IMG/VR virus record: IMGVR_UViG_3300042516_003452
Location: 1 to 64,000 of that record
Strand: one strand, 5' to 3'
DNA length: 64,000 nt
Origin: a virus
In this document: positions 1 to 64,000 of the stretch, in pieces
How the letters are laid out: every line of letters begins with the position of its first letter
Numbering within the stretch: position 1 is the first letter of the stretch
Program-made: the position numbers and the translations under genes
The notes under the pieces: generated by a model
What the model was told of the DNA's origin: nothing
Seen by the model: only the letters and a program-made list of their open reading frames with translations
Database searches by the model: none

Positions 1-692
1 CCGACTACACCTCTGGTTTGGCCCGTCGTCGTCTCACTATTCCTTTCGACCGTCCGTTCACGGGCGGGCCGAATGAACAAAAGGAGTTGATCAAGTTCAA
101 TTCCAAAGGTGAACCGCAAGGTGTCTTTGCTCCGCTGCTGCCAGGTCTGGTGAACTGGCTGCTGGACATGACGGAAGAAGAAATGCGTGACTACCTGATG
201 GAAACCGCCAAGAAGGTGAAGTTCTTCCAGAAGTACGAGCGCATGCAAACCCTGCGTTCCAACCCACTGCTGGATTGGATGGAACACAAGATCGTATTTG
301 ATCCAGGTATCAGCTCGGCTATTGGCTTCACGAAGAACGCACCGATGGGTTCGTCCTACATCTATGCCAACAAGGACAAGTGGTTGTATGCAAGCTATGC
401 AGAGTTCTGCCGTCAGTGCAACGTGGGTATCATGTCGCGTAACCGCTTTGAGCCGCTACTGATTGATATCTGTAAGCACCAGCTCAAGATCAACGCCTAT
501 GCAGTGCGCAATACCAAGGGGATGCGGATCGTGAACCTGGCGGTACGTGAATCGGATCCTAAGTATGAGGGTTGGCCTTCCATTGTGGAAGTAGCAGCTG
601 ATAAGGAAACGTACAAAGAGTTTTATGGGATGACACTACAGGCAGATGTTGATGCGAAAATGGAGGATGAACTGAAAATTCAAGATGTCTAA
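1..692 (+). CDS. D5/P4-family primase-helicase, C-terminal part (5' truncated)
   Basis: RRRLTIPF helicase tail and winged-helix-like LYASYAEFC...RNRF; frame open from window edge. Confidence 0.75.
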   Translation, partial: DYTSGLARRRLTIPFDRPFTGGPNEQKELIKFNSKGEPQGVFAPLLPGLVNWLLDMTEEEMRDYLMETAKKVKFFQKYERMQTLRSNPLLDWMEHKIVFDPGISSAIGFTKNAPMGSSYIYANKDKWLYASYAEFCRQCNVGIMSRNRFEPLLIDICKHQLKINAYAVRNTKGMRIVNLAVRESDPKYEGWPSIVEVAADKETYKEFYGMTLQADVDAKMEDELKIQDV

Positions 693-1044
693 TGGGCGGC
701 ACCTGATCCTGGACCTGTACGATTGCGACGCAGAAATCCTGGATAACTACGACTTGCTCTCGGAGTACCTGGAAACTGCGTTGCAAATGTCCAATGCAAC
801 CATTCTTCGGATCTTTGGTGAGAAGTTTCAGCCACAGGGTGTGACGTTGCTTGCGCTCTTGGCTGAATCCCATGCCAGTATTCACACCTGGCCAGAGCTT
901 GGCTATGCCGCCATCGACCTCTATACCTGCGGGGATACGACAAACACTCATAAAGCTGCTCAGTTCTTGCAGGCAAAGCTGAAGGCTAAAACTACAGAAG
1001 AGAAAGAGTTGTTGAGGTCCGTTACTCCTTCGGTTTGTGTATAG
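685..1044 (+). CDS. speD: S-adenosylmethionine decarboxylase proenzyme
   Basis: GRHLILDLYDC, FQPQGVT, LAESHASIHTWPE, DLYTCG motifs. Confidence 0.95.
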   Translation: MSNGRHLILDLYDCDAEILDNYDLLSEYLETALQMSNATILRIFGEKFQPQGVTLLALLAESHASIHTWPELGYAAIDLYTCGDTTNTHKAAQFLQAKLKAKTTEEKELLRSVTPSVCV

Positions 1045-1069
1045 TTAATCGAGAATAATTCGATTTACT

Positions 1070-2332
1070 GTGGACAAAAAACCAAAACTTTTATGGGTAG
1101 GTGACATTGTTGCCACCACCGGTTTTGCGCGTGTCACGCACAACGTTATTGATCGCCTCAAGGATAAGTACGAAATCGTAATCCTTGGTTGCAACTGGCA
1201 TGGTGACCCGGATCCCATCCAGCAACAATTCAAGATCTACCCAGCGTCCAATCGGTTCCAACAGGCGCCCTTTGGTGAGGAACGCATCCGTGAGATCGTT
1301 GAGCTGGAGAAGCCTGACGTTGTCTTCACAATTAACGATTGCTGGATCATCAATACGCAGTACGCACAGATTGCTGATATCCACCAAAAGGGTGCCTTCA
1401 AGTTTGTGGGTTACATGCCCATGGACTCCTACGGTTGGATTGGTGGCCTTGCTGATACCGCCAACATGTGGGACGCCATCGTTTCCTATACGGAATTTGG
1501 TGCGCACGAATTTATTAAAGGTGGCATCCAGAAGCCGATCAGTGTTGTGCCCCATGGGGTGACGGCTGGTCAGTTCAAGCCTGGTGACAAGCTGGAAGCA
1601 CGTAAGAAGCTGGGTCTCAAAGAAGACTCATTCATTGTGTTCAACGGAAATAGGAACCAGTTCCGCAAACGGATCGACATCACGATTGATGCCTTCGCTC
1701 GCTTCGCGGTTGATAAGCCTGATGCTCAGTTGTACCTGCATATGGGTACAAAGGATCAGGGCTGGGATGTGATGCCGGTCTTTGCTCGTGAAATGCAGAA
1801 GCGAGGTCTCGATCCCAACGGTCGCATCATCATGACTGCCAATTCCTCTGGTCCGCCGTCTGTACCTGTGGACATGCTGGAGACCATCTACCAGGCGGTT
1901 GATGTGGGCGTCAATACCTGCAAAGGGGAGGGCTGGGGACTTGTGAACTTTGAGCACGCAGCCTGCCGTGTGGCCCAGGTGGTGCCTGACCATACCTCCT
2001 GTAAAGAGATCTTTGAGGGCTACGGGCGTCTGATCCGTTGCGACCACGTTGATGTGGATACCAACTTTGCCCGTGAGATGCCCTGTCCTTCGGCTGAGCA
2101 CCTGGCTGAGATCCTCAACGAACTGTACGAGGACCGCGACAAGCTGGATGCCGTTGCTGAGTTGTGCTACATCCGCGTGACTGACGACCAATTCAACTGG
2201 GATACGGTCGCCGCTCAGTTTGATGGGGTGTTCCAGGAGGCATTGAACCCTCCCGAGCCTGAGGTGCTGGTGGAGCCTAAGAAAAAGAAAGGAAAAGCGA
2301 AGAAAGCAGCTAAGGAACTAGCAGCTGTGTAA
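1070..2332 (+). CDS. GT-B (family 4-like) glycosyltransferase
   Basis: TGFARV, NRNQFRKRID, GEGWGLVNFEHAA motifs. Confidence 0.9.
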   Translation: MDKKPKLLWVGDIVATTGFARVTHNVIDRLKDKYEIVILGCNWHGDPDPIQQQFKIYPASNRFQQAPFGEERIREIVELEKPDVVFTINDCWIINTQYAQIADIHQKGAFKFVGYMPMDSYGWIGGLADTANMWDAIVSYTEFGAHEFIKGGIQKPISVVPHGVTAGQFKPGDKLEARKKLGLKEDSFIVFNGNRNQFRKRIDITIDAFARFAVDKPDAQLYLHMGTKDQGWDVMPVFAREMQKRGLDPNGRIIMTANSSGPPSVPVDMLETIYQAVDVGVNTCKGEGWGLVNFEHAACRVAQVVPDHTSCKEIFEGYGRLIRCDHVDVDTNFAREMPCPSAEHLAEILNELYEDRDKLDAVAELCYIRVTDDQFNWDTVAAQFDGVFQEALNPPEPEVLVEPKKKKGKAKKAAKELAAV

Positions 2333-2362
2333 GCTCTGAACGGTCGATACGCATGGGGACCG

Positions 2363-2392
2363 GGCCTCCTGTCAGCGCAGGGGGCTTTTTTG
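2363..2392 (+). terminator. Intrinsic terminator
   Basis: GC-rich stem GCCTCCTG/CAGGGGGC followed by T6 just after the GT stop. Confidence 0.7.
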
Positions 2393-2658
2393 TACGTACT
2401 CATTCTCAGGTCAAGACTTAGGTGAGGTGGGTTGGAGTCGGACTTTAGTGCAAAAACAGTGCTTTAGTGGATTTCTAAACCCTCTATGGCCTAAATAACA
2501 CTATGGATCAAAGTGTCATTTCTTAGGTTGAGTCCAAGAGTGAGACATTACACTTTCCTTCAAAGTGTCATTTAGCCTAATAAAGGAATAGAAATAAAGT
2601 AAAGTCCCAAAAGTCCGCCCTAAACCCATGGTATAGTACACATTTCCACCTGAATTCC

Positions 2659-3045
2659 ATGGCACGTCAGTACAAACCCATGCCTCCGCTCCCAGAACTG
2701 GAGGAAAAACTCAAGCTTTCAGACACCCATCCCAGTGGTTTGGAGTGGGTCGAGACCAATGGCCACCACGCTGCTGGTGAGATGGCTGGATTCCTGGAGC
2801 ACCAACGCCGTTATTACGTTGTGTCTATTAAGGGCACGAGGTACCACGCCCACCGTCTCGTGTACTACTTACGTACTGGCAAGGACCCAGGGAACGCGGA
2901 TGTGCTGCGGCCCGAATCGCCGAAGGACGAGAAACCCGGTGAGATGGTCCTGGAACAACGCAAAGACCGTAAGCAACCAGCTCGTCGCAACCGTCGTAAA
3001 TCGGACTGGTATTACGACTTCAATCTCGAACCACTTGATTCTTGA
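2659..3045 (+). CDS. HNH_3-like protein, probably degenerate
   Basis: YYVVSIKG..YHAHRLVYYLRTG resembles an HNH homing-nuclease N-half; no clear DH..N motif. Confidence 0.55.
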   Translation: MARQYKPMPPLPELEEKLKLSDTHPSGLEWVETNGHHAAGEMAGFLEHQRRYYVVSIKGTRYHAHRLVYYLRTGKDPGNADVLRPESPKDEKPGEMVLEQRKDRKQPARRNRRKSDWYYDFNLEPLDS

Positions 3046-3046
3046 C

Positions 3047-3700
3047 ATGGCCAACCTGATCGATTCGGTACCAGCTCAGTTCCGTCACGTTGACGGCATT
3101 GAGAAACTTCCAGAAGCACGTCTCAATGAGCTTGGCTACTACCGGGGGTTCCCATGCCCCCATAACCACACCATCCGTGACTCCACCCACCATTGGTGCT
3201 ACGAGTGTGCAAAGAAGATCCTCAGTAACGTCTGTGGGTTTGACATCAACTACTTGCATGCCGACTACAAACACAAGTACGCCAAACTCTGGGCACAAGT
3301 CAACGTCACCTTCCCTGACGAATGCTGGGACATCAGGACGACACCTAAACGTGTTTGCCTTCCGTCCTACCGATCTGAGTACAGCAAACAAAAATCGGAA
3401 AACGTCAACATACACAAAGCCATTTACCAGTGCGCTTGGGGTGATGTCGGCACCATGGTTGTGACACGTTTATGCGGAAATAAGAAGTGCTGCAACCCAC
3501 TGCACATGGTCTCCAGCTTCAACCGGAGCTATCCACCCAAAACGATTGTTCCTTGTGAACTTCAGTTCCAAGCTGAAAAGTTAATGCTGTACAGCCAGGG
3601 GTTGAAGCAGGATGTGATTGAAACCATTGTTCGTAAAACCCACAAGAACCCTATTGCTAACCCTGAATTCGTCAAAGCTCGCCCCGAGTACAATGAATAA
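3047..3700 (+). CDS. Cys/His-rich protein with HNH zinc-binding-loop-like C-terminus
   Basis: CPHNH..CYEC and RLCGNKKCCNPLH; ATG 1 nt after upstream stop. Confidence 0.6.
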   Translation: MANLIDSVPAQFRHVDGIEKLPEARLNELGYYRGFPCPHNHTIRDSTHHWCYECAKKILSNVCGFDINYLHADYKHKYAKLWAQVNVTFPDECWDIRTTPKRVCLPSYRSEYSKQKSENVNIHKAIYQCAWGDVGTMVVTRLCGNKKCCNPLHMVSSFNRSYPPKTIVPCELQFQAEKLMLYSQGLKQDVIETIVRKTHKNPIANPEFVKARPEYNE

Positions 3701-3720
3701 ACAGGGATTGTTGGGTAGAA

Positions 3721-4638
3721 GTGTCTAGGGTTTCTAACCAAAAAAGTCAACGTCAACGATCAAAAGAAAATCCATTAGTACTTGGTACTTTTGGAGAACT
3801 TGCCCTGCGTTATTTAACGGGAACTCTTGGCCCTGTTAACCAGGTTGAACTTAATGGTTACGGTGGTGGCACTTATAACCACTGGTTTCAAATCAATATC
3901 ACACGTCCGGCTTGGATTATTGTTACCAAGGGTGGGCCAAGACCTAATTACATTCAAACGTCTGTCTACGACTTAAATCACGCACCTGTTAACGGCCTTC
4001 CCATCTTTCAGGCTGATTCTGTTCTTGGCGGCAGAAGCCTAACGACAGGAGAAATTTATATTCCGTATCTGGATACTGTCATGAGTACCCAGTCGGATCT
4101 TTATAACTCATTTGATCGCATCCGACTGGATCGTGGTGATGACCGTTACTATCCATTGGCAGAAGGAAGCTATCTTCTTTGTGTTTCATCAACACGCAAC
4201 GAACGTCTTGATTATTCCGTTGGAGTTGTTGTTGAGTTTGCTCAGGCCGAGCTTTACTTGGCACTGGAAGATTTTACGCTTTATCTCCAGGAAACAACAG
4301 TTGATCCTGTGACAACAGTAACAGTTGATTCGCCTGTTACAGTCGATACGATTATTTCCAGTGAACCAGGTAGACCCAATGGTTTTACTCAAACTCTTTG
4401 TGAAATCAACTCTGGCGTTACTGTCACAATTTTAGACGGGTCTGAGTGGTTGATTGGCGAGCAATCAGGTAGTGGCACTGACGTTGCCAATGATTACTTC
4501 CTGCTTGAGTTTGGAGAAGGATACTTGGAGACTATTCATGACCATACACTGTCAGAATGGAGGGACGCCTGGATCGCACAACATCATCAAGATGATCGCT
4601 TCCCGGATTTGTTTATTCCATTGACGAATAGACCATGA
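3721..4638 (+). CDS. Hypothetical protein (possibly virion-associated)
   Basis: 305-aa ORF, beta-rich composition. Confidence 0.6.
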   Translation: MSRVSNQKSQRQRSKENPLVLGTFGELALRYLTGTLGPVNQVELNGYGGGTYNHWFQINITRPAWIIVTKGGPRPNYIQTSVYDLNHAPVNGLPIFQADSVLGGRSLTTGEIYIPYLDTVMSTQSDLYNSFDRIRLDRGDDRYYPLAEGSYLLCVSSTRNERLDYSVGVVVEFAQAELYLALEDFTLYLQETTVDPVTTVTVDSPVTVDTIISSEPGRPNGFTQTLCEINSGVTVTILDGSEWLIGEQSGSGTDVANDYFLLEFGEGYLETIHDHTLSEWRDAWIAQHHQDDRFPDLFIPLTNRP

Positions 4639-4748
4639 TTAAAACTTTCTTGTCTTTGTTTAAAAAACAAAGCACGCCTACTGTGGCTTGGGAGCGTTAT
4701 TGTAAAAAGAATCCAAGTGCTCCTTGCTGCCGTATTTATGATGTCTGA
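4635..4748 (+). CDS. CP12 C-terminal-motif microprotein (37 aa)
   Basis: Manual translation MIKTFLSLFKKQSTPTVAWERYCKKNPSAPCCRIYDV; ATGA overlap with upstream stop. Confidence 0.65.
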   Translation: MIKTFLSLFKKQSTPTVAWERYCKKNPSAPCCRIYDV

Positions 4749-4869
4749 AGACGATCAAAAGAACACCAAAGAAGAAACCAAATACAAAAGTCCAAATATT
4801 ACAGAAGCTACCGAAAAAGATTGGGAAGATTTCTTCTCAGTGCAAGAAGAAAATATATTCGACCGTTAG
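4741..4869 (+). CDS. Small acidic protein (42 aa)
   Basis: MSEDDQK...DWEDFFSVQEENIFDR, overlaps previous stop. Confidence 0.5.
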   Translation: MSEDDQKNTKEETKYKSPNITEATEKDWEDFFSVQEENIFDR

Positions 4870-4893
4870 AATACAAGAAACGGGAATATACCC

Positions 4894-5058
4894 ATGGACC
4901 ACCTTAACCAGTATCTCGAAGTTGCTCTGGCTATTCATGCCGCAGCATCTGCCATTTGTGCTTTAACTCCCACGCCTAAAGATGACAATCTTGTAGGTAA
5001 GCTCTACAAGCTGATTGAAATCGCAGCCCTTGTTGTCGGTCGCGCCAAGCAGCGCTGA
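4894..5058 (+). CDS. Small hydrophobic protein, holin-like (54 aa)
   Basis: MDHLNQYLEVALAIHAAASAICALTPTPKDD...; next to endolysin; TAGAAT upstream. Confidence 0.6.
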   Translation: MDHLNQYLEVALAIHAAASAICALTPTPKDDNLVGKLYKLIEIAALVVGRAKQR

Positions 5059-5220
5059 TCAATCAGGTAACGCTTGAAACCAGAAGACAACACCACCCTG
5101 TTCTTCTACCCAATCACGAGTTGCAAGTGCGTTGTTCTTATGTAGAGTAACGCATTTTTTTTCGCCGTTAACTTCCCAGCACATGTTGACACGAATGTGC
5201 GGATCTTTTTTGCATTTCAT
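5059..5220 (-). CDS. Small hypothetical protein
   Basis: ATGA-coupled to endolysin stop. Confidence 0.55.
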   Translation of the reverse strand: MKCKKDPHIRVNMCWEVNGEKKCVTLHKNNALATRDWVEEQGGVVFWFQALPD

Positions 5221-6323
5221 TTCGACACAAGAATCGCCCAGCCTGTGTTCTTCCCGTCGCATTCCCAGCGCCTGAGCCAGTTCTTACGGCTGTACTGTAC
5301 TGCAGTGCCTCGCTTGCGATCATTGCTGACATAACCACCACTGACCATGTCGGCCTCCCCGTTGGGATCATGGAAGACAAAAGAAGTTGGCGTAAAACCA
5401 ATGCAGCAGGTCCAGTGGCCACCACCTGTTGGATAAGAAACACTGCCTTTGTGTAACCAGCCGACTGCTACAGGCCTGCCGTTACGAATTTCATTTTCTA
5501 GTAACGCAGCATTGCCGTTGGTCACAAACCTGGCTACGAGTCCCAGGCTGCGTAGTGCTGCTAACTGGGCGTCTTTACTTGTTGTATCGCCGTATTTCGC
5601 ACGTATTTTGGAGTATTCGTCATCATTTTTAACCTTACCGTAATAGCGCGCGATCATGGCACACGTTGACGAGAAGCATTCGCGGTACCCAGTGCCAGAT
5701 TGATTATCCAGCTGATACTCATAAGGCACTGGAAGAATTTTCTGAGCTTCAGTCGTTGGAACTGAGCCACCTGGCGTACCAAGTTGACGGTCGAGGATCT
5801 GTATTAATTTTGTACTATAGTCTGGATCCGTAGCATAACCTTCTTTTACTAATAGCTGGCAACACTCATTGCGATTGCTAGCCCTGTTAACGCCTTTGTA
5901 TTTACCAAAGTCTTTGTACCAGCGATCAACCAGGTAAACAATGCAGGTTTCTAAATCAGGAAAATCAATGAAACTTGCGGTGATTGTAATCCACTGACCG
6001 TTGACAAACTCCTTGGTGCTAACAGCGCTACCACTTCCCTTCAGGCCAAATGCGTTCCAGGTACCAGAAAAATGTTTGCCCCAGCCTGACTCGAGTGCCC
6101 ATTGTGCACAAACACATTCAGGAAATTTAGCTCCAGCTTGTTTAGCCGCAGCGTACACACCATCCCAGTTATTGATGTCCTTGGAAGTCGGTTGGGTTCG
6201 GTAACGATTACCAAACTCATCTAATACAGACTTGGGAACAGCTGTTTGTAGCCATTCCCAAGCCTCTCGCTGGTGCGGAAGATCTTTAAAAAACTTTGCC
6301 GCATCAACGAGTTGTATTGTCAT
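5217..6323 (-). CDS. Endolysin: GH73 glucosaminidase plus C39-like peptidase
   Basis: AQWALESGWG, NAFGLKG, GYATDPDY; ECFSSTCAM...GGHW...DP. Confidence 0.88.
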   Translation of the reverse strand: MTIQLVDAAKFFKDLPHQREAWEWLQTAVPKSVLDEFGNRYRTQPTSKDINNWDGVYAAAKQAGAKFPECVCAQWALESGWGKHFSGTWNAFGLKGSGSAVSTKEFVNGQWITITASFIDFPDLETCIVYLVDRWYKDFGKYKGVNRASNRNECCQLLVKEGYATDPDYSTKLIQILDRQLGTPGGSVPTTEAQKILPVPYEYQLDNQSGTGYRECFSSTCAMIARYYGKVKNDDEYSKIRAKYGDTTSKDAQLAALRSLGLVARFVTNGNAALLENEIRNGRPVAVGWLHKGSVSYPTGGGHWTCCIGFTPTSFVFHDPNGEADMVSGGYVSNDRKRGTAVQYSRKNWLRRWECDGKNTGWAILVSK

Positions 6324-6328
6324 TGTCC

Positions 6329-6724
6329 TTAGGCAGGATCAGGAATTTCAACCCAAGATTCAGTTGCTTCATCCCACTCGTAACGCTTGCCGTCAGTGGG
6401 GTAAGGAACCGGGGGATCCCAAAGGCCGGTATTGGTATTCAACAACCAGGAAGGATAGGGCTTGGGAGGAATAAACCCATCAATCACATCGTCATATGTG
6501 TAGCCAAGGCCAGCGTAGTTTTTACGGAAGGCTTTGGACTGGTCAGGGTCTGGCTCGTTGGTATTGGGTGTGTAGTACACACCACCACGAGTGTTGTAGC
6601 TGGTTTGTTTGTAGACCTGACCAGTGCGAGCACTCAACTCGGCCTCTTTACCGTCGTCTTCATCACGACCAACGGTAACAAAAGTGACGATATTGTTCTC
6701 GTCGAGAAGTGCGAAGTGTGCCAT
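6329..6724 (-). CDS. Tail fibre-associated (chaperone-like) protein
   Basis: MAHFALLDENNIV, KQTSYN, FRKNYAG, FIPPKPYPSW typical of genes following Gly-rich fibres. Confidence 0.7.
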   Translation of the reverse strand: MAHFALLDENNIVTFVTVGRDEDDGKEAELSARTGQVYKQTSYNTRGGVYYTPNTNEPDPDQSKAFRKNYAGLGYTYDDVIDGFIPPKPYPSWLLNTNTGLWDPPVPYPTDGKRYEWDEATESWVEIPDPA

Positions 6725-9453
6725 TAGGAGAACGTTACGGTTTCAGATGTTGTGGACGTTGCAGTAACAGTATAAATCTTATACCCTGCAACAGCTGTAG
6801 ACAGTGAGCTGGTAACACCAACAGAGAATGTAACAGTAATGGTATCAGGAACCTTAATAATCACAATACCGGATCCTCCAGCGCCACCAGCGCCACCATC
6901 ACCGCCGCCGCCACCGCCACCGCCGCCGCGATTAGCCGTACCAGCTCCCCCCGTAACACCATTGTTTGGGCCTGTCTCACCTGCACCGCCCGCGCCACCA
7001 CCACCAGATCCGGCTGAGCCGCCTGTTTTGCTGCCGCCACTGCCGCCACCGCCGCCGCCGCCGCCGCCATAAGTGACAGAAGACCCAGATAAAGAGGAAG
7101 CCGCACCGGTACCGCCAGCGCCACCGCCGCTAGATGAAGCGTTTCCGCCTACACCGCCAGCGCCACCGCCGCCGCCGGAACCTGTGGTGTAAAGATCACT
7201 GGAGCCACCAGAGTAACCTTCGACTGGTGAATAACCACCCTGGTTGCCTGCACCACCGGCTGCGCTAACGCCTCCAGGGCCACAACTTCCGCCTGCACCA
7301 GATCCACCAGTACCACCTTGCCCTTCGTAGCTACCTACAGCACGTCCGCCACCAGTAGAAGTAACAGTAGAGAAGACAGAATTACTGCCTTTGCTGCCAG
7401 GGGATCCACCAGAAGGGCCATCGACGATACCGCCTGCGCCACCAGCGCCAACCGTAAGTGCGTACGTCCCAGCACTAAAGGAACCTGTACTAGTCCTATA
7501 GCCGCCAGCGCCACCACCGCCACCACCTGCGTATGAGCCGCTGCTTGCTGTTCCACCGCCGCCACCGCCGCCAGCAACAACAAGGTAATCAACAGTAATA
7601 ACTTCTGTAAACGTTACTGTTTCACTGGTGGTAGAAGTAGCAGTAACGGTATAAACGTTGTATCCAGATACAGCAGTTGAAACAGTACTTGTTACACCAC
7701 CAGAGAACGTAGCAGCATAAGTGTCAGGAATCTTGATGATGACAACACCAGAGCCTCCAGCACCACCGTTTGTATTGGAGCCTTCTCCACCGCCACCGCC
7801 TCCTGTATTGGCCGTTCCTGCTGTAGCCCTTGTTCCACCAGGTAAAGGGCTGTTATTAGCGCCACCGCCAGTACCGCCGCCGCCAGTACCGCCGGGTCCC
7901 CCAACGGAAAGAGTATAACTACCACCTCCACCACCGCCTGCTCTGGTAACAGAACTACCAGTAATGGAAGAAGCTACACCATTACCACCTGGAGCTGCTG
8001 GTGCTGCTGGACTGCCGCTGTTAACAGCATTTCCACCCGCTTGACCAGCGCCACCGCCACCGCCACCAATGTAGTTTGCACCATAAAGACCGCTCCTATC
8101 GCCACCGGGGTAACCTTGATTTGCAGTGCCTGCGCCACCAAGAACTGTTGAGCCACTACCTGAATCTCCACCACCACCACCGGAACCGCCGGCACCACCA
8201 GCAAGACCAATAGGATTATTGTAAGTTCCACCAAAACCACCACCTTCTGATGTGATGGTAGCCAATACGCTATTACTGCCTTTATTACCGACCGCTCCGT
8301 TGTTACCTGCTGCCCCACCAGCGCCAACAGTAACTGTATAAGTAGTGCCTATATATAAAGAAAGAGAACTCTCGGCAGATGCACCACCACCAGAAGGTCC
8401 GGCAGAAGTGCGGTAGCCACCTGCACCGCCGCCACCAGCTTGGTATCCGCCGCCACCACCACCGCCACCTGCAATAACCAGGTAGTCAGCACTAAAAGTA
8501 ACAGCCTCACTAAACGTTACTGTTTCACTGGTAGTAGAAGTAGCGGTAACTGTATAAACCCTGTATCCAGATACAGCAGTTGAAACAGTACTTGTTACGC
8601 CACCAGAAAACGTAGCAATATAAGTGTCGGGAATCTTGATGATGACTACACCGGAACCGCCTGCACCTGAAGTACGAGCGCTGTCTCCACCAGTACCACC
8701 GCCACCTCCGCCAGTATTTGCGGTACCGGCAGAGCCATTGGAGTTTTGACCACCGTTACCGCCGCCGCCAGAACCGCCAGTCCCTCCAGCTAAAGGAGCT
8801 GGTCCTAAATTGTTTTTACCGCCACCGCCACCACCTGCCCTGGTTACAGAAGATCCAGTAATAGAAGACGCAACACCTGGGCCGCCATTACCACCAACTG
8901 AAGCAGTGCCATTTTGGCCGACGCCACCAGCACCGCCGCCACCGCCAGCTCCATAGCCTTGTCCAAGTAGATAACCGTTTCCACCCGCATAGCCTTGGTT
9001 GGCAGTACCGGCTGCACCTGGAGCATTACCAGGAGAACCACTACCACCGCCGGCACCGCCGCCACCACCGGAACCACCAGTTGCAGCAGGAAGATTAGGG
9101 ATGTCACTTGCAGCACCGCCACCTCCGCCAGTTGATGAAATGGTTGCAAGTACAGAATTACTTCCATTTGTACCAACGGCATTACTGGTTACAGCAGCAC
9201 CGCCGGCACCAACAGTAACTGTATAAGCAATCCCTGTGGTTAAAGAAAGACTAGGTTCAGCAGACGCACCACCACCAGAAGGACCTGCAGAAGTGCGATA
9301 ACCACCAGCACCGCCACCGCCACCGTCTCCGTTATTCGCATCACATGAACCACCTGCACCGCCACCTGCAATAACCAGGTAATCAACAGTTAATGGGACA
9401 GCAGGGCTCGTGCCAGCACTTGGAATACCAAGCAGCATCTGGAGGAATGACAT
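6724..9453 (-). CDS. Glycine-rich tail fibre/receptor-binding protein with three tandem modules
   Basis: Three DYLV(I/V)AGGG...GGSG(V/I)VIIK(I/V)PD...TATSTTSETVTF modules. Confidence 0.8.
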   Translation of the reverse strand: MSFLQMLLGIPSAGTSPAVPLTVDYLVIAGGGAGGSCDANNGDGGGGGAGGYRTSAGPSGGGASAEPSLSLTTGIAYTVTVGAGGAAVTSNAVGTNGSNSVLATISSTGGGGGAASDIPNLPAATGGSGGGGGAGGGSGSPGNAPGAAGTANQGYAGGNGYLLGQGYGAGGGGGAGGVGQNGTASVGGNGGPGVASSITGSSVTRAGGGGGGKNNLGPAPLAGGTGGSGGGGNGGQNSNGSAGTANTGGGGGGTGGDSARTSGAGGSGVVIIKIPDTYIATFSGGVTSTVSTAVSGYRVYTVTATSTTSETVTFSEAVTFSADYLVIAGGGGGGGGYQAGGGGAGGYRTSAGPSGGGASAESSLSLYIGTTYTVTVGAGGAAGNNGAVGNKGSNSVLATITSEGGGFGGTYNNPIGLAGGAGGSGGGGGDSGSGSTVLGGAGTANQGYPGGDRSGLYGANYIGGGGGGAGQAGGNAVNSGSPAAPAAPGGNGVASSITGSSVTRAGGGGGGSYTLSVGGPGGTGGGGTGGGANNSPLPGGTRATAGTANTGGGGGGEGSNTNGGAGGSGVVIIKIPDTYAATFSGGVTSTVSTAVSGYNVYTVTATSTTSETVTFTEVITVDYLVVAGGGGGGGTASSGSYAGGGGGGAGGYRTSTGSFSAGTYALTVGAGGAGGIVDGPSGGSPGSKGSNSVFSTVTSTGGGRAVGSYEGQGGTGGSGAGGSCGPGGVSAAGGAGNQGGYSPVEGYSGGSSDLYTTGSGGGGGAGGVGGNASSSGGGAGGTGAASSLSGSSVTYGGGGGGGGGSGGSKTGGSAGSGGGGAGGAGETGPNNGVTGGAGTANRGGGGGGGGGDGGAGGAGGSGIVIIKVPDTITVTFSVGVTSSLSTAVAGYKIYTVTATSTTSETVTFS
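7608..7743. repeat. About 135-bp near-identical direct repeat, copy 1
   Basis: Matches 8511-8646. Confidence 0.85.
8511..8646. repeat. About 135-bp near-identical direct repeat, copy 2
   Basis: Matches 7608-7743. Confidence 0.85.
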
Positions 9454-9454
9454 A

Positions 9455-10138
9455 TCAGCTCAGCCCTGCACCACCGATTACAAACTCAGTCCCTGCGGAC
9501 CCTGAAACACATAATACAGTGGCCAAACCTCGTTGTGCCAAGGTTCGATTACCTGTTCCTGATGCACCTGCTTGACGCAAAGTAACGTTTGTACCTTGGG
9601 TAATGGTGATGTTGCCTGTGGTGTTGTTGTAGATGCTGATTGCATCGCCAACTGAGAACACACCAGAAGGAACAGTAACTCCTGTTACGGTGAATACATG
9701 CTTACCAGCGTCTGCCGCAACAAGTGTATAACCGGTTGTTTGTGAGTTTTGAGGAATTGCTCGGACGTTACCTTTATTGTCATTGACGTTTGCACCGGTA
9801 ACTGTAGTTCCAGAAACAGTTACGAACTGAGCAGTCGTGCCGGTAACCGTGGTACCTGTAACAGTGGTAAAGCCAGCAGCGCCACCGGTTACATTTGTGA
9901 ACTGAGCTGTATTACCGCTGATTGTTGTACCACTAAGAGTCGTGGTAAAAATACCAGTAACCGCAGTAATTGTGGTGAAATTACCAGTATTGCCGGTAAT
10001 AGTTGCACCAGAAATCGTACCAGTCGTCGAGATATTTACAAAACCTGCACCTGCAGCTAGTCCACTGACCGTTGTGGTCGCGTCTACACCGCCATTGGTG
10101 TAGGTAATAGTATCAACTTTTAGGGTTCCGTATGGCAT
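9455..10138 (-). CDS. Tail fibre protein
   Basis: T/G-rich repeats; IPQNSQT..YTLVAADAGKH domain. Confidence 0.7.
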   Translation of the reverse strand: MPYGTLKVDTITYTNGGVDATTTVSGLAAGAGFVNISTTGTISGATITGNTGNFTTITAVTGIFTTTLSGTTISGNTAQFTNVTGGAAGFTTVTGTTVTGTTAQFVTVSGTTVTGANVNDNKGNVRAIPQNSQTTGYTLVAADAGKHVFTVTGVTVPSGVFSVGDAISIYNNTTGNITITQGTNVTLRQAGASGTGNRTLAQRGLATVLCVSGSAGTEFVIGGAGLS

Positions 10139-10181
10139 TTCCTGTTCCTAACGTTGCCTTACTGTCTATTTTAAGTTAATT

Positions 10182-12665
10182 CTACACAAGGATAGCCCAA
10201 CGCGAACCATCTGGAACATCGACTGTAAAACTATCTTGAATTTCAACTGGACCTTGGCTTAAACCGTTGTATCCAGTGGTAATACCAAAGTTCACATCAA
10301 TGACAATTTTGCTTTGCATAATTGTCGTGATTGAACTTCCACCGCCCCCACTTTGAACAACCCAAGATGTTGTGCCGTTTCCATTGGTCTGTAAAACAAA
10401 TCCTGCAGTACCAACAGTGGTAGGGAATGAGAACAGGCCACGAGGGCGAACATCACCGGAGCCAGTGACAAATGTGGTGCCACCAGCAACGAACTGACTA
10501 CCAGAAGCAACAACAAAAACACCGGTTGTTGCTTGGACCACATCACCGGTAATAGTTGCCCCGGATACCTGGGACGTAAAGACGCCACTGATCCCGGTAA
10601 TTGCACTAACTCTGGTAACCTCACCTGTAATCGTGGATCCAGACAGCGTTACAAAATTGGCTGTAGTCCCAGTGACAGTCGTGCCTGTGACTGTAGTGAA
10701 TCCTGCGGTGTTACCAGTGATGGTTCCGAATTGGCCCGCATTGCCGGTAACGGTTGCACCCGAAAGATAAGTGAAATACCCACTGGTTACAGTGAGATCG
10801 CCAAAAGTTCCACTGATTCCCTGAACAGTCGCGCCAGAGACGTTAAAACCTGTGATGTTTGTAGCATTAACGTTGGCAAAGTTCGCCGTCGTTCCGGTGA
10901 CAGTCGTGCCGGTAACCGTCGTGAAACCAGCGGTGCCACCTGTTAACGTCGTGAATTGAGCAATGTTTCCGGTAACGGTTGCACCAGAAATAGTTGTGGT
11001 GCCGATCAGGGTTGATCCAGTAACCGTTGTTGCCTGGACCGCTGTCCCAGTGATGGTGGTGCCACTGAGAGTACCTGTAATTTGAACACCAGAACTAAAG
11101 TAACCAGACCCTTGAACAATCAGGTTTCCGGATACCGTCAGGTTCCCAGTAACGGTATGAGACGAAGCAACAAGAGTATCAAAGATACCAGTCGTGAATT
11201 GAGCCGTTGTACCGGTAACAGTTTGACCAGAAACTCGTGTTGTAAAGACACCGCTGACAAAGTTTGCAGTTGTACCGGTAATTGTCGTACCAGTAACTGT
11301 GGTAAATCCTGCAGTGTTACCCGTTAAAGTTCCAAAGACACCAGCGTTACCAGAAATGGACGCACCAGAAACACTGGTAGTACCGATAACGTTGACACCT
11401 GTTATAACAGATGCCTCTGCACTAAGGAAGCGTGCGTACTGACCGGTGATATTCAGGCCAGAAACCTGAGTACTGAAAACACCGCTAACAGCGTTAACAA
11501 ACGTACCGGTAATCGTGGTGCCAGTGACTGATGTGAAGGCACCCGCTGTTCCCGTAATTTGAACACCGCTGACTGTACCGGTTACGTTAATACCAGAACT
11601 GAAGTAACCAGAGCCACGAACCAGTAGATCACTGTTGACAATGGCGTTGCCAGTAACCGTGATGTTTTGGCGAACAATACCGGTTGTGAAGAACGCGGTA
11701 ATTGCGTTAAGCGTTGTAAAGTTTCCGGTTTCACCAGTGACTGTTTGACCAGTGATATTAGTGAAGCTTGCACCATGGCCTGTTACGGTCGTAAATTGAC
11801 CAACGTCACCAGTAACAATGGCGCCAGAAACTCGCGTTGTTCCAACAACAATAGAACCAGTGATATTTGTAAATTGAGCAGTAGCACCTGTAATGGTGGT
11901 GCCGCTTAAGGTACCCGTGATTTGAACACCGGAACTAAAGTAACCAGAACCACGTACGATCAGATCACCACTAATAATCGAGTTACCAGTGATCGTGTGG
12001 CTTCCAGCGTTTAAGGTCTGGAAATTACCAGTGGTGAAATTAGCTGTTGTACCTGTGACCGTAACACCAGAAAGAATCGTGGTGTAAATACCACTCGCAC
12101 CGGTAACCGTCCTAAAGAGACCAAAGTCACCGCTAAGGGTGCCGGCATTGAGGCGGTCACTGATTGTACTGTTTGCGCCGAGTAGGTTAGTAAACGCTCC
12201 CGTAACACCGGTAACGGTTAAGCCAGAAACCCGTGAAGTAAAGACACCGGAAACACCGGTAATGTTTGTCGCAGAAAAACTTGTAGTTGTAAGGTTCTGA
12301 GCCGTTACATTTGTTGCGTTAACGTTCGTGCCAGTAATTGTGGTACCACTAAACGTACCTGTAACTTGCGTCGTACCAGAGACGTAGAGGCTTCCGGCGT
12401 TAACAACGTAAGTAATGTCAAGACCGGATGCTGTGACTTGGTCTTGAACTGTGAGATTATCTTGGATAATTACGGATCCACTGATCGTTCCGCCAGTGCG
12501 CGGAAGATAATAGATATTCAGGTACGCCTTGGTACCAGAAATTGTCAGCTTCTTATTCTTAAGCGCGGGGTCAACTTCACCGACATCAACAACCGTCAGA
12601 AGGTCGGCATCAGCCAAACTAATGCCGGCCAGCTCCTGAAGCTCAGATATCCTTCTGTTAGCCAC
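10182..12665 (-). CDS. Long tail fibre/shaft protein with TVTG repeats
   Basis: MANRRISEL N-terminus; periodic FTTVTGTTVTG repeats. Confidence 0.75.
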   Translation of the reverse strand: MANRRISELQELAGISLADADLLTVVDVGEVDPALKNKKLTISGTKAYLNIYYLPRTGGTISGSVIIQDNLTVQDQVTASGLDITYVVNAGSLYVSGTTQVTGTFSGTTITGTNVNATNVTAQNLTTTSFSATNITGVSGVFTSRVSGLTVTGVTGAFTNLLGANSTISDRLNAGTLSGDFGLFRTVTGASGIYTTILSGVTVTGTTANFTTGNFQTLNAGSHTITGNSIISGDLIVRGSGYFSSGVQITGTLSGTTITGATAQFTNITGSIVVGTTRVSGAIVTGDVGQFTTVTGHGASFTNITGQTVTGETGNFTTLNAITAFFTTGIVRQNITVTGNAIVNSDLLVRGSGYFSSGINVTGTVSGVQITGTAGAFTSVTGTTITGTFVNAVSGVFSTQVSGLNITGQYARFLSAEASVITGVNVIGTTSVSGASISGNAGVFGTLTGNTAGFTTVTGTTITGTTANFVSGVFTTRVSGQTVTGTTAQFTTGIFDTLVASSHTVTGNLTVSGNLIVQGSGYFSSGVQITGTLSGTTITGTAVQATTVTGSTLIGTTTISGATVTGNIAQFTTLTGGTAGFTTVTGTTVTGTTANFANVNATNITGFNVSGATVQGISGTFGDLTVTSGYFTYLSGATVTGNAGQFGTITGNTAGFTTVTGTTVTGTTANFVTLSGSTITGEVTRVSAITGISGVFTSQVSGATITGDVVQATTGVFVVASGSQFVAGGTTFVTGSGDVRPRGLFSFPTTVGTAGFVLQTNGNGTTSWVVQSGGGGSSITTIMQSKIVIDVNFGITTGYNGLSQGPVEIQDSFTVDVPDGSRWAILV

Positions 12666-12718
12666 CTATTAAATCACTAAAACCCCATAAAATGAATTAT
12701 AGTCGCAGTGTGTTTAAC

Positions 12719-13081
12719 CTACCGGGCCTTGATTTCGATGCGCGGTAGATGGTTAGACGCAAAACTCCAGGCTCCCTGGATGCCTACAACAAGGCCGCAA
12801 GAGATGGCAAACACCACAATTAACTCCGCCACCGTCAGGTTGCGGCGCAGGTAAACAACCTGAGGTTGAGGTGGAGCAAAACTCGGCATTGGCATACGAG
12901 GTGCCACGGGAATTTCTTCTTGGGCTATCTGCTGCTGTTGCTGCTGAAGCAAAGTCATTCGCACTGCTTCCTCCCGAGCACGAGCCTTCATGGCCTCAAG
13001 CATTTCCGGTGTAATGCCAGGGGGAATTGCGGGTGGCTCAATCGCCTGAGGTGGAGTACTGGAAGGAATTTGCTCTTCCAT
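12719..13081 (-). CDS. Hypothetical protein with C-terminal TM helix
   Basis: Pro/Gln-rich, then hydrophobic LIVVFAISCGLVVGI. Confidence 0.6.
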   Translation of the reverse strand: MEEQIPSSTPPQAIEPPAIPPGITPEMLEAMKARAREEAVRMTLLQQQQQQIAQEEIPVAPRMPMPSFAPPQPQVVYLRRNLTVAELIVVFAISCGLVVGIQGAWSFASNHLPRIEIKAR

Positions 13082-13135
13082 AACGGTGCAAAAGATTTGC
13101 ACATACACTAGCATCTACGCAAAAGGTTTGCTGAC

Positions 13136-13558
13136 ATGAAATACGGATTACGTAAAGGATTAGAGGACGTTGCTTTTGAACTGAAAGGGATACGAAACGT
13201 CCTTAGTTCCATGTGGCACAGTCGCTATTCCACGGGTGAGACCGATGCCCTAAACCCTGAGGCGTACGCAGATGAGTACATCACTACTGAGGAGTGTGGA
13301 CGCAGGCTTGGGGTATCGGATCAAACCATTCGCAACTGGATTGCTATCGGTAAACGAACCCCTGAAAAGGGCTGGGTAGAGGGCATCCATTTTGTCAACG
13401 TCTCGCCTGATCCGGCCCGTAAGGCAATGCTCAGGATTCCCTGGAACCAACTGGTCCAGTCCTTCTCTAAGACTAAGAAACTGGAATCGTCTGATCTACG
13501 TGGCAAGGGAGACCGGACTTCGACCATGTACACGATTGATCGAGGGTTTTTAGAATAA
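13136..13558 (+). CDS. Helix-turn-helix DNA-binding protein (excisionase/MerR-like)
   Basis: ITTEECGRRLGVSDQTIRNWI...WVEGIHF. Confidence 0.75.
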   Translation: MKYGLRKGLEDVAFELKGIRNVLSSMWHSRYSTGETDALNPEAYADEYITTEECGRRLGVSDQTIRNWIAIGKRTPEKGWVEGIHFVNVSPDPARKAMLRIPWNQLVQSFSKTKKLESSDLRGKGDRTSTMYTIDRGFLE

Positions 13559-14034
13559 TGGCCCATCGATTTCGAGACGTTGATATTGATTCTGTAACGA
13601 TTGAGAACCACGTTCAGTTGTTGCCTGAATCCCTGGTCAACCAGGTGGAGATGTTCTTGCCTCCTGAGGGTTCATTTGATGATGATTGCCTCAAGCGGTA
13701 CCTGGAAAACTTAAAAAACTATGAAGAAGAAGATGCTAATTCAGGCATGACTCTTGCCAATCGATTGCGTCTTGCTTTCCAGGATCTGCAACCGGATACG
13801 ATCTGCGGGAAATTCCCGCAAGCAGAACTTCCTTTGAAACGTCGGCTACGGTGTGTGGCTGAATATCTGATACGCTCGGGAGAATTTGATAAAGTACGTG
13901 ATGAAAACGGCAAGCTTGTCAAAAAACGTGGTGTGCTTGGCAAATTAGTTGTCTTGTACCAGCCCACTGACAAATTACTTGAATCCCTACTGCGCCAAGG
14001 ATTGATCGAGAAATGCAACGACGTGAAAAATTGA
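13558..14034 (+). CDS. Hypothetical protein
   Basis: Coupled ORF (TAATG). Confidence 0.65.
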   Translation: MAHRFRDVDIDSVTIENHVQLLPESLVNQVEMFLPPEGSFDDDCLKRYLENLKNYEEEDANSGMTLANRLRLAFQDLQPDTICGKFPQAELPLKRRLRCVAEYLIRSGEFDKVRDENGKLVKKRGVLGKLVVLYQPTDKLLESLLRQGLIEKCNDVKN

Positions 14035-14399
14035 TCGCTTCGGTGATTGGTCCTGAGCTGGACGAAACAAAAGCAAAGATGCTCGATGCCACCATCAAGT
14101 TGATCCTTGGTGACATGGGAGAGCAGTACTGCAAGATGTGGGAGATCGAAGGTCCTGGCGTCATGGTGTTCCAGCCTGAAAATAAAGAACGCTCCATGTT
14201 CTTCTGGACCCTTAAAGAAATCCACGCTGCACAAGAAGATTGCGAGCGCAGTAATGACGGAGACCTGGCCGAGACGTTTAGGCGTATTCTTTCAGCTGCT
14301 CAAAAAATTGACCCTGTGGAAAAAGCAGGGTATGTCATCAACGATAAGGAAGGCATTCGCTATATGGAGATTGATTACAACCAGGCTTCTGAAAAATGA
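14013..14399 (+). CDS. Hypothetical protein
   Basis: Operon position, 128 aa. Confidence 0.6.
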   Translation: MQRREKLIASVIGPELDETKAKMLDATIKLILGDMGEQYCKMWEIEGPGVMVFQPENKERSMFFWTLKEIHAAQEDCERSNDGDLAETFRRILSAAQKIDPVEKAGYVINDKEGIRYMEIDYNQASEK

Positions 14400-14992
14400 A
14401 ACAACAAGGCGTTCGCTCCATTTCTGCTCGCAGTGAAGATGCTGAATTGATCACGAACTCAGACTTGATCGTGGCGGCTAATGAGCTGATGGATGGTATT
14501 GAGCTGGATGTTGCTAGTAGCAAGAAAGCAAACAGTTACGTCCAGGCTCCTAACTTCTTTACGCCATCGGATGATGGACTGAACGCCCAACAGTGGTACG
14601 GAAATGTTTACTTGTTTCCTCCAGCGGGTGCATACTTTTGGGACAAGAAGAACGAAAGGTGGAAGATGACACGGGCTTCCTCCCCATCACTTACTTCATC
14701 CCATGCAGTGTGGTTCCGTAAGCTTTACCACGCCTGGCTGGCGAAGGAGATTAGGCAGGGCTTGTATTTCAGCAACTGTCCTGACATGATTCGATACGAA
14801 CCCAAGATCTTTAGTTTCCCTGTGTGCATCCTGCGTTCAGCGCCTAAGTTGTTGCGCATTACAAGTCAAGGAGAAAAGATGCAGCGTACGTGCACCTCCT
14901 TAATTGTCTACTTGCCGCCTACGGATCATTCGGATGATGCTGTCCAACGATTCGTAGACATCTATACGGAACGCGGGCATATTCTCGCTTAA
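14396..14992 (+). CDS. Phage Dam-like N6-adenine methyltransferase homologue with altered catalytic motif
   Basis: ELDVASS..A..FFT..DDGL..QWYGNVYLFPP; FPPA replaces NPPY. Confidence 0.65.
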   Translation: MKQQGVRSISARSEDAELITNSDLIVAANELMDGIELDVASSKKANSYVQAPNFFTPSDDGLNAQQWYGNVYLFPPAGAYFWDKKNERWKMTRASSPSLTSSHAVWFRKLYHAWLAKEIRQGLYFSNCPDMIRYEPKIFSFPVCILRSAPKLLRITSQGEKMQRTCTSLIVYLPPTDHSDDAVQRFVDIYTERGHILA

Positions 14993-15025
14993 GTTCCGTA
15001 TACTGAAGAACGATTACAAGGGACC

Positions 15026-15613
15026 ATGAGCGTTCTTGCCGACTGGGAAATCAAGCATCTGGCTGAAAACGAAGAAATGATCGAACCTTTTGTCGATCAT
15101 TTGGTCAGCAAAGAAGATGGTCGCAAGTTGCTGAGCTATGGCCTGAGTTCTTACGGGTATGACATTCGCTTGTCCCCCAAGCAATGCCTGATTTTTGGCA
15201 AGGTGCAGGCAGGTGATTGCGATCCAAAAGACTTTGATCCCGACATCCTGAAGCCTGCCGATCTTCTGGAGGATGAGCGTGGTCAATACTTTCTGCTTCC
15301 TCCGTACGGCTATTGCCTAGGTGTAGCGCAAGAACGTCTGAAGCTCCCCAGGGATGTCACTGTCGTTGCTGTAGGCAAGTCCACCTATGCACGCTCAGGC
15401 ATCCTGGTGAATATCACGCCAGCTGAAAGTGGTTGGGAAGGTTATCTAACGCTGGAGATCAGTAACTGCACTGGGCTCTTCAATCGGATCTACGCCAATG
15501 AAGGGATCACACAACTTCTTTTCTATCGCGGTAATCCGTGCCACGTCACTTACCAAGATCGCAAAGGCAAGTACCAGGATCAACCCAATAACGTGGTGTT
15601 CTCCCAGGTCTGA
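15026..15613 (+). CDS. dcd: dCTP deaminase
   Basis: SYGLSSYGYDIRL, GKSTYARSG, GWEGYLTLE, YANEGI.Q, YQDRKGKYQ. Confidence 0.95.
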   Translation: MSVLADWEIKHLAENEEMIEPFVDHLVSKEDGRKLLSYGLSSYGYDIRLSPKQCLIFGKVQAGDCDPKDFDPDILKPADLLEDERGQYFLLPPYGYCLGVAQERLKLPRDVTVVAVGKSTYARSGILVNITPAESGWEGYLTLEISNCTGLFNRIYANEGITQLLFYRGNPCHVTYQDRKGKYQDQPNNVVFSQV

Positions 15614-16006
15614 TCAACCGAAAGCGTCTTGCCAGCTGTAAGACATACCTGAGCGTGGCTGGGGTTTGCCGGCATAGCCTACAGCCCCAGTTCTCCCACC
15701 AGAATCGCCTGTAGTTGGTAGTGCCACACCATTGATGGCTGCTGGAACACGAGGTGTACGGCCACGAATTGTTGGTTCGTCAATCGAAGCCCGTTGCCTG
15801 TAGGCGCCAGCGCTCCTGGCTGCACGCATGAACTTACCGACCCTGTTCTGATCGTCGTTTAAAGACTCAGCACCTAAACGTTCGTCTTCCTGAAGTCGAC
15901 GTAGATCAGTGTCATACGCCTTTTCAGGATGTAGATCCGATACCTCAACGCCTGAACTACCAGAGTCCTGACGGGGATCGTAAGTTGGTTCAAAAAATCT
16001 TGCCAT
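15614..16006 (-). CDS. Hypothetical protein (possibly leaderless mRNA)
   Basis: TACAAT 6 nt upstream of ATG. Confidence 0.6.
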   Translation of the reverse strand: MARFFEPTYDPRQDSGSSGVEVSDLHPEKAYDTDLRRLQEDERLGAESLNDDQNRVGKFMRAARSAGAYRQRASIDEPTIRGRTPRVPAAINGVALPTTGDSGGRTGAVGYAGKPQPRSGMSYSWQDAFG

Positions 16007-16046
16007 AGTATCATTGTAAAAGGACTGAATCAGAAATTTAAATACA

Positions 16047-16391
16047 ATGAACCACGCAGCTGCATTCCTCGATGCGTTTGTTCAAGACGAGGTTATGTGT
16101 CGGTGTCTTGACGAAGAAGACTTCGGTCAACCTCTCGCTAACGAAGAAAATGATGTACCCTTGTATGACATGTACAACAGGGGTTTAGTTGCATGCGAAC
16201 AAGGACTCGAACGGAATCCGTTATTCTTGGAGGGGATGAAGCGTCCGGGAGTGACCGGATTGATTCCTTCGATGGAAGAGGGATTGGCAATGGGAGCTTC
16301 TCCGAAGCCCCGGTCTTTAGTTTTGGAACTGGAGGAACCGGACGAGCAGGAGAAGATGTTGTCAGCAAAACGTCTTGGTTTGCTCCGGTAG
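16047..16391 (+). CDS. Hypothetical protein
   Basis: 114-aa acidic ORF. Confidence 0.55.
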   Translation: MNHAAAFLDAFVQDEVMCRCLDEEDFGQPLANEENDVPLYDMYNRGLVACEQGLERNPLFLEGMKRPGVTGLIPSMEEGLAMGASPKPRSLVLELEEPDEQEKMLSAKRLGLLR

Positions 16392-16687
16392 ACGAAATTA
16401 GTGAGTGCCCAGGTGGGGTTTGTCCTGTTCCCTGGGCCACTAAAGAAGAGTCTCCCGTGATCCAGGGAGACGTAGTCAATCATCCGTCTCATTACACCGA
16501 TGGTGCAATCGAGTGTATTGAAGGAATTGAAGCTCAGCAGACCCTTGAAGAATTTCGTGGTTATCTCAAGGGTAATATCGTCAAGTACCTTTGGCGTGAG
16601 CGTCACAAAGGTGGGCTTGAATCACTGAAAAAGGCCCAGTGGTATCTGGACCGTCTCATCCAGCTTGACGAAGCTCAGAACGGCTGA
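16193..16687 (+). CDS. DUF3310 / T7 gp1.7-like nucleotide kinase domain protein
   Basis: DVVNHPSHYT..IECIE, GYLKGNIVKYLWR..HKGG.E.LKKAQWYL; start uncertain. Confidence 0.8.
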   Translation: MRTRTRTESVILGGDEASGSDRIDSFDGRGIGNGSFSEAPVFSFGTGGTGRAGEDVVSKTSWFAPVDEISECPGGVCPVPWATKEESPVIQGDVVNHPSHYTDGAIECIEGIEAQQTLEEFRGYLKGNIVKYLWRERHKGGLESLKKAQWYLDRLIQLDEAQNG

Positions 16688-16983
16688 AAATCTTCTTCTT
16701 CGTCGTCGTCCTCGTCGTCGCCTTGAATACAGGCGGCGGCGAGTTCTGCTAATTCAAGATCAGTCGGCCAGTCCATATCCAGCTCAATGTTTTCACCTGC
16801 CATGATGTCCTTGATGGCGTGCCATTCCATCAGGCGTTGGTGATAGAGATTCAGAAGAGCTGAGTACAGTTCTTCCCATGTCATCTCTTGGGCCTGGAGT
16901 TCTGCTTTCCGCATGGCGAATTGCAGTTCAAGTGGCAGTTCAAACTCCCGTGGTTCTACCGATCGCTCCATGCCACTTTGCAT
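16675..16983 (-). CDS. nblA: NblA-like phycobilisome degradation adaptor with acidic tail
   Basis: ELPLELQFAMRKAELQAQEMTWEELYSALLNLYHQ fits NblA pattern L.LE.QF..R...M...L..LY.Q. Confidence 0.7.
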   Translation of the reverse strand: MQSGMERSVEPREFELPLELQFAMRKAELQAQEMTWEELYSALLNLYHQRLMEWHAIKDIMAGENIELDMDWPTDLELAELAAACIQGDDEDDDEEEDFQPF

Positions 16984-17001
16984 CGACTCATAGCAATTAT
17001 T

Positions 17002-17667
17002 CTAATGGTAGCTGCTAAACAGCAAATCGATATCGTCTGTGTCGTAAGTCGACCAGGGATCCTCATCGATATCAAAGTCGTTCGCGAATTTGGATAGGAC
17101 GTACGGATTGACATTTTCCTCCAGTGCACGGATGGCGCGCACCTGGTGAGGAGCAGCGGTGTAATTACGAAAAGCAGTCAGGAGGACTTGGGTCGAGGCC
17201 CAAGGGTTTGCATTGATCTCAGTCAGGAACAGACTAATTTCCTCTCGCCTGCGGTCCACAAGGGTACCAATGACGTTGTGGTTTTGATCAAAGATCCAGC
17301 GTCCAAGTTCTCCAGTGGCAGCACAGAAGTCTTCGTGTTCGATGTTGTCGATCACGCTGCTGTACAAAAAAGGATCCCAACCGATGGAATGAATAAATGA
17401 AATTAAAGCCTGACGCATGTGTGTATCAAGCCCCAGGTTCAGTTTGACCAGCTGGGTGTCAATGATGGAAACTTCGTGAAAAAGGTATTCCAGTGCCTTC
17501 TCCTTGGTACAGCACTGGCCTCTTTTGACGGGAGAACCATCGGGGTAGAACTGAGTTCCAAACCCGATGGTATAAGGTTCTCCGCCTGTGGTCGGATCAG
17601 GGTATGCCTTTTCGTTGAACCCTTCGTATTTACGAATCAGGTTAATCGCATGCGAAAGATCCGACAT
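17002..17667 (-). CDS. GH24-like phage lysozyme
   Basis: LIRKYEGF..KAYPDP.TGGEPYTIGFG, ALISF, LVDRRREE. Confidence 0.8.
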   Translation of the reverse strand: MSDLSHAINLIRKYEGFNEKAYPDPTTGGEPYTIGFGTQFYPDGSPVKRGQCCTKEKALEYLFHEVSIIDTQLVKLNLGLDTHMRQALISFIHSIGWDPFLYSSVIDNIEHEDFCAATGELGRWIFDQNHNVIGTLVDRRREEISLFLTEINANPWASTQVLLTAFRNYTAAPHQVRAIRALEENVNPYVLSKFANDFDIDEDPWSTYDTDDIDLLFSSYH

Positions 17668-17703
17668 GAGGGTAACTATTATTACCCTCAATATACATAA
17701 CTT

Positions 17704-17826
17704 TTACTTGCCTTGGCCACGAGACAATTTACGTCCGTGGTTAGGACGAGAATGTTTCCCGTCACCTTGACGTGTCTTCTTAGGCTTGGACTCGATCTGA
17801 ATGGTGCTGGACTTGGGTTTTGCCAT
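17704..17826 (-). CDS. Small basic protein (40 aa)
   Basis: MAKPK...PKKTRQGDGKHSR...RGQGK. Confidence 0.6.
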   Translation of the reverse strand: MAKPKSSTIQIESKPKKTRQGDGKHSRPNHGRKLSRGQGK

Positions 17827-17863
17827 GCTGGTAGGTAATCAGCCTACGTAGTTTAGCGGGAAA

Positions 17864-18166
17864 TCACCATTTCGTTTTATGGCTCCAGTATCTTGCTGAC
17901 ATTTTGTCAGGATTGGGGTCTTGGGCGTTGTGCCGTGCGTAATAAGACTTCTTCCGTGCTTTATCTTTCTCAGTCTTGGGGTTCTTGCCAGCACCTTCTA
18001 CGCCTTGTTGACCAAAGCGAATGATCTTTTCTTCTCCTCCTTCACAAGCTTTGACGACGTGAGACTTGGTTGGGTGGCCAGGAGTCTTCTGTGGCTTGTT
18101 ACAAGCCATCTTGTCCTTAGCAATCTTGGCTGCACCAGCAGCTTTACGGTGTTTCTCAGCCATCAA
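17864..18166 (-). CDS. Basic conserved phage protein
   Basis: KIIRFGQQG..ARKKSYYARH..SARYWS. Confidence 0.7.
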   Translation of the reverse strand: MMAEKHRKAAGAAKIAKDKMACNKPQKTPGHPTKSHVVKACEGGEEKIIRFGQQGVEGAGKNPKTEKDKARKKSYYARHNAQDPNPDKMSARYWSHKTKW

Positions 18167-20856
18167 GTAAACCCTTTAAACAGGGAAGTAAATTCACCAA
18201 GAATCTTTTGAGCACTCTTGGTTTTTGTTGGTTCTTCTTCGTCATCTAACAGTTTAAAATAACTGGATCCGGAGGATACAGAACCAGCCTTGGTGCTATC
18301 AGTAGATGTCTTGGTAGTTGAGCTGGTATCACCAAATAGTCCTGTCATCGAGCTAAGGGCTTGGAACGGATCATCACTGGTTAGTCCTGCATAAGCACCA
18401 CCGAGCTGTAGACCTTTCTGAGAAGCTCCTTGTTCCAGGAGTTGCATTTCACCTTTGTCTACATCGGTCATAAAACTGCCGTAGAAGTCGTCTTCACTTC
18501 CTTGGTACCCAGCATCTTTGAAGATCTTGTAAAGGGTTGTTGCGTAAGGAGAAGTGGAAGGAGCAGCGTCCTCCGCACGTTGGATGTAATCAACGCCTAG
18601 CTCTTTTTGAGAAGGAGTCTTGCCTTTTTCGTTTAGATACTTAATAGATTGACGAATATTAATAGCATTACCTGTGCGGAACTGATCAGCAATATATTGT
18701 TTGACTTCGTCAATTCCCATGCCTTTACCTGCGATGCCGATGGTGGCAAGCATTTTATCCCACTCTTCTTTATTGGTTTCGGGGCTAACGCCTTCAATCA
18801 CACTGTCAGCAAATTCTTCTGGTGTTACAAACTGCAAGAAGTTGACATCAGCAAGTTGGATGTCTTTGGAGGCGATCTCCGGCAGAATCTTAGTACTAAT
18901 GTAATCACTTGCATCTTTTAAAGTGAGAACATCTTTTGCTGGATCAAATCCTTTGGATGCACCAAGGACTTGATAGTGAAGTTGTGCGAACTGATTGCGG
19001 TCATTAATGTTTAAACCGTAGTAATAAGCCCATTGATTCCAAGTCCAGTTAGTGCCTGGCACCACGGAAGAGCTGTCGCGTTTAGCTGTTTCCCAGTCAT
19101 TGGCAACTTGGTTGCGCTGTTCTTCGTACTTAGCAAGCTTTGGATCACCAACTTCAAAATTGCCAGTGGGATTCATGTAAAAGTCAACATTGAAATTGAG
19201 TGGGTCCCTTCCGTATACGTCATCCAAATACGCTTGTGCTCTAATTTCTCCGATGTCACGCAACTTTGCCAGAGCAGTCTGAACCTCAAATACATTTTTA
19301 TCCTGCTGTTGTAGTTCCAAGGTTGAGATAAACTCACTCATCGACTTAGAACTATCAAAGCGAGGCTTCAAATATTCATCAATGTAACGCTTGGCAAATT
19401 CGGCATCGAGTGTATATGTTTTGCTTGGGTCCAGGGGGTCTTGTACCGTGATGCCTTTTTCATAATTACCAGCAAGTTGTTCTTCAAACCACTTTTGCCA
19501 GTTGTAGGTAACTCCGTTGAAGGTCGGAATACCCGTTGCACTTGCCAAACTTTTCTCAAGACTTTCCTGCGCCTTAACTGGGTTGGTTACAAAACCCAAA
19601 ATCCCGCCAATCCCACTGTCTCCAAGCAAAGAGTTAGCAATGGTTTCATTGATTGAAAGAACTTCATCAAAACCTTCAAGTCCTTTATAAAACTCAAAGT
19701 CCCTTTCCCTTTGTTTTGCCTTCAGTAGTTCACCGGCAGCTTGCTTAAGGGAATCGGTTGTTAATGAACCAAACTGCTGTTGTACTTGTTTTTCTTTTGC
19801 AGCAAGTTCAGCTCCTACCTTTTTGCCAAGGATTGTTTCCTCTCCGCCACCAAGAACTTTGTCGCGGTACATCTCATATTCAGCATCTGTCAGATACTCT
19901 TCATAAGCATCGGCTAGGTCTGCGTACTGCTCTTCATTACCGCGATATCCGGCTGCCTTGCCCTGGGTCGTATAGTGCCAGTGCATGTAGCTGTTGAAAG
20001 AGTATCTACCTGTGATATCAAGGTCTGGCAAGTAGTACCCATCACCAAGATCGACTCCTTCTTGCGCTGCATCCCAGCTATTCTCGGCATCAACGCCACC
20101 TTGCGTGAATTCGCGGTAATAAGAGGCATCAAAGCCGCCAGTAGGCGGTTGTGCACCTTTAGAAGAATCCCAGGGGGCAATCTTCTTTTGATACACGGCG
20201 GAGAGCGCTATTTCTCCATCGTTAGCAATTAAATCGTTAAAGCCAATATCGCCAAGCCTTCCTTTAAGACTCTGCATCAAGTTTTTGTAAGTACCGTCTT
20301 GTGCATTATTAAACGAGTTAACGAGCTGATCGTATTTATTTCGGGCTTGACTACCAATAGCATCGGGTGCGGCAATGAAAGCCTTACCTTCATTGTTGAT
20401 GCCAATCTTGGCACCTGGCAGAATGCGGTCTTCGTTTCTACCGTTGTTATTCCAATGGTTTTGTCCCCATTGTTCCGCGCTTTGTTCGTAATACCTAGGT
20501 AATTCCCTGCCTTCGTTTCTGCCGTTATTTTGCCAATGAGCACGGCCCCAGTCTTCTATCGACTGCGTAGGCTCGTCTCTTGGTAGATTACGACCTTCAT
20601 TCCGTCCGTATTTTTGCCAGTGATCACGACCCCATGCTTCTTTGTCTTTTGAGCCAGACTTTTGAAATGCGTTTAAAAGATCGGCGTAAGAGTTGACATA
20701 TTTTCTGAAATTTTTTTCACCTGTATTTTGGTATGCCTGAAGAAGATCTCCGTTATCGCGAACATACGCCTCAAAATCTTTAACGCCAGTTGCTTCATAG
20801 GCATTTGTAAGATCTGGGTAAGTATAAACGTAATCTTCGTAGACTCCCATCAGCAC
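18163..20856 (-). CDS. Large virion-like protein with nested repeats
   Basis: 897 aa; Y..Y.DL and WG..HW...GRNEGR repeats. Confidence 0.7.
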   Translation of the reverse strand: MLMGVYEDYVYTYPDLTNAYEATGVKDFEAYVRDNGDLLQAYQNTGEKNFRKYVNSYADLLNAFQKSGSKDKEAWGRDHWQKYGRNEGRNLPRDEPTQSIEDWGRAHWQNNGRNEGRELPRYYEQSAEQWGQNHWNNNGRNEDRILPGAKIGINNEGKAFIAAPDAIGSQARNKYDQLVNSFNNAQDGTYKNLMQSLKGRLGDIGFNDLIANDGEIALSAVYQKKIAPWDSSKGAQPPTGGFDASYYREFTQGGVDAENSWDAAQEGVDLGDGYYLPDLDITGRYSFNSYMHWHYTTQGKAAGYRGNEEQYADLADAYEEYLTDAEYEMYRDKVLGGGEETILGKKVGAELAAKEKQVQQQFGSLTTDSLKQAAGELLKAKQRERDFEFYKGLEGFDEVLSINETIANSLLGDSGIGGILGFVTNPVKAQESLEKSLASATGIPTFNGVTYNWQKWFEEQLAGNYEKGITVQDPLDPSKTYTLDAEFAKRYIDEYLKPRFDSSKSMSEFISTLELQQQDKNVFEVQTALAKLRDIGEIRAQAYLDDVYGRDPLNFNVDFYMNPTGNFEVGDPKLAKYEEQRNQVANDWETAKRDSSSVVPGTNWTWNQWAYYYGLNINDRNQFAQLHYQVLGASKGFDPAKDVLTLKDASDYISTKILPEIASKDIQLADVNFLQFVTPEEFADSVIEGVSPETNKEEWDKMLATIGIAGKGMGIDEVKQYIADQFRTGNAINIRQSIKYLNEKGKTPSQKELGVDYIQRAEDAAPSTSPYATTLYKIFKDAGYQGSEDDFYGSFMTDVDKGEMQLLEQGASQKGLQLGGAYAGLTSDDPFQALSSMTGLFGDTSSTTKTSTDSTKAGSVSSGSSYFKLLDDEEEPTKTKSAQKILGEFTSLFKGFT

Positions 20857-21188
20857 TCACCAAAAATAAAAGTTGATTCTTGTTTAACCCAGGCTTCAAT
20901 CTTACCAAGGGTTTCAGAAGAAAAGAAGGTTTGCTTTTCGAACCAGCTCTTCATGTCTTCCGAGCCTTTGTGGGCGTTGCAACGCCGGCAGCAAGGAAGT
21001 AAATTATGGCGGTTAGAAGAGCCAGACTTAAACCTTGGGACAATGTGATCCAGGCTTGTTGCGGAATCTCCACAATAACCGCACTTGTAATGCCAGGCTT
21101 CGTATATGCTCTCTCTGAACTTTTTTTTTGCAAGTTTGGGCGTGATTTCAACTAGCAGGGCGAGGGGCTCGTGCTCGTTGCAAAACAT
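20850..21188 (-). CDS. HNH endonuclease
   Basis: CGYCG..ATSLDHIVP..GSSNRHNLLPCCRRCN..K. Confidence 0.9.
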   Translation of the reverse strand: MFCNEHEPLALLVEITPKLAKKKFRESIYEAWHYKCGYCGDSATSLDHIVPRFKSGSSNRHNLLPCCRRCNAHKGSEDMKSWFEKQTFFSSETLGKIEAWVKQESTFIFGEC

Positions 21189-21272
21189 GCTCTTCAATTG
21201 CCGTTAATTTATTCTAAATTCAAGACACATTCCCGCGACCAAACTAAAGAGATAAAAGTTTCCTTAAGGGTG

Positions 21273-21300
21273 TTGACAGGTACTTGACGCCAGATATGGT
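21273..21300 (+). promoter_or_regulatory. Sigma70-like promoter
   Basis: TTGACA-N16-TATGGT upstream of HTH gene. Confidence 0.45.
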
Positions 21301-21325
21301 ATTGAGGCACGCGTTACTCCACGCC

Positions 21326-21544
21326 ATGACCACCGCCAACGGATGGGTGTCCGTTCAGAAAGCAGAAGAGATCTTGGGCATCGACCGCAAGACTCTATTC
21401 AAGTACCGCGATGACGGCACCCTCAAGCTTGGTCCGCACTTCGCAGCGTTCCCTGGGTGTCTTTCCCGTGATGGCTACCGCTGGAACACCAAGGCCGTCA
21501 GGAAGCACCTGCAAAAGCAAGGGATGATGCCGATGGCTTCTTGA
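21326..21544 (+). CDS. Excisionase-like HTH protein
   Basis: WVSVQKAEEILGIDRKTLFKYR...GPHF...YRWN. Confidence 0.7.
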   Translation: MTTANGWVSVQKAEEILGIDRKTLFKYRDDGTLKLGPHFAAFPGCLSRDGYRWNTKAVRKHLQKQGMMPMAS

Positions 21545-21920
21545 TGGACCGATAGCAGTCCTTCCGAAGGCGATGGGCCAGGATTAAATCAGTGATGTTC
21601 AGCTGAAAGTCCTGATAAGCCATGGCTTCGTACAGACGAGAGCAAAGGGTATCCCAGCAGCTCTGCAGTGCGCAGGGCTGTTTTTCTTTGAGACCAAACA
21701 ACAAGACCCACTGAGGGTGCAGTGGGCGAACGGGGCGTTTCTTTTGTGGTACCAGGACAGAGTCCTCCGGTCCCCAGTCGAAGGTGAAAAGCTCTTCAGG
21801 CTTGAGGCCATAGGTGGCAATCATGCCGTAGAGCCAAGCGATGTCTTTAGTTTTACGGTTGAGGACCAGGCGGAAATACTCATCTACAATCCGCTGATCC
21901 AGAGGCGGCTGGTGAGTCAT
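21498..21920 (-). CDS. Truncated/degenerate tyrosine-recombinase-like protein
   Basis: WLYGMIATYGLKPEEL resembles box I with R replaced by K; VRPLHPQWV; only 140 aa. Confidence 0.55.
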   Translation of the reverse strand: MTHQPPLDQRIVDEYFRLVLNRKTKDIAWLYGMIATYGLKPEELFTFDWGPEDSVLVPQKKRPVRPLHPQWVLLFGLKEKQPCALQSCWDTLCSRLYEAMAYQDFQLNITDLILAHRLRKDCYRSIKKPSASSLAFAGAS

Positions 21921-22030
21921 AACTGAGATGAGCTGGATACCGGCACCATATACAGCGGTGGTACCAGCTGGCAAGGGGTAAAGAATTCCTTAATAAGTCT
22001 CGTGAGACTTAATATAAGTATACATGATTG

Positions 22031-23560
22031 CTAAGGTTTGTAAGGTTTTCCATCCTTATCAAACATTGTGAAGCCCTGCATCAGTACGAAGTCTGTAGGG
22101 ACGTTAAACAGTTTCTGCATCATCGGCATCATCATTGAGCTCTGACAGTTGTACGGTGGTACGTCCATCTGCGACAACGAGAATCTATTCAAGACAGAGG
22201 ATTTAATTGATTGTTGTTCGCTTTCAGTTTGATCCACTAGCTTTTGCTCCCATTCAACCATGCCTCCTTCTTGGACAGGAAAATCAGAAGGCTCTGGCGG
22301 GAACGTTTTATCTGCAAACTTCAGGGCGTAGATATGTTTGCAGTAGCGCATTTCATCGAGCAAGGGTTCCCAGTTGTCGTTCAATGCGGTCACTACACCC
22401 TGAGACGTGTCGTAGTCCGTGTACTTCGGCATACCTTCTGCCGCAGATCCAGGAATAGCAGGGTCTCCAGTACTCCTTAAGAACGTAGCACCAAAGTCTC
22501 GGAAATTACCAGGTCTATCCCTTGTTGCTTGGTTGTCTGTGACTGTGTCTGCAACAGTTGGAGGTAATTCAAACCCCTCTGGTGCGTACACTTCCATGGT
22601 GCGGTTGACCTGCGCACTTGTCATTGCACTGTTATCAAGAACTCCATTGAGCTTGGTAACTTCAAAACGACCTGGCTTAACAGACGCAACACTGCTTCTT
22701 GGGTAAAGCTTCTTGAGTGGCTTGTTAATGTCACGCATGAAAGCGTAGTCCCGGTGCGTAAAGTCCTGACAGGAACAGCAGAAACGAGGACCAGTAATTA
22801 AATAGCGCCCAGGCGTAAAAGCTATTGGAGACGGAGTTAAGTACTCTTTGTCAGGCGTGGTCTGCACCGAGCCAGCTTTACGGACAGTCAATACACCGGT
22901 AAACGGATTGGTATCGACCAAAACTGCAGATATATAGCCATAGCGCTTTTGTGTTGTCGGATCAATCGAGTCACGGTCAATGATGTCACCACCGACAGTA
23001 ATGACTCTGTCCTCCAGGGTTTCACTGTTAAGTGGCTTAAGACCCCCTGGTACACCTGGGATTGCAACATAAAACGGAGGAGGCAGAGGATTACTGACAC
23101 TCCAGTTACCGGCGAGTTTTACATACCAGTTTGTCTTGTCTTCTGTGATGGACTCAATGAAAAGACGTTGTCCTGTACTTGGATCCAATAAGCGGTCGCT
23201 GCGCATGGAACCGGCATAACGCCAGCCAGCCCAGTGCATTCCCATTTCTTTGTTCTTGGTTGGGAAACCTACAAACGTCCCGGAAATAATGGGAGCAGGG
23301 TTGGCGACAGAACTTGGTGTGCCAGACGGTACAGGAATTTGGTATTGAAAAGGATATGTATAACTGTTGTCGTAAAAAGTGGCGCAAGCTATTTCAAAGC
23401 CGCGTCTCCAGCGGGACCAAGCCGACTCACGGTTGGCACTATAGATTGAATCTGGAACTGAACCTTTGGAGAATTCAGTCGTGATTGGCTTGACGCCTGC
23501 CGGTTCGATGAAAGGTGTTTGACTGAAATTACCAAAGGAGTTGTTGCTCCTTTTGGCCAT
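22031..23560 (-). CDS. Hypothetical protein with split SWIM-like zinc finger
   Basis: FCCSCQDF ... YCKHIYAL. Confidence 0.65.
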   Translation of the reverse strand: MAKRSNNSFGNFSQTPFIEPAGVKPITTEFSKGSVPDSIYSANRESAWSRWRRGFEIACATFYDNSYTYPFQYQIPVPSGTPSSVANPAPIISGTFVGFPTKNKEMGMHWAGWRYAGSMRSDRLLDPSTGQRLFIESITEDKTNWYVKLAGNWSVSNPLPPPFYVAIPGVPGGLKPLNSETLEDRVITVGGDIIDRDSIDPTTQKRYGYISAVLVDTNPFTGVLTVRKAGSVQTTPDKEYLTPSPIAFTPGRYLITGPRFCCSCQDFTHRDYAFMRDINKPLKKLYPRSSVASVKPGRFEVTKLNGVLDNSAMTSAQVNRTMEVYAPEGFELPPTVADTVTDNQATRDRPGNFRDFGATFLRSTGDPAIPGSAAEGMPKYTDYDTSQGVVTALNDNWEPLLDEMRYCKHIYALKFADKTFPPEPSDFPVQEGGMVEWEQKLVDQTESEQQSIKSSVLNRFSLSQMDVPPYNCQSSMMMPMMQKLFNVPTDFVLMQGFTMFDKDGKPYKP

Positions 23561-23562
23561 GA

Positions 23563-24336
23563 TCAGAAGAACCCGCCTTGAGCAACGATGTGAGCGCCTG
23601 GGGTGTAACCAGAGGAGTTCACGCCATCTGCGTAGACACCCACATAAATACGGTCGCCACGCTCTAGGTAAACGCCACGGTTACGGAGGGGAGTGCCGTT
23701 GCCAAGTCCCGTGGTGTTACCAGCGGCTACGGTAGGAACTGCTAATTCAGGCATCACGTCTGAACAGTCAACACGCTGGGTATTAGCCGGGACTTGTTTG
23801 GCGAACAGAACCCGATAGTCACCAGACGCGGGAATGGGCTGGGTAGTGCCACGAGTGTGGTAAAACACGAAGGTCACTTCCGGCTGGTAGCCGTAATTCA
23901 CACCGTTGTAAGCAAAGCCACTAGAGGTACCACCTGAGTACTTCAGAGAGGTGTTAACACCAGTAAGCGTGGTTGTACCTGTGTAGGTGTAATAACCAAA
24001 GCCACTGGCAGCAGGAGTACTAACGACGCCAGTATCAAAGACCAAAACCACCTGACCACTGGTCAGGGAGATAACAGTACCAGAAGTACCACTCGAAATA
24101 ACGTAGTCCGCATCACGATAGTAATCGTTGCGGACGATAGAGATTGAATCAATAACACCGCCGTTATTGTTGTCTTCTTCCAGTGCGGCGTCCATGTCCA
24201 CCAAGATGGAAGGAGCCTGACCACCCTGCACAAACAGAGTGGTAGGCGTGCCAACTGTCTGAGTCGTCACCCGGACCGCATCCACCAGGGGACGGTCAAC
24301 TAACAGTGGCTGCTTATTAGTGGCTGTAGATGACAC
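23563..24336 (-). CDS. Putative structural protein
   Basis: T/G-rich, YLERGDRIYVG, late-region context. Confidence 0.6.
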   Translation of the reverse strand: MSSTATNKQPLLVDRPLVDAVRVTTQTVGTPTTLFVQGGQAPSILVDMDAALEEDNNNGGVIDSISIVRNDYYRDADYVISSGTSGTVISLTSGQVVLVFDTGVVSTPAASGFGYYTYTGTTTLTGVNTSLKYSGGTSSGFAYNGVNYGYQPEVTFVFYHTRGTTQPIPASGDYRVLFAKQVPANTQRVDCSDVMPELAVPTVAAGNTTGLGNGTPLRNRGVYLERGDRIYVGVYADGVNSSGYTPGAHIVAQGGFF

Positions 24337-24368
24337 TTTACTGCTTTCTATTTAATAGTCATTATAAG

Positions 24369-25052
24369 CTATTGACCCATCGTCCCCAACAGGTTCATGA
24401 ACTTACCCAACGTGCTGTTTGAGCTTGTTCCTGAAGCAGGAGAAAAGATAGGAGCAAATAACTCCTGAGCAAAACGCAGAAGCGTAGGATTTTGTCCCGC
24501 TAGTTCCTGTGGTTTGGGCTTGGCTGCTGGACCTGGCGCTGCTGGAACAGAAGGCAAGGCAACAGCATTAAACATACCAACACCTTTTTGATATGTCGTG
24601 GGGTCTAAAGGGTTGAAGTAATAATTACTTTTCCCTGGAACCGGCATGTAATCACTAGGTTTTTTACTTCCATAAGCAGCGACTCCGCGAAAAGATTGCG
24701 CACCTTTGGATTTTTTAAACGCTTCACCAACAAGAGCAGGGTTATTTACAATGTTGCGAATACGTTCAAATTCAGACTGTCCACCGAGAACGCGCGCTCC
24801 AAAAGCAGGATCAGCTAATTGCTGCATTGAATAATCAAAAACAGCTTCATACTGACCAGGGGCTTTTGCAATATTGCGAATATCAACACCGCCCCAATTA
24901 CCTTTTAAACGGCGTGCAAGTACGTTGGCAGCAACTGTTGCAACATCTTTTCCACCCGCACCTCGATAGCCTTCAAGGCCAGAAAGTATTGCAAGTGCGT
25001 TTACTTCTTCTGGCTTTAATTTGAAAGCTTCTTGTACTGTTTTGGGTGCCAT
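24369..25052 (-). CDS. Cell-wall hydrolase (SleB-like) virion protein
   Basis: LEG..VAANVLAR...AKAPGQYEAV. Confidence 0.5.
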   Translation of the reverse strand: MAPKTVQEAFKLKPEEVNALAILSGLEGYRGAGGKDVATVAANVLARRLKGNWGGVDIRNIAKAPGQYEAVFDYSMQQLADPAFGARVLGGQSEFERIRNIVNNPALVGEAFKKSKGAQSFRGVAAYGSKKPSDYMPVPGKSNYYFNPLDPTTYQKGVGMFNAVALPSVPAAPGPAAKPKPQELAGQNPTLLRFAQELFAPIFSPASGTSSNSTLGKFMNLLGTMGQ

Positions 25053-25065
25053 GGCGATTGTCTCT

Positions 25066-25182
25066 TTATTCTCCTACCCAATTTGAGTCTGCGCGGAGAC
25101 CAGGAACAAAGACAGCTTGTAGTGCAACAACAAGACTGAGTTTGGTAGTCAGGCGTTTGACAAAATTAGGGCAAAGAATCAT
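25066..25182 (-). CDS. Small hydrophobic peptide (38 aa)
   Basis: MILCPNFVKRLTTKLSLVVALQAVFVPGLRADSNWVGE, downstream of a family B RNA motif. Confidence 0.45.
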   Translation of the reverse strand: MILCPNFVKRLTTKLSLVVALQAVFVPGLRADSNWVGE

Positions 25183-25236
25183 TGGTCTAAAGCAACAACA
25201 CTGGCCTCCATGAATCAAAGATTCGTATCCAGCTGG

Positions 25237-25263
25237 TTGGACTTACATGCTGAGCAATGCCAA
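25237..25263 (-). ncRNA. UAAGU-bulge hairpin motif (family B)
   Basis: UUGG-CA-UUGCUCAGCA-UG-UAAGU-CCAA. Confidence 0.6.
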
Positions 25264-25267
25264 GTAT

Positions 25268-26341
25268 TTATTGTAAGCGAGTGACAGGTGCAGGGGTCAC
25301 AACTTGGCCAGGACCAATAAGCATTGGCGCACCGCCTGCTTGGTAACCAAGCAATTCCTGCATCAGGGGGTTATAGGAGCCAACAACACCACCCTCTTTA
25401 CCAAGAGCAGTAGCGCCGTACTTCTTGCGCCAGATCTCTTCACCAAGCTTTTCAGCTGCCTCAATTTGAGCGGTAGTAGCTCCAGGGGCAGCAGCTGTTT
25501 TGCGCATAGAGCTGTAGCGCTGCATGTCAGGGTTCTGACGTGTTAATTGCTCAATACGTGACTTCTCTTGAGCAACAGCACGTTCACGCATCTGGGCTTG
25601 AGGATCAAAAGCCGGAGCTTGTGGAGCTACAGAACCCAAATCAAGTGAGTCAGGAGGGGCTGGTTTGGGTGCTGTCTCGGGGCCAGCATCCATATCCCCC
25701 CTTGGGTACCAATTTCCATCAGAGCCTTTGTAGCCAAGTACACCACCTTTAACAAAAGGTGTCCCAGCTGACGCATTCGTAAAGGATGTTGGCTTGGGAG
25801 GAAGTGGCTTTGTATTGGGGATAAAGGGTGCCGCTAGAGAGGCAACGGCAGGAGTAACAAGATTCCCAAGGCCAGGAGGTCCCATTAAAAGTGATGCGGT
25901 TTCAAAAGCACCGCCCCAGCCTTTCTTCTCTTGTTCACGTCCATATTGTTGAATTACCTGAGGAGTAATACTCCCGAAGAAACGATCAACCGCCGGACCA
26001 ACACCGCCCAGAGCAGTCTCAATACTTCTGGTTAAACCAGTTGGATCTTGGTTAAGAGCAAAATCTGCAGCTGGTAAACCAACTGTCAGTCCCACAGTTG
26101 CCTGCGTCATAGGCATCGCAGACACGCCTTTCACGGTTTGAAGAGCCTGCTGCGTCCTTGTGCCTTCTGATAAAAGTCTTCGACCAGAAAGTCCTAAGGC
26201 CCTGTTTCCAATTAATCCTTGAGACCTAAGAAAGTCATCAAGGTTTTTTTGAGCAGCACTGAGTGCCGGTTTTGCAAACTGCGTCGCTCTCGTTCCAAGA
26301 GGACCAAGTACAGATTGTGCTCTACCAAGTAAACCCCACAT
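25268..26341 (-). CDS. Hypothetical virion protein
   Basis: 357-aa A/G/P-rich ORF in structural block. Confidence 0.6.
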   Translation of the reverse strand: MWGLLGRAQSVLGPLGTRATQFAKPALSAAQKNLDDFLRSQGLIGNRALGLSGRRLLSEGTRTQQALQTVKGVSAMPMTQATVGLTVGLPAADFALNQDPTGLTRSIETALGGVGPAVDRFFGSITPQVIQQYGREQEKKGWGGAFETASLLMGPPGLGNLVTPAVASLAAPFIPNTKPLPPKPTSFTNASAGTPFVKGGVLGYKGSDGNWYPRGDMDAGPETAPKPAPPDSLDLGSVAPQAPAFDPQAQMRERAVAQEKSRIEQLTRQNPDMQRYSSMRKTAAAPGATTAQIEAAEKLGEEIWRKKYGATALGKEGGVVGSYNPLMQELLGYQAGGAPMLIGPGQVVTPAPVTRLQ

Positions 26342-26343
26342 AA

Positions 26344-26805
26344 TTATCTCCAGATCTGATGTAAGTAAAGACGAGAACCAACGGCGGTGTCGGCGGGACC
26401 AGGTAATGCCTGGATGAATTCAGCACCAGAGCGTTCGTAACGGTATCTGGCTTGGAACGGATCCTTGTAGTTCGGGACGTAAAGGATGCCGGCAAGGCGA
26501 TTGGTTTCGTAGAGGTAAACCTCATCCCAAACCTTCAGCGCCTCTTTGGCGTTACTTGAGCGGATCGTACGATCCACGTCACCAGCGATGCTTTCTAACC
26601 GAGTAGAAGGAGAAGTTGCAACCTCTGTCTTTTTCTCGGCAGTATCACAGCGGCCAATCTGAATAGCGATCTTGTCGTAAAAATACGAGTCAGGGACCGT
26701 ATTCATCGCCTCTTCCAGACGGGCATAGTCACCCGCCGGCACGGAAACCGTGAAGTAGCCCAGGTGATACCGGACCCTACTTTTGTCAAAGTCGGATAAC
26801 TGCAC
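26344..26805 (-). CDS. Putative head-tail adaptor
   Basis: DKSRVRYHLGY N-terminus; downstream of capsid genes. Confidence 0.55.
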   Translation of the reverse strand: MQLSDFDKSRVRYHLGYFTVSVPAGDYARLEEAMNTVPDSYFYDKIAIQIGRCDTAEKKTEVATSPSTRLESIAGDVDRTIRSSNAKEALKVWDEVYLYETNRLAGILYVPNYKDPFQARYRYERSGAEFIQALPGPADTAVGSRLYLHQIWR

Positions 26806-26844
26806 CGCTTATTTCCGTATGTTTTTCATTATAAATGACGTGAA

Positions 26845-27591
26845 TTATTGAGCTTGAGCCTGGGCTTGTTGCAGTGGATTCAACAATGGACTTTGCGGTG
26901 CGAAGGCAGACATCTGCTTAATGAAGTCCATGGAAGAAGAGGACGGCTTAAACAACTGTGAGAAAATTTGATTTTGTAAATTGTCTTTGATGTAGTTAGC
27001 CAGGAATTCTTGCTTAGTTTCTTCTTCGGTTTTAGCGGGAGCCGGAAGTTCTGGGGCTGGTGGAACTTCCATTGGAAGCGTAAGATCACCGTCAGGTTCT
27101 GGGCGGTCAATATTACCGTGACCAACACGAGCAATAATGCGGCCAGTGGGATCTAAAGACTCAGAGTAGTAGCCATATCCGCCACCGCTACCACGGCGGA
27201 CTTTACCCCCTGGTACAGCAGGTAGATAAATGGACGCATCCTCTACAGCTCCTTTATCAAAACGACTCTTGCCCTTAAACGGAACGTAGAAATCTAAAGA
27301 ATTCCATCCCTGATGGCGACTATGACTATGTGCAGCTGCTGCACGATTCAGAAGATCAATCTTGTTCGAAAGATCAGCAGTGAGGTTCCAGCGTTGCCCT
27401 GATACTGCAGGATTGGAAAACTCGATATCACGACCAATGGATTGGTATTGACGTGCCAAAGCATCTACCATTTTTGCCTTCTCGGCCACTGGAAGGGAAT
27501 CGAGAAGTTTTAAATCAATGTGATAGTCAGTAGATCCGCCAATCTTTGCACTGGGACCCGTAAAACCTGATCTAGCAGTTGTATAAGACAT
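26845..27591 (-). CDS. Hypothetical protein with M23-peptidase-like motifs
   Basis: YHIDLK, SLDFYVP, GGGYGYY...VGH. Confidence 0.45.
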   Translation of the reverse strand: MSYTTARSGFTGPSAKIGGSTDYHIDLKLLDSLPVAEKAKMVDALARQYQSIGRDIEFSNPAVSGQRWNLTADLSNKIDLLNRAAAAHSHSRHQGWNSLDFYVPFKGKSRFDKGAVEDASIYLPAVPGGKVRRGSGGGYGYYSESLDPTGRIIARVGHGNIDRPEPDGDLTLPMEVPPAPELPAPAKTEEETKQEFLANYIKDNLQNQIFSQLFKPSSSSMDFIKQMSAFAPQSPLLNPLQQAQAQAQ

Positions 27592-27615
27592 CCCTTTTTA
27601 TTTTTTATTGTAAGA

Positions 27616-27647
27616 CTAAAAAGCCCCCGGTTTCCCAGGGGGTTTAG
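27616..27647 (-). terminator. Intrinsic terminator after capsid operon
   Basis: Minus strand: AACCCCC stem...GGGGGC then TTTTT. Confidence 0.65.
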
Positions 27648-27662
27648 TAGGAGATGAGTGTA

Positions 27663-28091
27663 TCAGACGCGGACTAAATCAGCGGCAAAAACAGCATCCC
27701 AATCAACACGCTTAATTTGCCTTAACTGTTCGAGATTGTTGAACCTTTCACCCGATAAGGACATCTGAAGATCTTTAATCTCACGGGCTGTTTTCAATCC
27801 GATACCCTTAATATGATCAGCGATCATTTGGGCGGTAGCGCCATTGATATTTAAACGGTTGTCCGGGGGGAAAGTGCGAGGCTCTTCCTTTGCTGCTTTA
27901 TCTTTTACCTGAAGGGTCTGAACCTTTTTGGTAGCCGCTTCGTCGGGCTCAATCTCGTTTTTGTAAACGGTAAAGAGGCGACCGTCCTGATCTTCGACCA
28001 TGAACCAATCGCCGTTATCCCATTCACTTACAACTTTGACACGAGCCCCAGTTTTTTTATGCTGAAAAAGCATCGCTGGAAGAGTTGTCAT
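27663..28091 (-). CDS. Helix-hairpin-helix (ComEA-like) DNA-binding protein
   Basis: LNINGATAQMI..IKGIGLKTAREI...RFNNLEQLRQI. Confidence 0.75.
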   Translation of the reverse strand: MTTLPAMLFQHKKTGARVKVVSEWDNGDWFMVEDQDGRLFTVYKNEIEPDEAATKKVQTLQVKDKAAKEEPRTFPPDNRLNINGATAQMIADHIKGIGLKTAREIKDLQMSLSGERFNNLEQLRQIKRVDWDAVFAADLVRV

Positions 28092-28126
28092 AGGACCAGT
28101 TATTTACTGGTCCTAGTTTAACTCAA

Positions 28127-28918
28127 TCAGCTAACGGTGCGACCAAGCAGGTAGCCGTCGATATCCTCGTAGCCAGGTGCTTCATCGGGTTGGATGTAGC
28201 ACACTTCAACCACGAAGTAACCAGTGCGGCCAGCGTTGGAGTCATCGTTGGAGATGTACCAGCCACCGGAAGTGGAGGTAGCGGTCTGCGAACCACGGGC
28301 CTGCACGGTGTAGGTAGTGGCAGCAGTCACTACCTTGTACACCTTATCCACACCAACACCTGCGGCGCCGGTAGCGGTGAGAAGAGCGTTGGCGCTGTAA
28401 GCAGCAGAACCACCAGCAAAGAAGATTTCGCCGCCTTGTGCACCAGCAGTGGTGGAGGTCAGGTTGGCTTGGGCCACAGCCTCACCAGCGGTACCGGTCG
28501 AGGTCAGACCAGGACCGAAGGTAACCACGTTACCGGTGGCAGCGTAGATACCAGAGGCCACACGACCGTCACCCCAGCCAGAAGCCACGGAGATGGTTGC
28601 GCGGTACACATAAGCAGGGACGGTAGCGTTACCAGAGATCACCATGCCGGTGATGTCGGTACGGGTGTCGTCATTCCGATAAGGGGAAGGAACGATCACG
28701 CTGCCAGAAGCAACTGCACCAGCACCAGACGTGGCGGTCACGGGGACATAACCACGCTGCTGGAAGTAGCGATAGCCGGGGACGGCCAGCACCGAAGTGG
28801 GGCCGCCCTTGGAGGCGTTGTTGCTACCGTCATCGTTGGTATCAATGTTCTTGTACCAACCGTTCAGAGGCTCTGCCCAGTTACCTGGGTAGATCTTTTT
28901 AGCGGACAAATAGGTCAT
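28127..28918 (-). CDS. Minor capsid/decoration protein
   Basis: Directly follows MCP with the same strong codon bias. Confidence 0.6.
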   Translation of the reverse strand: MTYLSAKKIYPGNWAEPLNGWYKNIDTNDDGSNNASKGGPTSVLAVPGYRYFQQRGYVPVTATSGAGAVASGSVIVPSPYRNDDTRTDITGMVISGNATVPAYVYRATISVASGWGDGRVASGIYAATGNVVTFGPGLTSTGTAGEAVAQANLTSTTAGAQGGEIFFAGGSAAYSANALLTATGAAGVGVDKVYKVVTAATTYTVQARGSQTATSTSGGWYISNDDSNAGRTGYFVVEVCYIQPDEAPGYEDIDGYLLGRTVS

Positions 28919-28955
28919 TTATCTTTTCCTATGTTGTGGATTTATGGTTTGATTA

Positions 28956-30119
28956 TCAGACGGTGCCGTCGTCCTGAACGAAGCTGAAGGCGGTGGTCAC
29001 GAAGTCCTTGTTCAGGATTTCGAAGCCAGCGTACAGTTGCCAGATCAGGATGATGAAACGGCTGAAGTCATCGTTGTTGTTAATGAGCACCTGAGCGTTA
29101 GGACCGCCGATACCCACGCCAACGGACTGAGGACCGAAGAAATAACCCTGAGCCACTTCCTTAGAAGCGTAGGTGGAACCGCCATCGAAGGAGGCAGTCA
29201 CGTTCTTGATCGGGAAGTTGGTCGATTCGAAGAACTTCACACCTTCAAACTGGACGCCAGTAGGCATCACGGGCTCACCAGCCAGGAAGTAGCCCTGACC
29301 AGCTTGGGGACCCATGTAGAAGCTGGCGTTGTTAGGCATCATGGGGTTGCCCATGTACATGCCTTGGCCAGGGTTGCCGCTGTAGCGAGCAATCTCACGG
29401 AAGTCAGGATCACGACGCAGGTGCATCATGAAAGTAGGATCGCAGATGCAGCGATATAGACCATCAGCGAAGGTCGGCACGTTGCGCTTACGCAGATCCT
29501 TAACAACGGTCAGCAGGTCGGTACGAACCTGGAACTGCTGAACTTCGTTGCCGTACTCAGTGGTGGTATAGGACACACGACCAGAGGAATCCTTGGTCTT
29601 GCCACCAGCGAAGTAGTAACCGCCTTGGGTGGTACCAGCAGCACCGTTAGCTTCTGCTTTGGCAAGTTCGTCAATGAAGACGCGGTCACGCCAACGGCGA
29701 TAGTCGTCGAGCAGGGTCAGGCTGCCGATCGACTGGTGGAACATGTTCAGGTTACCGGTGTCCAGCAGCAGGCGCTGGGCGGTAATCAGAGTTTCACGAG
29801 CGATCTTGAAGGTCGAAGGCTGGGTGGGGTCGCCCGGATCCGCAGGACCGGTGTACTCCTTAAGCACCACCAAGACCTTCTCCTTGGTGATGTTACGGCT
29901 GTTGGCCGTACCGATGGTCTGGTCGGACACGCGCTCACGGCTGTCCTTAGTACCAGGGGTACCCCAGAACTTATAGCGGTCTAACTGAACGGTTTGACCA
30001 GGCTGACGGGTGAAGTCGTGGACCACCACAGGCTCCACTGCCATTTCGGCAATGTAAGCAGGGTGAGGACGGTAAAGTTCCGCACCCAGAATCTTTGGAA
30101 AGTCGTTATCAATGAACAC
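28956..30119 (-). CDS. Major capsid protein
   Basis: 387 aa, DFTRQPGQTVQL, after portal and scaffold, strong codon bias, GGAGG SD. Confidence 0.85.
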   Translation of the reverse strand: MFIDNDFPKILGAELYRPHPAYIAEMAVEPVVVHDFTRQPGQTVQLDRYKFWGTPGTKDSRERVSDQTIGTANSRNITKEKVLVVLKEYTGPADPGDPTQPSTFKIARETLITAQRLLLDTGNLNMFHQSIGSLTLLDDYRRWRDRVFIDELAKAEANGAAGTTQGGYYFAGGKTKDSSGRVSYTTTEYGNEVQQFQVRTDLLTVVKDLRKRNVPTFADGLYRCICDPTFMMHLRRDPDFREIARYSGNPGQGMYMGNPMMPNNASFYMGPQAGQGYFLAGEPVMPTGVQFEGVKFFESTNFPIKNVTASFDGGSTYASKEVAQGYFFGPQSVGVGIGGPNAQVLINNNDDFSRFIILIWQLYAGFEILNKDFVTTAFSFVQDDGTV

Positions 30120-30224
30120 TTTGTTTTATCCTCCAGTGTCGCAGGAAGTGTTTTTATCGGGTGAAAGATTCAGACATTGATATGTCTTATCTAACACAAA
30201 TTTTAGCAGTCGGTAATTTATTTA

Positions 30225-30806
30225 TTACACGTACTGCAAGGTGGGAGCTTTATAGCGAGCACCCATGGAATTGCTGGAGCCGTAAGACTCAGGATCAAGT
30301 GCAGGTTCTTGAGCAAAACCAGGAACACCAAGTGCGCCAGGAATCTGAGCAGCTGCAGCACCACCGATGCCAGCGGCTAAGGCAGAAGCTGGTACTAAGC
30401 CAGCAGCAATGCCTTTACCAACATTACGTTGGACGCCTTGGGTTGGGAAAGGAATCGCCGCAGAAATACCAGCATTTGGATCACCAAAGAGGCGAGTATC
30501 AACTGCAGAAGTAACATCGGCCGCAACATTAGCAGCTGCGCGACGTAAACCTTTTTCAGGTAGATCGCGGGCAACGTCACCGATCTTGTTGCCAAGACCA
30601 GTCACACCTTTTTGTGCTGCTGCAATCAACGCAGGATTGTACTTACCAGCAAGTGCGCGAGCACCAAGAAGACCTGCTGCACCACCGAGGGCGGCACCGC
30701 CACCCATCAGTGCAGCTTCTCCTGGCGTAGCTCCTTGTTGAGCGCCGTAAGCCGCCAGTCCTAAACCAGCGGCAATTGGCACACCATATTTAAGAGCGCC
30801 ACGCAT
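30225..30806 (-). CDS. Ala/Gly-rich hypothetical protein
   Basis: Between scaffold and MCP. Confidence 0.6.
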   Translation of the reverse strand: MRGALKYGVPIAAGLGLAAYGAQQGATPGEAALMGGGAALGGAAGLLGARALAGKYNPALIAAAQKGVTGLGNKIGDVARDLPEKGLRRAAANVAADVTSAVDTRLFGDPNAGISAAIPFPTQGVQRNVGKGIAAGLVPASALAAGIGGAAAAQIPGALGVPGFAQEPALDPESYGSSNSMGARYKAPTLQYV

Positions 30807-30810
30807 GGCC

Positions 30811-31779
30811 TCACTCCATCACAAAGAGTTTGTTAGCAACAACCTGAGGCTGAGCCTGATTCAGAATCCGCCATGCTTGCGAAGGATCGTAATCCATCTG
30901 TTGCTTGAAGGTACCCCAGAAGTTTTCAGGCTGCTGAGGAGCAGAAGCAGACGGAGGAGCCGGCATGTAGTTGGCGTTCGGATCTACTTGCTGGGTCGGG
31001 TAACCAGGGGTCACCAGTTCCTGCTCGTTTTCGTACACGGGGTACGGACCTTCGGGACCAAAGAACTGCAGCGTGTAATCGCTCAGAACATCAGGATTGG
31101 TCAGGATCTCGTTGTAAGCCTGATTCTCTTGACGCTCGTTCACAGCGAACTCAGCGTACTGTTCAATCAGACCTTTGGCTTCAGTGCCCCAGGTGACTGC
31201 GCTATCCAACATGTTCTCCAGTTGGAGAGCATAGTTATTTAGGATTGCGGGTGCTTCCAGGCCGTACGCGCTTACCACGTACTGGCTTTCCGGACTCCAC
31301 CCCAGCATTTCCGACACCTGCTCCAAGGAGAGATTGGAGGAAGTTGGGGAAGAGTTGAGCGAGGATGTCTGGTTGGCTTGCCAGGTCTGCGGAGCCGATT
31401 GTTGCGTAGGCTGGCCGCTGGCCAGGCCGTAATTGGCTGGACTGTACTGAGTCGTTTGAGAGGGTTGACCCTGGAACGGGGATTGAACTGGACTGCTCAG
31501 CAGGTTCACCACCTTGTTGAACGCCGATTCCCATGGATTGCTCGTCGGGGCTTCCGACTGGGATTGGGGGGCGTACTGAGTAGGGGCGGATTGGTAACTG
31601 GGGGCCGCCTGCGGGACGGCTTGGGGGTAGCTGGTACCCACTTGATACGCCACTGGAGCCGCTTGCGGGACCGGAGCTGCTTGGTAGCTGCTGGGTGCTG
31701 CCACCACGTAGCTGCTGGGAGCCACCGCTGCCGGAGTCGGGCTCGTCTGTGGGATCGATTGGACGGTAGCGTCCTGCAT
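30811..31779 (-). CDS. Putative capsid scaffolding protein
   Basis: P/Q/S-rich N-terminus, acidic helical C-terminus, AGGAG SD, position. Confidence 0.6.
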   Translation of the reverse strand: MQDATVQSIPQTSPTPAAVAPSSYVVAAPSSYQAAPVPQAAPVAYQVGTSYPQAVPQAAPSYQSAPTQYAPQSQSEAPTSNPWESAFNKVVNLLSSPVQSPFQGQPSQTTQYSPANYGLASGQPTQQSAPQTWQANQTSSLNSSPTSSNLSLEQVSEMLGWSPESQYVVSAYGLEAPAILNNYALQLENMLDSAVTWGTEAKGLIEQYAEFAVNERQENQAYNEILTNPDVLSDYTLQFFGPEGPYPVYENEQELVTPGYPTQQVDPNANYMPAPPSASAPQQPENFWGTFKQQMDYDPSQAWRILNQAQPQVVANKLFVME

Positions 31780-33526
31780 AACTCATCTCCTTTTGTAGAG
31801 CTTCTAAGGTGCGATACAGATATGGAGTTAAATCCAATCTTGGATCCGCAGCCATCGGTAGATCCGGTGCCTGCGGGTGGGGAGTTTGCATCATTCCCCC
31901 CACAAGGCGAGCGAACTGAGAGTATGCACCCTGTAATTCGTTCACCATCCTGAACGGGAACCCCGAGAGCATCGAGGCCCGTTCCTCATCCGTCTTAGAC
32001 GGGAAGAGGTATTTCAGTGCTTCAATGCTATCAACACCTAACTCTTGCAAATTTCTTACAACAATTGAGTTGTTGAGCACGTCTTGGGTTGAATCCTCAT
32101 AAACAGGACCTAACCAACGCCACTGAACGGTGACATCACCATCAGGAATGAGACCAGTAACCCCAGGTGGAATCATCTGGGTCTCAATTAACGCCATCAT
32201 AAGCTTTTTGAGCTGGTCGTTATAAGCCTGAAGAGCTTCCTGATAACCTTGCTCAGCTTCTGGTGGTGCACCAGGAGGCAGAGGTACTGGCTTCTCAATA
32301 CCAGCAGCCGCTGCAAGTGTGGACCGGAAGAGTTGTTCTTCTTGATAAATAATCAGCTCAAGGCACCTACAGATGCCGTGGGTATAAATGGCATTTGCTT
32401 TTTTCTTAGATGTCGCAGCGACCCGCCCAAATAAGGATTTGTATTCAGTTGCAGTAACACCAGCAGAAATCGACAGCTCATCCACACCGCCAAGAGCAGT
32501 ACGAATTTCTTCGCGGTACTGGCGGGCAAAAGCATTTTGGTCACCTGTAATTGCATCAGGGACGATGTAACCAACACGGTCGTTTGGTTCCAGGTTTGCA
32601 ATAACGCGTGGAACACGAAGCTGACCATCAACACCACGGCTGACGGGATCAGCCTTAAACATCGACCGACTCATCGGCGATGGACTTGCAAAACCGGAGT
32701 TCGCTGCAATGGATGGCCGCTGGACCATACCATCGCCACCGGACTCAATTAGGTCAGTCTTGGGCCTGGAGGACAGCAGTGTTGGGTTGCCAAAGAATGT
32801 GATGTTCTTGCGAATGGTTCGCATTAAGTCATCATGGGTGACGATGTGATTCGCCATGGAATCAAACTCACCGACACCCTCAGACGAGAACCCTTGCGGA
32901 TTATTGAGAATCTCAACGCAAGGAATGAAGCCCAGGGAATTCTTGAGTTGTTTGGTATTTCCAGTTATGGAATACGTCGGCATGTCGAACGTCAGTTCGG
33001 ACTCCGAATGGGTTTCTTCAATTTCGTTCGCTTTAATCGATAGACGGATATAACGCTTAGCGCCAGGGTTATAAGTGGTTTGATTACCGGTCAGATTGGT
33101 AGTATTGATTTGATCACCAAAACCGTTACCTCTCTTGACCTTGTAACTGTAGATGATCACCACTTCATCCAGCTCACCATCAACGTTGTAGTACGCACGA
33201 TACTCGTGTTGACGGAAATAGTAGAGGCGGTAGTTGGATTTAGTTGGCCGGATGTAGAAAAGCCCCTGGCCATCACAAAGGAAATATTCCCAGATGGAGT
33301 CCAAGCGTGTATCCATCTTGTTGTACTTCAGTACACGGTCGACAAAGTCTTTGCGCTGTGCACCAAAGTTATCTTGGGCCGGGAAGAACTCAACACCCTG
33401 ACGAATACCAAAAAGCTTCATCTGGGCGATGTGAGCCGCCACAATGCCAGTATCAACAACGATGTTGCTATCTTTATCGAGATAGGCGTTGATGATTTCC
33501 TGAAGTCTGGCTTTGGCGTCGGCCAT
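31235..33526 (-). CDS. Portal protein with long low-complexity C-terminal tail
   Basis: Size, position between TerL and scaffold, GFIPCVEI.N, helical core. Confidence 0.75.
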   Translation of the reverse strand: MADAKARLQEIINAYLDKDSNIVVDTGIVAAHIAQMKLFGIRQGVEFFPAQDNFGAQRKDFVDRVLKYNKMDTRLDSIWEYFLCDGQGLFYIRPTKSNYRLYYFRQHEYRAYYNVDGELDEVVIIYSYKVKRGNGFGDQINTTNLTGNQTTYNPGAKRYIRLSIKANEIEETHSESELTFDMPTYSITGNTKQLKNSLGFIPCVEILNNPQGFSSEGVGEFDSMANHIVTHDDLMRTIRKNITFFGNPTLLSSRPKTDLIESGGDGMVQRPSIAANSGFASPSPMSRSMFKADPVSRGVDGQLRVPRVIANLEPNDRVGYIVPDAITGDQNAFARQYREEIRTALGGVDELSISAGVTATEYKSLFGRVAATSKKKANAIYTHGICRCLELIIYQEEQLFRSTLAAAAGIEKPVPLPPGAPPEAEQGYQEALQAYNDQLKKLMMALIETQMIPPGVTGLIPDGDVTVQWRWLGPVYEDSTQDVLNNSIVVRNLQELGVDSIEALKYLFPSKTDEERASMLSGFPFRMVNELQGAYSQFARLVGGMMQTPHPQAPDLPMAADPRLDLTPYLYRTLEALQKEMSYAGRYRPIDPTDEPDSGSGGSQQLRGGSTQQLPSSSGPASGSSGVSSGYQLPPSRPAGGPQLPIRPYSVRPPIPVGSPDEQSMGIGVQQGGEPAEQSSSIPVPGSTLSNDSVQSSQLRPGQRPAYATIGSADLASQPDILAQLFPNFLQSLLGAGVGNAGVESGKPVRGKRVRPGSTRNPK

Positions 33527-33561
33527 TAACTATTTCCCCTTTCTTTTAATGGTAGCAGTTT

Positions 33562-34032
33562 TCAAGAAACAATCTTGTTCTGGAAACCTGCAGGAACTTG
33601 ACCAAACTGAGGCCCCATAAACATCTGGGCATTATCAACAAACATACCTGCGTTACCCATTGACTGCATGCCTCCCATAGCCATGGGAAGCTGTGGACCT
33701 GTACGACGAAGGAAGATTTCCTTCTCATTTGGATTATCAGTTCCCATCCCTTTGTTATAAATTTTCTGCTGACGGTTTTGCTGTTTATGGGCTTCACGAT
33801 TAATCTGTAATCCTTCGCCACCCATGAAATTGCCACCAGCAACACCAGAGCGAGGATCGTGAAGAATAAAACGATCGCGATCTTGGTCTTGACGGAATGG
33901 GCTGTAATCAGGATTTTGAAAATACCCAGGGCCAGGTTGAACGTTTAACTGTGCAGGATTAAAACGCACGGCCGCAGCAGGAATTTGACCTGGCGCACCT
34001 GGTACGTTTTGTTCTCCGTAATAACGAATCAT
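33562..34032 (-). CDS. Hypothetical protein
   Basis: TAAAAT 23 nt upstream. Confidence 0.55.
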   Translation of the reverse strand: MIRYYGEQNVPGAPGQIPAAAVRFNPAQLNVQPGPGYFQNPDYSPFRQDQDRDRFILHDPRSGVAGGNFMGGEGLQINREAHKQQNRQQKIYNKGMGTDNPNEKEIFLRRTGPQLPMAMGGMQSMGNAGMFVDNAQMFMGPQFGQVPAGFQNKIVS

Positions 34033-34073
34033 CTTTGGCTCACTGCAATCTTTCTATTTTACTGCGGTATCCT

Positions 34074-34292
34074 TTAACGCTTTTGTTTTGGTGCGGTCGA
34101 GAATTTACCTGGTGGCCTACGAGTCGCCATATAGTCAGATGGCTTTAATGGAGAAGGAACACGAGAGGAAGTGACTCGTCCCATCGTCTCAAATGGTTTC
34201 GTCGATATTTCCTGTTCTTGATCAGCAGGCATCATGATCATGATAGGAGCCGAATCAAATCCAGTACCAAAATAACGCCCTGCTAATTCCAT
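34074..34292 (-). CDS. Hypothetical protein
   Basis: TAAAAT 21 nt upstream. Confidence 0.5.
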   Translation of the reverse strand: MELAGRYFGTGFDSAPIMIMMPADQEQEISTKPFETMGRVTSSRVPSPLKPSDYMATRRPPGKFSTAPKQKR

Positions 34293-34316
34293 GCCTACTT
34301 CCTTGATCTTCTTATT

Positions 34317-34499
34317 TTAATCTTCTATAACTTCGTAGCCAGAGGGATCGTTTACCTTAGAGAGGACAATGCCTTCACCACGTACGTCCCAGTTAAGGAG
34401 ATCGCCTTCTAACCAGCCAAGGTCTTCGATTACTTCGTCTGGCAGGACGATAAACTGATCTCCGTTCTCGTCTTCTTGTACTTCAACGACGTAGGTCAT
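34317..34499 (-). CDS. AbrB/MazE-like small DNA-binding protein
   Basis: GDQFIVLPDEVIEDLGWLEGDLLNW. Confidence 0.7.
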   Translation of the reverse strand: MTYVVEVQEDENGDQFIVLPDEVIEDLGWLEGDLLNWDVRGEGIVLSKVNDPSGYEVIED

Positions 34500-34789
34500 T
34501 TGGACAAAATCTTTTCCATTAGCTTATCAAGCTTATTATTTATTTCGCGAAAATTATTGTGCATTTCTTGGATCTCTCTTAGGAAGTCAACCTTAAGAAC
34601 GTATTCCATCGGCATGCGATTAATTTGGTCTTCCAAAAGATCAATCCTGCGTTTTTGAGATCCGATGTAATCAAAGGCCTGCTGGACACGTTCCTGCTGC
34701 CTATCAAGTATTTTATTCGCTGCCCAGGAACCGCCTGTAACAGCAGATACAATGGCGGTTAAACCAATGGCTATGTATTCCGGACCCAC
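34496..34789 (-). CDS. N-terminal TM coiled-coil protein
   Basis: Hydrophobic N-terminus, EYVLKVDF, INNKLDKL. Confidence 0.6.
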   Translation of the reverse strand: MGPEYIAIGLTAIVSAVTGGSWAANKILDRQQERVQQAFDYIGSQKRRIDLLEDQINRMPMEYVLKVDFLREIQEMHNNFREINNKLDKLMEKILSK

Positions 34790-34821
34790 GAATCTGAATT
34801 ACTTTTCTTTTAATTCTAAAA

Positions 34822-36348
34822 TCAGTAATCAATTTGGAGCTGACCTTTTCTTGCCAGGCCGGTCACCAACCAAACCAAAGCATCAACGCAGTCGTCATGA
34901 CTGCTGACACCAAAGTTAGTCAGTTCTTCAAACATAGCCGTGAAGTTGCGGAACCGATTAAAAATGATCTTGCGGTCCTCGAACATTCCCATGATTCCAC
35001 GGAAACGTGCCAATTTATCGGAACGGAAACCTTTGACCGGATGCCAGATCAAGTTGTAAAGACTCTCGTTGTTTAAACAGACACGCTTAAAGTCAGCTTC
35101 TAAGGATGCCTGGTACTGGACTGCCTCACTCCAGATGTCACATGTTGAGTAAGTCGGGAAGTAATTGCCATTGTCGTCCTTACCAAGGATTGACCAGTCG
35201 TTGAGAAGTTCCTTAAGGGCATCCAATTTTTCCAGGTTGCCCATGACACGCAAGCGGCGGTAATCAATGATGTGTACTTGGTCTCCGATCCTCCCTCCCA
35301 GTACCATCACCGTGTAGTCATTCTTTTCTTTCGTACCCGCCGACAGGTCCACACCCACACCAAGCGCGTCAAATTCCGTAGCGATTTCCGCCTTAACAAT
35401 CAGCTCTGGTGCCAGGGACAGCTCATTCTGTCTGACAATCTGATTCATGTACTGGAACGAGAAGGCAATCGGTGCCTGCCTTTTCTTTTCCCGCAGGTAG
35501 TCAAGAGACCACATCTCCGGCCAGTAAGACTTTTCTTCCCCAGTCTTGGGATCGTTCAAGATGGCGGAAAGAACAATCTGCATCCAGTTGTTCTGCGGAT
35601 TGAAAGTCGTGGAATGAATGTCGTCATGCCGGAAGCGAGTTCCCAGGCAAATGGCACGACCGCCTTCAAACATGGTTGGTGCGATCACCGCGTTCCAGTT
35701 GTCCTGCATCTGCTTACGGATATCAGGGTTGGAGATGTCCGCTGCAGACTTGATGGCGTCATCGATGATCACCAGGTGTGAACGCTTGGAGGTCACCGAA
35801 CCTTTTAGACCAGCAGCGCAGAGTGTGAATTGTTCTTCACCAGTGGTGTCAATGCCTGCAAATTTGTGATCAATGGACCAGTACTCATTACTAGTAACGT
35901 TTTTGAGAAGGCGTACGGTAGGGAAGACTTCTTGATACCGCTTGCTTTCAATGATTCGTTTAATGGTTGCAGACTTGGAGCGTGCAATATCAACCGTGTA
36001 CGACAAGTAAAGAATTTGAAGTGGCTTCTTGGCCATGGTGTGTACACCAATAGCCCATGCAGTAAATAGACCAAGGATCGTGCTTTTAGCAGAACCCCGT
36101 GGTGCAAGAAGGTCAATGTTTGGACCAGCAATCTTCAATAGGCAGCTGCTGTCCTCTTGGGTAACAAAGTGCCGGTGCCACTCTTTGTGGTGTTCAGCCG
36201 GAGGTTTGTCAGCTACGTAGTCGCAAAAGAAACCAAAGTCATCCCTGGCTTGTTGAAGAGTTTCCAGGTTCTTTGGTGGACGGATCTGTTGCCTACGTGC
36301 AGCAGCTCGTGCGTTACGTCGGTATGCGAGATGCTGGTATGCAGGCAC
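34822..36348 (-). CDS. terL: Terminase large subunit
   Basis: APRGSAKST Walker A, LVIIDD Walker B, GVGVDL and HDDCVDA nuclease motifs. Confidence 0.93.
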   Translation of the reverse strand: MPAYQHLAYRRNARAAARRQQIRPPKNLETLQQARDDFGFFCDYVADKPPAEHHKEWHRHFVTQEDSSCLLKIAGPNIDLLAPRGSAKSTILGLFTAWAIGVHTMAKKPLQILYLSYTVDIARSKSATIKRIIESKRYQEVFPTVRLLKNVTSNEYWSIDHKFAGIDTTGEEQFTLCAAGLKGSVTSKRSHLVIIDDAIKSAADISNPDIRKQMQDNWNAVIAPTMFEGGRAICLGTRFRHDDIHSTTFNPQNNWMQIVLSAILNDPKTGEEKSYWPEMWSLDYLREKKRQAPIAFSFQYMNQIVRQNELSLAPELIVKAEIATEFDALGVGVDLSAGTKEKNDYTVMVLGGRIGDQVHIIDYRRLRVMGNLEKLDALKELLNDWSILGKDDNGNYFPTYSTCDIWSEAVQYQASLEADFKRVCLNNESLYNLIWHPVKGFRSDKLARFRGIMGMFEDRKIIFNRFRNFTAMFEELTNFGVSSHDDCVDALVWLVTGLARKGQLQIDY

Positions 36349-36381
36349 AATAATTGGTATTCACTATCAATGAATACTAAC

Positions 36382-36534
36382 CTACTTCTTTTTCTTTTGT
36401 TCTTGATATTTACGCGCTTTGTCGAGAGCCGCTTTGCGCTTGTCTTTGTCCGACATTTCGCTCCCGTCCTTGTTCTTCTCGCCCTTTTCCTTGAAGTGGG
36501 CGAGGAGTTGAGGTGGCATCTTGCTTTTGGACAT
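36382..36534 (-). CDS. Small Lys-rich protein (50 aa)
   Basis: MSKSKMPPQLLAHFKEK...KYQEQKKKK, manual translation. Confidence 0.55.
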   Translation of the reverse strand: MSKSKMPPQLLAHFKEKGEKNKDGSEMSDKDKRKAALDKARKYQEQKKKK

Positions 36535-36718
36535 CAGACCGGTTATTGCGAAGGGCGTTTAGAACTTCTGCTCCTTGCTGCGACTCTCCACCAATTGGTG
36601 CGCCTTGAAGTTGACGAGAACCAGAAAGACGATTCTTTTGCAGCTGCTGAACAATATTGATCATGCCGCCGGCAAGTCGTGCATCTGGCGCTGATTGTGC
36701 TTGGGGTGAAGGGTTCAT
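36410..36718 (-). CDS. Hypothetical protein overlapping the next gene
   Basis: 102-aa Q-rich ORF. Confidence 0.5.
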   Translation of the reverse strand: MNPSPQAQSAPDARLAGGMINIVQQLQKNRLSGSRQLQGAPIGGESQQGAEVLNALRNNRSDVQKQDATSTPRPLQGKGREEQGRERNVGQRQAQSGSRQSA

Positions 36719-36736
36719 TACCTAATTTAATTCAGC

Positions 36737-37273
36737 TTAACTTTCTTCAAATTGCATTTTAGCCCACACACTCATTGATGCCTCTTCCAGTGGAAGCTCA
36801 ATTGGGTCATCCTTAAAAATGGCCATCAATTCACGAATGGCACGGTCTGCACCAGCCATCAGCAAACCTTTACGATCACGGCTACCAGTGGCCGCCTCAA
36901 CCTGTGCAATCGTCCCACGAAGTTCTTTTTGCATGCCGGCAATGCGTGCTACGCCAGCATCCCGTTTAACAACACCGTTATCAACGTCATCCCTTAACTT
37001 ACGAATATCCTCTTGCATCTCCTCAATTTCATAGAGGAGTTTCTTGCGGTGATCAGGCTTTGGATAGTGGGACTTAACCCACTGCTCACATGGAATGATG
37101 CTACCTCTGTAACCAAGGAACCTGGCGTAAAGGTAACATTCAATTACTGAGAAATTATCAGCAGCAAATTGCGTGAACGATTCCTGCTCAGCGGATGTTA
37201 AGTTATCGACCCATTGGTCAAATAACTCAATATCGATAAGCTCGTTGGGCCTGGTTGTAGTCGCGGGCTTCAT
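36737..37273 (-). CDS. Putative terminase small subunit
   Basis: Helical protein of about 178 aa upstream of TerL; function inferred from position only. Confidence 0.45.
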   Translation of the reverse strand: MKPATTTRPNELIDIELFDQWVDNLTSAEQESFTQFAADNFSVIECYLYARFLGYRGSIIPCEQWVKSHYPKPDHRKKLLYEIEEMQEDIRKLRDDVDNGVVKRDAGVARIAGMQKELRGTIAQVEAATGSRDRKGLLMAGADRAIRELMAIFKDDPIELPLEEASMSVWAKMQFEES

Positions 37274-37484
37274 CACCCTGCTTGAACTGCTGCGCTTGTT
37301 CAGCAGAGGTTCTTTGTTCTGTGGCACCTTTACCAATCGTCTCACGTTCTTGTGTGCCGGCTTCTTCCATTTTTTTCTTGGAGAAACCGTAAGCAACCTC
37401 AGCTGCCTGTTTGTACTTATCTAGGTCAAACCAGTCATCAACATCTGTTTGACCAGCTGGTACGCTAGGGAGACTTGAAGTCAT
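37227..37484 (-). CDS. Small virion-associated protein
   Basis: DDWFDLDKYKQ motif. Confidence 0.55.
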   Translation of the reverse strand: MTSSLPSVPAGQTDVDDWFDLDKYKQAAEVAYGFSKKKMEEAGTQERETIGKGATEQRTSAEQAQQFKQGDEARDYNQAQRAYRY

Positions 37485-37501
37485 TGTTAAGTATACCTAA
37501 A

Positions 37502-37666
37502 TCAGAAGTTGCTCATCACGTTGGCGATACCAGCGGCAAACTGATCGCGGCGACCTTCCAATGACTCTTGACGCTTTTGGCGACCTTTGGAAGCCTCAAG
37601 CTTATCAAGCAGTTGCTGGAACTTGCTGATATCAAAATAATCGGTAGGAGAACTAGAGGTGGTCAT
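37502..37666 (-). CDS. Small protein (54 aa)
   Basis: MTTSSSPTDYFDISKFQQLLDKLEASK...; TAGAAT upstream. Confidence 0.55.
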   Translation of the reverse strand: MTTSSSPTDYFDISKFQQLLDKLEASKGRQKRQESLEGRRDQFAAGIANVMSNF

Positions 37667-37701
37667 TGTTTTCCGTTACTAATGTCCTTATTCTAAGAGT
37701 A

Positions 37702-38478
37702 TTAACCGAAGGCAGCGTTAATCAAATTGTACATGTTGCCAGCGAGTTGCATGCCGCCGATCTGCTTGTCGGCTTCACCACGGACGCGGATGCCTTCAAC
37801 GTTGTACTTACCAGTGGTCTCGGCTACATCGCGCTGAGCTTGTGCTTCGATACCAGCCACCCTCTCAAGACCTGCGTTAATGATGGGCTGCAGATCAAGC
37901 TTGCCTTTGACTTCGATGTTGGCTACTGCTTGGCGCCACTCGGATTCTTTATCTGCACCGTACTTGACTCCTTCCAGAGAACGCGCAGAACTAATATCAG
38001 TTCCTTTCAGCTCGTTGTCGGAGATGTACTTATCTGCTTCGCTACGAAGGCGAGCAGCTTCTGTAGTGGCACCAGCGCCGATAGTGGCTACTTGAACATC
38101 GTAGCCACCAACGATATTGGCCAGGCTTTCTTGAGCGGCTTGAATCCGCTCAAAATAACCACCGCCGCCTAAATCTTCTGCTGCATCCCCTCCACTCTTG
38201 TCAATGTTTTTATCTTTATTTTTATCTTTATCTTTATCTTTATCTTTGCCTTTGACTTTGCCTCCACTATCTCCTTTAACTTTATTTATGACACCAATTT
38301 TATCTTTAAAGTAATCCTTGGCATTTGGACCAAATTTTACATCGTCTTCTTTTTTGACATATTTGACAACAGCTTTTACTGGTTTATCCGGAAATCTGGA
38401 CTCAAACTTTTTAACTTCTTTGGCACTAACTTTTGAGCCAAAACTTTTTAACAGTTGAGTGGGTTTTTTTTTGGCCAT
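37702..38478 (-). CDS. Putative internal virion protein
   Basis: K/D-rich N-terminus, Ala-rich helical C-terminus. Confidence 0.55.
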   Translation of the reverse strand: MAKKKPTQLLKSFGSKVSAKEVKKFESRFPDKPVKAVVKYVKKEDDVKFGPNAKDYFKDKIGVINKVKGDSGGKVKGKDKDKDKDKNKDKNIDKSGGDAAEDLGGGGYFERIQAAQESLANIVGGYDVQVATIGAGATTEAARLRSEADKYISDNELKGTDISSARSLEGVKYGADKESEWRQAVANIEVKGKLDLQPIINAGLERVAGIEAQAQRDVAETTGKYNVEGIRVRGEADKQIGGMQLAGNMYNLINAAFG

Positions 38479-38481
38479 GAT

Positions 38482-39060
38482 TTAAACACTCCACATGTAA
38501 TCGTTGGTATAAACACCGGATTCGGTACGGCGCGGTGCGCCAAACATATATGAAAGCATCTCTTGCTGTGGTGTCATCACTTTACCTTGAGCCATCAGAT
38601 TTTGTTTTAAGAAATCACCAAAAGCTCCTGAGCCACGAATACCCGCTTTTTCAGCGCGTTTTGCCATGTTCTGATATTCGTCTTCAGTGAAGGTCAGTCC
38701 TGCATTTGTGTAGATCTGATCTGCTGTGTCCCAGCCGCTGCTGGTTAAATCAACCGGTTTTTTAAGACTTCGCCTCAAGCCTTTTGAATATGCCTTTTCA
38801 TTCGGATACATATCCGCCATCATGCGGTAGAAATCCTCTCCCGCACCACGGTCACCACTTTGGACGTATTGACGAAACTGCGCCTTATCAGCTTTCTTCT
38901 TCCACTTAGGAACATCAAGCATTGAAAGGCCGTAGCCTCCAAGTGCCGACATCGTTGGAGAGGGCTGGAAGCCGGGACCTGCCGTTGCTTTGCCGAGTAG
39001 GTTACCAAATAAGGAACCACCAGCACTTACGGCCATACCTCCAAGTATCGCTGGTAACAT
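38482..39060 (-). CDS. Putative internal virion protein
   Basis: Gly-rich hydrophobic N-terminus typical of ejection proteins. Confidence 0.55.
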   Translation of the reverse strand: MLPAILGGMAVSAGGSLFGNLLGKATAGPGFQPSPTMSALGGYGLSMLDVPKWKKKADKAQFRQYVQSGDRGAGEDFYRMMADMYPNEKAYSKGLRRSLKKPVDLTSSGWDTADQIYTNAGLTFTEDEYQNMAKRAEKAGIRGSGAFGDFLKQNLMAQGKVMTPQQEMLSYMFGAPRRTESGVYTNDYMWSV

Positions 39061-39103
39061 GTGACCTTATAACTTCTATCTTTTTATTTTAACGCCTATG
39101 ACT

Positions 39104-39526
39104 TTAAACGATAAAGGCAGAGTACTTACCAGCAAGACCTGGGTTTAGTAAAGTGTCACGCACTTGTCCACGACGATACTCAGGATTTAGTTTGATACGA
39201 GCTTCATCAATGGGCGCTTTACGCTGCAAAAAGTAATCGTAATTACGATCAAACAGGCTGCGACCAGTGTTGGCGTCAAACATGGCCATGGTGGCATCTT
39301 GCGCATTCTGCGCAGACTGAGCAGCTTGTGCTTGGCCAAAACCACCAATAAAAGAGTTGATGCCAGCAGAAGCCATCATGCCTCCTGGCCCACCAAGAAA
39401 CTTGCTGAAGTCACTAAGACCACCGCCCGCTGCTGCAGGTGCTGCTGATGCAGGGCTAAAAGAAAGACCTGGCGCCGGAATGAAAGAGCCCGGTTCAGCG
39501 TATTGCTGCCAACCAAACATACTCAT
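39104..39526 (-). CDS. Putative internal virion protein
   Basis: A/G/Q-rich; GWQQYA motif. Confidence 0.55.
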   Translation of the reverse strand: MSMFGWQQYAEPGSFIPAPGLSFSPASAAPAAAGGGLSDFSKFLGGPGGMMASAGINSFIGGFGQAQAAQSAQNAQDATMAMFDANTGRSLFDRNYDYFLQRKAPIDEARIKLNPEYRRGQVRDTLLNPGLAGKYSAFIV

Positions 39527-39536
39527 GGTTTTACTC

Positions 39537-40019
39537 CTACAAGTTGATGTACTGACGGGTTACGTAGGAAGGAGCACCTGCATTCTCACGCAGTACACCT
39601 AACTGGTCACCAAAGAAGCGATACTTTTCAGCCATCGCACGTTGGAATTCTTTTGGAGCGTCAAGCAGACTCTTGAAGACGTTGGCCTCCATGCCAAGAC
39701 GCTGATTCTCACGGGCTACATCCTTGAAGTAAGGCCCAAGCACGTCCAGTTGTTCTTGTAGTCTTCCGGGGGAACTTTCTTCTTGGCGAAAAAGATCAGC
39801 AAGAACAGCTAAGCCACCATATTCATCTCCGACCAACTCACGAATCTTGCGAGCCCTTTCCTCATCGAAGTAGGAACCCGCAAGACCGGGAGGCATTGTA
39901 TTCCTCGAAGCTCCAGCAGGTGCACCGGTTACCGGAGGAGTTGCTGGGATGTAAGAACCAGCAGGAGCATATTGCTGCCAACCGGAACCTAATTGAAACT
40001 GTTTAGGTGCCATGATCAA
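39537..40019 (-). CDS. Putative internal virion protein
   Basis: GWQQYA motif. Confidence 0.55.
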   Translation of the reverse strand: MIMAPKQFQLGSGWQQYAPAGSYIPATPPVTGAPAGASRNTMPPGLAGSYFDEERARKIRELVGDEYGGLAVLADLFRQEESSPGRLQEQLDVLGPYFKDVARENQRLGMEANVFKSLLDAPKEFQRAMAEKYRFFGDQLGVLRENAGAPSYVTRQYINL

Positions 40020-40924
40020 CCAAAGCGGATGGCAGGAGCCTGAAGAGTAGAGCCGGCGTAAGGATTAGAGGTCAGTGCAGTACGGAGCGTTGCACCAGTC
40101 TCAGCTTGTGCACCTTGGGCCAGAGCGCCGCCGGTAGCAAGAACACCAAGACGCGCTTGGAGCTGACCCTGGGTATTTAACAGAGCTTGTTGACGAACCA
40201 GGTCGGCATTCTTCATCTGTTGAATGATTGGATTCGTCCGCTGCAGATCATAGAACGCTTGATCGGAATAATACTTAGACAGATCTTTGATAGCGCTGGT
40301 CTCAACGCCAAGATTGTTGCGGTACTGAGTTGTACCTAACTCGCCCATTTGCTGGGCCATCGCCATCTGAGTAGAAAACTGACCTTCTTTGCCTTTGGTT
40401 GGTTCACCGGTTGCTTTTTGGCGAACCGACTCAGAAGCACTAGCAGCTAGCGGAGCGAAAAGCATGCCACCTACTGCAGGAAGAACGGCTTGAGCAACCT
40501 TGCCAAGACCACCAGGAATAAGGCGTGCAACACCTGCACCGATGGCAGCACCCGCACCACCGCCAACAAGAGCACCAGCTGCACCTGTAGCTCGGCCTGC
40601 AGCTGCTTCTTCGGCAGCGGTCATTACTGGAGAAACAAGGCCTGCTACTAAGCCGTAACGACCGACTGGCACGTTTTGAAGAGCGGCACCGGCTTTTTGT
40701 GCTCCGCCACGAACAAAGTCAACGGCTTGATTGGCCATCTGTTGGGCACGTTCTCGACGACCAGGAGCAGCAGCGCCTGTTAAATTTACGTCGCCCGGTT
40801 GAGGTACAGAAGGACCGCCACTAACTCGAACAGAAGGAGATACGCCAGCGCCAAAGGTTGTAGGTCCAGTAGTTTGAAGGCCGATGCTTGGCATCCCCAT
40901 GTAGGGATTGTAATACGGATTCAC
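40016..40924 (-). CDS. Putative DNA-ejection protein
   Basis: Glycine-zipper segments plus Q-rich helix. Confidence 0.55.
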   Translation of the reverse strand: MNPYYNPYMGMPSIGLQTTGPTTFGAGVSPSVRVSGGPSVPQPGDVNLTGAAAPGRRERAQQMANQAVDFVRGGAQKAGAALQNVPVGRYGLVAGLVSPVMTAAEEAAAGRATGAAGALVGGGAGAAIGAGVARLIPGGLGKVAQAVLPAVGGMLFAPLAASASESVRQKATGEPTKGKEGQFSTQMAMAQQMGELGTTQYRNNLGVETSAIKDLSKYYSDQAFYDLQRTNPIIQQMKNADLVRQQALLNTQGQLQARLGVLATGGALAQGAQAETGATLRTALTSNPYAGSTLQAPAIRFG

Positions 40925-40954
40925 GTCAACAACTCTACTTTTTTATAAATTCTA

Positions 40955-41902
40955 TCACTGCATCATTTCATACTGAGCAGTGGTAGGTAACTGAGTTTCG
41001 GATGGTTTTGCTGCAAGTACAGCATTGGCTAAGTTGCCCATAATTGCACCTGCAGCTGCGCCGCCGGCAGCACCGGCAAGTCCACGCCTGAATGCGTTCT
41101 TAACTAACGGTGCTGTTCTAATAGCGGCACCAGCACCCACAATTCCACCAACAGCAGTAGTAACAGAAGGAATAGTGACTGGATAACCAAGGACACGAGC
41201 TTCTGGAACACCTTGTAAATTCTCTGGAGTTGCTTTGACAATGCCAAGGAAGCCCTTGTCTTGGTAGTAGTTCTGAAGATAGTTCCCATAGCGCTCAGGC
41301 GTCAAGGAAGGGATGTCTTCCTTTGCAGTTTCATACTTCAAAGGGCGTCCCGTGCGTCCCAAGAAGAAACGTTCAAACAACTCACTGGCTGGCTGGGAAG
41401 TTTCCCGACGATCTTCTGAGCCTTCTTCTGCATAGGCTTGGGAGAAACCCTTTGGTCTAAACATTTCACCAATATTAGTGATGTCGTAAGCACCAGCCAA
41501 TGCAGTGGTTGGAACGGCAATTGTTGCACCAATTAGGCCCGTCTTTGTTGGGCCTAATGCACGATATGCTTCTTTACCAATAGCCGCCTCTGCCCCCGCC
41601 CCCATGATCGCCAAAGGGTGGTTGTAGCGCCAATAAATACCACGGGTGCCATCGTTCGTGATATCAGTTAACAACCTTGCGCCGAAGGCGCCCACTGCTT
41701 GAGTAGGCGTCTCCTGCATCGACACTCCTAAGGACTTAAGGTTGCGGTGGTATTCACCACGGAGCCCTGGAATGTCCTTGAGAATAGTGGGGTTGTACTC
41801 ACCTTTTAAGTAAGCCTGACGACTGGCTTCTGCGCTTTTACGCGCACCGGTCATCAACTCATCTTTGAACTGACCAACTTTATTTAGAAAATCTTGAAAC
41901 AT
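40955..41902 (-). CDS. Putative DNA-ejection protein
   Basis: C-terminal glycine zipper GAAGGAAAGA. Confidence 0.55.
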   Translation of the reverse strand: MFQDFLNKVGQFKDELMTGARKSAEASRQAYLKGEYNPTILKDIPGLRGEYHRNLKSLGVSMQETPTQAVGAFGARLLTDITNDGTRGIYWRYNHPLAIMGAGAEAAIGKEAYRALGPTKTGLIGATIAVPTTALAGAYDITNIGEMFRPKGFSQAYAEEGSEDRRETSQPASELFERFFLGRTGRPLKYETAKEDIPSLTPERYGNYLQNYYQDKGFLGIVKATPENLQGVPEARVLGYPVTIPSVTTAVGGIVGAGAAIRTAPLVKNAFRRGLAGAAGGAAAGAIMGNLANAVLAAKPSETQLPTTAQYEMMQ

Positions 41903-41903
41903 A

Positions 41904-42419
41904 TCACAGCCTCGGATTAAGAACGCCTTGAACCATTGCCTGATCTTCTGGACTCAAGTATTGCATCCACTGGTTACGTGGCATCTGGTTAAGTAAGTTC
42001 TCGAAATGCTGAGGATCAGCAAGAGGAAGTTGGTATTGAGTTCCAGGGGAAAGCTCAGTGAGTTGTTGATTTAAGGGAAGTTGATTGACAACGGAACGTT
42101 GTTCAATCTGTTGTGCAATTTGCTGAGGCTGACCCGCCATCAAGATCGAGGAACCAAGCTCAGTGCCGACCAAGGAACCAGCAATGTTCGCACCGCCTTC
42201 AATCAAACCACGAGCCGTTTTGTTAGGTATGTTGCGTGCTGCGTAACGACCAAGCAAAGTTGCTGGTAATGACGTGGCAAGATCCGAAAGACCAAACGCT
42301 AAAGCACCTTTGGGACCTGCGGTAAAAGCACCAAAACCTGCGTTAAGTGCAGTACCAGGGAGAACCGACTTAACGACGGAACCTAAATTCTTGCTTAACC
42401 AGCCTCCAGCTAAGGCCAT
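41904..42419 (-). CDS. Hypothetical virion protein
   Basis: Gly/Ala hydrophobic; TATAAT upstream. Confidence 0.55.
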   Translation of the reverse strand: MALAGGWLSKNLGSVVKSVLPGTALNAGFGAFTAGPKGALAFGLSDLATSLPATLLGRYAARNIPNKTARGLIEGGANIAGSLVGTELGSSILMAGQPQQIAQQIEQRSVVNQLPLNQQLTELSPGTQYQLPLADPQHFENLLNQMPRNQWMQYLSPEDQAMVQGVLNPRL

Positions 42420-42450
42420 CTACTTATCCCTTTTTATTCATTATAAATTG

Positions 42451-42984
42451 TTAGTCTTTGGTATCTTCTTTGTCACCAGCAAGAAGCTGAGCGACTGACT
42501 TATCGCCTTCTGCTTCGTTCTCAACTTTTTGCTCCATTTGCGCCATGATGTAGCCCTTGGGATCTGGGTTCTTCGCACGAGGCATTGGGTTGCTGATTCT
42601 TTTACCAGGATCCATGGTTGGGCTAAGGGAGTAGAACTCACCCCAGGTGGTGTTGAAGCCTGGTTGTTCTTCTGGACGCTGGTTTGTTTTGGCTCGACCA
42701 TTCATGAAGTCGTAGTCTTTGTTGCGATCAAAGCGACCGATACCAGCAAAGACTTCAGTAGGGCCTTCGCCAACTTGTTGAAGGCCTGGGTTCTGAATTA
42801 ACTTCTTGGTTTGAATCCGACGAAGTAAGTCGGTACTATCAAAACGGTTTAGGTTCCAGGGCGGTGCACCACTATTTGCTTTAACGGAGAACAGATCGTC
42901 AAAGTTAAGATTTTTCTTTTTAACGAAAAGATCTTTACCGTAATCAAGATAACGATCTAGTTCAAGCCTGTGGTCTTTAGCCAT
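42451..42984 (-). CDS. Hypothetical protein
   Basis: 177-aa coupled ORF. Confidence 0.55.
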   Translation of the reverse strand: MAKDHRLELDRYLDYGKDLFVKKKNLNFDDLFSVKANSGAPPWNLNRFDSTDLLRRIQTKKLIQNPGLQQVGEGPTEVFAGIGRFDRNKDYDFMNGRAKTNQRPEEQPGFNTTWGEFYSLSPTMDPGKRISNPMPRAKNPDPKGYIMAQMEQKVENEAEGDKSVAQLLAGDKEDTKD

Positions 42985-43208
42985 CAGCTTTCCTTCTTGC
43001 CGTCTTTATTCTTCTTCAAGCCTACCAGCGTCTTGCGAAGCCGTGCCTGTTTTACAGTCTTTTCATCGTACTGATCAGGATTGGAAAGGACATTTGCCTG
43101 GAGCTGAGCAGAGGTAATACCTTTGCGCTTAGCTTTGGCAGTGAAGGCGCCTTCCTTCATATCCATGCCTTGGATCCACTTTTTGTCTTTCTTTTTCTTT
43201 TCAGCCAT
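42984..43208 (-). CDS. Small basic protein
   Basis: KWIQ..KEGAFTAKAK...KQARL. Confidence 0.65.
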   Translation of the reverse strand: MAEKKKKDKKWIQGMDMKEGAFTAKAKRKGITSAQLQANVLSNPDQYDEKTVKQARLRKTLVGLKKNKDGKKES

Positions 43209-43210
43209 GA

Positions 43211-46150
43211 TTAGCGAATACGACGTTTTGCGGCAGCTTGTGACATTAACCGATTACCGAAGTTTTGAAGCTGAGAACCAGAGAGGCCATAACGCCTAAT
43301 GGTTTCAGACTCAGATAACTGACCAATGCCACCCGGTACAGAACCTAGACCTAATCCTAATTCCTGTTTACCACGGACGACCTGTCCTCCTGGAGTTAAA
43401 TTAGCAGCCAACGCGAATTGATTGCGTTGTGCACCTTGACTAAGAGAACGTGGTTCCATAGAGACTTGGAGTTGGCTCTCTGGGTATTGATAATTACCTG
43501 TTGAAACTCGGCTGATCGGTCCCATTGCAGGAGCAGCTGGTCCAGTGTAAGGATTCTGCGTACGAGCAAAGGAACCAATATTCATGGTTGGGACACGCGT
43601 GCGTCCGACCACATTGCCGGTCTGAGGATCACGCACAGGAACAACCTTCATACCTTCACCGGTTTGAGGTGTTTCCATCTGGCTGCGTAGAGCAGACATC
43701 TGAGCACCAGTTACAGTAGAGGGCTCAATGGCAACACCAGTTGTCCTCAGGGGAGCTGTAGAAATACGCGGTGAGTAATAAGCCACATCGACATCAACGC
43801 CGCCATCCCCAACGGTCATTGGATCAATTCCACCTTCGCCTCTGACTTGGTATTGACCAGGGATTGGAGCTGCTTTACCGGTGGTTTTGTAAATCGGATA
43901 GCCGTATGGATTGAAACCAGCAACAACTTTTTTACCTTCTTTGTTGACTTGGATTCTTTCACCAAAGATTGGTGTATCCTTCTCAGTCTTCAGAAGACCC
44001 ATCACCATTGCATTGGCCTCTTGTGGGTAATAAAGCTTGCCGGAAGCTTGACTGATTTGTGGCTTAAGAATGGGAACATCGATCCCTTCTTTATTCATTA
44101 AGTAATCATCAACTGCTTTAACGATGAACCCTTGGTAGTCATAAGCCTCACCGATGTCGGAAAGCGTTTTGCCTTGCGCCAGGCCCAACTCTAGGGCTTC
44201 GGGATTGTTCTCACGTAAGTAGGCAGCTTTAGCGGAAGGATTATTGAAGTAATCCGATTGGGCTCTTTCTGCCACACTTTGGATCGTGGCACGGTCCAGG
44301 GCCACAGGCTCTGGTTTTGCCGTTTTCAATGTGGTCCAACCAATACGTTGTTCACCTTGCGTTAAAGGTGTACGTCGAATACCAAGCAAGGGGCCTTCGC
44401 CAACAATCACTCGCCGAGACGTTGGTTTGTACGGCTGGCGAATATTTGTGCCAGGAATGGTTTCTCCATACATGATGTCTGGAGCCCAATCCGAAATAGG
44501 TTGGGTTGTGATCTTGGCAGGAACAACATCAACAGCCGTTTCAAAACCACCGATCAACTTATTGGTGCCAACATTGATGTCAGAAGTTTCAATACCCATT
44601 CCACCCTTGTAACCAACATCTTGCATGCGAAGAAGTTGACCAAAGGAAAGATTGGGATCTTGGCCAAGAACATTAATACCAGCGGTCTGAATACCAGAAG
44701 GATCACGGCGCAGTGGAACAACGACATCGGCAGCGCGTAACTGACGTTCAGAGCCAGGAGCAGCAGCTGAAGCTTCTTGAACAACACCAGGAATTTGAGT
44801 GGTACCTTTGTTAGTGCGTTCTCGGAAAGACTCCGTTTCGATTAAAAGGTTACCGACACCTTCCGTATCGCCATAATCCGTACCCATTTCGCGATTGGCG
44901 GTCATGACCTCAGTTGGGTCATAGTCGTAATCGTCGACTTCTTGGTAGTAGTTACCAGTGTTGGGGTCGTAACTAAAACCTGCTTGCTCTAGTTTTTCTT
45001 TCTGCTGGAGCTGCTTCAGGTTTGTTGTGTCGTGATAGGTCAAGCCCGTACCACCAACGCCAGCGGTCTCAAGCTCTTCCACCAATGCATCCGGCATGGA
45101 AGCACGAGCGCCACCAGCAATCTCCATGGTTGGGTTGCTGCTAACAGCCCCGCCGCGAATTTTGGGAGTTGTACCGAGATACTCAGTGATCCTTTCGCGT
45201 GGTACTTCAGGATTCAAGATTTGATCACGGATTGCCCGTGGATAAGAAGCGGCAGCCATTGTCCGCTCCAAAATTTCCTCTGGTGTAAAGCGATTGCGTG
45301 CAGTAGCCGATTCAGAAACCGTACTTAAATCAAGAGCGCGACCTGCACTTAAGCCACTACGTGTAGAAACACTACCAATCTTGGCACCACGTAATAAACG
45401 AGCTTGTTGTGGGGTTAGTTCCAGCTCACCAGTTAGATCTGAGACTGAACGTCCGGTTCTTTCATAACGAGGTCCGTAAAATTCCTGAGCCTGGCGGCCA
45501 AGGTTCTCAAGCTGCTCTTCTAATTCCCAAGCGTTACCGCTGACAATTCTTTTGGGAGTTGTTTGAGCAATACGTTGAACTTCTTGGGGGAATTGGGAAA
45601 CTTGCTCAGCAACTTGGGAAGTTCTTGCGATACGGTCAGCATCTCGACTGAAACTTACAAAGTTATTGACTTCACGTTGTTCGGGTATCACAATGCCCTT
45701 GGAAATAACTTGATCAAGACCTGCGTCAGAGGCTTCGACCTGCTGACTGCGAACTTCATCGATCAGATTCTGCTGAATGCTGGTTAAATCAACAGTTGCC
45801 TGCGGAATTGCCGTTTCAGGCGCTGCAACTTTGGAAGGACGGACCAAAGGTGCCTGAGATATGGCTCGAAGATCGGATTCACGCGGAACACGAGGCTTTC
45901 CAACGGGAGCAGGCGCCTGACGACCGCGTAATGCCCGGTAACCAAGGGTGCCAGCTCCCAATGCACCTAAGCCCAGGGCTGCGGCACCCAAAATTCCCGC
46001 CAATGGGGACTCTTCTTGTGGTTGACGGAGCTGATTGGCGCGAAAATCACGAACTGCTGGGGCTAAAGCAGCCCTTTCCTCCGGATCTTCTGGGTATGGG
46101 GTACCAGTGGCGCGGCTGTAGGCAGCAAAATCGGCAGGTGACAGGGCCAT
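43211..46150 (-). CDS. Large virion-associated protein
   Basis: 979 aa, first gene of the minus-strand block. Confidence 0.65.
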   Translation of the reverse strand: MALSPADFAAYSRATGTPYPEDPEERAALAPAVRDFRANQLRQPQEESPLAGILGAAALGLGALGAGTLGYRALRGRQAPAPVGKPRVPRESDLRAISQAPLVRPSKVAAPETAIPQATVDLTSIQQNLIDEVRSQQVEASDAGLDQVISKGIVIPEQREVNNFVSFSRDADRIARTSQVAEQVSQFPQEVQRIAQTTPKRIVSGNAWELEEQLENLGRQAQEFYGPRYERTGRSVSDLTGELELTPQQARLLRGAKIGSVSTRSGLSAGRALDLSTVSESATARNRFTPEEILERTMAAASYPRAIRDQILNPEVPRERITEYLGTTPKIRGGAVSSNPTMEIAGGARASMPDALVEELETAGVGGTGLTYHDTTNLKQLQQKEKLEQAGFSYDPNTGNYYQEVDDYDYDPTEVMTANREMGTDYGDTEGVGNLLIETESFRERTNKGTTQIPGVVQEASAAAPGSERQLRAADVVVPLRRDPSGIQTAGINVLGQDPNLSFGQLLRMQDVGYKGGMGIETSDINVGTNKLIGGFETAVDVVPAKITTQPISDWAPDIMYGETIPGTNIRQPYKPTSRRVIVGEGPLLGIRRTPLTQGEQRIGWTTLKTAKPEPVALDRATIQSVAERAQSDYFNNPSAKAAYLRENNPEALELGLAQGKTLSDIGEAYDYQGFIVKAVDDYLMNKEGIDVPILKPQISQASGKLYYPQEANAMVMGLLKTEKDTPIFGERIQVNKEGKKVVAGFNPYGYPIYKTTGKAAPIPGQYQVRGEGGIDPMTVGDGGVDVDVAYYSPRISTAPLRTTGVAIEPSTVTGAQMSALRSQMETPQTGEGMKVVPVRDPQTGNVVGRTRVPTMNIGSFARTQNPYTGPAAPAMGPISRVSTGNYQYPESQLQVSMEPRSLSQGAQRNQFALAANLTPGGQVVRGKQELGLGLGSVPGGIGQLSESETIRRYGLSGSQLQNFGNRLMSQAAAKRRIR

Positions 46151-46270
46151 TGGGTACTTATTAGCTATAAATTCCTTGTTCTTTGTATTTTACTGGGGGA
46201 AACTTAGGTAAAAAGTGAATACGGTAGACTATTACCAAAAGAATCGCTGAACATCCGGGTTAATAAGGAC

Positions 46271-46480
46271 ATGAACCCTAAGAATGCTTTAGAAAAAGCA
46301 ACTGCACTGTACGCAATTGCGGATGCGGCCGAAGATTTAGAGAAAGCTGGGGCTGCACCATTCGAAGTCAAGGCGTTTACGACTGGTGCCAGGGAAAAAT
46401 TGGCAGAAGAACGACCTGATTACGACAAATACGCCAAAGCTTACGCTGCTTCTTCCCGTTTTGCACAAAGCAACCAGTAA
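46271..46480 (+). CDS. Hypothetical protein
   Basis: AAGGA SD, 69 aa. Confidence 0.55.
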   Translation: MNPKNALEKATALYAIADAAEDLEKAGAAPFEVKAFTTGAREKLAEERPDYDKYAKAYAASSRFAQSNQ

Positions 46481-46738
46481 GTAAAAGCGTTAATTAGCAC
46501 ATTGTTAATAGCCGGGGCCACAAACCCCGGCATTTTTGTGTGTTTTCTTGGGTAAAACCCCTGTAAACATGACACTTTTTGCAAGGGCCGCCCCCTATAG
46601 GGGCCAAAAAGGATAAAAAATTTCCTGACGCTTCTCCAACACCCCACGCGACGCGAGTTGCGTATAGAAAAAAAGAAAGGGCGGGGGCTGCGCATCCGAA
46701 GAACGCAGGCAAATCAAGTCAGTTTACCGACAGGAACC

Positions 46739-47038
46739 ATGACTCAGGCCAAAGTTAGCACCAAGGGACAGCGCTGGCAGCATGACTGGCGGCGTCAAGT
46801 AGGCGAGCGCCCAACAGAGAGTAACGCCAAGCTTTTCCACAGCTATGTGGAGATGGCGTATCAGTTGCTCGAGGAGTTTAGCTCAGCCGACTTTATCTAC
46901 AGCGAAGTCAGGCAAGTCTGCCAACCCCAGTATCTCTTCCAGGTGGTCTGTGACATGCGAAGCGAGAAGCTAAGCATGCGCATTTGGACCACCGAGGAAG
47001 GATATAAGGCGGTGTCCATCCACAAAATCCCTGTCTGA
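46739..47038 (+). CDS. Early hypothetical protein
   Basis: AGGA SD then MTQAKV. Confidence 0.55.
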   Translation: MTQAKVSTKGQRWQHDWRRQVGERPTESNAKLFHSYVEMAYQLLEEFSSADFIYSEVRQVCQPQYLFQVVCDMRSEKLSMRIWTTEEGYKAVSIHKIPV

Positions 47039-47133
47039 TACGTTCGCGTATCGCGTACGGGAAAGATCTGCTCCCCGCCCCGCACTTGTTCATACAGAAC
47101 AGTTTCGCAACAGGAGCGTGGTCAAGTCACGGT

Positions 47134-47167
47134 CTTGGCAGCTGCAATCCCGCAGCGTAAGTCCAAG
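47134..47167 (+). ncRNA. UAAGU-bulge hairpin motif (family B)
   Basis: CUUGG-CA-GCUGC/GCAGC-G-UAAGU-CCAAG. Confidence 0.65.
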
Positions 47168-47184
47168 CTCACCGGAGTAACACC

Positions 47185-47412
47185 GTGACCAACACCATCG
47201 CCACCGTCCGTCGTATCGACTGCGTGGACATCACCAAGATGTCACACGAGGAGATCTTCGACATGTGTGGCGTACCAACCCGGCAAGAAGCTGGCGACAA
47301 CGTCATGCTTCAGGTCCTCGACCTGCTTGAGCACGGACGTAGCCAGGTACTTACTGCCGAACACCTCCAGGTCATCAAGTCCTACGTGGACGAGATGCTG
47401 GAGACCAACTGA
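47185..47412 (+). CDS. Early hypothetical protein
   Basis: GGAG SD, GTG start. Confidence 0.6.
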   Translation: MTNTIATVRRIDCVDITKMSHEEIFDMCGVPTRQEAGDNVMLQVLDLLEHGRSQVLTAEHLQVIKSYVDEMLETN

Positions 47413-47476
47413 TCCGTTAAAGCGGGCGGCAGGGTGCAAACCCCTGCCCAGTTATTGCCTACAGCGGAGATAGGCA
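47407..47476 (+). ncRNA. T-loop three-way-junction motif (family C), copy 1
   Basis: AACUG/CAGUU, UCCG/CGGG, GGCAGGG-UGCAAAC-CCCUGCC, then a hairpin. Confidence 0.65.
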
Positions 47477-47497
47477 CCGCACACACAGGAGTTACCT

Positions 47498-47578
47498 GTG
47501 CACTTCACCACCTACGAATCCGTCGCACTCATCACGATCTTCATCGTGAGTTGCGTAATCGGATACGTAACCGACTGA
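47498..47578 (+). CDS. Hydrophobic peptide (26 aa)
   Basis: AGGAG SD; MHFTTYESVALITIFIVSCVIGYVTD. Confidence 0.5.
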   Translation: MHFTTYESVALITIFIVSCVIGYVTD

Positions 47579-47641
47579 TCCGTCTAAGCGGGTGACCAGG
47601 TGCAAACCCTGGTCCAGTCATTGCCACCCACCGAGGGTGGC
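47573..47641 (+). ncRNA. T-loop three-way-junction motif (family C), copy 2
   Basis: GACUG/CAGUC, UCCG/CGGG, GACCAGG-UGCAAAC-CCUGGUC, then a hairpin. Confidence 0.65.
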
Positions 47642-47658
47642 TTAATTTAACTCAGCTC

Positions 47659-47814
47659 ATGCGAGTTACCTACCAAGATCTGCTGCAGTGGTTCACTGAA
47701 CAGCAACTAGATGATGCCGTCATCATTGCCCGTTGCACAGCAGATGCATTCCCTCACCTCAACTACGAGCAGCGACTTGTCAAAGTCCTGGTCGAAATGA
47801 AGACCTACGCCTGA
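47659..47814 (+). CDS. Early hypothetical protein (51 aa)
   Basis: Manual translation MRVTYQDLLQWF... Confidence 0.5.
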   Translation: MRVTYQDLLQWFTEQQLDDAVIIARCTADAFPHLNYEQRLVKVLVEMKTYA

Positions 47815-47823
47815 TCTACTACC

Positions 47824-48072
47824 ATGCTGATCTATCAACCCAAGTGTGACGACCGTACTCGCGTAGCCTGGTACGGAGGAGAGTCTACACAGCTACACTT
47901 CCAACACCGTGGTATCACCGAGAGGTGGATCGACATCGAGACACGTACTCTCATGGGTGATATCCCAGGTGGTGTGAAGGAACTGCTTGCAGAAATGCAA
48001 GACTTTTACAACTACTGCTACGGCGAGACTTCCATCCTCGACCAAGATAACCTCATCGGCACGATCTTCTGA
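47824..48072 (+). CDS. Early hypothetical protein
   Basis: ORF in tandem array. Confidence 0.55.
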   Translation: MLIYQPKCDDRTRVAWYGGESTQLHFQHRGITERWIDIETRTLMGDIPGGVKELLAEMQDFYNYCYGETSILDQDNLIGTIF

Positions 48073-48101
48073 CTCCTGCTCTAAGGGCCTTCGGGCCTTT
48101 A

Positions 48102-48122
48102 CTGCAGGACTCAACATCCTGC
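48102..48122 (+). repeat. GCAGGA-CTCAACA-TCCTGC hairpin repeat (family D), copy 1
   Basis: 21 nt identical to 48933-48953. Confidence 0.75.
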
Positions 48123-48147
48123 CGTCCACTCAACTCAGCTCAACACA

Positions 48148-48363
48148 ATGACAGCTCTTAACTTCCGCAAGAACGTGCGTGAGTTTATGCCTTGGGCCAT
48201 CAGTGCTAGCCAGACTACCGCTCGTGTAGTCACCAAGGCAGTCACTGATACTGCAACCAAGGCCAAGGCTACTGAGAAGCTACATGACATCCGTTGTCGT
48301 GCAGCAGCACTCATCATGCCAAACGACATGGCATTCATCATCACTCCTAAGAACAACATCTGA
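48148..48363 (+). CDS. Early hypothetical protein
   Basis: AC-rich leader. Confidence 0.5.
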   Translation: MTALNFRKNVREFMPWAISASQTTARVVTKAVTDTATKAKATEKLHDIRCRAAALIMPNDMAFIITPKNNI

Positions 48364-48366
48364 CTC

Positions 48367-48576
48367 ATGACTAAGAACCACATGGTTGACTCTGTGCTTG
48401 CCCTCACCATGGGCACTGGCATCGGCTTGTTACTTTCTGTCTTTGGACAGAAGCTACTCAACAAGCATTACGTTGCCAACTGCCACAAGCAACCACACCA
48501 TAACCTCGTGTATGTCGATGGTTTCCTCGGCGACACGTACTACTGCATCAAGAATGCAGACTTTAAGCAGAACTGA
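48367..48576 (+). CDS. Small membrane protein
   Basis: N-terminal TM; GDTYYCI. Confidence 0.55.
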   Translation: MTKNHMVDSVLALTMGTGIGLLLSVFGQKLLNKHYVANCHKQPHHNLVYVDGFLGDTYYCIKNADFKQN

Positions 48577-48585
48577 AGCCTGCAC

Positions 48586-48891
48586 TTAACCCTTCCGTAC
48601 GATCCGCTCTTGACAGAAGCTTGGTTTCCATCGGACTATCAAGCTTCTTTCTGAATCGTATGCATCCCATCCTTCTATCCAGGAAATCTTAGTGGTGGTG
48701 TAATCAACATCACCACGTTGAAAGCCTGGATGTTTAGATGGGTTACGCAATCGATTCCACAGTATTTTGCTTCGACCAATGTACAAGACATTGTCATTGG
48801 CATCAATCAATGCATAGCATCCAGGTTTGGCTGGTATATTTCTGGCGTCTTGCCAGCACACCCACTGCCATTTCCTCGGATCTAGTTCCAT
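48586..48891 (-). CDS. GIY-YIG nuclease domain protein
   Basis: PGCYAL...VLYIGRSKILWNRL...E..LI..WKP. Confidence 0.8.
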   Translation of the reverse strand: MELDPRKWQWVCWQDARNIPAKPGCYALIDANDNVLYIGRSKILWNRLRNPSKHPGFQRGDVDYTTTKISWIEGWDAYDSERSLIVRWKPSFCQERIVRKG

Positions 48892-48932
48892 TGATCTAGC
48901 TTAATACGTTCGCGTATCGTGCGGTGGGTTTT

Positions 48933-48953
48933 CTGCAGGACTCAACATCCTGC
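48933..48953 (+). repeat. GCAGGA-CTCAACA-TCCTGC hairpin repeat (family D), copy 2
   Basis: Identical to 48102-48122. Confidence 0.75.
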
Positions 48954-48981
48954 ACTCAGTTCACTCAACATCTCAACTCAG

Positions 48982-49176
48982 ATGAAACGTCTTTACTCCA
49001 TGGGTAAGAACAGGTACATCACCTTGGATACTTACCACACACACCATGAGTCACTGCGTAGCAAATTGCTACAAGCAATCTTTATCGCCATCATTGCATC
49101 CATCACTGGTTCTGCAATGGTCGGCGTAGACCTCATTCAACTTCCATCCACTAACAACAATGTATTCACTCGCTGA
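48982..49176 (+). CDS. Small membrane protein
   Basis: MKRLYS..., one TM. Confidence 0.5.
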   Translation: MKRLYSMGKNRYITLDTYHTHHESLRSKLLQAIFIAIIASITGSAMVGVDLIQLPSTNNNVFTR

Positions 49177-49510
49177 ACACACCCAAGTTCTAGAAGCACG
49201 TATCAATCGCTTGATCGATAAGCTTCTGGAACACTACCACAAACAGTACGGAGATGGTTGCATCGAATTCAACATTGTGCGTGGCACCAAGTATTACAAG
49301 ATCATCCAGCGCAACGTCATACGTAACAACCTTGGCAGTTACGAAGGCAGCGTCCACGCCTTTATCCATCGTCAATCAGGTGCTGTTTACAAGCCCGCTT
49401 CATGGAAGGCACCAGCCAAACATGTGCGGTACAACCTGTTAGACGATGTGTCTTATGAGACCTGCCTCCTGAAAGCCGACTGGGCTGGATCGTATTTGTA
49501 CATGAAGTAA
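49160..49510 (+). CDS. Conserved phage protein
   Basis: GTKYYKI..GSVHAF..GAVYKPASWKAPAKHVRYNL, a motif recalled from myocyanophages. Confidence 0.7.
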   Translation: MYSLAEHTQVLEARINRLIDKLLEHYHKQYGDGCIEFNIVRGTKYYKIIQRNVIRNNLGSYEGSVHAFIHRQSGAVYKPASWKAPAKHVRYNLLDDVSYETCLLKADWAGSYLYMK

Positions 49511-49624
49511 CTACACACTACCTCTGGTGTCCTCACTGCCTGAACCACTACGGCTGGTACTTGCATCCTTGTTTGTACCAGCTATTCTCCATCTGCATCC
49601 AACGCATTCAACGCAACACGATCC

Positions 49625-50062
49625 ATGGAAGCGCTCAGCCAGCTCGACGTTCACAACCCTGATCACATCAGTGTCATCACTCGCGATGGAAAGATTACCG
49701 TCTCGGTTACCAAGGACGGAGCATCCGTGACCCTTGGCTTTCCTATCCGCAATACATTTGACACTACCCCCCGATTCCCCCTGCAACAACAGCCAGCACC
49801 ACAGGTAACGGCTGTTAAGGAGATCCAGGAGACACCTAAAGTTCTCAAGAAGAAGAAGACAAGGGTTAGTCCTGTAGGTAACTGCAAGCTAACCCCTGAG
49901 AAAGTCAGGAACATTAAGCAAGGTCTTGTTGATCCAGGCGTTGCTAAAGGTTTTGACAGCCGTCAGAAACTTTACGAATGGTTTGCTGACATTTATAAGG
50001 TGAGCTACCACACCATCTCCAACATTGACAAAGGTCTGGCCTGGAGAGGCGTAAAGATCTAA
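49625..50062 (+). CDS. Protein with C-terminal HTH-like domain
   Basis: KLTPEKVRNIK...ADIYKVSYHTISNI..G.AW. Confidence 0.65.
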   Translation: MEALSQLDVHNPDHISVITRDGKITVSVTKDGASVTLGFPIRNTFDTTPRFPLQQQPAPQVTAVKEIQETPKVLKKKKTRVSPVGNCKLTPEKVRNIKQGLVDPGVAKGFDSRQKLYEWFADIYKVSYHTISNIDKGLAWRGVKI

Positions 50063-50093
50063 CTACCGCCGCTAGTACATCAGTACTACGACT

Positions 50094-50121
50094 GGACCTG
50101 GACATGTCCTTAAACTGTCCA
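50094..50121 (+). ncRNA. H-type pseudoknot leader motif (family A), copy 1
   Basis: GGAC-C-UGGACA-U-GUCC-UUAAAC-UGUCCA. Confidence 0.75.
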
Positions 50122-50143
50122 TTCCTTTTACTCAGTTCAAACC

Positions 50144-50281
50144 ATGACTCAACTCGATCCCAACTACAACGCTGACTTGCTTGATGCCATGGCCGACATG
50201 GCATACGAACAAGAGCAAGCCATGCGTGAAGAATATGAACTCAACCCACCTGAACAGGAGACTTATGATGACCAAGCATGA
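50144..50281 (+). CDS. Small acidic protein (45 aa)
   Basis: MTQLDPNYNADLLDAMADM... Confidence 0.55.
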   Translation: MTQLDPNYNADLLDAMADMAYEQEQAMREEYELNPPEQETYDDQA

Positions 50282-50356
50282 ACACGACGATGACATCATC
50301 TTGCATGTCATCGTTATCATTTCAATCTTCATTCAAATCATTCTGGAGGCACTCCA

Positions 50357-50725
50357 ATGTCTTACATCTCAGAACTCAAGAAGTTCTACCCCAAAACTTA
50401 CAAGGTCCGTTACGCAGTCAACGCCTACAACACTCACAAGTACTTCGAACACGAAGACCCAACGGTCATCACCGTCCACCAAACAACGCTCAACTACGGC
50501 GGTCCAGAGGAAGGTGGATGGTGGTACCAGCAAGGCAACCCAGTCCTCAGCCACTGCATCTTCTCCAAGAAGCAGGCGATCCAAACCTACGTCAAGTACT
50601 TCGAAGAGTACGAGATCGAAGGTCAGCCCAGTCTTGGAGACACCACAACAAGCTCAAACATTGAGCTAAGTTTCTCCAACGGATACGCTCAAGTGTATCC
50701 TCAGATTCGTCCACACTATTGCTAA
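50357..50725 (+). CDS. Hypothetical protein
   Basis: NYGGPEEGGWWY motif. Confidence 0.7.
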   Translation: MSYISELKKFYPKTYKVRYAVNAYNTHKYFEHEDPTVITVHQTTLNYGGPEEGGWWYQQGNPVLSHCIFSKKQAIQTYVKYFEEYEIEGQPSLGDTTTSSNIELSFSNGYAQVYPQIRPHYC

Positions 50726-50728
50726 GTC

Positions 50729-50971
50729 ATGCAAGCAACTGCTGTACCAAACCTCAGCATTAATCAACGCAACATCTACATGTATTTCCTGAACCACAGG
50801 AAGAAGTACGGCAAGACTCCTTGCTTCGTACCAAAGTGTACAACTCAAGTATCAAGGCTTGATCAATATCTCAACGCCTTAACGAAACTTGAGCAGTACG
50901 GATTACTACGCGTTGAACGGTGCAGTGATAACTACACCGGCTGGATCATGACTGAACCTAGACAACACTAG
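50729..50971 (+). CDS. Winged-helix-like small protein
   Basis: LSINQRNIY...ALTKLEQYGLL. Confidence 0.55.
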   Translation: MQATAVPNLSINQRNIYMYFLNHRKKYGKTPCFVPKCTTQVSRLDQYLNALTKLEQYGLLRVERCSDNYTGWIMTEPRQH

Positions 50972-50988
50972 CGTTATACGCACATAAG

Positions 50989-51029
50989 CCTGGGCATCAC
51001 CGACGTAAGTACGGTGTGTAAGTCCCAGG
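50989..51029 (+). ncRNA. UAAGU-bulge hairpin motif (family B)
   Basis: CCUGGG-CA..CACCG/CGGUG..UG-UAAGU-CCCAGG. Confidence 0.65.
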
Positions 51030-51049
51030 ATTCACCTCAACCTAAACCA

Positions 51050-51325
51050 ATGACCTATCCCGAAGTCAACTGGAAGAAGAACGAGTATCACCAACTGCAA
51101 GAGGTGGTGAACCTCCTCAAAGCAATCCAAGAACGTGAGAGCAAGCGCCATCAAATGGACGAGCATCTCACTCCACATACCGCAGATGTGGTACTGGAAG
51201 TCATAGGCATGCTCGAAGATGAGATCGACTATGACCCAAGTCCTTCCGAAGGGGGCGAACCGCCTATCACACTGGATGAAATGCATACTGCTGCATGGAA
51301 AGAACATCAAGCCATGCATAGCTAA
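51050..51325 (+). CDS. Hypothetical protein
   Basis: GGEPPITLDEMHTAAW. Confidence 0.6.
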   Translation: MTYPEVNWKKNEYHQLQEVVNLLKAIQERESKRHQMDEHLTPHTADVVLEVIGMLEDEIDYDPSPSEGGEPPITLDEMHTAAWKEHQAMHS

Positions 51326-51465
51326 CCCCCCTGCACCCCCCGAAGGGAGTACCAGGAGCTAACCTTCTATTAGATAAGACATACTTATCTGTTGCTCTCT
51401 GTTACTTCCCTTCCTTACCCCTTGACTACCCTGGTAGACTCAACACACTTACTCAACTCATCTCA

Positions 51466-51672
51466 ATGAAAGACAACACTCCTCGCATACCAGACTCACT
51501 GGATATGCAAAGACTTCAAGCCATGCAACTTGTTGCTCGCATGAAGGAAACATCAGATCGTCTCGGCATCGGATTCATCGGGGGCTTTATTGCCCCCAAT
51601 GGAGAGAAATTCGTCATGTCCAATATGGACGATGAAGACTACAACGCACTCATGCCGGAGGATCTGAAATGA
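51466..51672 (+). CDS. Hypothetical protein
   Basis: AC-rich leader. Confidence 0.6.
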   Translation: MKDNTPRIPDSLDMQRLQAMQLVARMKETSDRLGIGFIGGFIAPNGEKFVMSNMDDEDYNALMPEDLK

Positions 51673-51736
51673 ATACCTTATTCATCGCAGTACTTTCTGT
51701 GATGATTATTTGTGGAACAATCATGATTTTAGAGAA

Positions 51737-51934
51737 ATGACCAAGCGTTTGCCCATCAGCTTTGATCGCACCATCCATGGTGTGAACATCACCGAACACG
51801 GTGTCAAATCTTATAGCAAAGCAGTGAAGCTTGGTCCTTTCCAAGTAACACTCAATGCTAGTCCGAATGGTGTCAAGGGATCAATCAGTATCCCTGGCAC
51901 AGGACTTAGCATTCCAAACATTAAGATAATCTGA
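51737..51934 (+). CDS. DUF4236-like small protein
   Basis: KLGPFQVTLN...SISIPGTGLS. Confidence 0.55.
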   Translation: MTKRLPISFDRTIHGVNITEHGVKSYSKAVKLGPFQVTLNASPNGVKGSISIPGTGLSIPNIKII

Positions 51935-51940
51935 AGAATT

Positions 51941-52117
51941 ATGACCTATCAAGAACTTTTATCTCAACTTGAAGTAATGAGTCAAGAACAATTAAACATG
52001 GATGTAACTGTTTATGTCTGTGATACTGAAGAATATTATGCAATCCAAGATGAAATTGTTTTTGCCACAGAAGAATGTGGCGTACTTGATATAGATCATC
52101 CCATATTGTATTTGTAA
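51941..52117 (+). CDS. Small AT-rich gene (58 aa)
   Basis: MTYQELLSQL...QLNMDVTVY. Confidence 0.55.
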   Translation: MTYQELLSQLEVMSQEQLNMDVTVYVCDTEEYYAIQDEIVFATEECGVLDIDHPILYL

Positions 52118-52122
52118 GTAAC

Positions 52123-52148
52123 TGGGCATCCTTACGGTGTAAGTCCCA
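52123..52148 (+). ncRNA. UAAGU-bulge hairpin motif (family B)
   Basis: UGGG-CAUC-CUUAC-GGUG-UAAGU-CCCA. Confidence 0.6.
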
Positions 52149-52176
52149 AACCTTGTCCACTTACTCAATTCAACTT

Positions 52177-52365
52177 ATGTCTGCTTACACTGAAGACCTT
52201 ACCATGTTTGATCGAATTAATCTGGCTGCCTGCGCACAGCGCAGAGCAACAGATAATCTATTTGATTCAAATCGTTGGAATGGCGAGTACGACACAGCAC
52301 GTTTGTGGATGAAGTATCGCCTCATCAAGACCACCACTTATTCGTACATTGACGAAGACTCATGA
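52177..52365 (+). CDS. Hypothetical protein
   Basis: ORF after RNA motif. Confidence 0.5.
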   Translation: MSAYTEDLTMFDRINLAACAQRRATDNLFDSNRWNGEYDTARLWMKYRLIKTTTYSYIDEDS

Positions 52366-52619
52366 CTGTCCTTGCAATCGAAGACACCCTATTCACTGAC
52401 ACCCATGTCACTGTTACAGCAGTTGTTGACGAAATGCGGTTGCTTTATCACGCAACTCATCTCGACCCTGAAGAGTGGGCTCCTGCATTGTGTACAACAA
52501 CTGTTGAACTGGATCCAGAGGAACCAATCCCTCTTGATGAAGATGGCTTCTGTGCCTATCTTGATCAGCTCGATCCTCAATGGGAACTGGTCGAACGCGA
52601 TGACTTCGATCTAGATTGA
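52362..52619 (+). CDS. Acidic hypothetical protein
   Basis: ATGA-coupled; DPEEWAPALC. Confidence 0.6.
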   Translation: MTVLAIEDTLFTDTHVTVTAVVDEMRLLYHATHLDPEEWAPALCTTTVELDPEEPIPLDEDGFCAYLDQLDPQWELVERDDFDLD

Positions 52620-52640
52620 TCGACTAATCATCTGACCAAT

Positions 52641-52668
52641 CGTCCTGGGCATGACGTTAAACTGCCCA
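52641..52668 (+). ncRNA. H-type pseudoknot leader motif (family A), copy 2
   Basis: CGUC-C-UGGGCA-U-GACG-UUAAAC-UGCCCA. Confidence 0.75.
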
Positions 52669-52689
52669 TCCTTTTACCCATTCAAATCA

Positions 52690-54414
52690 ATGCAATTCCA
52701 ACTCCCCTCCAACCTGCAAACCGAACTCCTTGCTTATGACCCAACACTGAAGGTGTTGGCTAAGCAGACTAGGACCGCATCAACCAAGAAGGCTAAGTAT
52801 CCCCTCGGTAACATTCCGCACCTTATCCCACATAACGTGGTGCGCGAATCAGATCAGCAAGCTGCGATTGATGATATCAACCAGCAGAAAGCACCTGATC
52901 GTTACAGAGTATTTACCACGCCTGTGGACGTAGCAACTCCACAGGCCAGACTCAAAGTCATTGCCATCTTGTATCACTACGAACAAGTATGGTACGCAGC
53001 ATGGCTACCTCCCAAGCAGCAAGCTGATGAGTATGTGTATGGCTATGCCTACGCATTCAAGAACACAGCGGCTGCTGCTAAGACTGCACCCCATCACATC
53101 TGGACCAGCAAAGACAAGTGCATCGAGCACGAAGGTGCTCGTGGCGTGCAGACCTTTACTTATTCAATGAACATCACCGAGGGTGATGTTCAATCAAGTG
53201 AAGGTAGTGGCTGGCGTGCCTACCAATGGCAAGCCTTTAATCTTCACTGCCAGAAAGGACGCGAGATTATTGAGCATTGCGTCCGTCCATACGAAGCAAG
53301 CCTACGGGAAAATATGCCCACATGGTCTGATTCCCGTGGATTGTTTGATCGTATCCGCTGCAAGAACGTCTTTGATGCTGCTGACATTCCTCCAAAAATG
53401 GCCGAGCTTCTTGATCTAGAGCAAGGTCTAACTGTTGATAACTTACTCAATGCAGCAATTGAATTCAACAAGAACCCTAACTTTCCATCATCAACGTTTT
53501 GTGTACTGGAAAGAATCAGTCACATCATTTCCAAGCCAGCAATCAAGAAGCTGCTGCAGGCAGAGCTTGATCGCTGCACACTTGCATACAACAACCCTAA
53601 TAACACTGAGCGCAAGCCAATTACTCAAGGCTTTAGAACCTTTGTCCACGTCATTGATTCCATTGACTGGATCAACAGGCTATGGCCTGACTGCCCACTT
53701 GATTACTACCAAACCTATTACAAAGAACTTCGTTACATCAGACTGAGTCAAGTGCGTACAAGCAGCATTAGCTCCAACTCAAATGCATTTGTTAGTTGGT
53801 TGCGTGAACACATGCCTGTTGCATCGATGTTCACAATGCTGCGCAAACAGCTCGAACAACAAACCTTGACTGGTCGAGATGCGGAGGTTGGCTATGCACG
53901 CTTTAGTTTCTTTGAACTAAATGACACATTTTCCATGGCAATCCGTATCCTTGACCATGGCAAAGAACTTGCACCACCCAAGCGTTGGCGCATTGATGAC
54001 TTCCATGACTATGTGCAAGCTGAATCCTGGAAGATCCAGAACCCTAACGAATCGTTGCGTCAAGATCTATTCCCTGAACCCATCAGGGTTACACGCAATG
54101 GTGAGACCTGGTCATTTTTCCAGCCTGTTGACACACATCAACTAGCTATGTGGGGCCAGGCCGTACGCAATTGCGTCGGCTCTGCATCACACTATGCTGA
54201 TGACATCAAGAAGCGTAAGCACTTCATCGTGCTGTGCATGATTGATGGTAAGCCCACATTCACCATCCAGTTGGTGGTTGACATGGGCCTGATGTCCGTC
54301 AAGCAAATCTCTGGTGTCGCTAACCAGCGGCTCACTGAAGACCAACGTGAGGCTTACACAGAAGCCTTCCGTGAGGTCTTGCAACAACGGGAGAAGCAGC
54401 TACAATCTGCCTGA
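52690..54414 (+). CDS. PcfJ-like domain protein
   Basis: FHD..., LAMWGQAVRNCVGS..Y, FTIQL..QISG..N. Confidence 0.7.
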   Translation: MQFQLPSNLQTELLAYDPTLKVLAKQTRTASTKKAKYPLGNIPHLIPHNVVRESDQQAAIDDINQQKAPDRYRVFTTPVDVATPQARLKVIAILYHYEQVWYAAWLPPKQQADEYVYGYAYAFKNTAAAAKTAPHHIWTSKDKCIEHEGARGVQTFTYSMNITEGDVQSSEGSGWRAYQWQAFNLHCQKGREIIEHCVRPYEASLRENMPTWSDSRGLFDRIRCKNVFDAADIPPKMAELLDLEQGLTVDNLLNAAIEFNKNPNFPSSTFCVLERISHIISKPAIKKLLQAELDRCTLAYNNPNNTERKPITQGFRTFVHVIDSIDWINRLWPDCPLDYYQTYYKELRYIRLSQVRTSSISSNSNAFVSWLREHMPVASMFTMLRKQLEQQTLTGRDAEVGYARFSFFELNDTFSMAIRILDHGKELAPPKRWRIDDFHDYVQAESWKIQNPNESLRQDLFPEPIRVTRNGETWSFFQPVDTHQLAMWGQAVRNCVGSASHYADDIKKRKHFIVLCMIDGKPTFTIQLVVDMGLMSVKQISGVANQRLTEDQREAYTEAFREVLQQREKQLQSA

Positions 54415-54427
54415 GCCCGCACGGTTT

Positions 54428-54459
54428 ACCAGCCTTAGCCTCGATACTAGGGCTGGTTT
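54428..54459 (+). terminator. Stem-loop, possible terminator
   Basis: ACCAGCCTTAG/CTAGGGCTGGT followed by TT. Confidence 0.45.
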
Positions 54460-54464
54460 CAACT

Positions 54465-54692
54465 ATGACCGACTACACCGATGATCAGCTACTCGCTATG
54501 GCTATGGCCAACATTGGTGAGTACATCACTGACAACTCACCGCAGTACATCCTGATTGACGAAGATCCTCGCAATGAGGATGACTACGACACATGGGACT
54601 ATGGCACTGAGCCATTACCCCAAGATCACACTTGGCACTCCACATCAATTGATGTAGAGGTAAGTCCAAGTGACGCAGACGTGACGGAATAG
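54465..54692 (+). CDS. Acidic hypothetical protein; 3' end overlaps RNA motif and tRNA
   Basis: MTDYTDDQLLAMA... Confidence 0.5.
   Translation: MTDYTDDQLLAMAMANIGEYITDNSPQYILIDEDPRNEDDYDTWDYGTEPLPQDHTWHSTSIDVEVSPSDADVTE
54629..54672 (+). ncRNA. UAAGU-bulge hairpin motif (family B) abutting tRNA
   Basis: CACUUGG-CA-CUC.ACAUC/GAUGU.GAG-G-UAAGU-CCAAGUG. Confidence 0.65.
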
Positions 54693-54760
54693 GTATACGT
54701 AACGCACTTAAAATGCGTCGGCCATTGGCCTTGCGGGTTCGACTCCCGCCGTCTGCACCA
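54675..54760 (+). tRNA. trnL: tRNA-Leu(UAA), intronless, CCA encoded
   Basis: GCAGACG/CGTCTGC acceptor, ACGCA-CTTAAAA-TGCGT anticodon arm, long variable arm, GGTTCGACTCC T-arm, ACCA end. Confidence 0.95.
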
Positions 54761-54783
54761 ATCCACTTACTCAACTCAAGACC

Positions 54784-55146
54784 ATGCAATTCTTTGCTGC
54801 TTTCAAGTCCCTCATCCCTGAGTTCCATGCTTATTCAGATGAGGACAACCGCTACAACCTTGGTGCCACCTGGACTGCAGCCGATGGCCTGAAGGACTAT
54901 CACAACCTGGAGCTACGGTACATCCGTAACTCTGAGCGTCTTGCTCTCCAGGGTGAGCCCTGTCCTGATGGCAGCTGGCGCTACGTCGAGCCCAGTGGTG
55001 CAGTCCATACCATCAGCCCTGAACGTGCTAAGCACTTCATGGAGCAGACACAAGCTCATGCCACACTCATGGTTGGCATGCTTGATAAGTTACGAGATGC
55101 TGGCATCCTCGATCAGATGGTAGACACCACGGCAGAACCTGCCTAA
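54784..55146 (+). CDS. Hypothetical protein
   Basis: AC-rich leader, 120 aa. Confidence 0.65.
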   Translation: MQFFAAFKSLIPEFHAYSDEDNRYNLGATWTAADGLKDYHNLELRYIRNSERLALQGEPCPDGSWRYVEPSGAVHTISPERAKHFMEQTQAHATLMVGMLDKLRDAGILDQMVDTTAEPA

Positions 55147-55164
55147 GATCACTGCGGAATGTTC

Positions 55165-55190
55165 GGCCCCTGCGCAAGCGGGGGTCTTTT
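55165..55190 (+). terminator. Intrinsic terminator
   Basis: GGCCCCTGC-GCAA-GCGGGGGTC then TTTT. Confidence 0.65.
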
Positions 55191-55194
55191 CTTC

Positions 55195-55524
55195 ATGATC
55201 ACTCCAGCTCAGTCAGAGATAGTTACAGATGTAACTGAACTCATTGCAGATTGTATCCCTGATTCCGAATGGGATCGGGTACGCAATGCAATCGTCGAAC
55301 GCATTGTCGACAACATGCCATCACAAGTTTTGCTGCAGTTAACTGACAGCATCGATAACTTTGATCTGGCTGAACTAATCCTCATTACCCACTACAAGGA
55401 AGCACCAAATCTTGAGTTGATTGTTGACGCATTCAAACTCATTGGTGCTGAACAAACTGCTGACCTCCTCGACTCACTCAACATTCAACAAGAGAATGGC
55501 ATTCCAGAAGGCGATCCTTCCTGA
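55195..55524 (+). CDS. Acidic hypothetical protein
   Basis: ORF after terminator. Confidence 0.55.
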   Translation: MITPAQSEIVTDVTELIADCIPDSEWDRVRNAIVERIVDNMPSQVLLQLTDSIDNFDLAELILITHYKEAPNLELIVDAFKLIGAEQTADLLDSLNIQQENGIPEGDPS

Positions 55525-55900
55525 CTGTCCTCAATGCAATCAACCTGGACTCAGAGTTATTGAATCCAGGAAGACAGCGATGTCTACCAGACGACGCAAG
55601 AAGTGTGAATGCTGTGGCTACAGGTTTACAACTCATGAAGTTACAGCAGACTTCTTTGAAGAAGCCAAGCACAACCTCTATCTTGTTGAACAACTCCACA
55701 AACTTATGAAGGGAACACCACTCACATCCGGGGTGGAACCACCCCCATCTGGGGTGAGTGCATCTGAATTCAAAGCACTCAACAAATGCAGTGACTGCCA
55801 TCACAACATTGATGGTTGTCATTGCGCCTTTGACTTTCCTGAGTACGACACTGCTGAGTCGTACGACTGCAATCACTTTCAACTCTGGAAATCCAAATGA
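55496..55900 (+). CDS. NrdR-like N-terminal zinc-ribbon protein lacking ATP cone
   Basis: CPQC...RVIESR...RRRKKCECCGYRFTTHE; second Cys cluster at C-terminus. Confidence 0.75.
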   Translation: MAFQKAILPDCPQCNQPGLRVIESRKTAMSTRRRKKCECCGYRFTTHEVTADFFEEAKHNLYLVEQLHKLMKGTPLTSGVEPPPSGVSASEFKALNKCSDCHHNIDGCHCAFDFPEYDTAESYDCNHFQLWKSK

Positions 55901-56199
55901 CTACCAAGCGTCAATACGATTACATCATTGGTGATCGCGTAGCAGAGCGCCCTAAATCCCATGGCATTTTTGCTGTACGCAATGAAACCAAAGATCGTAT
56001 TCAGCAGTACAGGTCCCAACGCTACGGCACTGTTGTTGGTATCAACCTGAAACCAAACAAGTCAGGTGCCAAGCAGAAGTTCCTACTAATCAGGTGGGAT
56101 CATCTGCAGACTCCCACGGAACATGCACAGATGAGGATCTGTCCTGCTGATCAGCTTCAGCGTTTACAATCTGAGGGTTATGGATTCGAAGTCGAATGA
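55897..56199 (+). CDS. Hypothetical SH3/KOW-like protein
   Basis: IGDRV...YGTVV...IRWD. Confidence 0.55.
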   Translation: MTTKRQYDYIIGDRVAERPKSHGIFAVRNETKDRIQQYRSQRYGTVVGINLKPNKSGAKQKFLLIRWDHLQTPTEHAQMRICPADQLQRLQSEGYGFEVE

Positions 56200-56552
56200 A
56201 AGTCGACAAGCCATGGGGTTGGTACAACACACTGACCCCAGAACAAACCTCATTGTTCCGTGGCTACCTCGTTAAAGAACTCCATGTCAACAAAGGCCAT
56301 CGCCTCAGTCTTCAGCGCCATCAACACCGGTGTGAACACTGGATCGTTGTCAATGGCGAAGGATTGTTTGAGTGTGATGGCCGTACACAAATTGTGAATG
56401 AAGGTACTCACTTGTACATTCCAAAGCAATCAGTGCATCGCCTTACTGCAACAGAGCAAGACATTCGTATTGTCGAAGTTCAATGCGGTGAAGTAATCTC
56501 TGAAGACGACATCGAACGTCTGGAGGATGACTATGATCGATCACAGAACTAG
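56196..56552 (+). CDS. Mannose-6-phosphate isomerase type II-like cupin
   Basis: KPWGWY, RLSLQRHQHRCEHWIVV.G, IVEVQ.G..SEDDIERLED. Confidence 0.88.
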   Translation: MKVDKPWGWYNTLTPEQTSLFRGYLVKELHVNKGHRLSLQRHQHRCEHWIVVNGEGLFECDGRTQIVNEGTHLYIPKQSVHRLTATEQDIRIVEVQCGEVISEDDIERLEDDYDRSQN

Positions 56553-56553
56553 C

Positions 56554-56745
56554 ATGGTTGTTCAAGCAATCATTTGGAGTGTAGTCATCACAGGATTCAG
56601 CCTCCTACTCGTTGGCATGATCTTTGGTGAGCCAGAAACAACCGAGGATAAATTCAAAGTTGTTGACAACTACAAAGATTGCCAAGTCATCCAGTACAGT
56701 CCAAGCAACGCTGCTCGCTACCAGTACTTTCTTCACTGTCCATGA
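56554..56745 (+). CDS. Small membrane protein
   Basis: TM plus FKVVDNYKDC..YFLHCP. Confidence 0.55.
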   Translation: MVVQAIIWSVVITGFSLLLVGMIFGEPETTEDKFKVVDNYKDCQVIQYSPSNAARYQYFLHCP

Positions 56746-57380
56746 ACGTTGAACTTACCTGGGTAACACCCAACGCAGAAGAACTCATTGTCAAGATGGC
56801 ACGGGTATCTGCACCCAAGAATCAAGACAACATGGACACTGCTCCACGGTTGTTGCGGTATCTGATCAAACACAAGCACTGGTCGCCATTTGAAATGGCA
56901 AACATGTGCGTAGAAATTGAGACGACGCGTGCAATCTCACCACAGATTCTTCGTCACAGATCATTCTCATTTCAGGAATTTAGTCAGCGTTATGCAGACA
57001 CCAGTGAGCTTGGCTCAGCTGTTATTCCTCATCTGCGTCGTCAAGATCACAGGAATCGTCAGAACAGTATCGATGATCTGTCTGCTGATGCAATCAGTGG
57101 TTATTACCGCCGCATTAGCAAGTTGTATGAAGACGCTGAACATCTCTACCGCGAGATGGTTAGCAGCGGCATTGCAAAGGAATGTGCAAGGTCCGTCTTG
57201 CCACTTTCGACACAGACTCGTCTTTTCATGAACGGTACACTGCGTTCATGGATCCACTACCTCCAGCTTCGTTGTGACCCAGGAACCCAGCTCGAACACA
57301 GGCAAATCGCAGAAGCAGTCAAAGGAATCTTCTGCAAAGAATTCCCCATCATTGGAGAAGCAGCCTTTGCAGAAGACTGA
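56742..57380 (+). CDS. thyX: Flavin-dependent thymidylate synthase
   Basis: HWSPFE, QILRHRSFSFQEFSQRY, AKECARSVLP, TQLEH. Confidence 0.95.
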   Translation: MNVELTWVTPNAEELIVKMARVSAPKNQDNMDTAPRLLRYLIKHKHWSPFEMANMCVEIETTRAISPQILRHRSFSFQEFSQRYADTSELGSAVIPHLRRQDHRNRQNSIDDLSADAISGYYRRISKLYEDAEHLYREMVSSGIAKECARSVLPLSTQTRLFMNGTLRSWIHYLQLRCDPGTQLEHRQIAEAVKGIFCKEFPIIGEAAFAED

Positions 57381-57399
57381 TGAACTCAAGCAGTGGCGA

Positions 57400-57516
57400 T
57401 CAGAAGGTCGCGGCGCTTTGTTTTTTTAATTCCATCACGGCATGCTTGGACTCCACATCCTTGCGTGCCAGCTTCTTCCGTTTGTCCACCAAGTAAACGA
57501 TCAATGCTTTGTTCAT
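57400..57516 (-). CDS. Small basic protein (38 aa)
   Basis: MNKALIVYLVDKRKKLARK..., ATGA-coupled to the DUF4278-like gene. Confidence 0.5.
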   Translation of the reverse strand: MNKALIVYLVDKRKKLARKDVESKHAVMELKKQSAATF

Positions 57517-57665
57517 TTGATTTGACCTCCAGTGACAAAGGGAAAGTAGCAAACGTTACGGTAGGTCAGGCAGAGCCAGGGACGGTGGGCTAAGTTCCAC
57601 CAAGCTCTGTCTGCCTTGGCCTGATCCTCTTGGTTGTATTTGCAACCACGATACGTTAACGTCAT
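57513..57665 (-). CDS. DUF4278-like protein (50 aa)
   Basis: MTLTYRGCKY...LTYRNVCY tandem motif. Confidence 0.7.
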   Translation of the reverse strand: MTLTYRGCKYNQEDQAKADRAWWNLAHRPWLCLTYRNVCYFPFVTGGQIK

Positions 57666-57672
57666 GGTTTTA

Positions 57673-57686
57673 GTATCTATTGATAC
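57673..57686. promoter_or_regulatory. NtcA-box-like site GTA-N8-TAC
   Basis: GTATCTATTGATAC between a minus-strand TATAGT (57691-57696) and the DUF4278-like ATG. Confidence 0.55.
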
Positions 57687-57748
57687 GGAAACTATATGAC
57701 GATTGATGTATATGATGTCGTTCACCAGGTAACACAACTCAAGATTCA

Positions 57749-58045
57749 ATGAAAGGTTTTGGTTCAACTCAACAACCAACGAAGTCAGCAGCGTATTGGA
57801 TCGCTGCCTATGCCAAAGACAATGAAGATGAACCACTTGGTGTGTTCAAAAAAGTTCTGGCCTACAAACCAGGTCAGGACAAAGAACTCTTGATGATTCG
57901 TTACTGCAATTCAGTCATGAAGATCAACCGAAACATATGGGAGATGCTGGTCCACCAAGGACCAACTGAAATCCCAGACTCTGGTGACCAAATTGTTTTA
58001 CGATTATCCAGGGAAAAGTTTAAGGGCTCTGCTCAAGTAAACTGA
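57749..58045 (+). CDS. Hypothetical protein
   Basis: MKGFG start. Confidence 0.6.
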   Translation: MKGFGSTQQPTKSAAYWIAAYAKDNEDEPLGVFKKVLAYKPGQDKELLMIRYCNSVMKINRNIWEMLVHQGPTEIPDSGDQIVLRLSREKFKGSAQVN

Positions 58046-58068
58046 CTAACCATTACCACTAATCACCC

Positions 58069-58251
58069 ATGAACGCTGAAAACAAACGATTGATCAAACA
58101 GTTTGTACTGGATCGCCTGTGGAGCGACACAGATCAGCTTCGTCTTGATCTCGACGTTTATTCAATTACTCGCAGTATTGATCCGCTGGAAGCAATGGAG
58201 GAATACGAGTACCAAGTTGAGCGAATCCAAAAGATGCTTGCCTGCTACTGA
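58069..58251 (+). CDS. Hypothetical protein
   Basis: 60-aa ORF. Confidence 0.5.
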   Translation: MNAENKRLIKQFVLDRLWSDTDQLRLDLDVYSITRSIDPLEAMEEYEYQVERIQKMLACY

Positions 58252-58272
58252 AAAGCCGCTCCCCAATCACCC

Positions 58273-58632
58273 ATGACACAACAACATCTCATCGCCCCAC
58301 CGCCTGAGCTGGTGCAGCAGTGGCGAGAAGCGCCCGAGTTCTCTGCATTGTCTCCGTGTGTGATGGTCACTTGCACCACTACCAAGCTGCAAGACATCGC
58401 TACTCAAGCTGCCCAATGGGGCGCAGACCAGGAGCTGGAGGCGTGCTGTGCGCTGATGGACGACTGGGGTCTTGATGGCGAAGACCTTATGCAGTGCCGC
58501 CGCCCCAAGCCGCCGAGCTTGAAGGAGCAGGCGCTGGATGATCTGCACATTGCTTTTGACAGGGGCTGTCTCAGCGAAGGACAGGCCGACACTATCCGCC
58601 GCGCCCTTGAACAACTCGCCGACAACGAGTAG
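58273..58632 (+). CDS. Cyanophage accessory protein (higher GC)
   Basis: PPPELVQQW...GADQELEACC...RRPKPPSLKEQAL. Confidence 0.65.
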   Translation: MTQQHLIAPPPELVQQWREAPEFSALSPCVMVTCTTTKLQDIATQAAQWGADQELEACCALMDDWGLDGEDLMQCRRPKPPSLKEQALDDLHIAFDRGCLSEGQADTIRRALEQLADNE

Positions 58633-58664
58633 TCACCTTCACTAACATTCCCGATCAGGAAGAT

Positions 58665-58690
58665 GGACCTAAGTAAGTCCTTAAACTGCT
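58665..58690 (+). ncRNA. H-type pseudoknot leader motif (family A), copy 3
   Basis: GGAC-CUA-AGUA-A-GUCC-UUAAAC-UGCU. Confidence 0.65.
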
Positions 58691-58725
58691 GATTAGTTTT
58701 TCTTATCATTCAATTCAACTCAACC

Positions 58726-59496
58726 ATGAAACTTCTCAAGTTTTCCAAGGGCAACGGCAAGCTCAGCAACCGCCTGATCTTTAGCCTGCCTGCTGGCTAC
58801 TCATGCCCACACGCTGGTGTGTGCAAGACCTTTGCTGATCGCACTACTGGTGCCATCACTGACCTGCCTCAGTACACAGGTGTGACAGCTGAACGGGACT
58901 TCCGTTGCTTTGCTGCCATGGCAGAGGTACGGCCTAACGTGCGGGAAGCGCGTTGGCACAACTGGGATCTGCTGCGTGAAACCATTCACATGAATGGGAA
59001 TCAAGCCATGTTGATTCGTGACTTGATCGACCTGTCTCTCCTGATGCATCCGCCCAAGAAGCTGGTTCGCATCCATGAGTCTGGTGACTTCTGGACTGAG
59101 AACTATATGAAGGCTTGGATGATGGTTGCCCAGGGTAGGCCCGAACAAAAGTTCTATGCCTACACCAAGTCCCTTGGTATGTGGTACAATCTGCGTGACA
59201 TGATTCCACCCAACTTCTATCTCACTGCATCGCACGGTGGTACGCTCGACTACCTAATGGAAAAGTATCCCGAAGTATTCACCAGGGTTGCTCACGTTGT
59301 ATACACAGAAGAACAAGCCGCAGAGCTTGGTCTTGAGATTGACCATGACGACAGCCATTGTCTTGGTGACAAACCATTCGCACTACTGGTCCATGGTTCC
59401 CAGCGGGCTGGTAGTGAGGCAAGTCAAGCCATCTCTCAACGTAAGAAAGAAGGTGGATTTGTGGGATACGGCAAATCAAATCAGAAGACAAGCTGA
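58726..59496 (+). CDS. Gene-88 (gp88)-like protein
   Basis: FSLPAGYSCP.A..C, CFA, VRIHESGDF, FYAYTKS. Confidence 0.75.
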   Translation: MKLLKFSKGNGKLSNRLIFSLPAGYSCPHAGVCKTFADRTTGAITDLPQYTGVTAERDFRCFAAMAEVRPNVREARWHNWDLLRETIHMNGNQAMLIRDLIDLSLLMHPPKKLVRIHESGDFWTENYMKAWMMVAQGRPEQKFYAYTKSLGMWYNLRDMIPPNFYLTASHGGTLDYLMEKYPEVFTRVAHVVYTEEQAAELGLEIDHDDSHCLGDKPFALLVHGSQRAGSEASQAISQRKKEGGFVGYGKSNQKTS

Positions 59497-59552
59497 AGAC
59501 ACTTGCGTTATTTGAAAGATCGGATAACATCTGTCCGGTCTTTCAATTATTC

Positions 59553-59786
59553 ATGTCGTACGTCATTGCCACTTGGAAGGAGGGTAAGGCATTTGCCATT
59601 ACTGCCTGCTCTTCTTCCAATCAATTCCAATTAATTCCATTAGATTCAGAAGTAGCTCTGAACAAGATTTTCTCCCATCCTTACCGGGCTGGTGCTCAGT
59701 CGATCTTGGCGTGGATTAACAACAATGACAGCAAACTTGCCGGTGCACAGCTCTCAATTCAAGATGAAGCCAGATTCCGTAAATGA
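59553..59786 (+). CDS. Hypothetical protein
   Basis: 77-aa ORF before polymerase. Confidence 0.5.
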   Translation: MSYVIATWKEGKAFAITACSSSNQFQLIPLDSEVALNKIFSHPYRAGAQSILAWINNNDSKLAGAQLSIQDEARFRK

Positions 59787-61584
59787 ATCCTGGTTGATCT
59801 TTGACATTGAAACCAATGGCTTGTACGACCAGGCAACGGAAGTCTTTTGCATTGTTATTTATGACATCAACAAACAACAGACTTTTAGTTATGGGCCTGA
59901 TCGCACTGCTGATGCTCTTGCTCATTTGGCAACCGCTGATGTACTCATTGGTCACAATGTGATTTTTTATGACGTTCCTGTTCTGCAAAAGCTGCATTCA
60001 TTTGTCAGCAAAGCACGCATCATTGACACGCTCATTTGCACCAGATTGATCTGGCCCAAAGAAATCCTGGAGGATCTTGACAATGAACAATATCCGCAGG
60101 TTCCCAAGGCGAACCGTGGATCCGCATCACTTAAGGCCTGGGGATGGCGCCTGGCCAATCACAAGATCACGTTCAAAGACTTCTCCGAATTTTCTCAGGA
60201 GATGTTGGACTACTGTGTCCAGGACGTTATGGTCACCCGTAGCCTTTGGCAATTCATCGTCAAACAAAACTATCCAGAGTCATCGCTCCGGCTTGAGCAC
60301 GACTTTGCTCTTGCCATTAACAAACAAATTAGAGCAGGTTTTCCTTTTGATGTTGATGCATGCCTTGATCTCGTGGATGGTCTTAGAGCAAAACAGAAAG
60401 AACTGGAATCTCATCTGAAGGAACTCTTTCCGCCCATTAAGCACGAAGAGATCTTTGTGCCCAAGGTCAACAACACCAAACGTGGTTATGTCAAAGGACA
60501 ACCTTTCACCAAAGTCCGCTACGAAGAGTTCAATCCAGGATCTCGTGATCAGATTGTTAATCGACTCGGCGCTAAGTACGGATGGAAACCACAGAGCTTT
60601 ACTGAAAAAGGAAATCCAATTGTTAATGATGAAGTACTAGAGCAGCTTCCGTATCCTGAAGCACAACCACTGGCTGAGTACATGCTTATAAAGAAGAGGC
60701 TCGGTCAAATCGCTGATGGAAACAATGCTTGGCTCAAGCTTGTCAACAACGATGATCTCTGTATACACGGCGATCTGGTTACTAACGGCTGCATTACTGG
60801 GCGCTGTTCACACCGTTATCCAAACATGGGTCAGGTCCCGGCAGCTTACTCACCGTATGGAAAAGAATGCCGAACTTTGTTCCATGCTCCTTACGGGTGG
60901 GACCTTGTTGGTGTTGACGCTAAAGCACTTGAACTTCGTTGCCTCGCTGGATACCTTGCCGTCTGGGATGGAGGTGAGTACGCCACTCTGGTGACAGACG
61001 AATCGATTGACATTCACACCTACAACCAACAGCAGTTTGGTGTGGAGACCAGGGACATCAGCAAACGTTTGCTGTATGGAATGCTCTATGGATGTGGTGC
61101 GGTGAAGGCTGGCACTATCATTGATCCGAATGAAAAAGATCCAGAAGTTCTGCGTCAACTAGGAAGATCTGCAATTAATTCATTCATGACAGGTGTACCA
61201 GCGCTCAAGAAATTGAAGCAACAACTAGAATACACTGTGCAAGAACGTGGATTCCTGCGTGGATTGGATAAGCGTGCACTCTTCTGCCGCTCTGAATTCA
61301 AAGCATTGAATGTATTACTCCAGGCAGCTGGTGCTCTCATCATGAAGCAGGTGGTCATCAACCTGCATAACAACCTGGAAGGACTGGGACTTGTACATGG
61401 CAAGGACTGGATCCAACACGCCATGGTTCACGATGAAGTACAGCTGTCTTGTCCCAAGGATCTGACTGCAACAATCCAAGAACAAGCTTTGCTTGCATTC
61501 CCGCAAGCCCAAGACTTCTTTGGATTCCGCTGTAAGATTGAAGGCGACTCACGCGTCGGCTCGAACTGGGCACAGACACACTGA
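59764..61584 (+). CDS. polA: T7-like family A DNA polymerase with 3'-5' exonuclease
   Basis: FDIETNGL, GHN..YD, YCVQDV; DAKALELR, RDISKRLLYGMLYG, VHDEVQ. Confidence 0.95.
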   Translation: MKPDSVNESWLIFDIETNGLYDQATEVFCIVIYDINKQQTFSYGPDRTADALAHLATADVLIGHNVIFYDVPVLQKLHSFVSKARIIDTLICTRLIWPKEILEDLDNEQYPQVPKANRGSASLKAWGWRLANHKITFKDFSEFSQEMLDYCVQDVMVTRSLWQFIVKQNYPESSLRLEHDFALAINKQIRAGFPFDVDACLDLVDGLRAKQKELESHLKELFPPIKHEEIFVPKVNNTKRGYVKGQPFTKVRYEEFNPGSRDQIVNRLGAKYGWKPQSFTEKGNPIVNDEVLEQLPYPEAQPLAEYMLIKKRLGQIADGNNAWLKLVNNDDLCIHGDLVTNGCITGRCSHRYPNMGQVPAAYSPYGKECRTLFHAPYGWDLVGVDAKALELRCLAGYLAVWDGGEYATLVTDESIDIHTYNQQQFGVETRDISKRLLYGMLYGCGAVKAGTIIDPNEKDPEVLRQLGRSAINSFMTGVPALKKLKQQLEYTVQERGFLRGLDKRALFCRSEFKALNVLLQAAGALIMKQVVINLHNNLEGLGLVHGKDWIQHAMVHDEVQLSCPKDLTATIQEQALLAFPQAQDFFGFRCKIEGDSRVGSNWAQTH

Positions 61585-61587
61585 ACC

Positions 61588-61764
61588 ATGAGCAACAAAA
61601 CTACTGTTGAACTTACAGGAAAAGCAATTGGCTCTTTGCTTGCTTTTGTTTTGTTTTCTGTGTTGATTAAGTACGCTTTTGATTTTACCTGGTTTCAAGG
61701 ATGTGTCCTTGGATATTTGTTTTGGTTAATCCGAGAAGGTATCCAAACCATTAAGAGTAATTAG
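61588..61764 (+). CDS. Small two-TM protein (58 aa)
   Basis: Manual translation, hydrophobic, T-rich. Confidence 0.5.
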   Translation: MSNKTTVELTGKAIGSLLAFVLFSVLIKYAFDFTWFQGCVLGYLFWLIREGIQTIKSN

Positions 61765-61769
61765 TAATT

Positions 61770-61797
61770 CGTCCTCAGGTATGACGTTAAACTGCCT
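61770..61797 (+). ncRNA. H-type pseudoknot leader motif (family A), copy 4
   Basis: CGUC-CUC-AGGUA-U-GACG-UUAAAC-UGCCU. Confidence 0.75.
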
Positions 61798-61818
61798 TAA
61801 CACCAACTTCTCAAAACA

Positions 61819-62649
61819 ATGAACATTGCTGATGTCTGCGCTGTCCTCATGGAACAACCCCGTGAGGTATTCACCAGTGCGACTGCATCCAACCTGCGTG
61901 CAGTAGTTAATCTACCTCCGGTTGGTTCCAACAAAGCTCCAACTCCAGTCGAACTCAATGTCTACGGAAAAGCCTGCGATCGGTTCCGTCACAACAAAGC
62001 AAACGACCGTCTACTTATTTACGGCTCCAAGCTACGTTTCGACGTTAACACCCGAGCGTATTCGTTACATGGAGGAGTTGTCCACCAGATCACGGATGAG
62101 TTTCCAATCCTCAATCGCGTCATCCTCTCGGGACGTTGCGTGAAAGATCTGGATCTCAGTGATCCTCGTGTGTTTAAAACAACGCCTGATGGCTTGATGA
62201 TTTGTAACCAGAGCCTTTCTGTTTACATGGGTAAGAATCAGGCTGATCTGTTTAACTTCTATGCCATCAATACGGCTAACGATAAGTTAAACAACGCAGA
62301 GATCATTGCTAACTTCACCCGTAAAGGTGTGGGCATTACAGTGTCTGGTCGTCTGGTCACCGATGCCTGGACCGATAAGCAAAGCAATGAACGCAAGATC
62401 AACACCAAGATCCAGGTGAATCAAATCACCTTGGCTCCCAAAGCTGATGCCACCAAGAACACTGAGTCTCAGACAAAACCTGTGCAAACCAACACACCGG
62501 TTGCACCAAGCTCAAGTGACGCTAGCCTATGGGGCGCAGCTAACGCACCACAACCTACTGATCCCTGGACCCACGCCTCTGGCGGTGGTCTGCCTGACCT
62601 CCCTGGTCAATACTCCAACTCACCTTCATTCGACGAAGTTCCTTTCTAA
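61819..62649 (+). CDS. ssb: Single-stranded DNA-binding protein with apparent tandem OB folds
   Basis: NRVILSGR, RKGVGITVSGRL....W.DK, C-terminal DEVPF. Confidence 0.8.
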   Translation: MNIADVCAVLMEQPREVFTSATASNLRAVVNLPPVGSNKAPTPVELNVYGKACDRFRHNKANDRLLIYGSKLRFDVNTRAYSLHGGVVHQITDEFPILNRVILSGRCVKDLDLSDPRVFKTTPDGLMICNQSLSVYMGKNQADLFNFYAINTANDKLNNAEIIANFTRKGVGITVSGRLVTDAWTDKQSNERKINTKIQVNQITLAPKADATKNTESQTKPVQTNTPVAPSSSDASLWGAANAPQPTDPWTHASGGGLPDLPGQYSNSPSFDEVPF

Positions 62650-62879
62650 TGACACTCCCAAGAGTCAACAACTACACGCTCTTGCAAGAGAGCGATAACT
62701 CCAGTTGCATCTACAAGTTCCAGGGTGATTACTTTCCTGATGTACTTGTTCACATGGTGGACTTTCTAAAGGGAGTTGGTTTCCTTGAAGAGACAATCCA
62801 TCGTGGAATGTACGATGCTGCTGAGGAGTACTTCAAGTACCAGCAAAGCATCTGCTCTGAGTCAAGTCCATTTGACTAA
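62649..62879 (+). CDS. Hypothetical protein
   Basis: DFLKGVGF motif; coupled to ssb stop. Confidence 0.55.
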   Translation: MTLPRVNNYTLLQESDNSSCIYKFQGDYFPDVLVHMVDFLKGVGFLEETIHRGMYDAAEEYFKYQQSICSESSPFD

Positions 62880-62884
62880 GAACA

Positions 62885-62912
62885 CGTCCTGGGTATGACG
62901 TTAAACTGCCTA
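62885..62912 (+). ncRNA. H-type pseudoknot leader motif (family A), copy 5
   Basis: CGUC-C-UGGGUA-U-GACG-UUAAAC-UGCCUA. Confidence 0.75.
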
Positions 62913-62933
62913 ACTCCAAACCCTGAACTAACT

Positions 62934-63950
62934 ATGACCGCATCCATGACTACTAAGAAAACGTCTGCACTTGCCACTCGTGGACTGGAATCTTTCAAGA
63001 TGTTCCAGTCCAAAGAATTTGTATCTGGTTACCAGAACCTTGTTACAATTCAACCCCTGAACAAATCAAAAGTTCGTGGTTGGTTTGTCCGTAAGTCCGA
63101 CCTGGATACTTGCGGATGGAATGCTACTGAAGATGACTTTGATTCCAGTTCTGTTATTTGGAACTACAAGCAGACCTTTGGTATGGCGCCCAATACCTCC
63201 ATTGAGGAGGGCCTCAACTTTGTTGCGCCTCGCATGCAGATCTTGTTGCGTTCTCCCCTGATGGTTGAAGAAACCACAGGGATGCGTCAAACGATTGGCA
63301 CCTTTGAGCATCCAGAGGTGAAGGAAATGTTTGAGAACGACAAGCTGGCTGCTGATCTTGCCAATAGTAAAGGTGAGATGTACAAGCGTAAGTACAGCGT
63401 GCGTACCAAGTATCTGGTGTATGTGCTGACCAAGGACAACAAGCGTGCTCATAAGATCCCCATGGTCCTGACCTTGAAGGGATTGAATGGCACTGATGTG
63501 TCCGAGAAGGTCAAGCTGTATGAAAAGGAAATGTCCAAGTGCCTGAGCAAAGCACTGGACTCTGAGGTGCCCCTGGCATTCAACGAAAAGTTCTATGCCA
63601 CAACGGTGTTTATCCCCATGCTTGCCAACGAGATGCGTGGTGCCAACAACGTTGAGATTTGCGCCATCGAATCCTTCGAGATTCCTGACTACAGCTCCCA
63701 AGATGAAGCGATTAGCTCACTGAATCGCCTCAGCATTCCCGATGAAGATCGTGAATCAACCTGGAAGTTCCAGGAAATGTTTGGTGATTACATCAACCAA
63801 CACGCTCGTCAGGATGCAGAACGCCTTGGTGGTGCCTATGGAATCAAGCAAGGTGTTGAAATCCTTCCCGTGTCCCGTACTACGGATGCAGTTGAAGTAA
63901 AAGCTTTACCTGCTCGTGACCCGATGACTGGTGAGGATGAGTCACTCTGA
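62934..63950 (+). CDS. Replication-region protein (DUF5895-like, possibly an ssDNA-annealing or binding protein)
   Basis: KYLVYVLTKDNK..HKIP..LTLKG; context. Confidence 0.5.
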   Translation: MTASMTTKKTSALATRGLESFKMFQSKEFVSGYQNLVTIQPLNKSKVRGWFVRKSDLDTCGWNATEDDFDSSSVIWNYKQTFGMAPNTSIEEGLNFVAPRMQILLRSPLMVEETTGMRQTIGTFEHPEVKEMFENDKLAADLANSKGEMYKRKYSVRTKYLVYVLTKDNKRAHKIPMVLTLKGLNGTDVSEKVKLYEKEMSKCLSKALDSEVPLAFNEKFYATTVFIPMLANEMRGANNVEICAIESFEIPDYSSQDEAISSLNRLSIPDEDRESTWKFQEMFGDYINQHARQDAERLGGAYGIKQGVEILPVSRTTDAVEVKALPARDPMTGEDESL

Positions 63951-64000
63951 TTGACCAATGATCGGGGGGTTATCCAAGCCGCCTTCAACTGAAACATTGT

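Follow-up and report, generated by a model that had tools for sequence, protein, structure and literature searches.

An uncatalogued bulged RNA hairpin at gene junctions of lake cyanobacterial viruses and other water phages

Phages transcribe their genes into long polycistronic messages. In the early mRNA of T7, the RNase III signals R0.3, R0.5, R1, R1.1 and R1.3 are bipartite hairpins that recur between the early genes and at a few junctions further on, each built around a conserved asymmetric internal loop and each oriented with transcription, and they leave hairpins at the message ends. The put sites of HK022 and the nut/boxB sites of lambda are small nascent-RNA hairpins with conserved unpaired bases, found once per operon in early transcripts. 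Exoribonuclease-resistant RNAs stop a 5'-to-3' exonuclease without the help of a protein, usually by means of a pseudoknot or ring around the 5' end. Cyanobacterial hosts possess RNase E and RNase J and, to our knowledge, have no Rho. The coremin motif or xrRNA-C, described in beny-, cucumo- and other RNA viruses, stalls Xrn1 in vitro (PMC6546385, PMC10520033), and a flaviviral xrRNA also halts the bacterial RNase J1 (PMC5760640). Moreover, in chloroplasts the intercistronic sites of PPR10-type proteins act as barriers to RNase J and PNPase and so set the ends of mRNAs (PMC3799425 for RNase J), and the promoter-early stem-loops (PeSL) of T4-type phages combine a strong sigma-70 promoter with a terminator stem-loop (PMC2839356).

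The window analysed here is the initial 64 kb of the 84.5-kb genome of an S-EIV1-like freshwater cyanophage. It carries an uncatalogued folded RNA hairpin of lake cyanobacterial viruses and other water phages. The fold is a helix clamped by G-C pairs, which bears the invariant bulge UAAG(Y), has a single unpaired base on the other strand and ends in a freely variable cap. A preliminary description had reported five copies on both strands, three of them with a start codon 17-28 nt downstream, and all five were recovered, four on the plus strand and one on the minus strand. Copy 1 (47134-47167, plus strand) is formed by the stem CUUGG/CCAAG, CA, a 5-bp apical hairpin and GUAAGU (z -3.0; 34.8 bits, E 2e-7), and sits in the divergent region, before the first rightward small gene, with a GTG at 47185, 17 nt past the stem. 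Copy 2 (50989-51029, plus strand), with the stem CCUGGG/CCCAGG and a 21-nt apical hairpin (z -3.4; 48.4 bits, E 3e-11), lies between an ORF ending at 50971 and an ATG at 51050, 20 nt past the stem. Copy 3 (52123-52148, plus strand) is a minimal form, with the stem UGGG/CCCA and the apical part UCC-UUAC-GGU (z 0.3; 33.6 bits, E 4e-7), the preceding stop being at 52117 and the following ATG at 52177, 28 nt past the stem. Copy 4 (54629-54672, plus strand) has the stem CACUUGG/CCAAGUG and a 22-nt apical hairpin (z -3.1; 43.9 bits); directly 3' of it, after 2 nt, is a tRNA-Leu (UAA) (54675-54760, plus strand), which is the sole Rfam match at the gathering score. A 75-aa ORF (54465-54692, plus strand), showing synonymous changes 5' of the hairpin, has copy 4 inside its 3' end, reads through it and has its TAG stop within the tRNA. 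Copy 5 (25263-25237, minus strand), with the stem UUGG/CCAA and the apical part UGC-UCA-GCA (z 0.1; 30.8 bits, E 3e-6), begins 4 nt 3' of the TAA that ends a 357-aa ORF (25268-26341, minus strand), and its orthologue in phage S-EIV1 has a different apical hairpin.

When the whole 84.5-kb genome was searched with the covariance model R1, exactly these five copies were returned (E <= 3e-6), the next match having an E of 0.66. The combination TGGCA..GTAAGTCC is observed 3 times, against 0.08 expected by chance, and GTAAGTCC alone 7 times, against 1.6; the extra occurrences at 58673 and 63091 are not members of the hairpin family. For copies 1, 2 and 4 the fold is good (z about -3). On their own, copies 3 and 5 fold weakly (-6.5 and -5.7 kcal/mol, z about 0), as do many minimal forms (about -6 kcal/mol, z about 0), which makes a plain mechanical block unlikely, except where the core is locked by tertiary folding or by a protein.

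The conservation of this fold was evaluated in a MAFFT alignment of 100 distinct copies from 39 relatives, in which 82% of the cells are paired, against 64% in shuffles. The covariation score is 0.443, against 0.141 in shuffles, none of 500 shuffles reaching the observed value, and slid registers score at most 0.10, so the covariation of the outer stem noticed in the five copies is borne out. Two pairs are unbroken in all 100 copies (GC68/UA27/AU5 and CG69/UA26/UG5), and the stems are under selection for pairing, not for sequence identity. GGCA and the sequence of the UAAGU bulge had been described as invariant. This holds for GGC, UAAG and CC across the relatives, but not for the A following GGC (conserved in 88% of the copies), the G preceding UAAG (replaced by A in 11%) or the final U of the bulge (replaced by C or A in 11%). 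The apical part is indeed free to vary, ranging from 8 to 45 nt, and the minimal copies are reduced to a lower stem of 5-7 bp followed by 1 + 3 bp above the bulge; many copies total just 9-11 bp.

The element is intercistronic, lying directly after one gene and before the next gene or a tRNA. Its orientation is that of transcription in all five copies of this genome and in 121 of 121 model matches in relatives (E up to 0.01), as had been proposed. In 57 of 79 cases the upstream ORF ends 30 nt or less before the element, with a median of 7 nt from stop codon to stem, and in this phage group the distance from the core CC to the next ATG is 28-35 nt (median 32 nt). The leaders between element and ATG, such as that at 51030-51049 (plus strand) after copy 2, contain 6% G and lack a Shine-Dalgarno sequence. 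Early arms contain 4-8 copies each, at nearly every junction, and a few copies are found elsewhere; copy 1 and its orthologues are in the 5' leader of the first gene of the arm. The homology blocks among relatives often start or stop at the element. The tRNA-adjacent form was seen in 60 copies, among them one from an unrelated lineage that precedes a tRNA-Asn. Its end always lies 1-2 nt from the tRNA, with the core CC fixed at 6-8 nt from the tRNA +1, and thus an RNase P cut would leave a 3'-terminal hairpin. When this form is embedded in an ORF, its apical part measures 10, 16 or 22 nt, in each case 1 modulo 3, and these frame-preserving changes indicate that the element is transcribed and translated there.

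The element is present in more than 120 IMG/VR contigs, many of them unrelated to this cyanophage, and absent from about 185,000 cellular genomes. Rfam 15 has no family for it, and no match with an E up to 10 over 46900-55000 overlaps any of the copies. The same core occurs in phage lineages without detectable proteins in common with this phage, and in an unrelated 112-kb phage contig it lies directly 5' of the major head gene, about 48 nt upstream, where a normal GGAG site is present. Taking into account that these lineages share no proteins, its partner should be a conserved host component, or the RNA should act by itself; the spread across unrelated phages together with the absence from cells favours one or other of these two options.

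At the orthologous gene MTQLDPNY.. a coremin-like pseudoknot (GACGUUAAACUG) is found in 4 phages and the bulged hairpin in 6, so the two modules interchange at this gene, and both are small structured modules in which a few unpaired bases never change, sitting between a stop codon and the unit that follows. This swap affects 1 of 22 gene families; the other 21 keep one module type, and the separate gene sets that the two modules otherwise occupy could mean two regulatory classes. A coremin or xrRNA-C consists of a first hairpin whose loop reads YGAD (or YGNNAD), the conserved 10-nt spacer (G)UUAAACUAC and a second hairpin. The bulged hairpin is not itself of this kind, because it lacks the spacer and the loop; the spacer does occur in the other module family of this phage, the coremin-like pseudoknots. 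Whereas coremin is made of two hairpins with a GUUAAACUAC spacer or of a pseudoknot, the element is a nested bulged hairpin with no sequence in common with it, for which nuclease resistance is a candidate property.

The covariation, the orientation and the ORF-internal copy with its frame preserved argue for a functional element acting at the RNA level, and the placement rules, together with the one coremin-like swap, point to boundary, stability or processing functions. The preliminary description had suggested a protein-binding, processing or antitermination element. A functional, strand-specific folded RNA is retained from that suggestion, and antitermination becomes the least likely of the three roles, because nearly all junctions have a copy, at a median of 7 nt from the stop, and one is found even before a tRNA. 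The involvement of a phage-specific binding protein has likewise become less likely than had been implied, since the core is present in lineages without shared detectable proteins.

We tentatively favour the possibility that the element is a cis-acting RNA boundary module, shielding the flanking RNA units from exonucleases. It would be transcribed within the phage message and would fold just 3' of the upstream stop codon, where the fixed core, alone or with a conserved host factor, would halt RNA decay from either side, that is, by RNase J or 5'-end-dependent RNase E in the 5'-to-3' direction and by PNPase-type enzymes in the 3'-to-5' direction. Downstream of it, the tRNA, or the cistron together with its unstructured G-poor leader, would in each case be stabilised as a unit of its own, and the upstream message would retain a protective 3' hairpin. 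Against this reading, no partner of the bulge forming a pseudoknot or ring was found, the complement of the bulge showing no clear enrichment in the leaders (36%, against 25% in controls), and sense and antisense folds are just 0.8 kcal/mol apart. We infer this barrier role and the enzyme stopped; the fold, its conservation, strand, placement, restriction to phages and the swap are observations. The PPR10 barriers resemble this proposal in their intercistronic site and their setting of cyanobacterial-type RNA decay, as well as in the role envisaged here of defining and stabilising upstream 3' and downstream 5' ends with the leader kept free, but there a single-stranded site is held by a PPR protein, and here the candidate barrier is a folded RNA.

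Cutting at the element is also possible, although we consider it rather doubtful that the hairpin is a signal for a specific endoribonuclease, of host or phage, acting in or beside the single-stranded UAAG(Y) bulge to split the polycistronic message, as a functional analogue of the RNase III sites in T7 early mRNA. The distribution, with several copies between early genes and a few elsewhere, is like that of the T7 R sites, which are also repeated hairpins in the transcription sense; the bulge is invariant and single-stranded between invariant G-C pairs, the element adjoins the RNase P site of the tRNA, and the weak minimal copies imply recognition by shape and not by stability. However, a total of 9-11 bp, as many copies have, is short for RNase III, the early arm shows no recognisable nuclease gene, and the occurrence of the motif across lineages without shared proteins makes a phage-encoded enzyme unlikely. 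Moreover, the leader copy of the first gene has no upstream cistron to be separated from, and its position fits a 5' protector better than a cistron separator. Length argues against a T7-type RNase III signal, about 20 bp (two helical turns) being needed and the minimal copies having 5-7 + 1 + 3 bp. The hairpins here, in cyanobacterial hosts, differ from R sites in being much shorter (to about 10 bp), in having a fixed-sequence 5-nt bulge instead of a bubble and in sharing no sequence similarity with them, and their cleavage is putative.

Translational control is an unlikely explanation, according to which the element would be the operator for a post-transcriptional regulator that sets how one class of genes is translated, or at what time. 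The bulged hairpin would label small early genes for the most part, and the coremin-like pseudoknot chiefly genes of replication. On binding to the core, a protein would either repress the initiation region, which lies about 25 nt further on and lacks a Shine-Dalgarno sequence, or activate it. The stability of module type in 21 of 22 gene families, the fairly constant distance from core to ATG in this phage group (28-35 nt) and the never-varying bases, suggestive of sequence-specific recognition, are consistent with it. But one gene family changes module, one copy precedes a tRNA instead of a start codon, the element is found in phages without shared proteins, and the late major head gene of the other lineage, with its GGAG and a spacing of about 48 nt, indicates that neither spacing nor timing is general.

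It is improbable as well that the bulged hairpin constitutes a new, protein-independent class of nuclease-resistant RNA of DNA phages, in which a compact tertiary lock of the G-C-clamped UAAG bulge would stall the host's 5'-to-3' exonuclease RNase J. If such a class did exist, the hairpin and the coremin-like pseudoknots would be two means by which phages punctuate polycistronic messages with xrRNA-type roadblocks, in parallel to the roadblocks of eukaryotic RNA viruses against Xrn1.

Processive antitermination, in which the nascent hairpin, with or without a protein, would modify RNA polymerase for terminator read-through like HK022 put or lambda nut/boxB, is very unlikely. Like those sites, the element is a small structured RNA close to the promoter, has conserved unpaired bases and occurs in early transcripts; copy 1 comes after the divergent early control region, and the arm has a few terminator-like hairpins, at 46511-46531, 47623-47641 and 55165-55186. 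Nevertheless, put and nut occur once per operon, and the element is repeated 4-8 times per early arm, right after stop codons at nearly every junction, before tRNAs and a capsid gene, with one copy inside a coding region before a tRNA; boxA-like partners are absent, and the upstream -10-like (TANNNT) peak is confounded by TAA stop codons.

A hairpin or cruciform in single-stranded or supercoiled DNA, serving as an N4-type promoter of an unrecognised phage polymerase, a priming site or a recombination joint for cassette shuffling, is the least probable reading of all: both strands fold almost equally (sense and antisense only 0.8 kcal/mol apart), homology blocks often begin or end at the element, and tRNA and G-poor leaders start just past it, but the element is strictly co-oriented with the genes on both arms, its stems are selected for pairing and not for sequence identity, the frame-preserving changes reveal transcription and translation of the ORF-embedded copy, the apical 8-45 nt are unlike known hairpin promoters, and neither a T7-type RNA polymerase domain nor a clear sigma domain turned up in the genome, although the polymerase search carries no weight, its controls having given no signal either.

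Several described elements were rejected individually. N4-type hairpin promoters, used by the virion RNA polymerase, have a fixed 5-7 bp and a 3-nt loop, against apical parts of 8-45 nt here. A sigma-70 promoter (TTGGCA as -35, TAAGTC as -10) needs a fixed 16-18 bp between hexamers; the spacing is 17 in copy 1, but 11, 12, 22 and 23 in the others and 8-45 in relatives. An intrinsic terminator is incompatible with the presence of at least 5 U in the 8 nt after the stem in just 7 of 81 copies. A kink-turn has a 3-nt bulge and tandem sheared G-A/A-G pairs, and the strands GGC-A and R-UAAG-Y-CC permit no tandem G-A. A riboswitch would be expected before genes of one pathway and with an expression platform, and what follows the element is a mixture of small genes that are unrelated and have no known function, a tRNA and, in the other lineage, a capsid gene. 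PeSL are similar in being repeated small regulatory cassettes that border small early genes, where the homology of relatives breaks; however, the element has no consistent promoter or U-tract, its family is defined by a fixed bulge, a consensus promoter scan was negative at the copies and the TANNNT peak is confounded by stop codons.

Little is known about how cyanophages control the stability and boundaries of single cistrons, and the hairpin offers a ready handle on this question, because about ten of its bases are invariant, its covariation is very clean, and it occurs in many environmental phage contigs and is uncatalogued. Its minimal form, of about 30 nt, is testable with purified nucleases, reporters and structure determination. 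If it were a nuclease barrier or a processing signal, it would provide a compact transcript-stabilising part for cyanobacterial engineering and would extend the idea of roadblock RNAs from eukaryotic RNA viruses to DNA phages; if it bound a host protein, it would point to an unknown step of host takeover.

The preliminary description had reported five copies of the bulged hairpin, and all of them are found where it put them, at 47134-47167, 50989-51029, 52123-52148 and 54629-54672 on the plus strand and at 25263-25237 on the minus strand. They constitute a specific family, as it had claimed: a covariance model of the element (R1), built from 100 distinct copies, recovers these five and no others at E <= 3e-6 when run on the complete genome, the next-best match having an E-value not below 0.66, and a composite pattern with one stem type is seen three times versus 0.08 expected. 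Common to all five is an outer stem closing with GG/CC, followed by C-A, a hairpin free in sequence and length, and G-UAAGU. According to RNAfold, the C pairs with the G, leaving UAAGU as a 5-nt bulge, with a single unpaired A or U on the opposite strand. Several copies are weak hairpins by folding, and the sense strand folds better than the antisense by only 0.8 kcal/mol, a difference with which the strand test is not decisive. Further GTAAGTCC octamers at 58673 and 63091 were discarded as non-members, the former sitting in the loop of another module.

The virus record, of which the window is the first 64 kb, has 84,492 bp. The only cultured relative found is Synechococcus phage S-EIVl (79 kb), a polar freshwater cyanophage with which it shares 74% identity in the portal-like protein. 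Leftward genes from about 46.1 kb are structural and packaging genes, and rightward genes from about 47.2 kb include small early genes and then replication genes. The stretch is contained in 24 sequencing runs, all DNA (lake and drinking-water metagenomes) and none RNA. Strong terminator-like hairpins with a U-tract are located at 46511-46531 (+), in the divergent control region 5' of copy 1, and at 55165-55186 (+), just inside the gene starting at 55159.

Conservation was followed in 39 related loci, fetched with the 587-aa PcfJ-like protein adjoining copies 3 and 4 (protein identity 43-91%), which contain dozens of copies, 4-8 per early arm; S-EIVl has three. The orientation, proposed to be always that of transcription, holds throughout, with 121 of 121 R1 matches in these relatives (E up to 0.01) on the gene strand. 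The covariation of the stems is likewise borne out, since the pairs in 100 distinct copies, aligned with MAFFT, give a covariation score of 0.443 versus 0.141 when shuffled, a value reached in none of 500 shuffles, every slid register giving 0.10 or less, and standard pairs occupy 82% of the cells of the aligned structure versus 64% in the shuffles. Both the pair adjoining GG/CC (GC 68, UA 27, AU 5) and the second apical pair (CG 69, UA 26, UG 5) are never unpaired in the 100 copies, and the apical parts, which always fold (median z -3.4), have lengths of 9-38 nt, the simplest being a bare tetraloop closed by 3 bp and the most elaborate a long interrupted hairpin. GGCA and the bulge motif had been described as invariant, which is true in part: when base conservation was counted on 109 distinct R1 matches without imposing the strict pattern, GGC, UAAG and CC never varied, the A after GGC was kept in 88%, the purine before UAAG was G in 89% and A in 11%, and the last bulge base was U in 89% and C or A in 11%. 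Such data show that the element folds, is strand-specific and is subject to selection.

With regard to its placement, an ORF of at least 45 codons ends no more than 30 nt 5' of the stem in 57 of the 79 copies that are not linked to a tRNA (median gap 7 nt), and the first gene of the arm has copy 1, or the orthologous copy in relatives, in its leader. The distance from the core CC to the next ATG is 28-35 nt (median 32), and the leader in between has 6% G, no Shine-Dalgarno sequence and many CUCAAC-type words. G-poor leaders of this kind (about 6% G, no Shine-Dalgarno) are seen at 47168-47184, 51030-51049, 52149-52176 and 54761-54783 and in most early genes, with common CCACUUACUCAACUCAA-type words, ending in ..ACC before the ATG; this composition suggests S1-type initiation without a Shine-Dalgarno site across the early arm.

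Some simpler identities were discarded. An intrinsic terminator is out, no U-tract being present 3' of the stem, and a sigma-70 promoter (TTGGCA / TAAGTC) is ruled out by the variable spacing. A -10 element directly 5', which would leave the hairpin at the 5' end of a primary transcript, could account for a TANNNT peak located 13-21 nt 5' of GG in 49 of 81 copies, but TAA is the stop codon of 47 out of 79 upstream ORFs at that same place, making the two signals inseparable. A pseudoknot or switch, in which the GUAAGU bulge would pair with ACUUAC / UUUAC in the leader, was rejected as specific: TTAC is present in 36% of leaders with the element versus 25% without it, and leaders of the CCACUUACUCAACUCAA type are general in the phage group.

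In BLASTN comparisons of window positions 45000-58000 with five fetched loci (L127, L128, L131, L135 and L144), blocks of similarity often have an edge at a hairpin, for instance at 50958/50986, 51937-52136 and 54680/54736, and insertions fall in the interval from copy 4 and its tRNA to the following gene. Cassettes may have been exchanged at the elements, but rapid evolution of the spacers alone could also produce such edges.

The 3' end of a 75-aa ORF contains copy 4. The part of the ORF upstream of the copy has synonymous changes among relatives, and the ORF ends at a TAG within the D-arm region of tRNA-Leu, the two together occupying 54465-54760. The apical part of the tRNA-linked copies (20 distinct) is 10, 16 or 22 nt long, each of these lengths being 1 mod 3, versus all three length classes in 160 other copies; the tRNA-linked copy is therefore both folded and translated. 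The core CC is separated from position +1 of tRNA-Leu by 6-7 nt in 58 copies, and from tRNA-Asn, in an unrelated lineage, by 8 nt. This layout, with an ORF running through the hairpin into the tRNA, and its reading frame are retained in more than 30 relatives, even with differing tRNA sequence; cutting by RNase P at tRNA-Leu would yield a message for the 75-aa ORF without a stop codon.

A second family is present in the early arm, consisting of a hairpin and then UUAAACUG, whose tail pairs back to form an H-type pseudoknot (e.g., 50092-50121, 58650-58690 and about 61775-61810), and it is found mainly 5' of replication-type genes. In its spacer the family agrees with the coremin motif found in plant RNA viruses, G-UUAAACUAC (PMC6546385). 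In vitro, coremin causes both Xrn1 and scanning ribosomes to stall (PMC6546385, PMC10520033), and a flaviviral exonuclease-resistant RNA also stops the bacterial RNase J1 (PMC5760640). Orthologues of the MTQLDPNY.. gene are preceded by the coremin-like module in the window genome and three others, by the bulged hairpin in six phages and by neither in four; each of the 21 further families of four or more genes has a single module type. An operator-like palindrome, TAGTAC-N4-GTACTA (50073-50088), lies directly 5' of the module preceding this gene, and is retained in relatives whichever of the two modules comes next.

Beyond this phage group, no Rfam 15 family matched the element, even at E up to 10, and a search of 185,579 prokaryote species, represented by a single genome each, did not find its commonest variant. 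In the same set, seven matches were obtained with a broader pattern, only one of them real-looking, in a 2.5-kb contig (L199) binned to a Melainabacteria MAG, which is probably a mis-binned phage fragment, since its leader is of the G-poor phage type. In IMG/VR, a first pattern with 14 specified bases gave mostly chance matches, and the broader one used instead gave at least 120 loci, of which, among those listed, 47 have no protein detectably in common with the phage within the fetched stretch, in differing contexts. In a 112,418 bp IMG/VR contig without detectable protein similarity to the window phage, the hairpin core (L270:11416-11449) lies after a stop codon, with an unknown gene on one side and the major head protein gene on the other; a second palindromic hairpin and the normal GGAG ribosome site of the head gene come after it. 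One high-G+C group with the element has a gene in common with the marine Synechococcus phage S-H1, in which no copy was found, and one further unrelated group has the element before tRNA-Asn. Among cultured phages, a short-query BLAST of one copy returned chance matches only, and no paper on the element was found in the literature. Structured elements that recur as punctuation between phage genes are known as a kind, as in the RNase III sites of T7 or the PeSLs; the fold and its invariant bulge are new.

Taking into account that the element covers gene junctions, the leader of a first gene, and sites before tRNAs and before a capsid gene, in phages unrelated in their proteins and not in cells, it would most likely be a general-purpose RNA boundary module, working alone or via conserved host machinery. 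It is possible, and proposed here tentatively, that such a module acts as a decay barrier or stabiliser, which is favoured by the single swap with the coremin-like module at the MTQLDPNY.. gene, by the copy in the first-gene leader and by the tRNA-linked copy, which would be left as a 3' hairpin if RNase P cuts. However, the weakness of several hairpins speaks against a purely mechanical barrier, and therefore the fixed core would have to act by locking into a tertiary fold or by binding a factor; the search for a partner with which the bulge could pair gave none. The S8 site of 16S rRNA helix 21 (UUAAGUC / CUGGCA) and the 11-nt tetraloop receptor (CCUAAG / UAUGG) were both rejected as counterparts of the core, their strand order with respect to the flanking helices being reversed.

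That the element is a signal for a specific endonuclease seems doubtful; Pfam detected no nuclease or RNA-binding domain in ten proteins encoded in the early and replication arm, onward from the genes just 3' of copies 3 and 4. An operator defining a translational or temporal class is unlikely. The genome search for a phage RNA polymerase, in which PF00940 was unmatched, is uninformative because its controls were likewise silent, and that for sigma factors gave nothing beyond a sub-threshold Sigma70_r4 match. Antitermination is very improbable, and even less credit is given to a role at the DNA level, in spite of both strands folding near-equally and of the homology breaks at the element.

Upstream of copy 5, a 357-aa protein without family match is encoded at 25268-26341 on the minus strand. 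It was not identifiable as a capsid protein, and its relatives are mosaic (one 98% identical over a third of the length, others about 40% over the full length), as is usual for proteins that recognise the host or are swapped fast for other reasons, and not for a capsid protein.

Follow-up and report, generated by a model that had tools for sequence, protein, structure and literature searches.

A compact RNA pseudoknot with a coremin-like core upstream of early and replication genes in phages, a candidate barrier to 5'-to-3' RNA decay

A compact 28-nt RNA pseudoknot was found repeatedly upstream of early/replication genes, carried by six gene families, in the phage lineage that includes IMG/VR virus record IMGVR_UViG_3300042516_003452, a cyanophage from a lake, whose first 64,000 nucleotides (the window) were analyzed here. 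Judged by its sequence, the knot belongs to the coremin (xrRNA-C) fold, of which it is a variant with a long stem 2. Its core matches a plant-virus RNA at which RNA-degrading enzymes come to a halt, which makes the knot a likely candidate for shielding the message behind it. An earlier sequence-only reading had offered a translational enhancer, an operator or a 5' exonuclease block as the function. The exonuclease block has the most support of the three as a candidate role, since the core matches the coremin motif and cyanobacteria encode RNase J; the latter point, made in that reading, holds for Synechococcus elongatus (our control genome), which encodes one.

Five copies lie on the plus strand of the window. 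Copy 1 (50094-50121; GGAC C UGGACA U GUCC UUAAAC UGUCCA; 37.7 bits) starts 31 nt past the stop of an ORF at 49625-50062 and is followed by a 22-nt, G-poor leader without SD and a 45-aa ORF with no Pfam match (ATG at 50144; leader and ORF at 50122-50281, +). Copy 2 (52641-52668; CGUC C UGGGCA U GACG UUAAAC UGCCCA; 45.2 bits) starts 21 nt past the stop of the ORF at 52362-52619 and precedes a 21-nt, G-free leader and a PcfJ-like gene of 574 aa (ATG at 52690; 52669-54414, +). Copy 3 (58665-58692; GGAC C UAAGUA A GUCC UUAAAC UGCUGA; 34.1 bits), in which stem 2 consists of four contiguous pairs plus a terminal U-A, is followed by a 33-nt leader and a GP88-family gene of 256 aa (ATG at 58726; 58693-59496, +). 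Copy 4 (61770-61799; CGUC C UCAGGUA U GACG UUAAAC UGCCUUA; 30.2 bits) has a stem 2 longer by one position and was recovered by the covariance model though absent from the seed alignment. It starts 5 nt past the stop of the ORF at 61588-61764, ahead of a 19-nt, G-free leader and the SSB gene (276 aa; ATG at 61819; 61800-62649, +), whose product belongs to the bacterial OB-fold family PF00436 (Pfam). Copy 5 (62885-62912; CGUC C UGGGUA U GACG UUAAAC UGCCUA; 41.3 bits) likewise starts 5 nt past a stop, that of the ORF at 62649-62879, and precedes a 21-nt leader and a DUF5895-like gene of 338 aa (ATG at 62934; 62913-63950, +).

The sequence-only reading had located these five copies and their strand correctly and had given their stem sequences as we find them, and Pfam agrees with its PcfJ, gp88, SSB and DUF5895 identities. 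Its count fell one short. When the covariance model was run unfiltered against the complete genome of 84.5 kb, it returned exactly six copies (30-45 bits; next best hit 11.7 bits), the sixth being a match at genome positions 67223-67250, beyond the window. Two other readings of the intergenic stretches were rejected. One places the true start at an AUG within the knot (A11-U12-G13), but two of the six copies have no such AUG and only two have it in frame; the ATG at 52651 within copy 2 produces a spurious 5' extension of the PcfJ-like ORF. Readthrough of the upstream stop codon into the downstream gene would be open and in frame at copy 5 but meets an in-frame TAA at copy 4.

The element is a sense-strand RNA H-type pseudoknot, in the order stem 1 (S1, 4 bp), C, 5' strand of stem 2 (S2), one nucleotide, 3' strand of S1, UUAAAC and 3' strand of S2. 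S1 takes the form NGWC/GWCN, loop 1 is a single nucleotide (C), S2 comprises 6 covarying bp and the junction is one nucleotide. The 6-nt loop 3 (UUAAAC) probably lies in the S1 minor groove, where it may make A-minor contacts, and C5 is predicted to form a triple in the major groove. In the seed alignment 94.5% of cells were paired, with compensatory changes at 6 of the 10 pairs; across 56 distinct sequences the paired fraction was 96.4%, against 14-50% in slid controls. Columns 2-15 (G-C) and 4-13 (C-G) were constant in these 56 sequences, column 3-14 was either U-A or A-U, and column 1-16 covaried freely. We found 91 distinct variants of the knot. Loop 3 measured 6 nt in 200 matches and another length in one; its first two positions vary, and positions 3-6 read AAAC at 93-99%. 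Scanning 83 related sequences by structure alone, we obtained 216 matches on the sense strand and 10 on the antisense strand; a fully unconstrained scan gave about 600-700 per strand and was uninformative.

Strong covariation of both stems, together with an excess of G.U over A.C (80 versus 3), establishes the RNA pseudoknot that the sequence-only reading had proposed from compensatory, G-U-tolerant changes. The repeat also contains inverted repeats, as a DNA-level element such as a protein operator, an origin or a hairpin promoter might, and N4-like phages do use DNA hairpin promoters. This explanation is nevertheless close to refuted. The half-sites covary rather than being conserved, and the interleaved arm order of a pseudoknot is senseless for double-stranded DNA. 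The 80 G.T 'pairs', set against three A.C, indicate that the pairing is read on the sense strand only, and all 245 copies in 80 related viral contigs (retrieved with the DUF5895-like protein as query) are sense-oriented.

Coremin and its Watson-Crick variant xrRNA-WCC occur in beny-, cucumo- and many other eukaryotic RNA viruses (Dilweg et al. 2019, PMC6546385; 2023, PMC10321173; 2023, PMC10520033). The published motif, (C)GUC-[YGAD]-GAC(G)-UUAAACUAC, has been modeled as a mini-pseudoknot in which L1 is a single pyrimidine and adenosines occupy the minor groove of S1 (Dilweg et al.). The core of the phage knot, CGUC-C...A-D-GACG-UUAAAC-U, coincides with this Xrn1-resistant motif. Both have a (C)GUC/GAC(G) stem 1 closed at the loop by an invariant C-G pair, which in coremin, whose stem has 3-4 bp, cannot be flipped (Dilweg et al.). 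Coremin loops follow the rule YGAD or YGNNAD, with Y first, G second, A second to last and any base except C last (Dilweg et al.). The first loop nucleotide of the knot is likewise a pyrimidine forming a one-nucleotide L1 (here C, nearly invariant), and the second-to-last is a nearly invariant A, which pairs with the U after UUAAAC. The coremin spacer UUAAACUAC has a fixed length, with substitutions tolerated at U13 and U14, not tolerated at A16, A17, C18 and U19, and A16-A20 essential (Dilweg et al.); the corresponding UUAAACU varies at its first two positions only and loop 3 keeps to 6 nt, a natural pattern that mirrors the mutational data except at position 20. Tandem copies, and sites in intergenic regions and UTRs, are also common to the two elements.

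The knot also differs from coremin. Stem 2 of the knot comprises 6 Watson-Crick or G.U pairs, as opposed to 3, often non-canonical, in coremin. The loop is 8 nt long, and coremin loops of up to 8 nt keep Xrn1 resistance (Dilweg et al.). Loop position 2 is U or C and never the G that coremin requires, while the last loop base, for which coremin disallows C, is C in 16 of 94 knot variants (17%); the coremin loop consensus thus does not describe the knot. At spacer position 20 the essential A is replaced by a G that pairs with a pyrimidine. Coremin resistance to Xrn1 strictly requires a second hairpin directly downstream (hp2, at least 3-4 bp; Dilweg et al.), and this phage lineage has none: 8 of 149 distinct leaders contain a hairpin, against 28 +/- 4.5 when shuffled. 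A hairpin does follow some of the knots in unrelated carriers, as hp2 follows coremin. Finally, coremin comes from eukaryotic RNA viruses, and the present carriers are DNA phages and bacteria.

The position of the knot between genes follows two rules. The knot most often starts 5 nt past the upstream stop, as it does in 72 of 163 contexts spanning at least 8 gene families, and longer distances form a right tail. The triplet conserved 5 nt ahead of the knot is a stop codon, T[GA]A. Between knot and AUG the minimum is 18 nt and the mode 19-20 nt, with a tail to 55 nt; this distance varies among orthologues (GP88, 18-42 nt; PcfJ, 21-29 nt). The sequence-only reading had described a near-fixed distance to the start. 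Its values of 26-28 nt in four copies and 39 nt in the fifth agree with ours (28, 27, 39, 26 and 27 nt from the end of UUAAAC to the ATG for copies 1-5), but the AUG distance is not fixed: it has a hard lower bound and tails off to the right. A knot at least 5 nt past the stop and at least 18 nt before the AUG matches the footprints of terminating and initiating ribosomes, a correspondence that is new here. We suggest that its closeness to the AUG reflects genome compaction against the lower bound; a decay barrier alone does not require it.

Knots of the luteovirus BWYV type, which stimulate -1 frameshifting, share a short S1, a one-nucleotide L1 containing C and an L3 that is rich in adenosine and occupies the minor groove of S1; they too sit 5 nt downstream of a codon in the ribosomal A site. 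Such stimulators have a slippery heptamer 5-8 nt upstream, within overlapping reading frames. Here the codon is a stop and not part of a slippery heptamer. With no slippery heptamer, a T[GA]A stop 5 nt upstream and an intergenic location, a role as a -1 frameshift stimulator was rejected. Frameshift pseudoknots of this type and similar size do not stall Xrn1.

The same spacing could be read as that of a translation-initiation element, in which the knot either docks on the 30S subunit, at its platform or S1 side, or holds the leader free of upstream structure, serving as a standby site or enhancer that replaces SD contact for a subset of highly expressed genes. Every copy in the lineage is sense-oriented and upstream of a start codon, most often by 19-20 nt, and spacing rules of this kind involve the ribosome. 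The leaders are about 20 nt long, C/A-rich and unstructured (median folding energy 0 over 149 distinct leaders), and those in the window contain 0-1 G and, as had been noted from the sequence, no SD; SSB, which is needed in large amounts, is among the carriers. Against this stand the spacing, which has a hard minimum and a tail to 55 nt, varies within orthologous families and shows no sharp optimum, and the knot's occurrence in unrelated hosts before SD-bearing starts, in tandem arrays and before terminators. The core is moreover common to an element that works in eukaryotic systems. We therefore consider an initiation element unlikely, although it deserves some weight.

The distribution of the knot bears on whether a phage protein binds it. 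Among named phages, megablast returned S-EIV1 as the sole match, covering 6% of the query; S-EIV1 has six or seven copies at orthologous sites, and its GenBank annotation is consistent with an intergenic position. The same knot also occurs in loci without protein similarity to this phage and in bacteria of many phyla. Tandem knots are frequent in these unrelated carriers, as are knots with a hairpin or terminator behind them, and knots also precede SD-bearing starts at various distances. An identical knot in unrelated phages and bacteria makes a lineage-specific binder, or an operator of the T4 gene 32 type, unlikely. As a translational operator, the knot would be bound by SSB, as in T4 gene 32, or by another early protein, which would spread over or occlude the 20-nt leader, coordinating a replication regulon. 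The gene 32 operators of T4, T2 and RB69, which are autogenous and specific to the mRNA of the SSB itself, do resemble the present arrangement in combining an H-type pseudoknot, an unstructured leader and an SSB gene, and the many conserved unpaired nucleotides (C5, A11, U12 and AAAC) could form a protein recognition surface. However, those conserved nucleotides are the ones needed for the protein-free coremin fold, and the knot stands before six unrelated genes per genome, not SSB alone. The SSB here is of the PF00436 family, and the C/A-rich leader is half the length of that in T4, a single-stranded, A/U-rich tract of 40 nt or more on which the protein binds cooperatively. The gene 32 precedent invoked in the sequence-only reading is thereby weakened, and we regard an operator as quite improbable.

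RNase J was encoded in 18 of 20 genomes with a true knot and in 12 of 20 with only chance pattern matches; the association is weak (about p = 0.06), with phylogeny as a confounder. Neither a promoter nor a terminator was found adjoining the knots, which are thus probably transcript-internal, and the flanks of the knot on both sides showed no conserved sequence, only the C-richness that the leaders have in general. An intergenic, transcript-internal position would also suit a processing signal, with the coaxial S1-S2 helix (10-11 bp) mimicking a tRNA acceptor/T arm or marking an RNase P, E or III site that splits the polycistronic mRNA. In plant viruses, pseudoknotted mimics of the acceptor arm serve as substrates for RNase P. 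The flanks of the phage knots nevertheless hold no conserved cleavage site or CCA-like tail, and no tRNA-like or other Rfam family overlaps any knot at E <= 10 across 50-64 kb, so that processing appears highly improbable.

Rfam gave only a tRNA in the window at gathering thresholds, and only a tRNA in seven unrelated carriers at E <= 1; the match to a characterized family that the sequence-only reading had named as a challenge to novelty did not appear. A riboswitch of preQ1-I size, with a ligand at the S1-S2 junction (C5, U12, C22) controlling access to the start site, would have the same topology. The preQ1-I riboswitch (RF00522) is also an H-type knot of about 30 nt, with a short P1, an A-rich minor-groove tail starting UUAA and a P2 to which the 3' tail contributes a strand, and the wide distribution and many invariant unpaired nucleotides of the phage knot would fit such a role. 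Unlike preQ1-I, the knot has a junction loop of 1 nt rather than one of 4-6 nt that includes the ligand-pairing C, lacks a covariance-model match to RF00522 or to any riboswitch family at E <= 10, and has no link to queuosine genes or any other metabolic theme among the downstream genes. In preQ1-I the SD is overlapped by the 3' strand of P2; with the 3' strand of stem 2 at least 18 nt from the AUG and no SD to sequester, the knot lacks an expression platform. We judge a riboswitch extremely unlikely.

The account we favor, at just under an even chance, is that the knot, permanently folded, mechanically blocks RNase J in its 5'-to-3' decay of the message and so insulates the downstream cistron. 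An endonucleolytic cut upstream in a polycistronic early/replication mRNA would expose an RNA end, from which RNase J, the cyanobacterial 5'-to-3' exoribonuclease, would degrade up to the knot and stop. The knot would act as a roadblock free of protein, and the downstream cistron (encoding SSB, DUF5895, GP88, PcfJ or a 38-aa membrane peptide) would outlive the RNA upstream. A flaviviral xrRNA halts bacterial RNase J1 in vitro. Scanning ribosomes stall at coremin, which in a reporter screen expressed in E. coli also drove frameshifting (Dilweg et al.). The siting of the phage knot would mean that no ribosome need melt it: its start, at least 5 nt past the stop, would fall just beyond the entry tunnel of a ribosome that is terminating, and its end just beyond the footprint of one that is initiating at the AUG, from which an unstructured, SD-less leader of at least 18 nt separates it. 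Several observations weigh against the barrier: hp2, on which coremin resistance depends, is missing from this lineage; loop position 2 and spacer position 20 depart from the required G and A; and frameshift pseudoknots of comparable size do not stall Xrn1.

To our knowledge, exoribonuclease-resistant RNAs are confined to eukaryotic RNA viruses. No prokaryotic case was found in the literature searched on xrRNA and RNase J or on exoribonuclease-resistant RNA and phage, and neither phages nor bacteria are mentioned in PMC6546385, PMC10321173 or PMC10520033. We tentatively propose, as a claim that may well fail, that the knot is the first natural prokaryotic exoribonuclease-resistant RNA: a protein-free element sharing the coremin core that would halt RNase J, be avoided by ribosomes and set the 5' boundary and lifetime of a cistron in phages and bacteria. 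Both spacing limits, 5 nt from the stop and 18 nt from the AUG, may in addition serve as an in vivo estimate of both edges of the bacterial ribosome footprint. If a 28-nt module does block RNase J, it would provide a very small mRNA-stabilizing and insulating part for synthetic biology in cyanobacteria and Firmicutes, would link a plant-virus motif to bacterial RNA decay, and would account for the way phages adjust the stability of individual genes within operons.

Sequences at all five sites at which the sequence-only reading had placed covarying H-type pseudoknots (50094, 52641, 58665, 61770 and 62885, + strand; copies 1–5) proved exactly as described. Each comprises, in order, a 4-bp stem 1 (S1; GGAC/GUCC or CGUC/GACG), a single C, the stem 2 (S2) 5′ strand (6–7 nt), one nucleotide (U or A), the S1 3′ strand, UUAAAC (loop 3) and the S2 3′ strand. 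The five + strand occurrences of TTAAACTG each fall within one of these sites. The viral record spans 84,492 bp, of which the window takes up the first 64 kb; over the whole genome the count rose from five to six. A covariance model seeded with 11 knot copies, leaving out copy 4, and run with filters off returned exactly six knots (30–45 bits), with the next-best match at 11.7 bits; copy 4 was recovered despite its absence from the seed. Copy 6 lies beyond the window at genome positions 67223–67250 and carries a third S1 type (UGUC/GACA) and a new S2 (UGGUCA/UGACCA), with the ATG of a 38-aa ORF 21 nt after its end. The rightward early/replication gene block (~46–73 kb) houses all six, and genes downstream of them were identified by Pfam as PcfJ-like, GP88, SSB and DUF5895-like. 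The knot consensus includes an AUG (A11-U12-G13). Copies 2 and 5 (52651 and 62895) have it in the reading frame of the downstream gene, so that ORF finders lengthen those genes by 13 codons, reaching into the knot; copies 1 and 4 have it in another frame, and copies 3 and 6 lack it. The same block contains a tRNA gene (54675–54757, +; Rfam RF00005, 58 bits), located after the PcfJ-like gene and before the ORFs that come next. Directly 3′ of the GP88 gene lies a 15-bp hairpin with a U-rich tail (59512–59546, +); knots 3 and 4 have no other strong terminator-like structure between them.

The closest named relative, the polar freshwater Synechococcus phage S-EIV1, carries knots before orthologous genes but with other stem sequences; for PcfJ, CGUC...UGGGCA/UGCCCA in the window phage is UGUC...UGAGUA/UGCUCA in S-EIV1. 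In 80 related viral contigs collected with the DUF5895-like protein as query, the covariance model found 245 knots, 245/245 on the sense strand. An explicit pseudoknot count over the 11 seed copies gave 94.5% of cells paired and two-sided changes at 6/10 pairs. Among the best 150 matches, 56 distinct sequences were 96.4% paired, against 14–50% when partners were slid by 1–3 columns, with compensatory changes at four of the six S2 pairs and two of the four S1 pairs. This alignment was fitted to S2 alone, so S1 pairing was not imposed as structure, although the sequence profile still favours it. A scan demanding only the pseudoknot topology and AAA in loop 3 returned 216 sense versus 10 antisense matches (91 distinct variants). 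With loop 3 sequence and length left free, the loop was 6 nt in 200 matches and 5 nt in one, none having 4, 7 or 8 nt, and G.U pairs outnumbered A.C pairs by 80 to 3. The structure is thus read on the sense strand and the knot is RNA, upholding the original claim; the probability that it is a DNA element is vanishingly small. Flanks were not conserved between copies, and the repeated unit is therefore the 28 nt only. S-EIV1 also has a seventh, weaker knot (L003:39502–39529, −; 24.8 bits). Its early region (L003, −) contains two more repeated leader motifs, upstream of the CDS starts at 43419 and 43732 and at 40711 and 41408: CUGAUCCGUCAAAGCGGGU followed by a stem of variable sequence that closes a GUGCAAAC loop, and AACCCUGGGCRUCCAUA...GUAUAAGUCCCAGGA. 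Both look like further structured RNA families.

Placement of the knot between genes is tightly constrained. In the S-EIV1 GenBank annotation, knots lie in intergenic gaps and fill them almost exactly, the 54-nt gap before the GP88 homologue consisting of 5 nt, the 28-nt knot and 21 nt. The S2 3′ end is never closer than 18 nt to the AUG; the distance is most often 19–20 nt, tails off rightward as far as 55 nt and differs even within orthologous families. A new rule emerged upstream: the distance from the preceding stop codon to the first S1 base has a sharp mode at 5 nt (72/163 distinct contexts, at least eight gene families, including copies 4 and 5 at exactly 5 nt), with shorter distances almost absent and a long right tail. 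In the bacterial ribosome, mRNA is kept single-stranded as far as about +11, counted from the first P-site base, and roughly 15–18 nt are covered upstream. On this footprint, a structure can come no nearer than 5 nt after an A-site stop or 18 nt ahead of an AUG if a terminating or an initiating ribosome is not to melt it. We infer that selection keeps the knot folded at all times and that, this constraint aside, the packing is as tight as the genome permits. The knot-to-AUG leaders contain no SD, are predicted to be unstructured and have 0–4% G at nearly all positions (8–24% at three). A ribosome-docking or enhancer role (the enhancer having been proposed from sequence alone) is unlikely. No promoter-like or terminator-like site adjoined any knot, which probably places the knots within long transcripts; that they act there as processing signals is distinctly improbable.

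The exact pattern CGTCC-N6-9-GACGTTAAACT was searched in viral contigs and species-representative bacterial genomes. Viral contigs gave at least 145 matches, at least 104 of them with five or more consecutive S2 pairs (true knots; ~1 expected by chance), and bacterial genomes at least 123 matches and at least 26 true knots. Among the matches listed, 34% of true knots versus 69% of chance matches lay inside long open frames. At least 61 true knots lie in loci without protein similarity to the window phage, in diverse contexts: before SD-bearing start sites (L150, L237, L293, L297), in tandem (L125, L174, L184, L240), and followed by a hairpin or intrinsic terminator (L088 group, L103, L178, L184, L185, L296). 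One array (L184:4620–4800, +) has three knot repeats, with a CCCC...GGGG hairpin and a U-run behind both the first and the second; it resembles the xrRNA tandems of flaviviruses and those of coremin in some plant viruses. Knots in unrelated loci also occur 3′ of small Cys-rich peptide genes in several phyla. In six bacterial MAG loci from several phyla (L220, L221, L228, L240, L257, L307), the knot directly follows the conserved coding end CAYTGY..GA.GG.TG. (peptide ...HC..GC...), which suggests that a small Cys-rich, possibly RiPP-precursor-like gene carries it in its 3′ flank. In another bacterial-collection locus, the contig L286, SSB-like and MFEF-type small genes are preceded by three knots, in leaders without SD; this contig comes from an S-EIV1-like phage, or else from a prophage or a contaminant that was binned with a bacterial assembly. 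That the knot is an operator for a phage protein is improbable. The breadth of carriers argues for a self-contained module acting on universal machinery rather than a lineage-specific protein operator.

No Rfam family matches the knot, even at E ≤ 10, and the element is uncatalogued and widespread; it is very improbable that it is a riboswitch. Its closest likeness is to coremin (xrRNA-C), an Xrn1-resistant motif of eukaryotic RNA viruses with the form (C)GUC-[YGAD]-GAC(G)-UUAAACUAC plus a second hairpin downstream (PMC6546385, PMC10321173, PMC10520033). The published model of coremin is a mini-pseudoknot in which L1 is a single nucleotide, a 3-bp S2 joins loop positions 6–8 to spacer positions 18–20, and adenosines lie in the S1 minor groove. 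Common to coremin and the cyanophage knot are CGUC, the L1 C, GACG, UUAAACU and an A pairing with the U after UUAAAC. In coremin mutants the first two U's are tolerant, whereas A16, A17, C18 and U19 are not; cyanophage loop 3 varies at its first two positions only, fitting this mutational map. The loop-closing C-G pair, unflippable in coremin, is invariant in the knot. Loops of 5–8 nt keep Xrn1 resistance in coremin. On the other hand, S2 of the cyanophage knot is built of six Watson-Crick/G.U pairs, a base other than G stands at loop position 2 and a G at position 20, and the second hairpin, strictly needed for Xrn1 resistance in coremin, is missing and even depleted in cyanophage leaders. 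Owing to these differences, we treat the knot as coremin-like in working rather than as a member of the coremin family. Speculatively, the 6-bp S2 could fill the space of the 3-bp S2 and stacked second hairpin.

Coremin brings both Xrn1 and scanning ribosomes to a halt and, in a reporter screen with expression in E. coli, drove frameshifting; a flaviviral xrRNA acts as a general mechanical barrier that stops bacterial RNase J1. Synechococcus elongatus encodes RNase J. Among the matches listed, RNase J was present in 18/20 true-knot genomes versus 12/20 genomes with chance matches only, an association that is suggestive only because phylogeny confounds it. The sequence-only interpretation is upheld in part: of the functions it put forward, the exonuclease block now leads, given the coremin match, the xrRNA result with RNase J1 and the presence of RNase J, while the breadth of carriers argues against a lineage-specific operator. 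These results favour, tentatively and at somewhat less than even probability, a permanently folded candidate barrier to 5′-to-3′ decay. Such a knot would stay folded, block decay from the 5′ side, and thereby may shield and insulate the downstream cistron.
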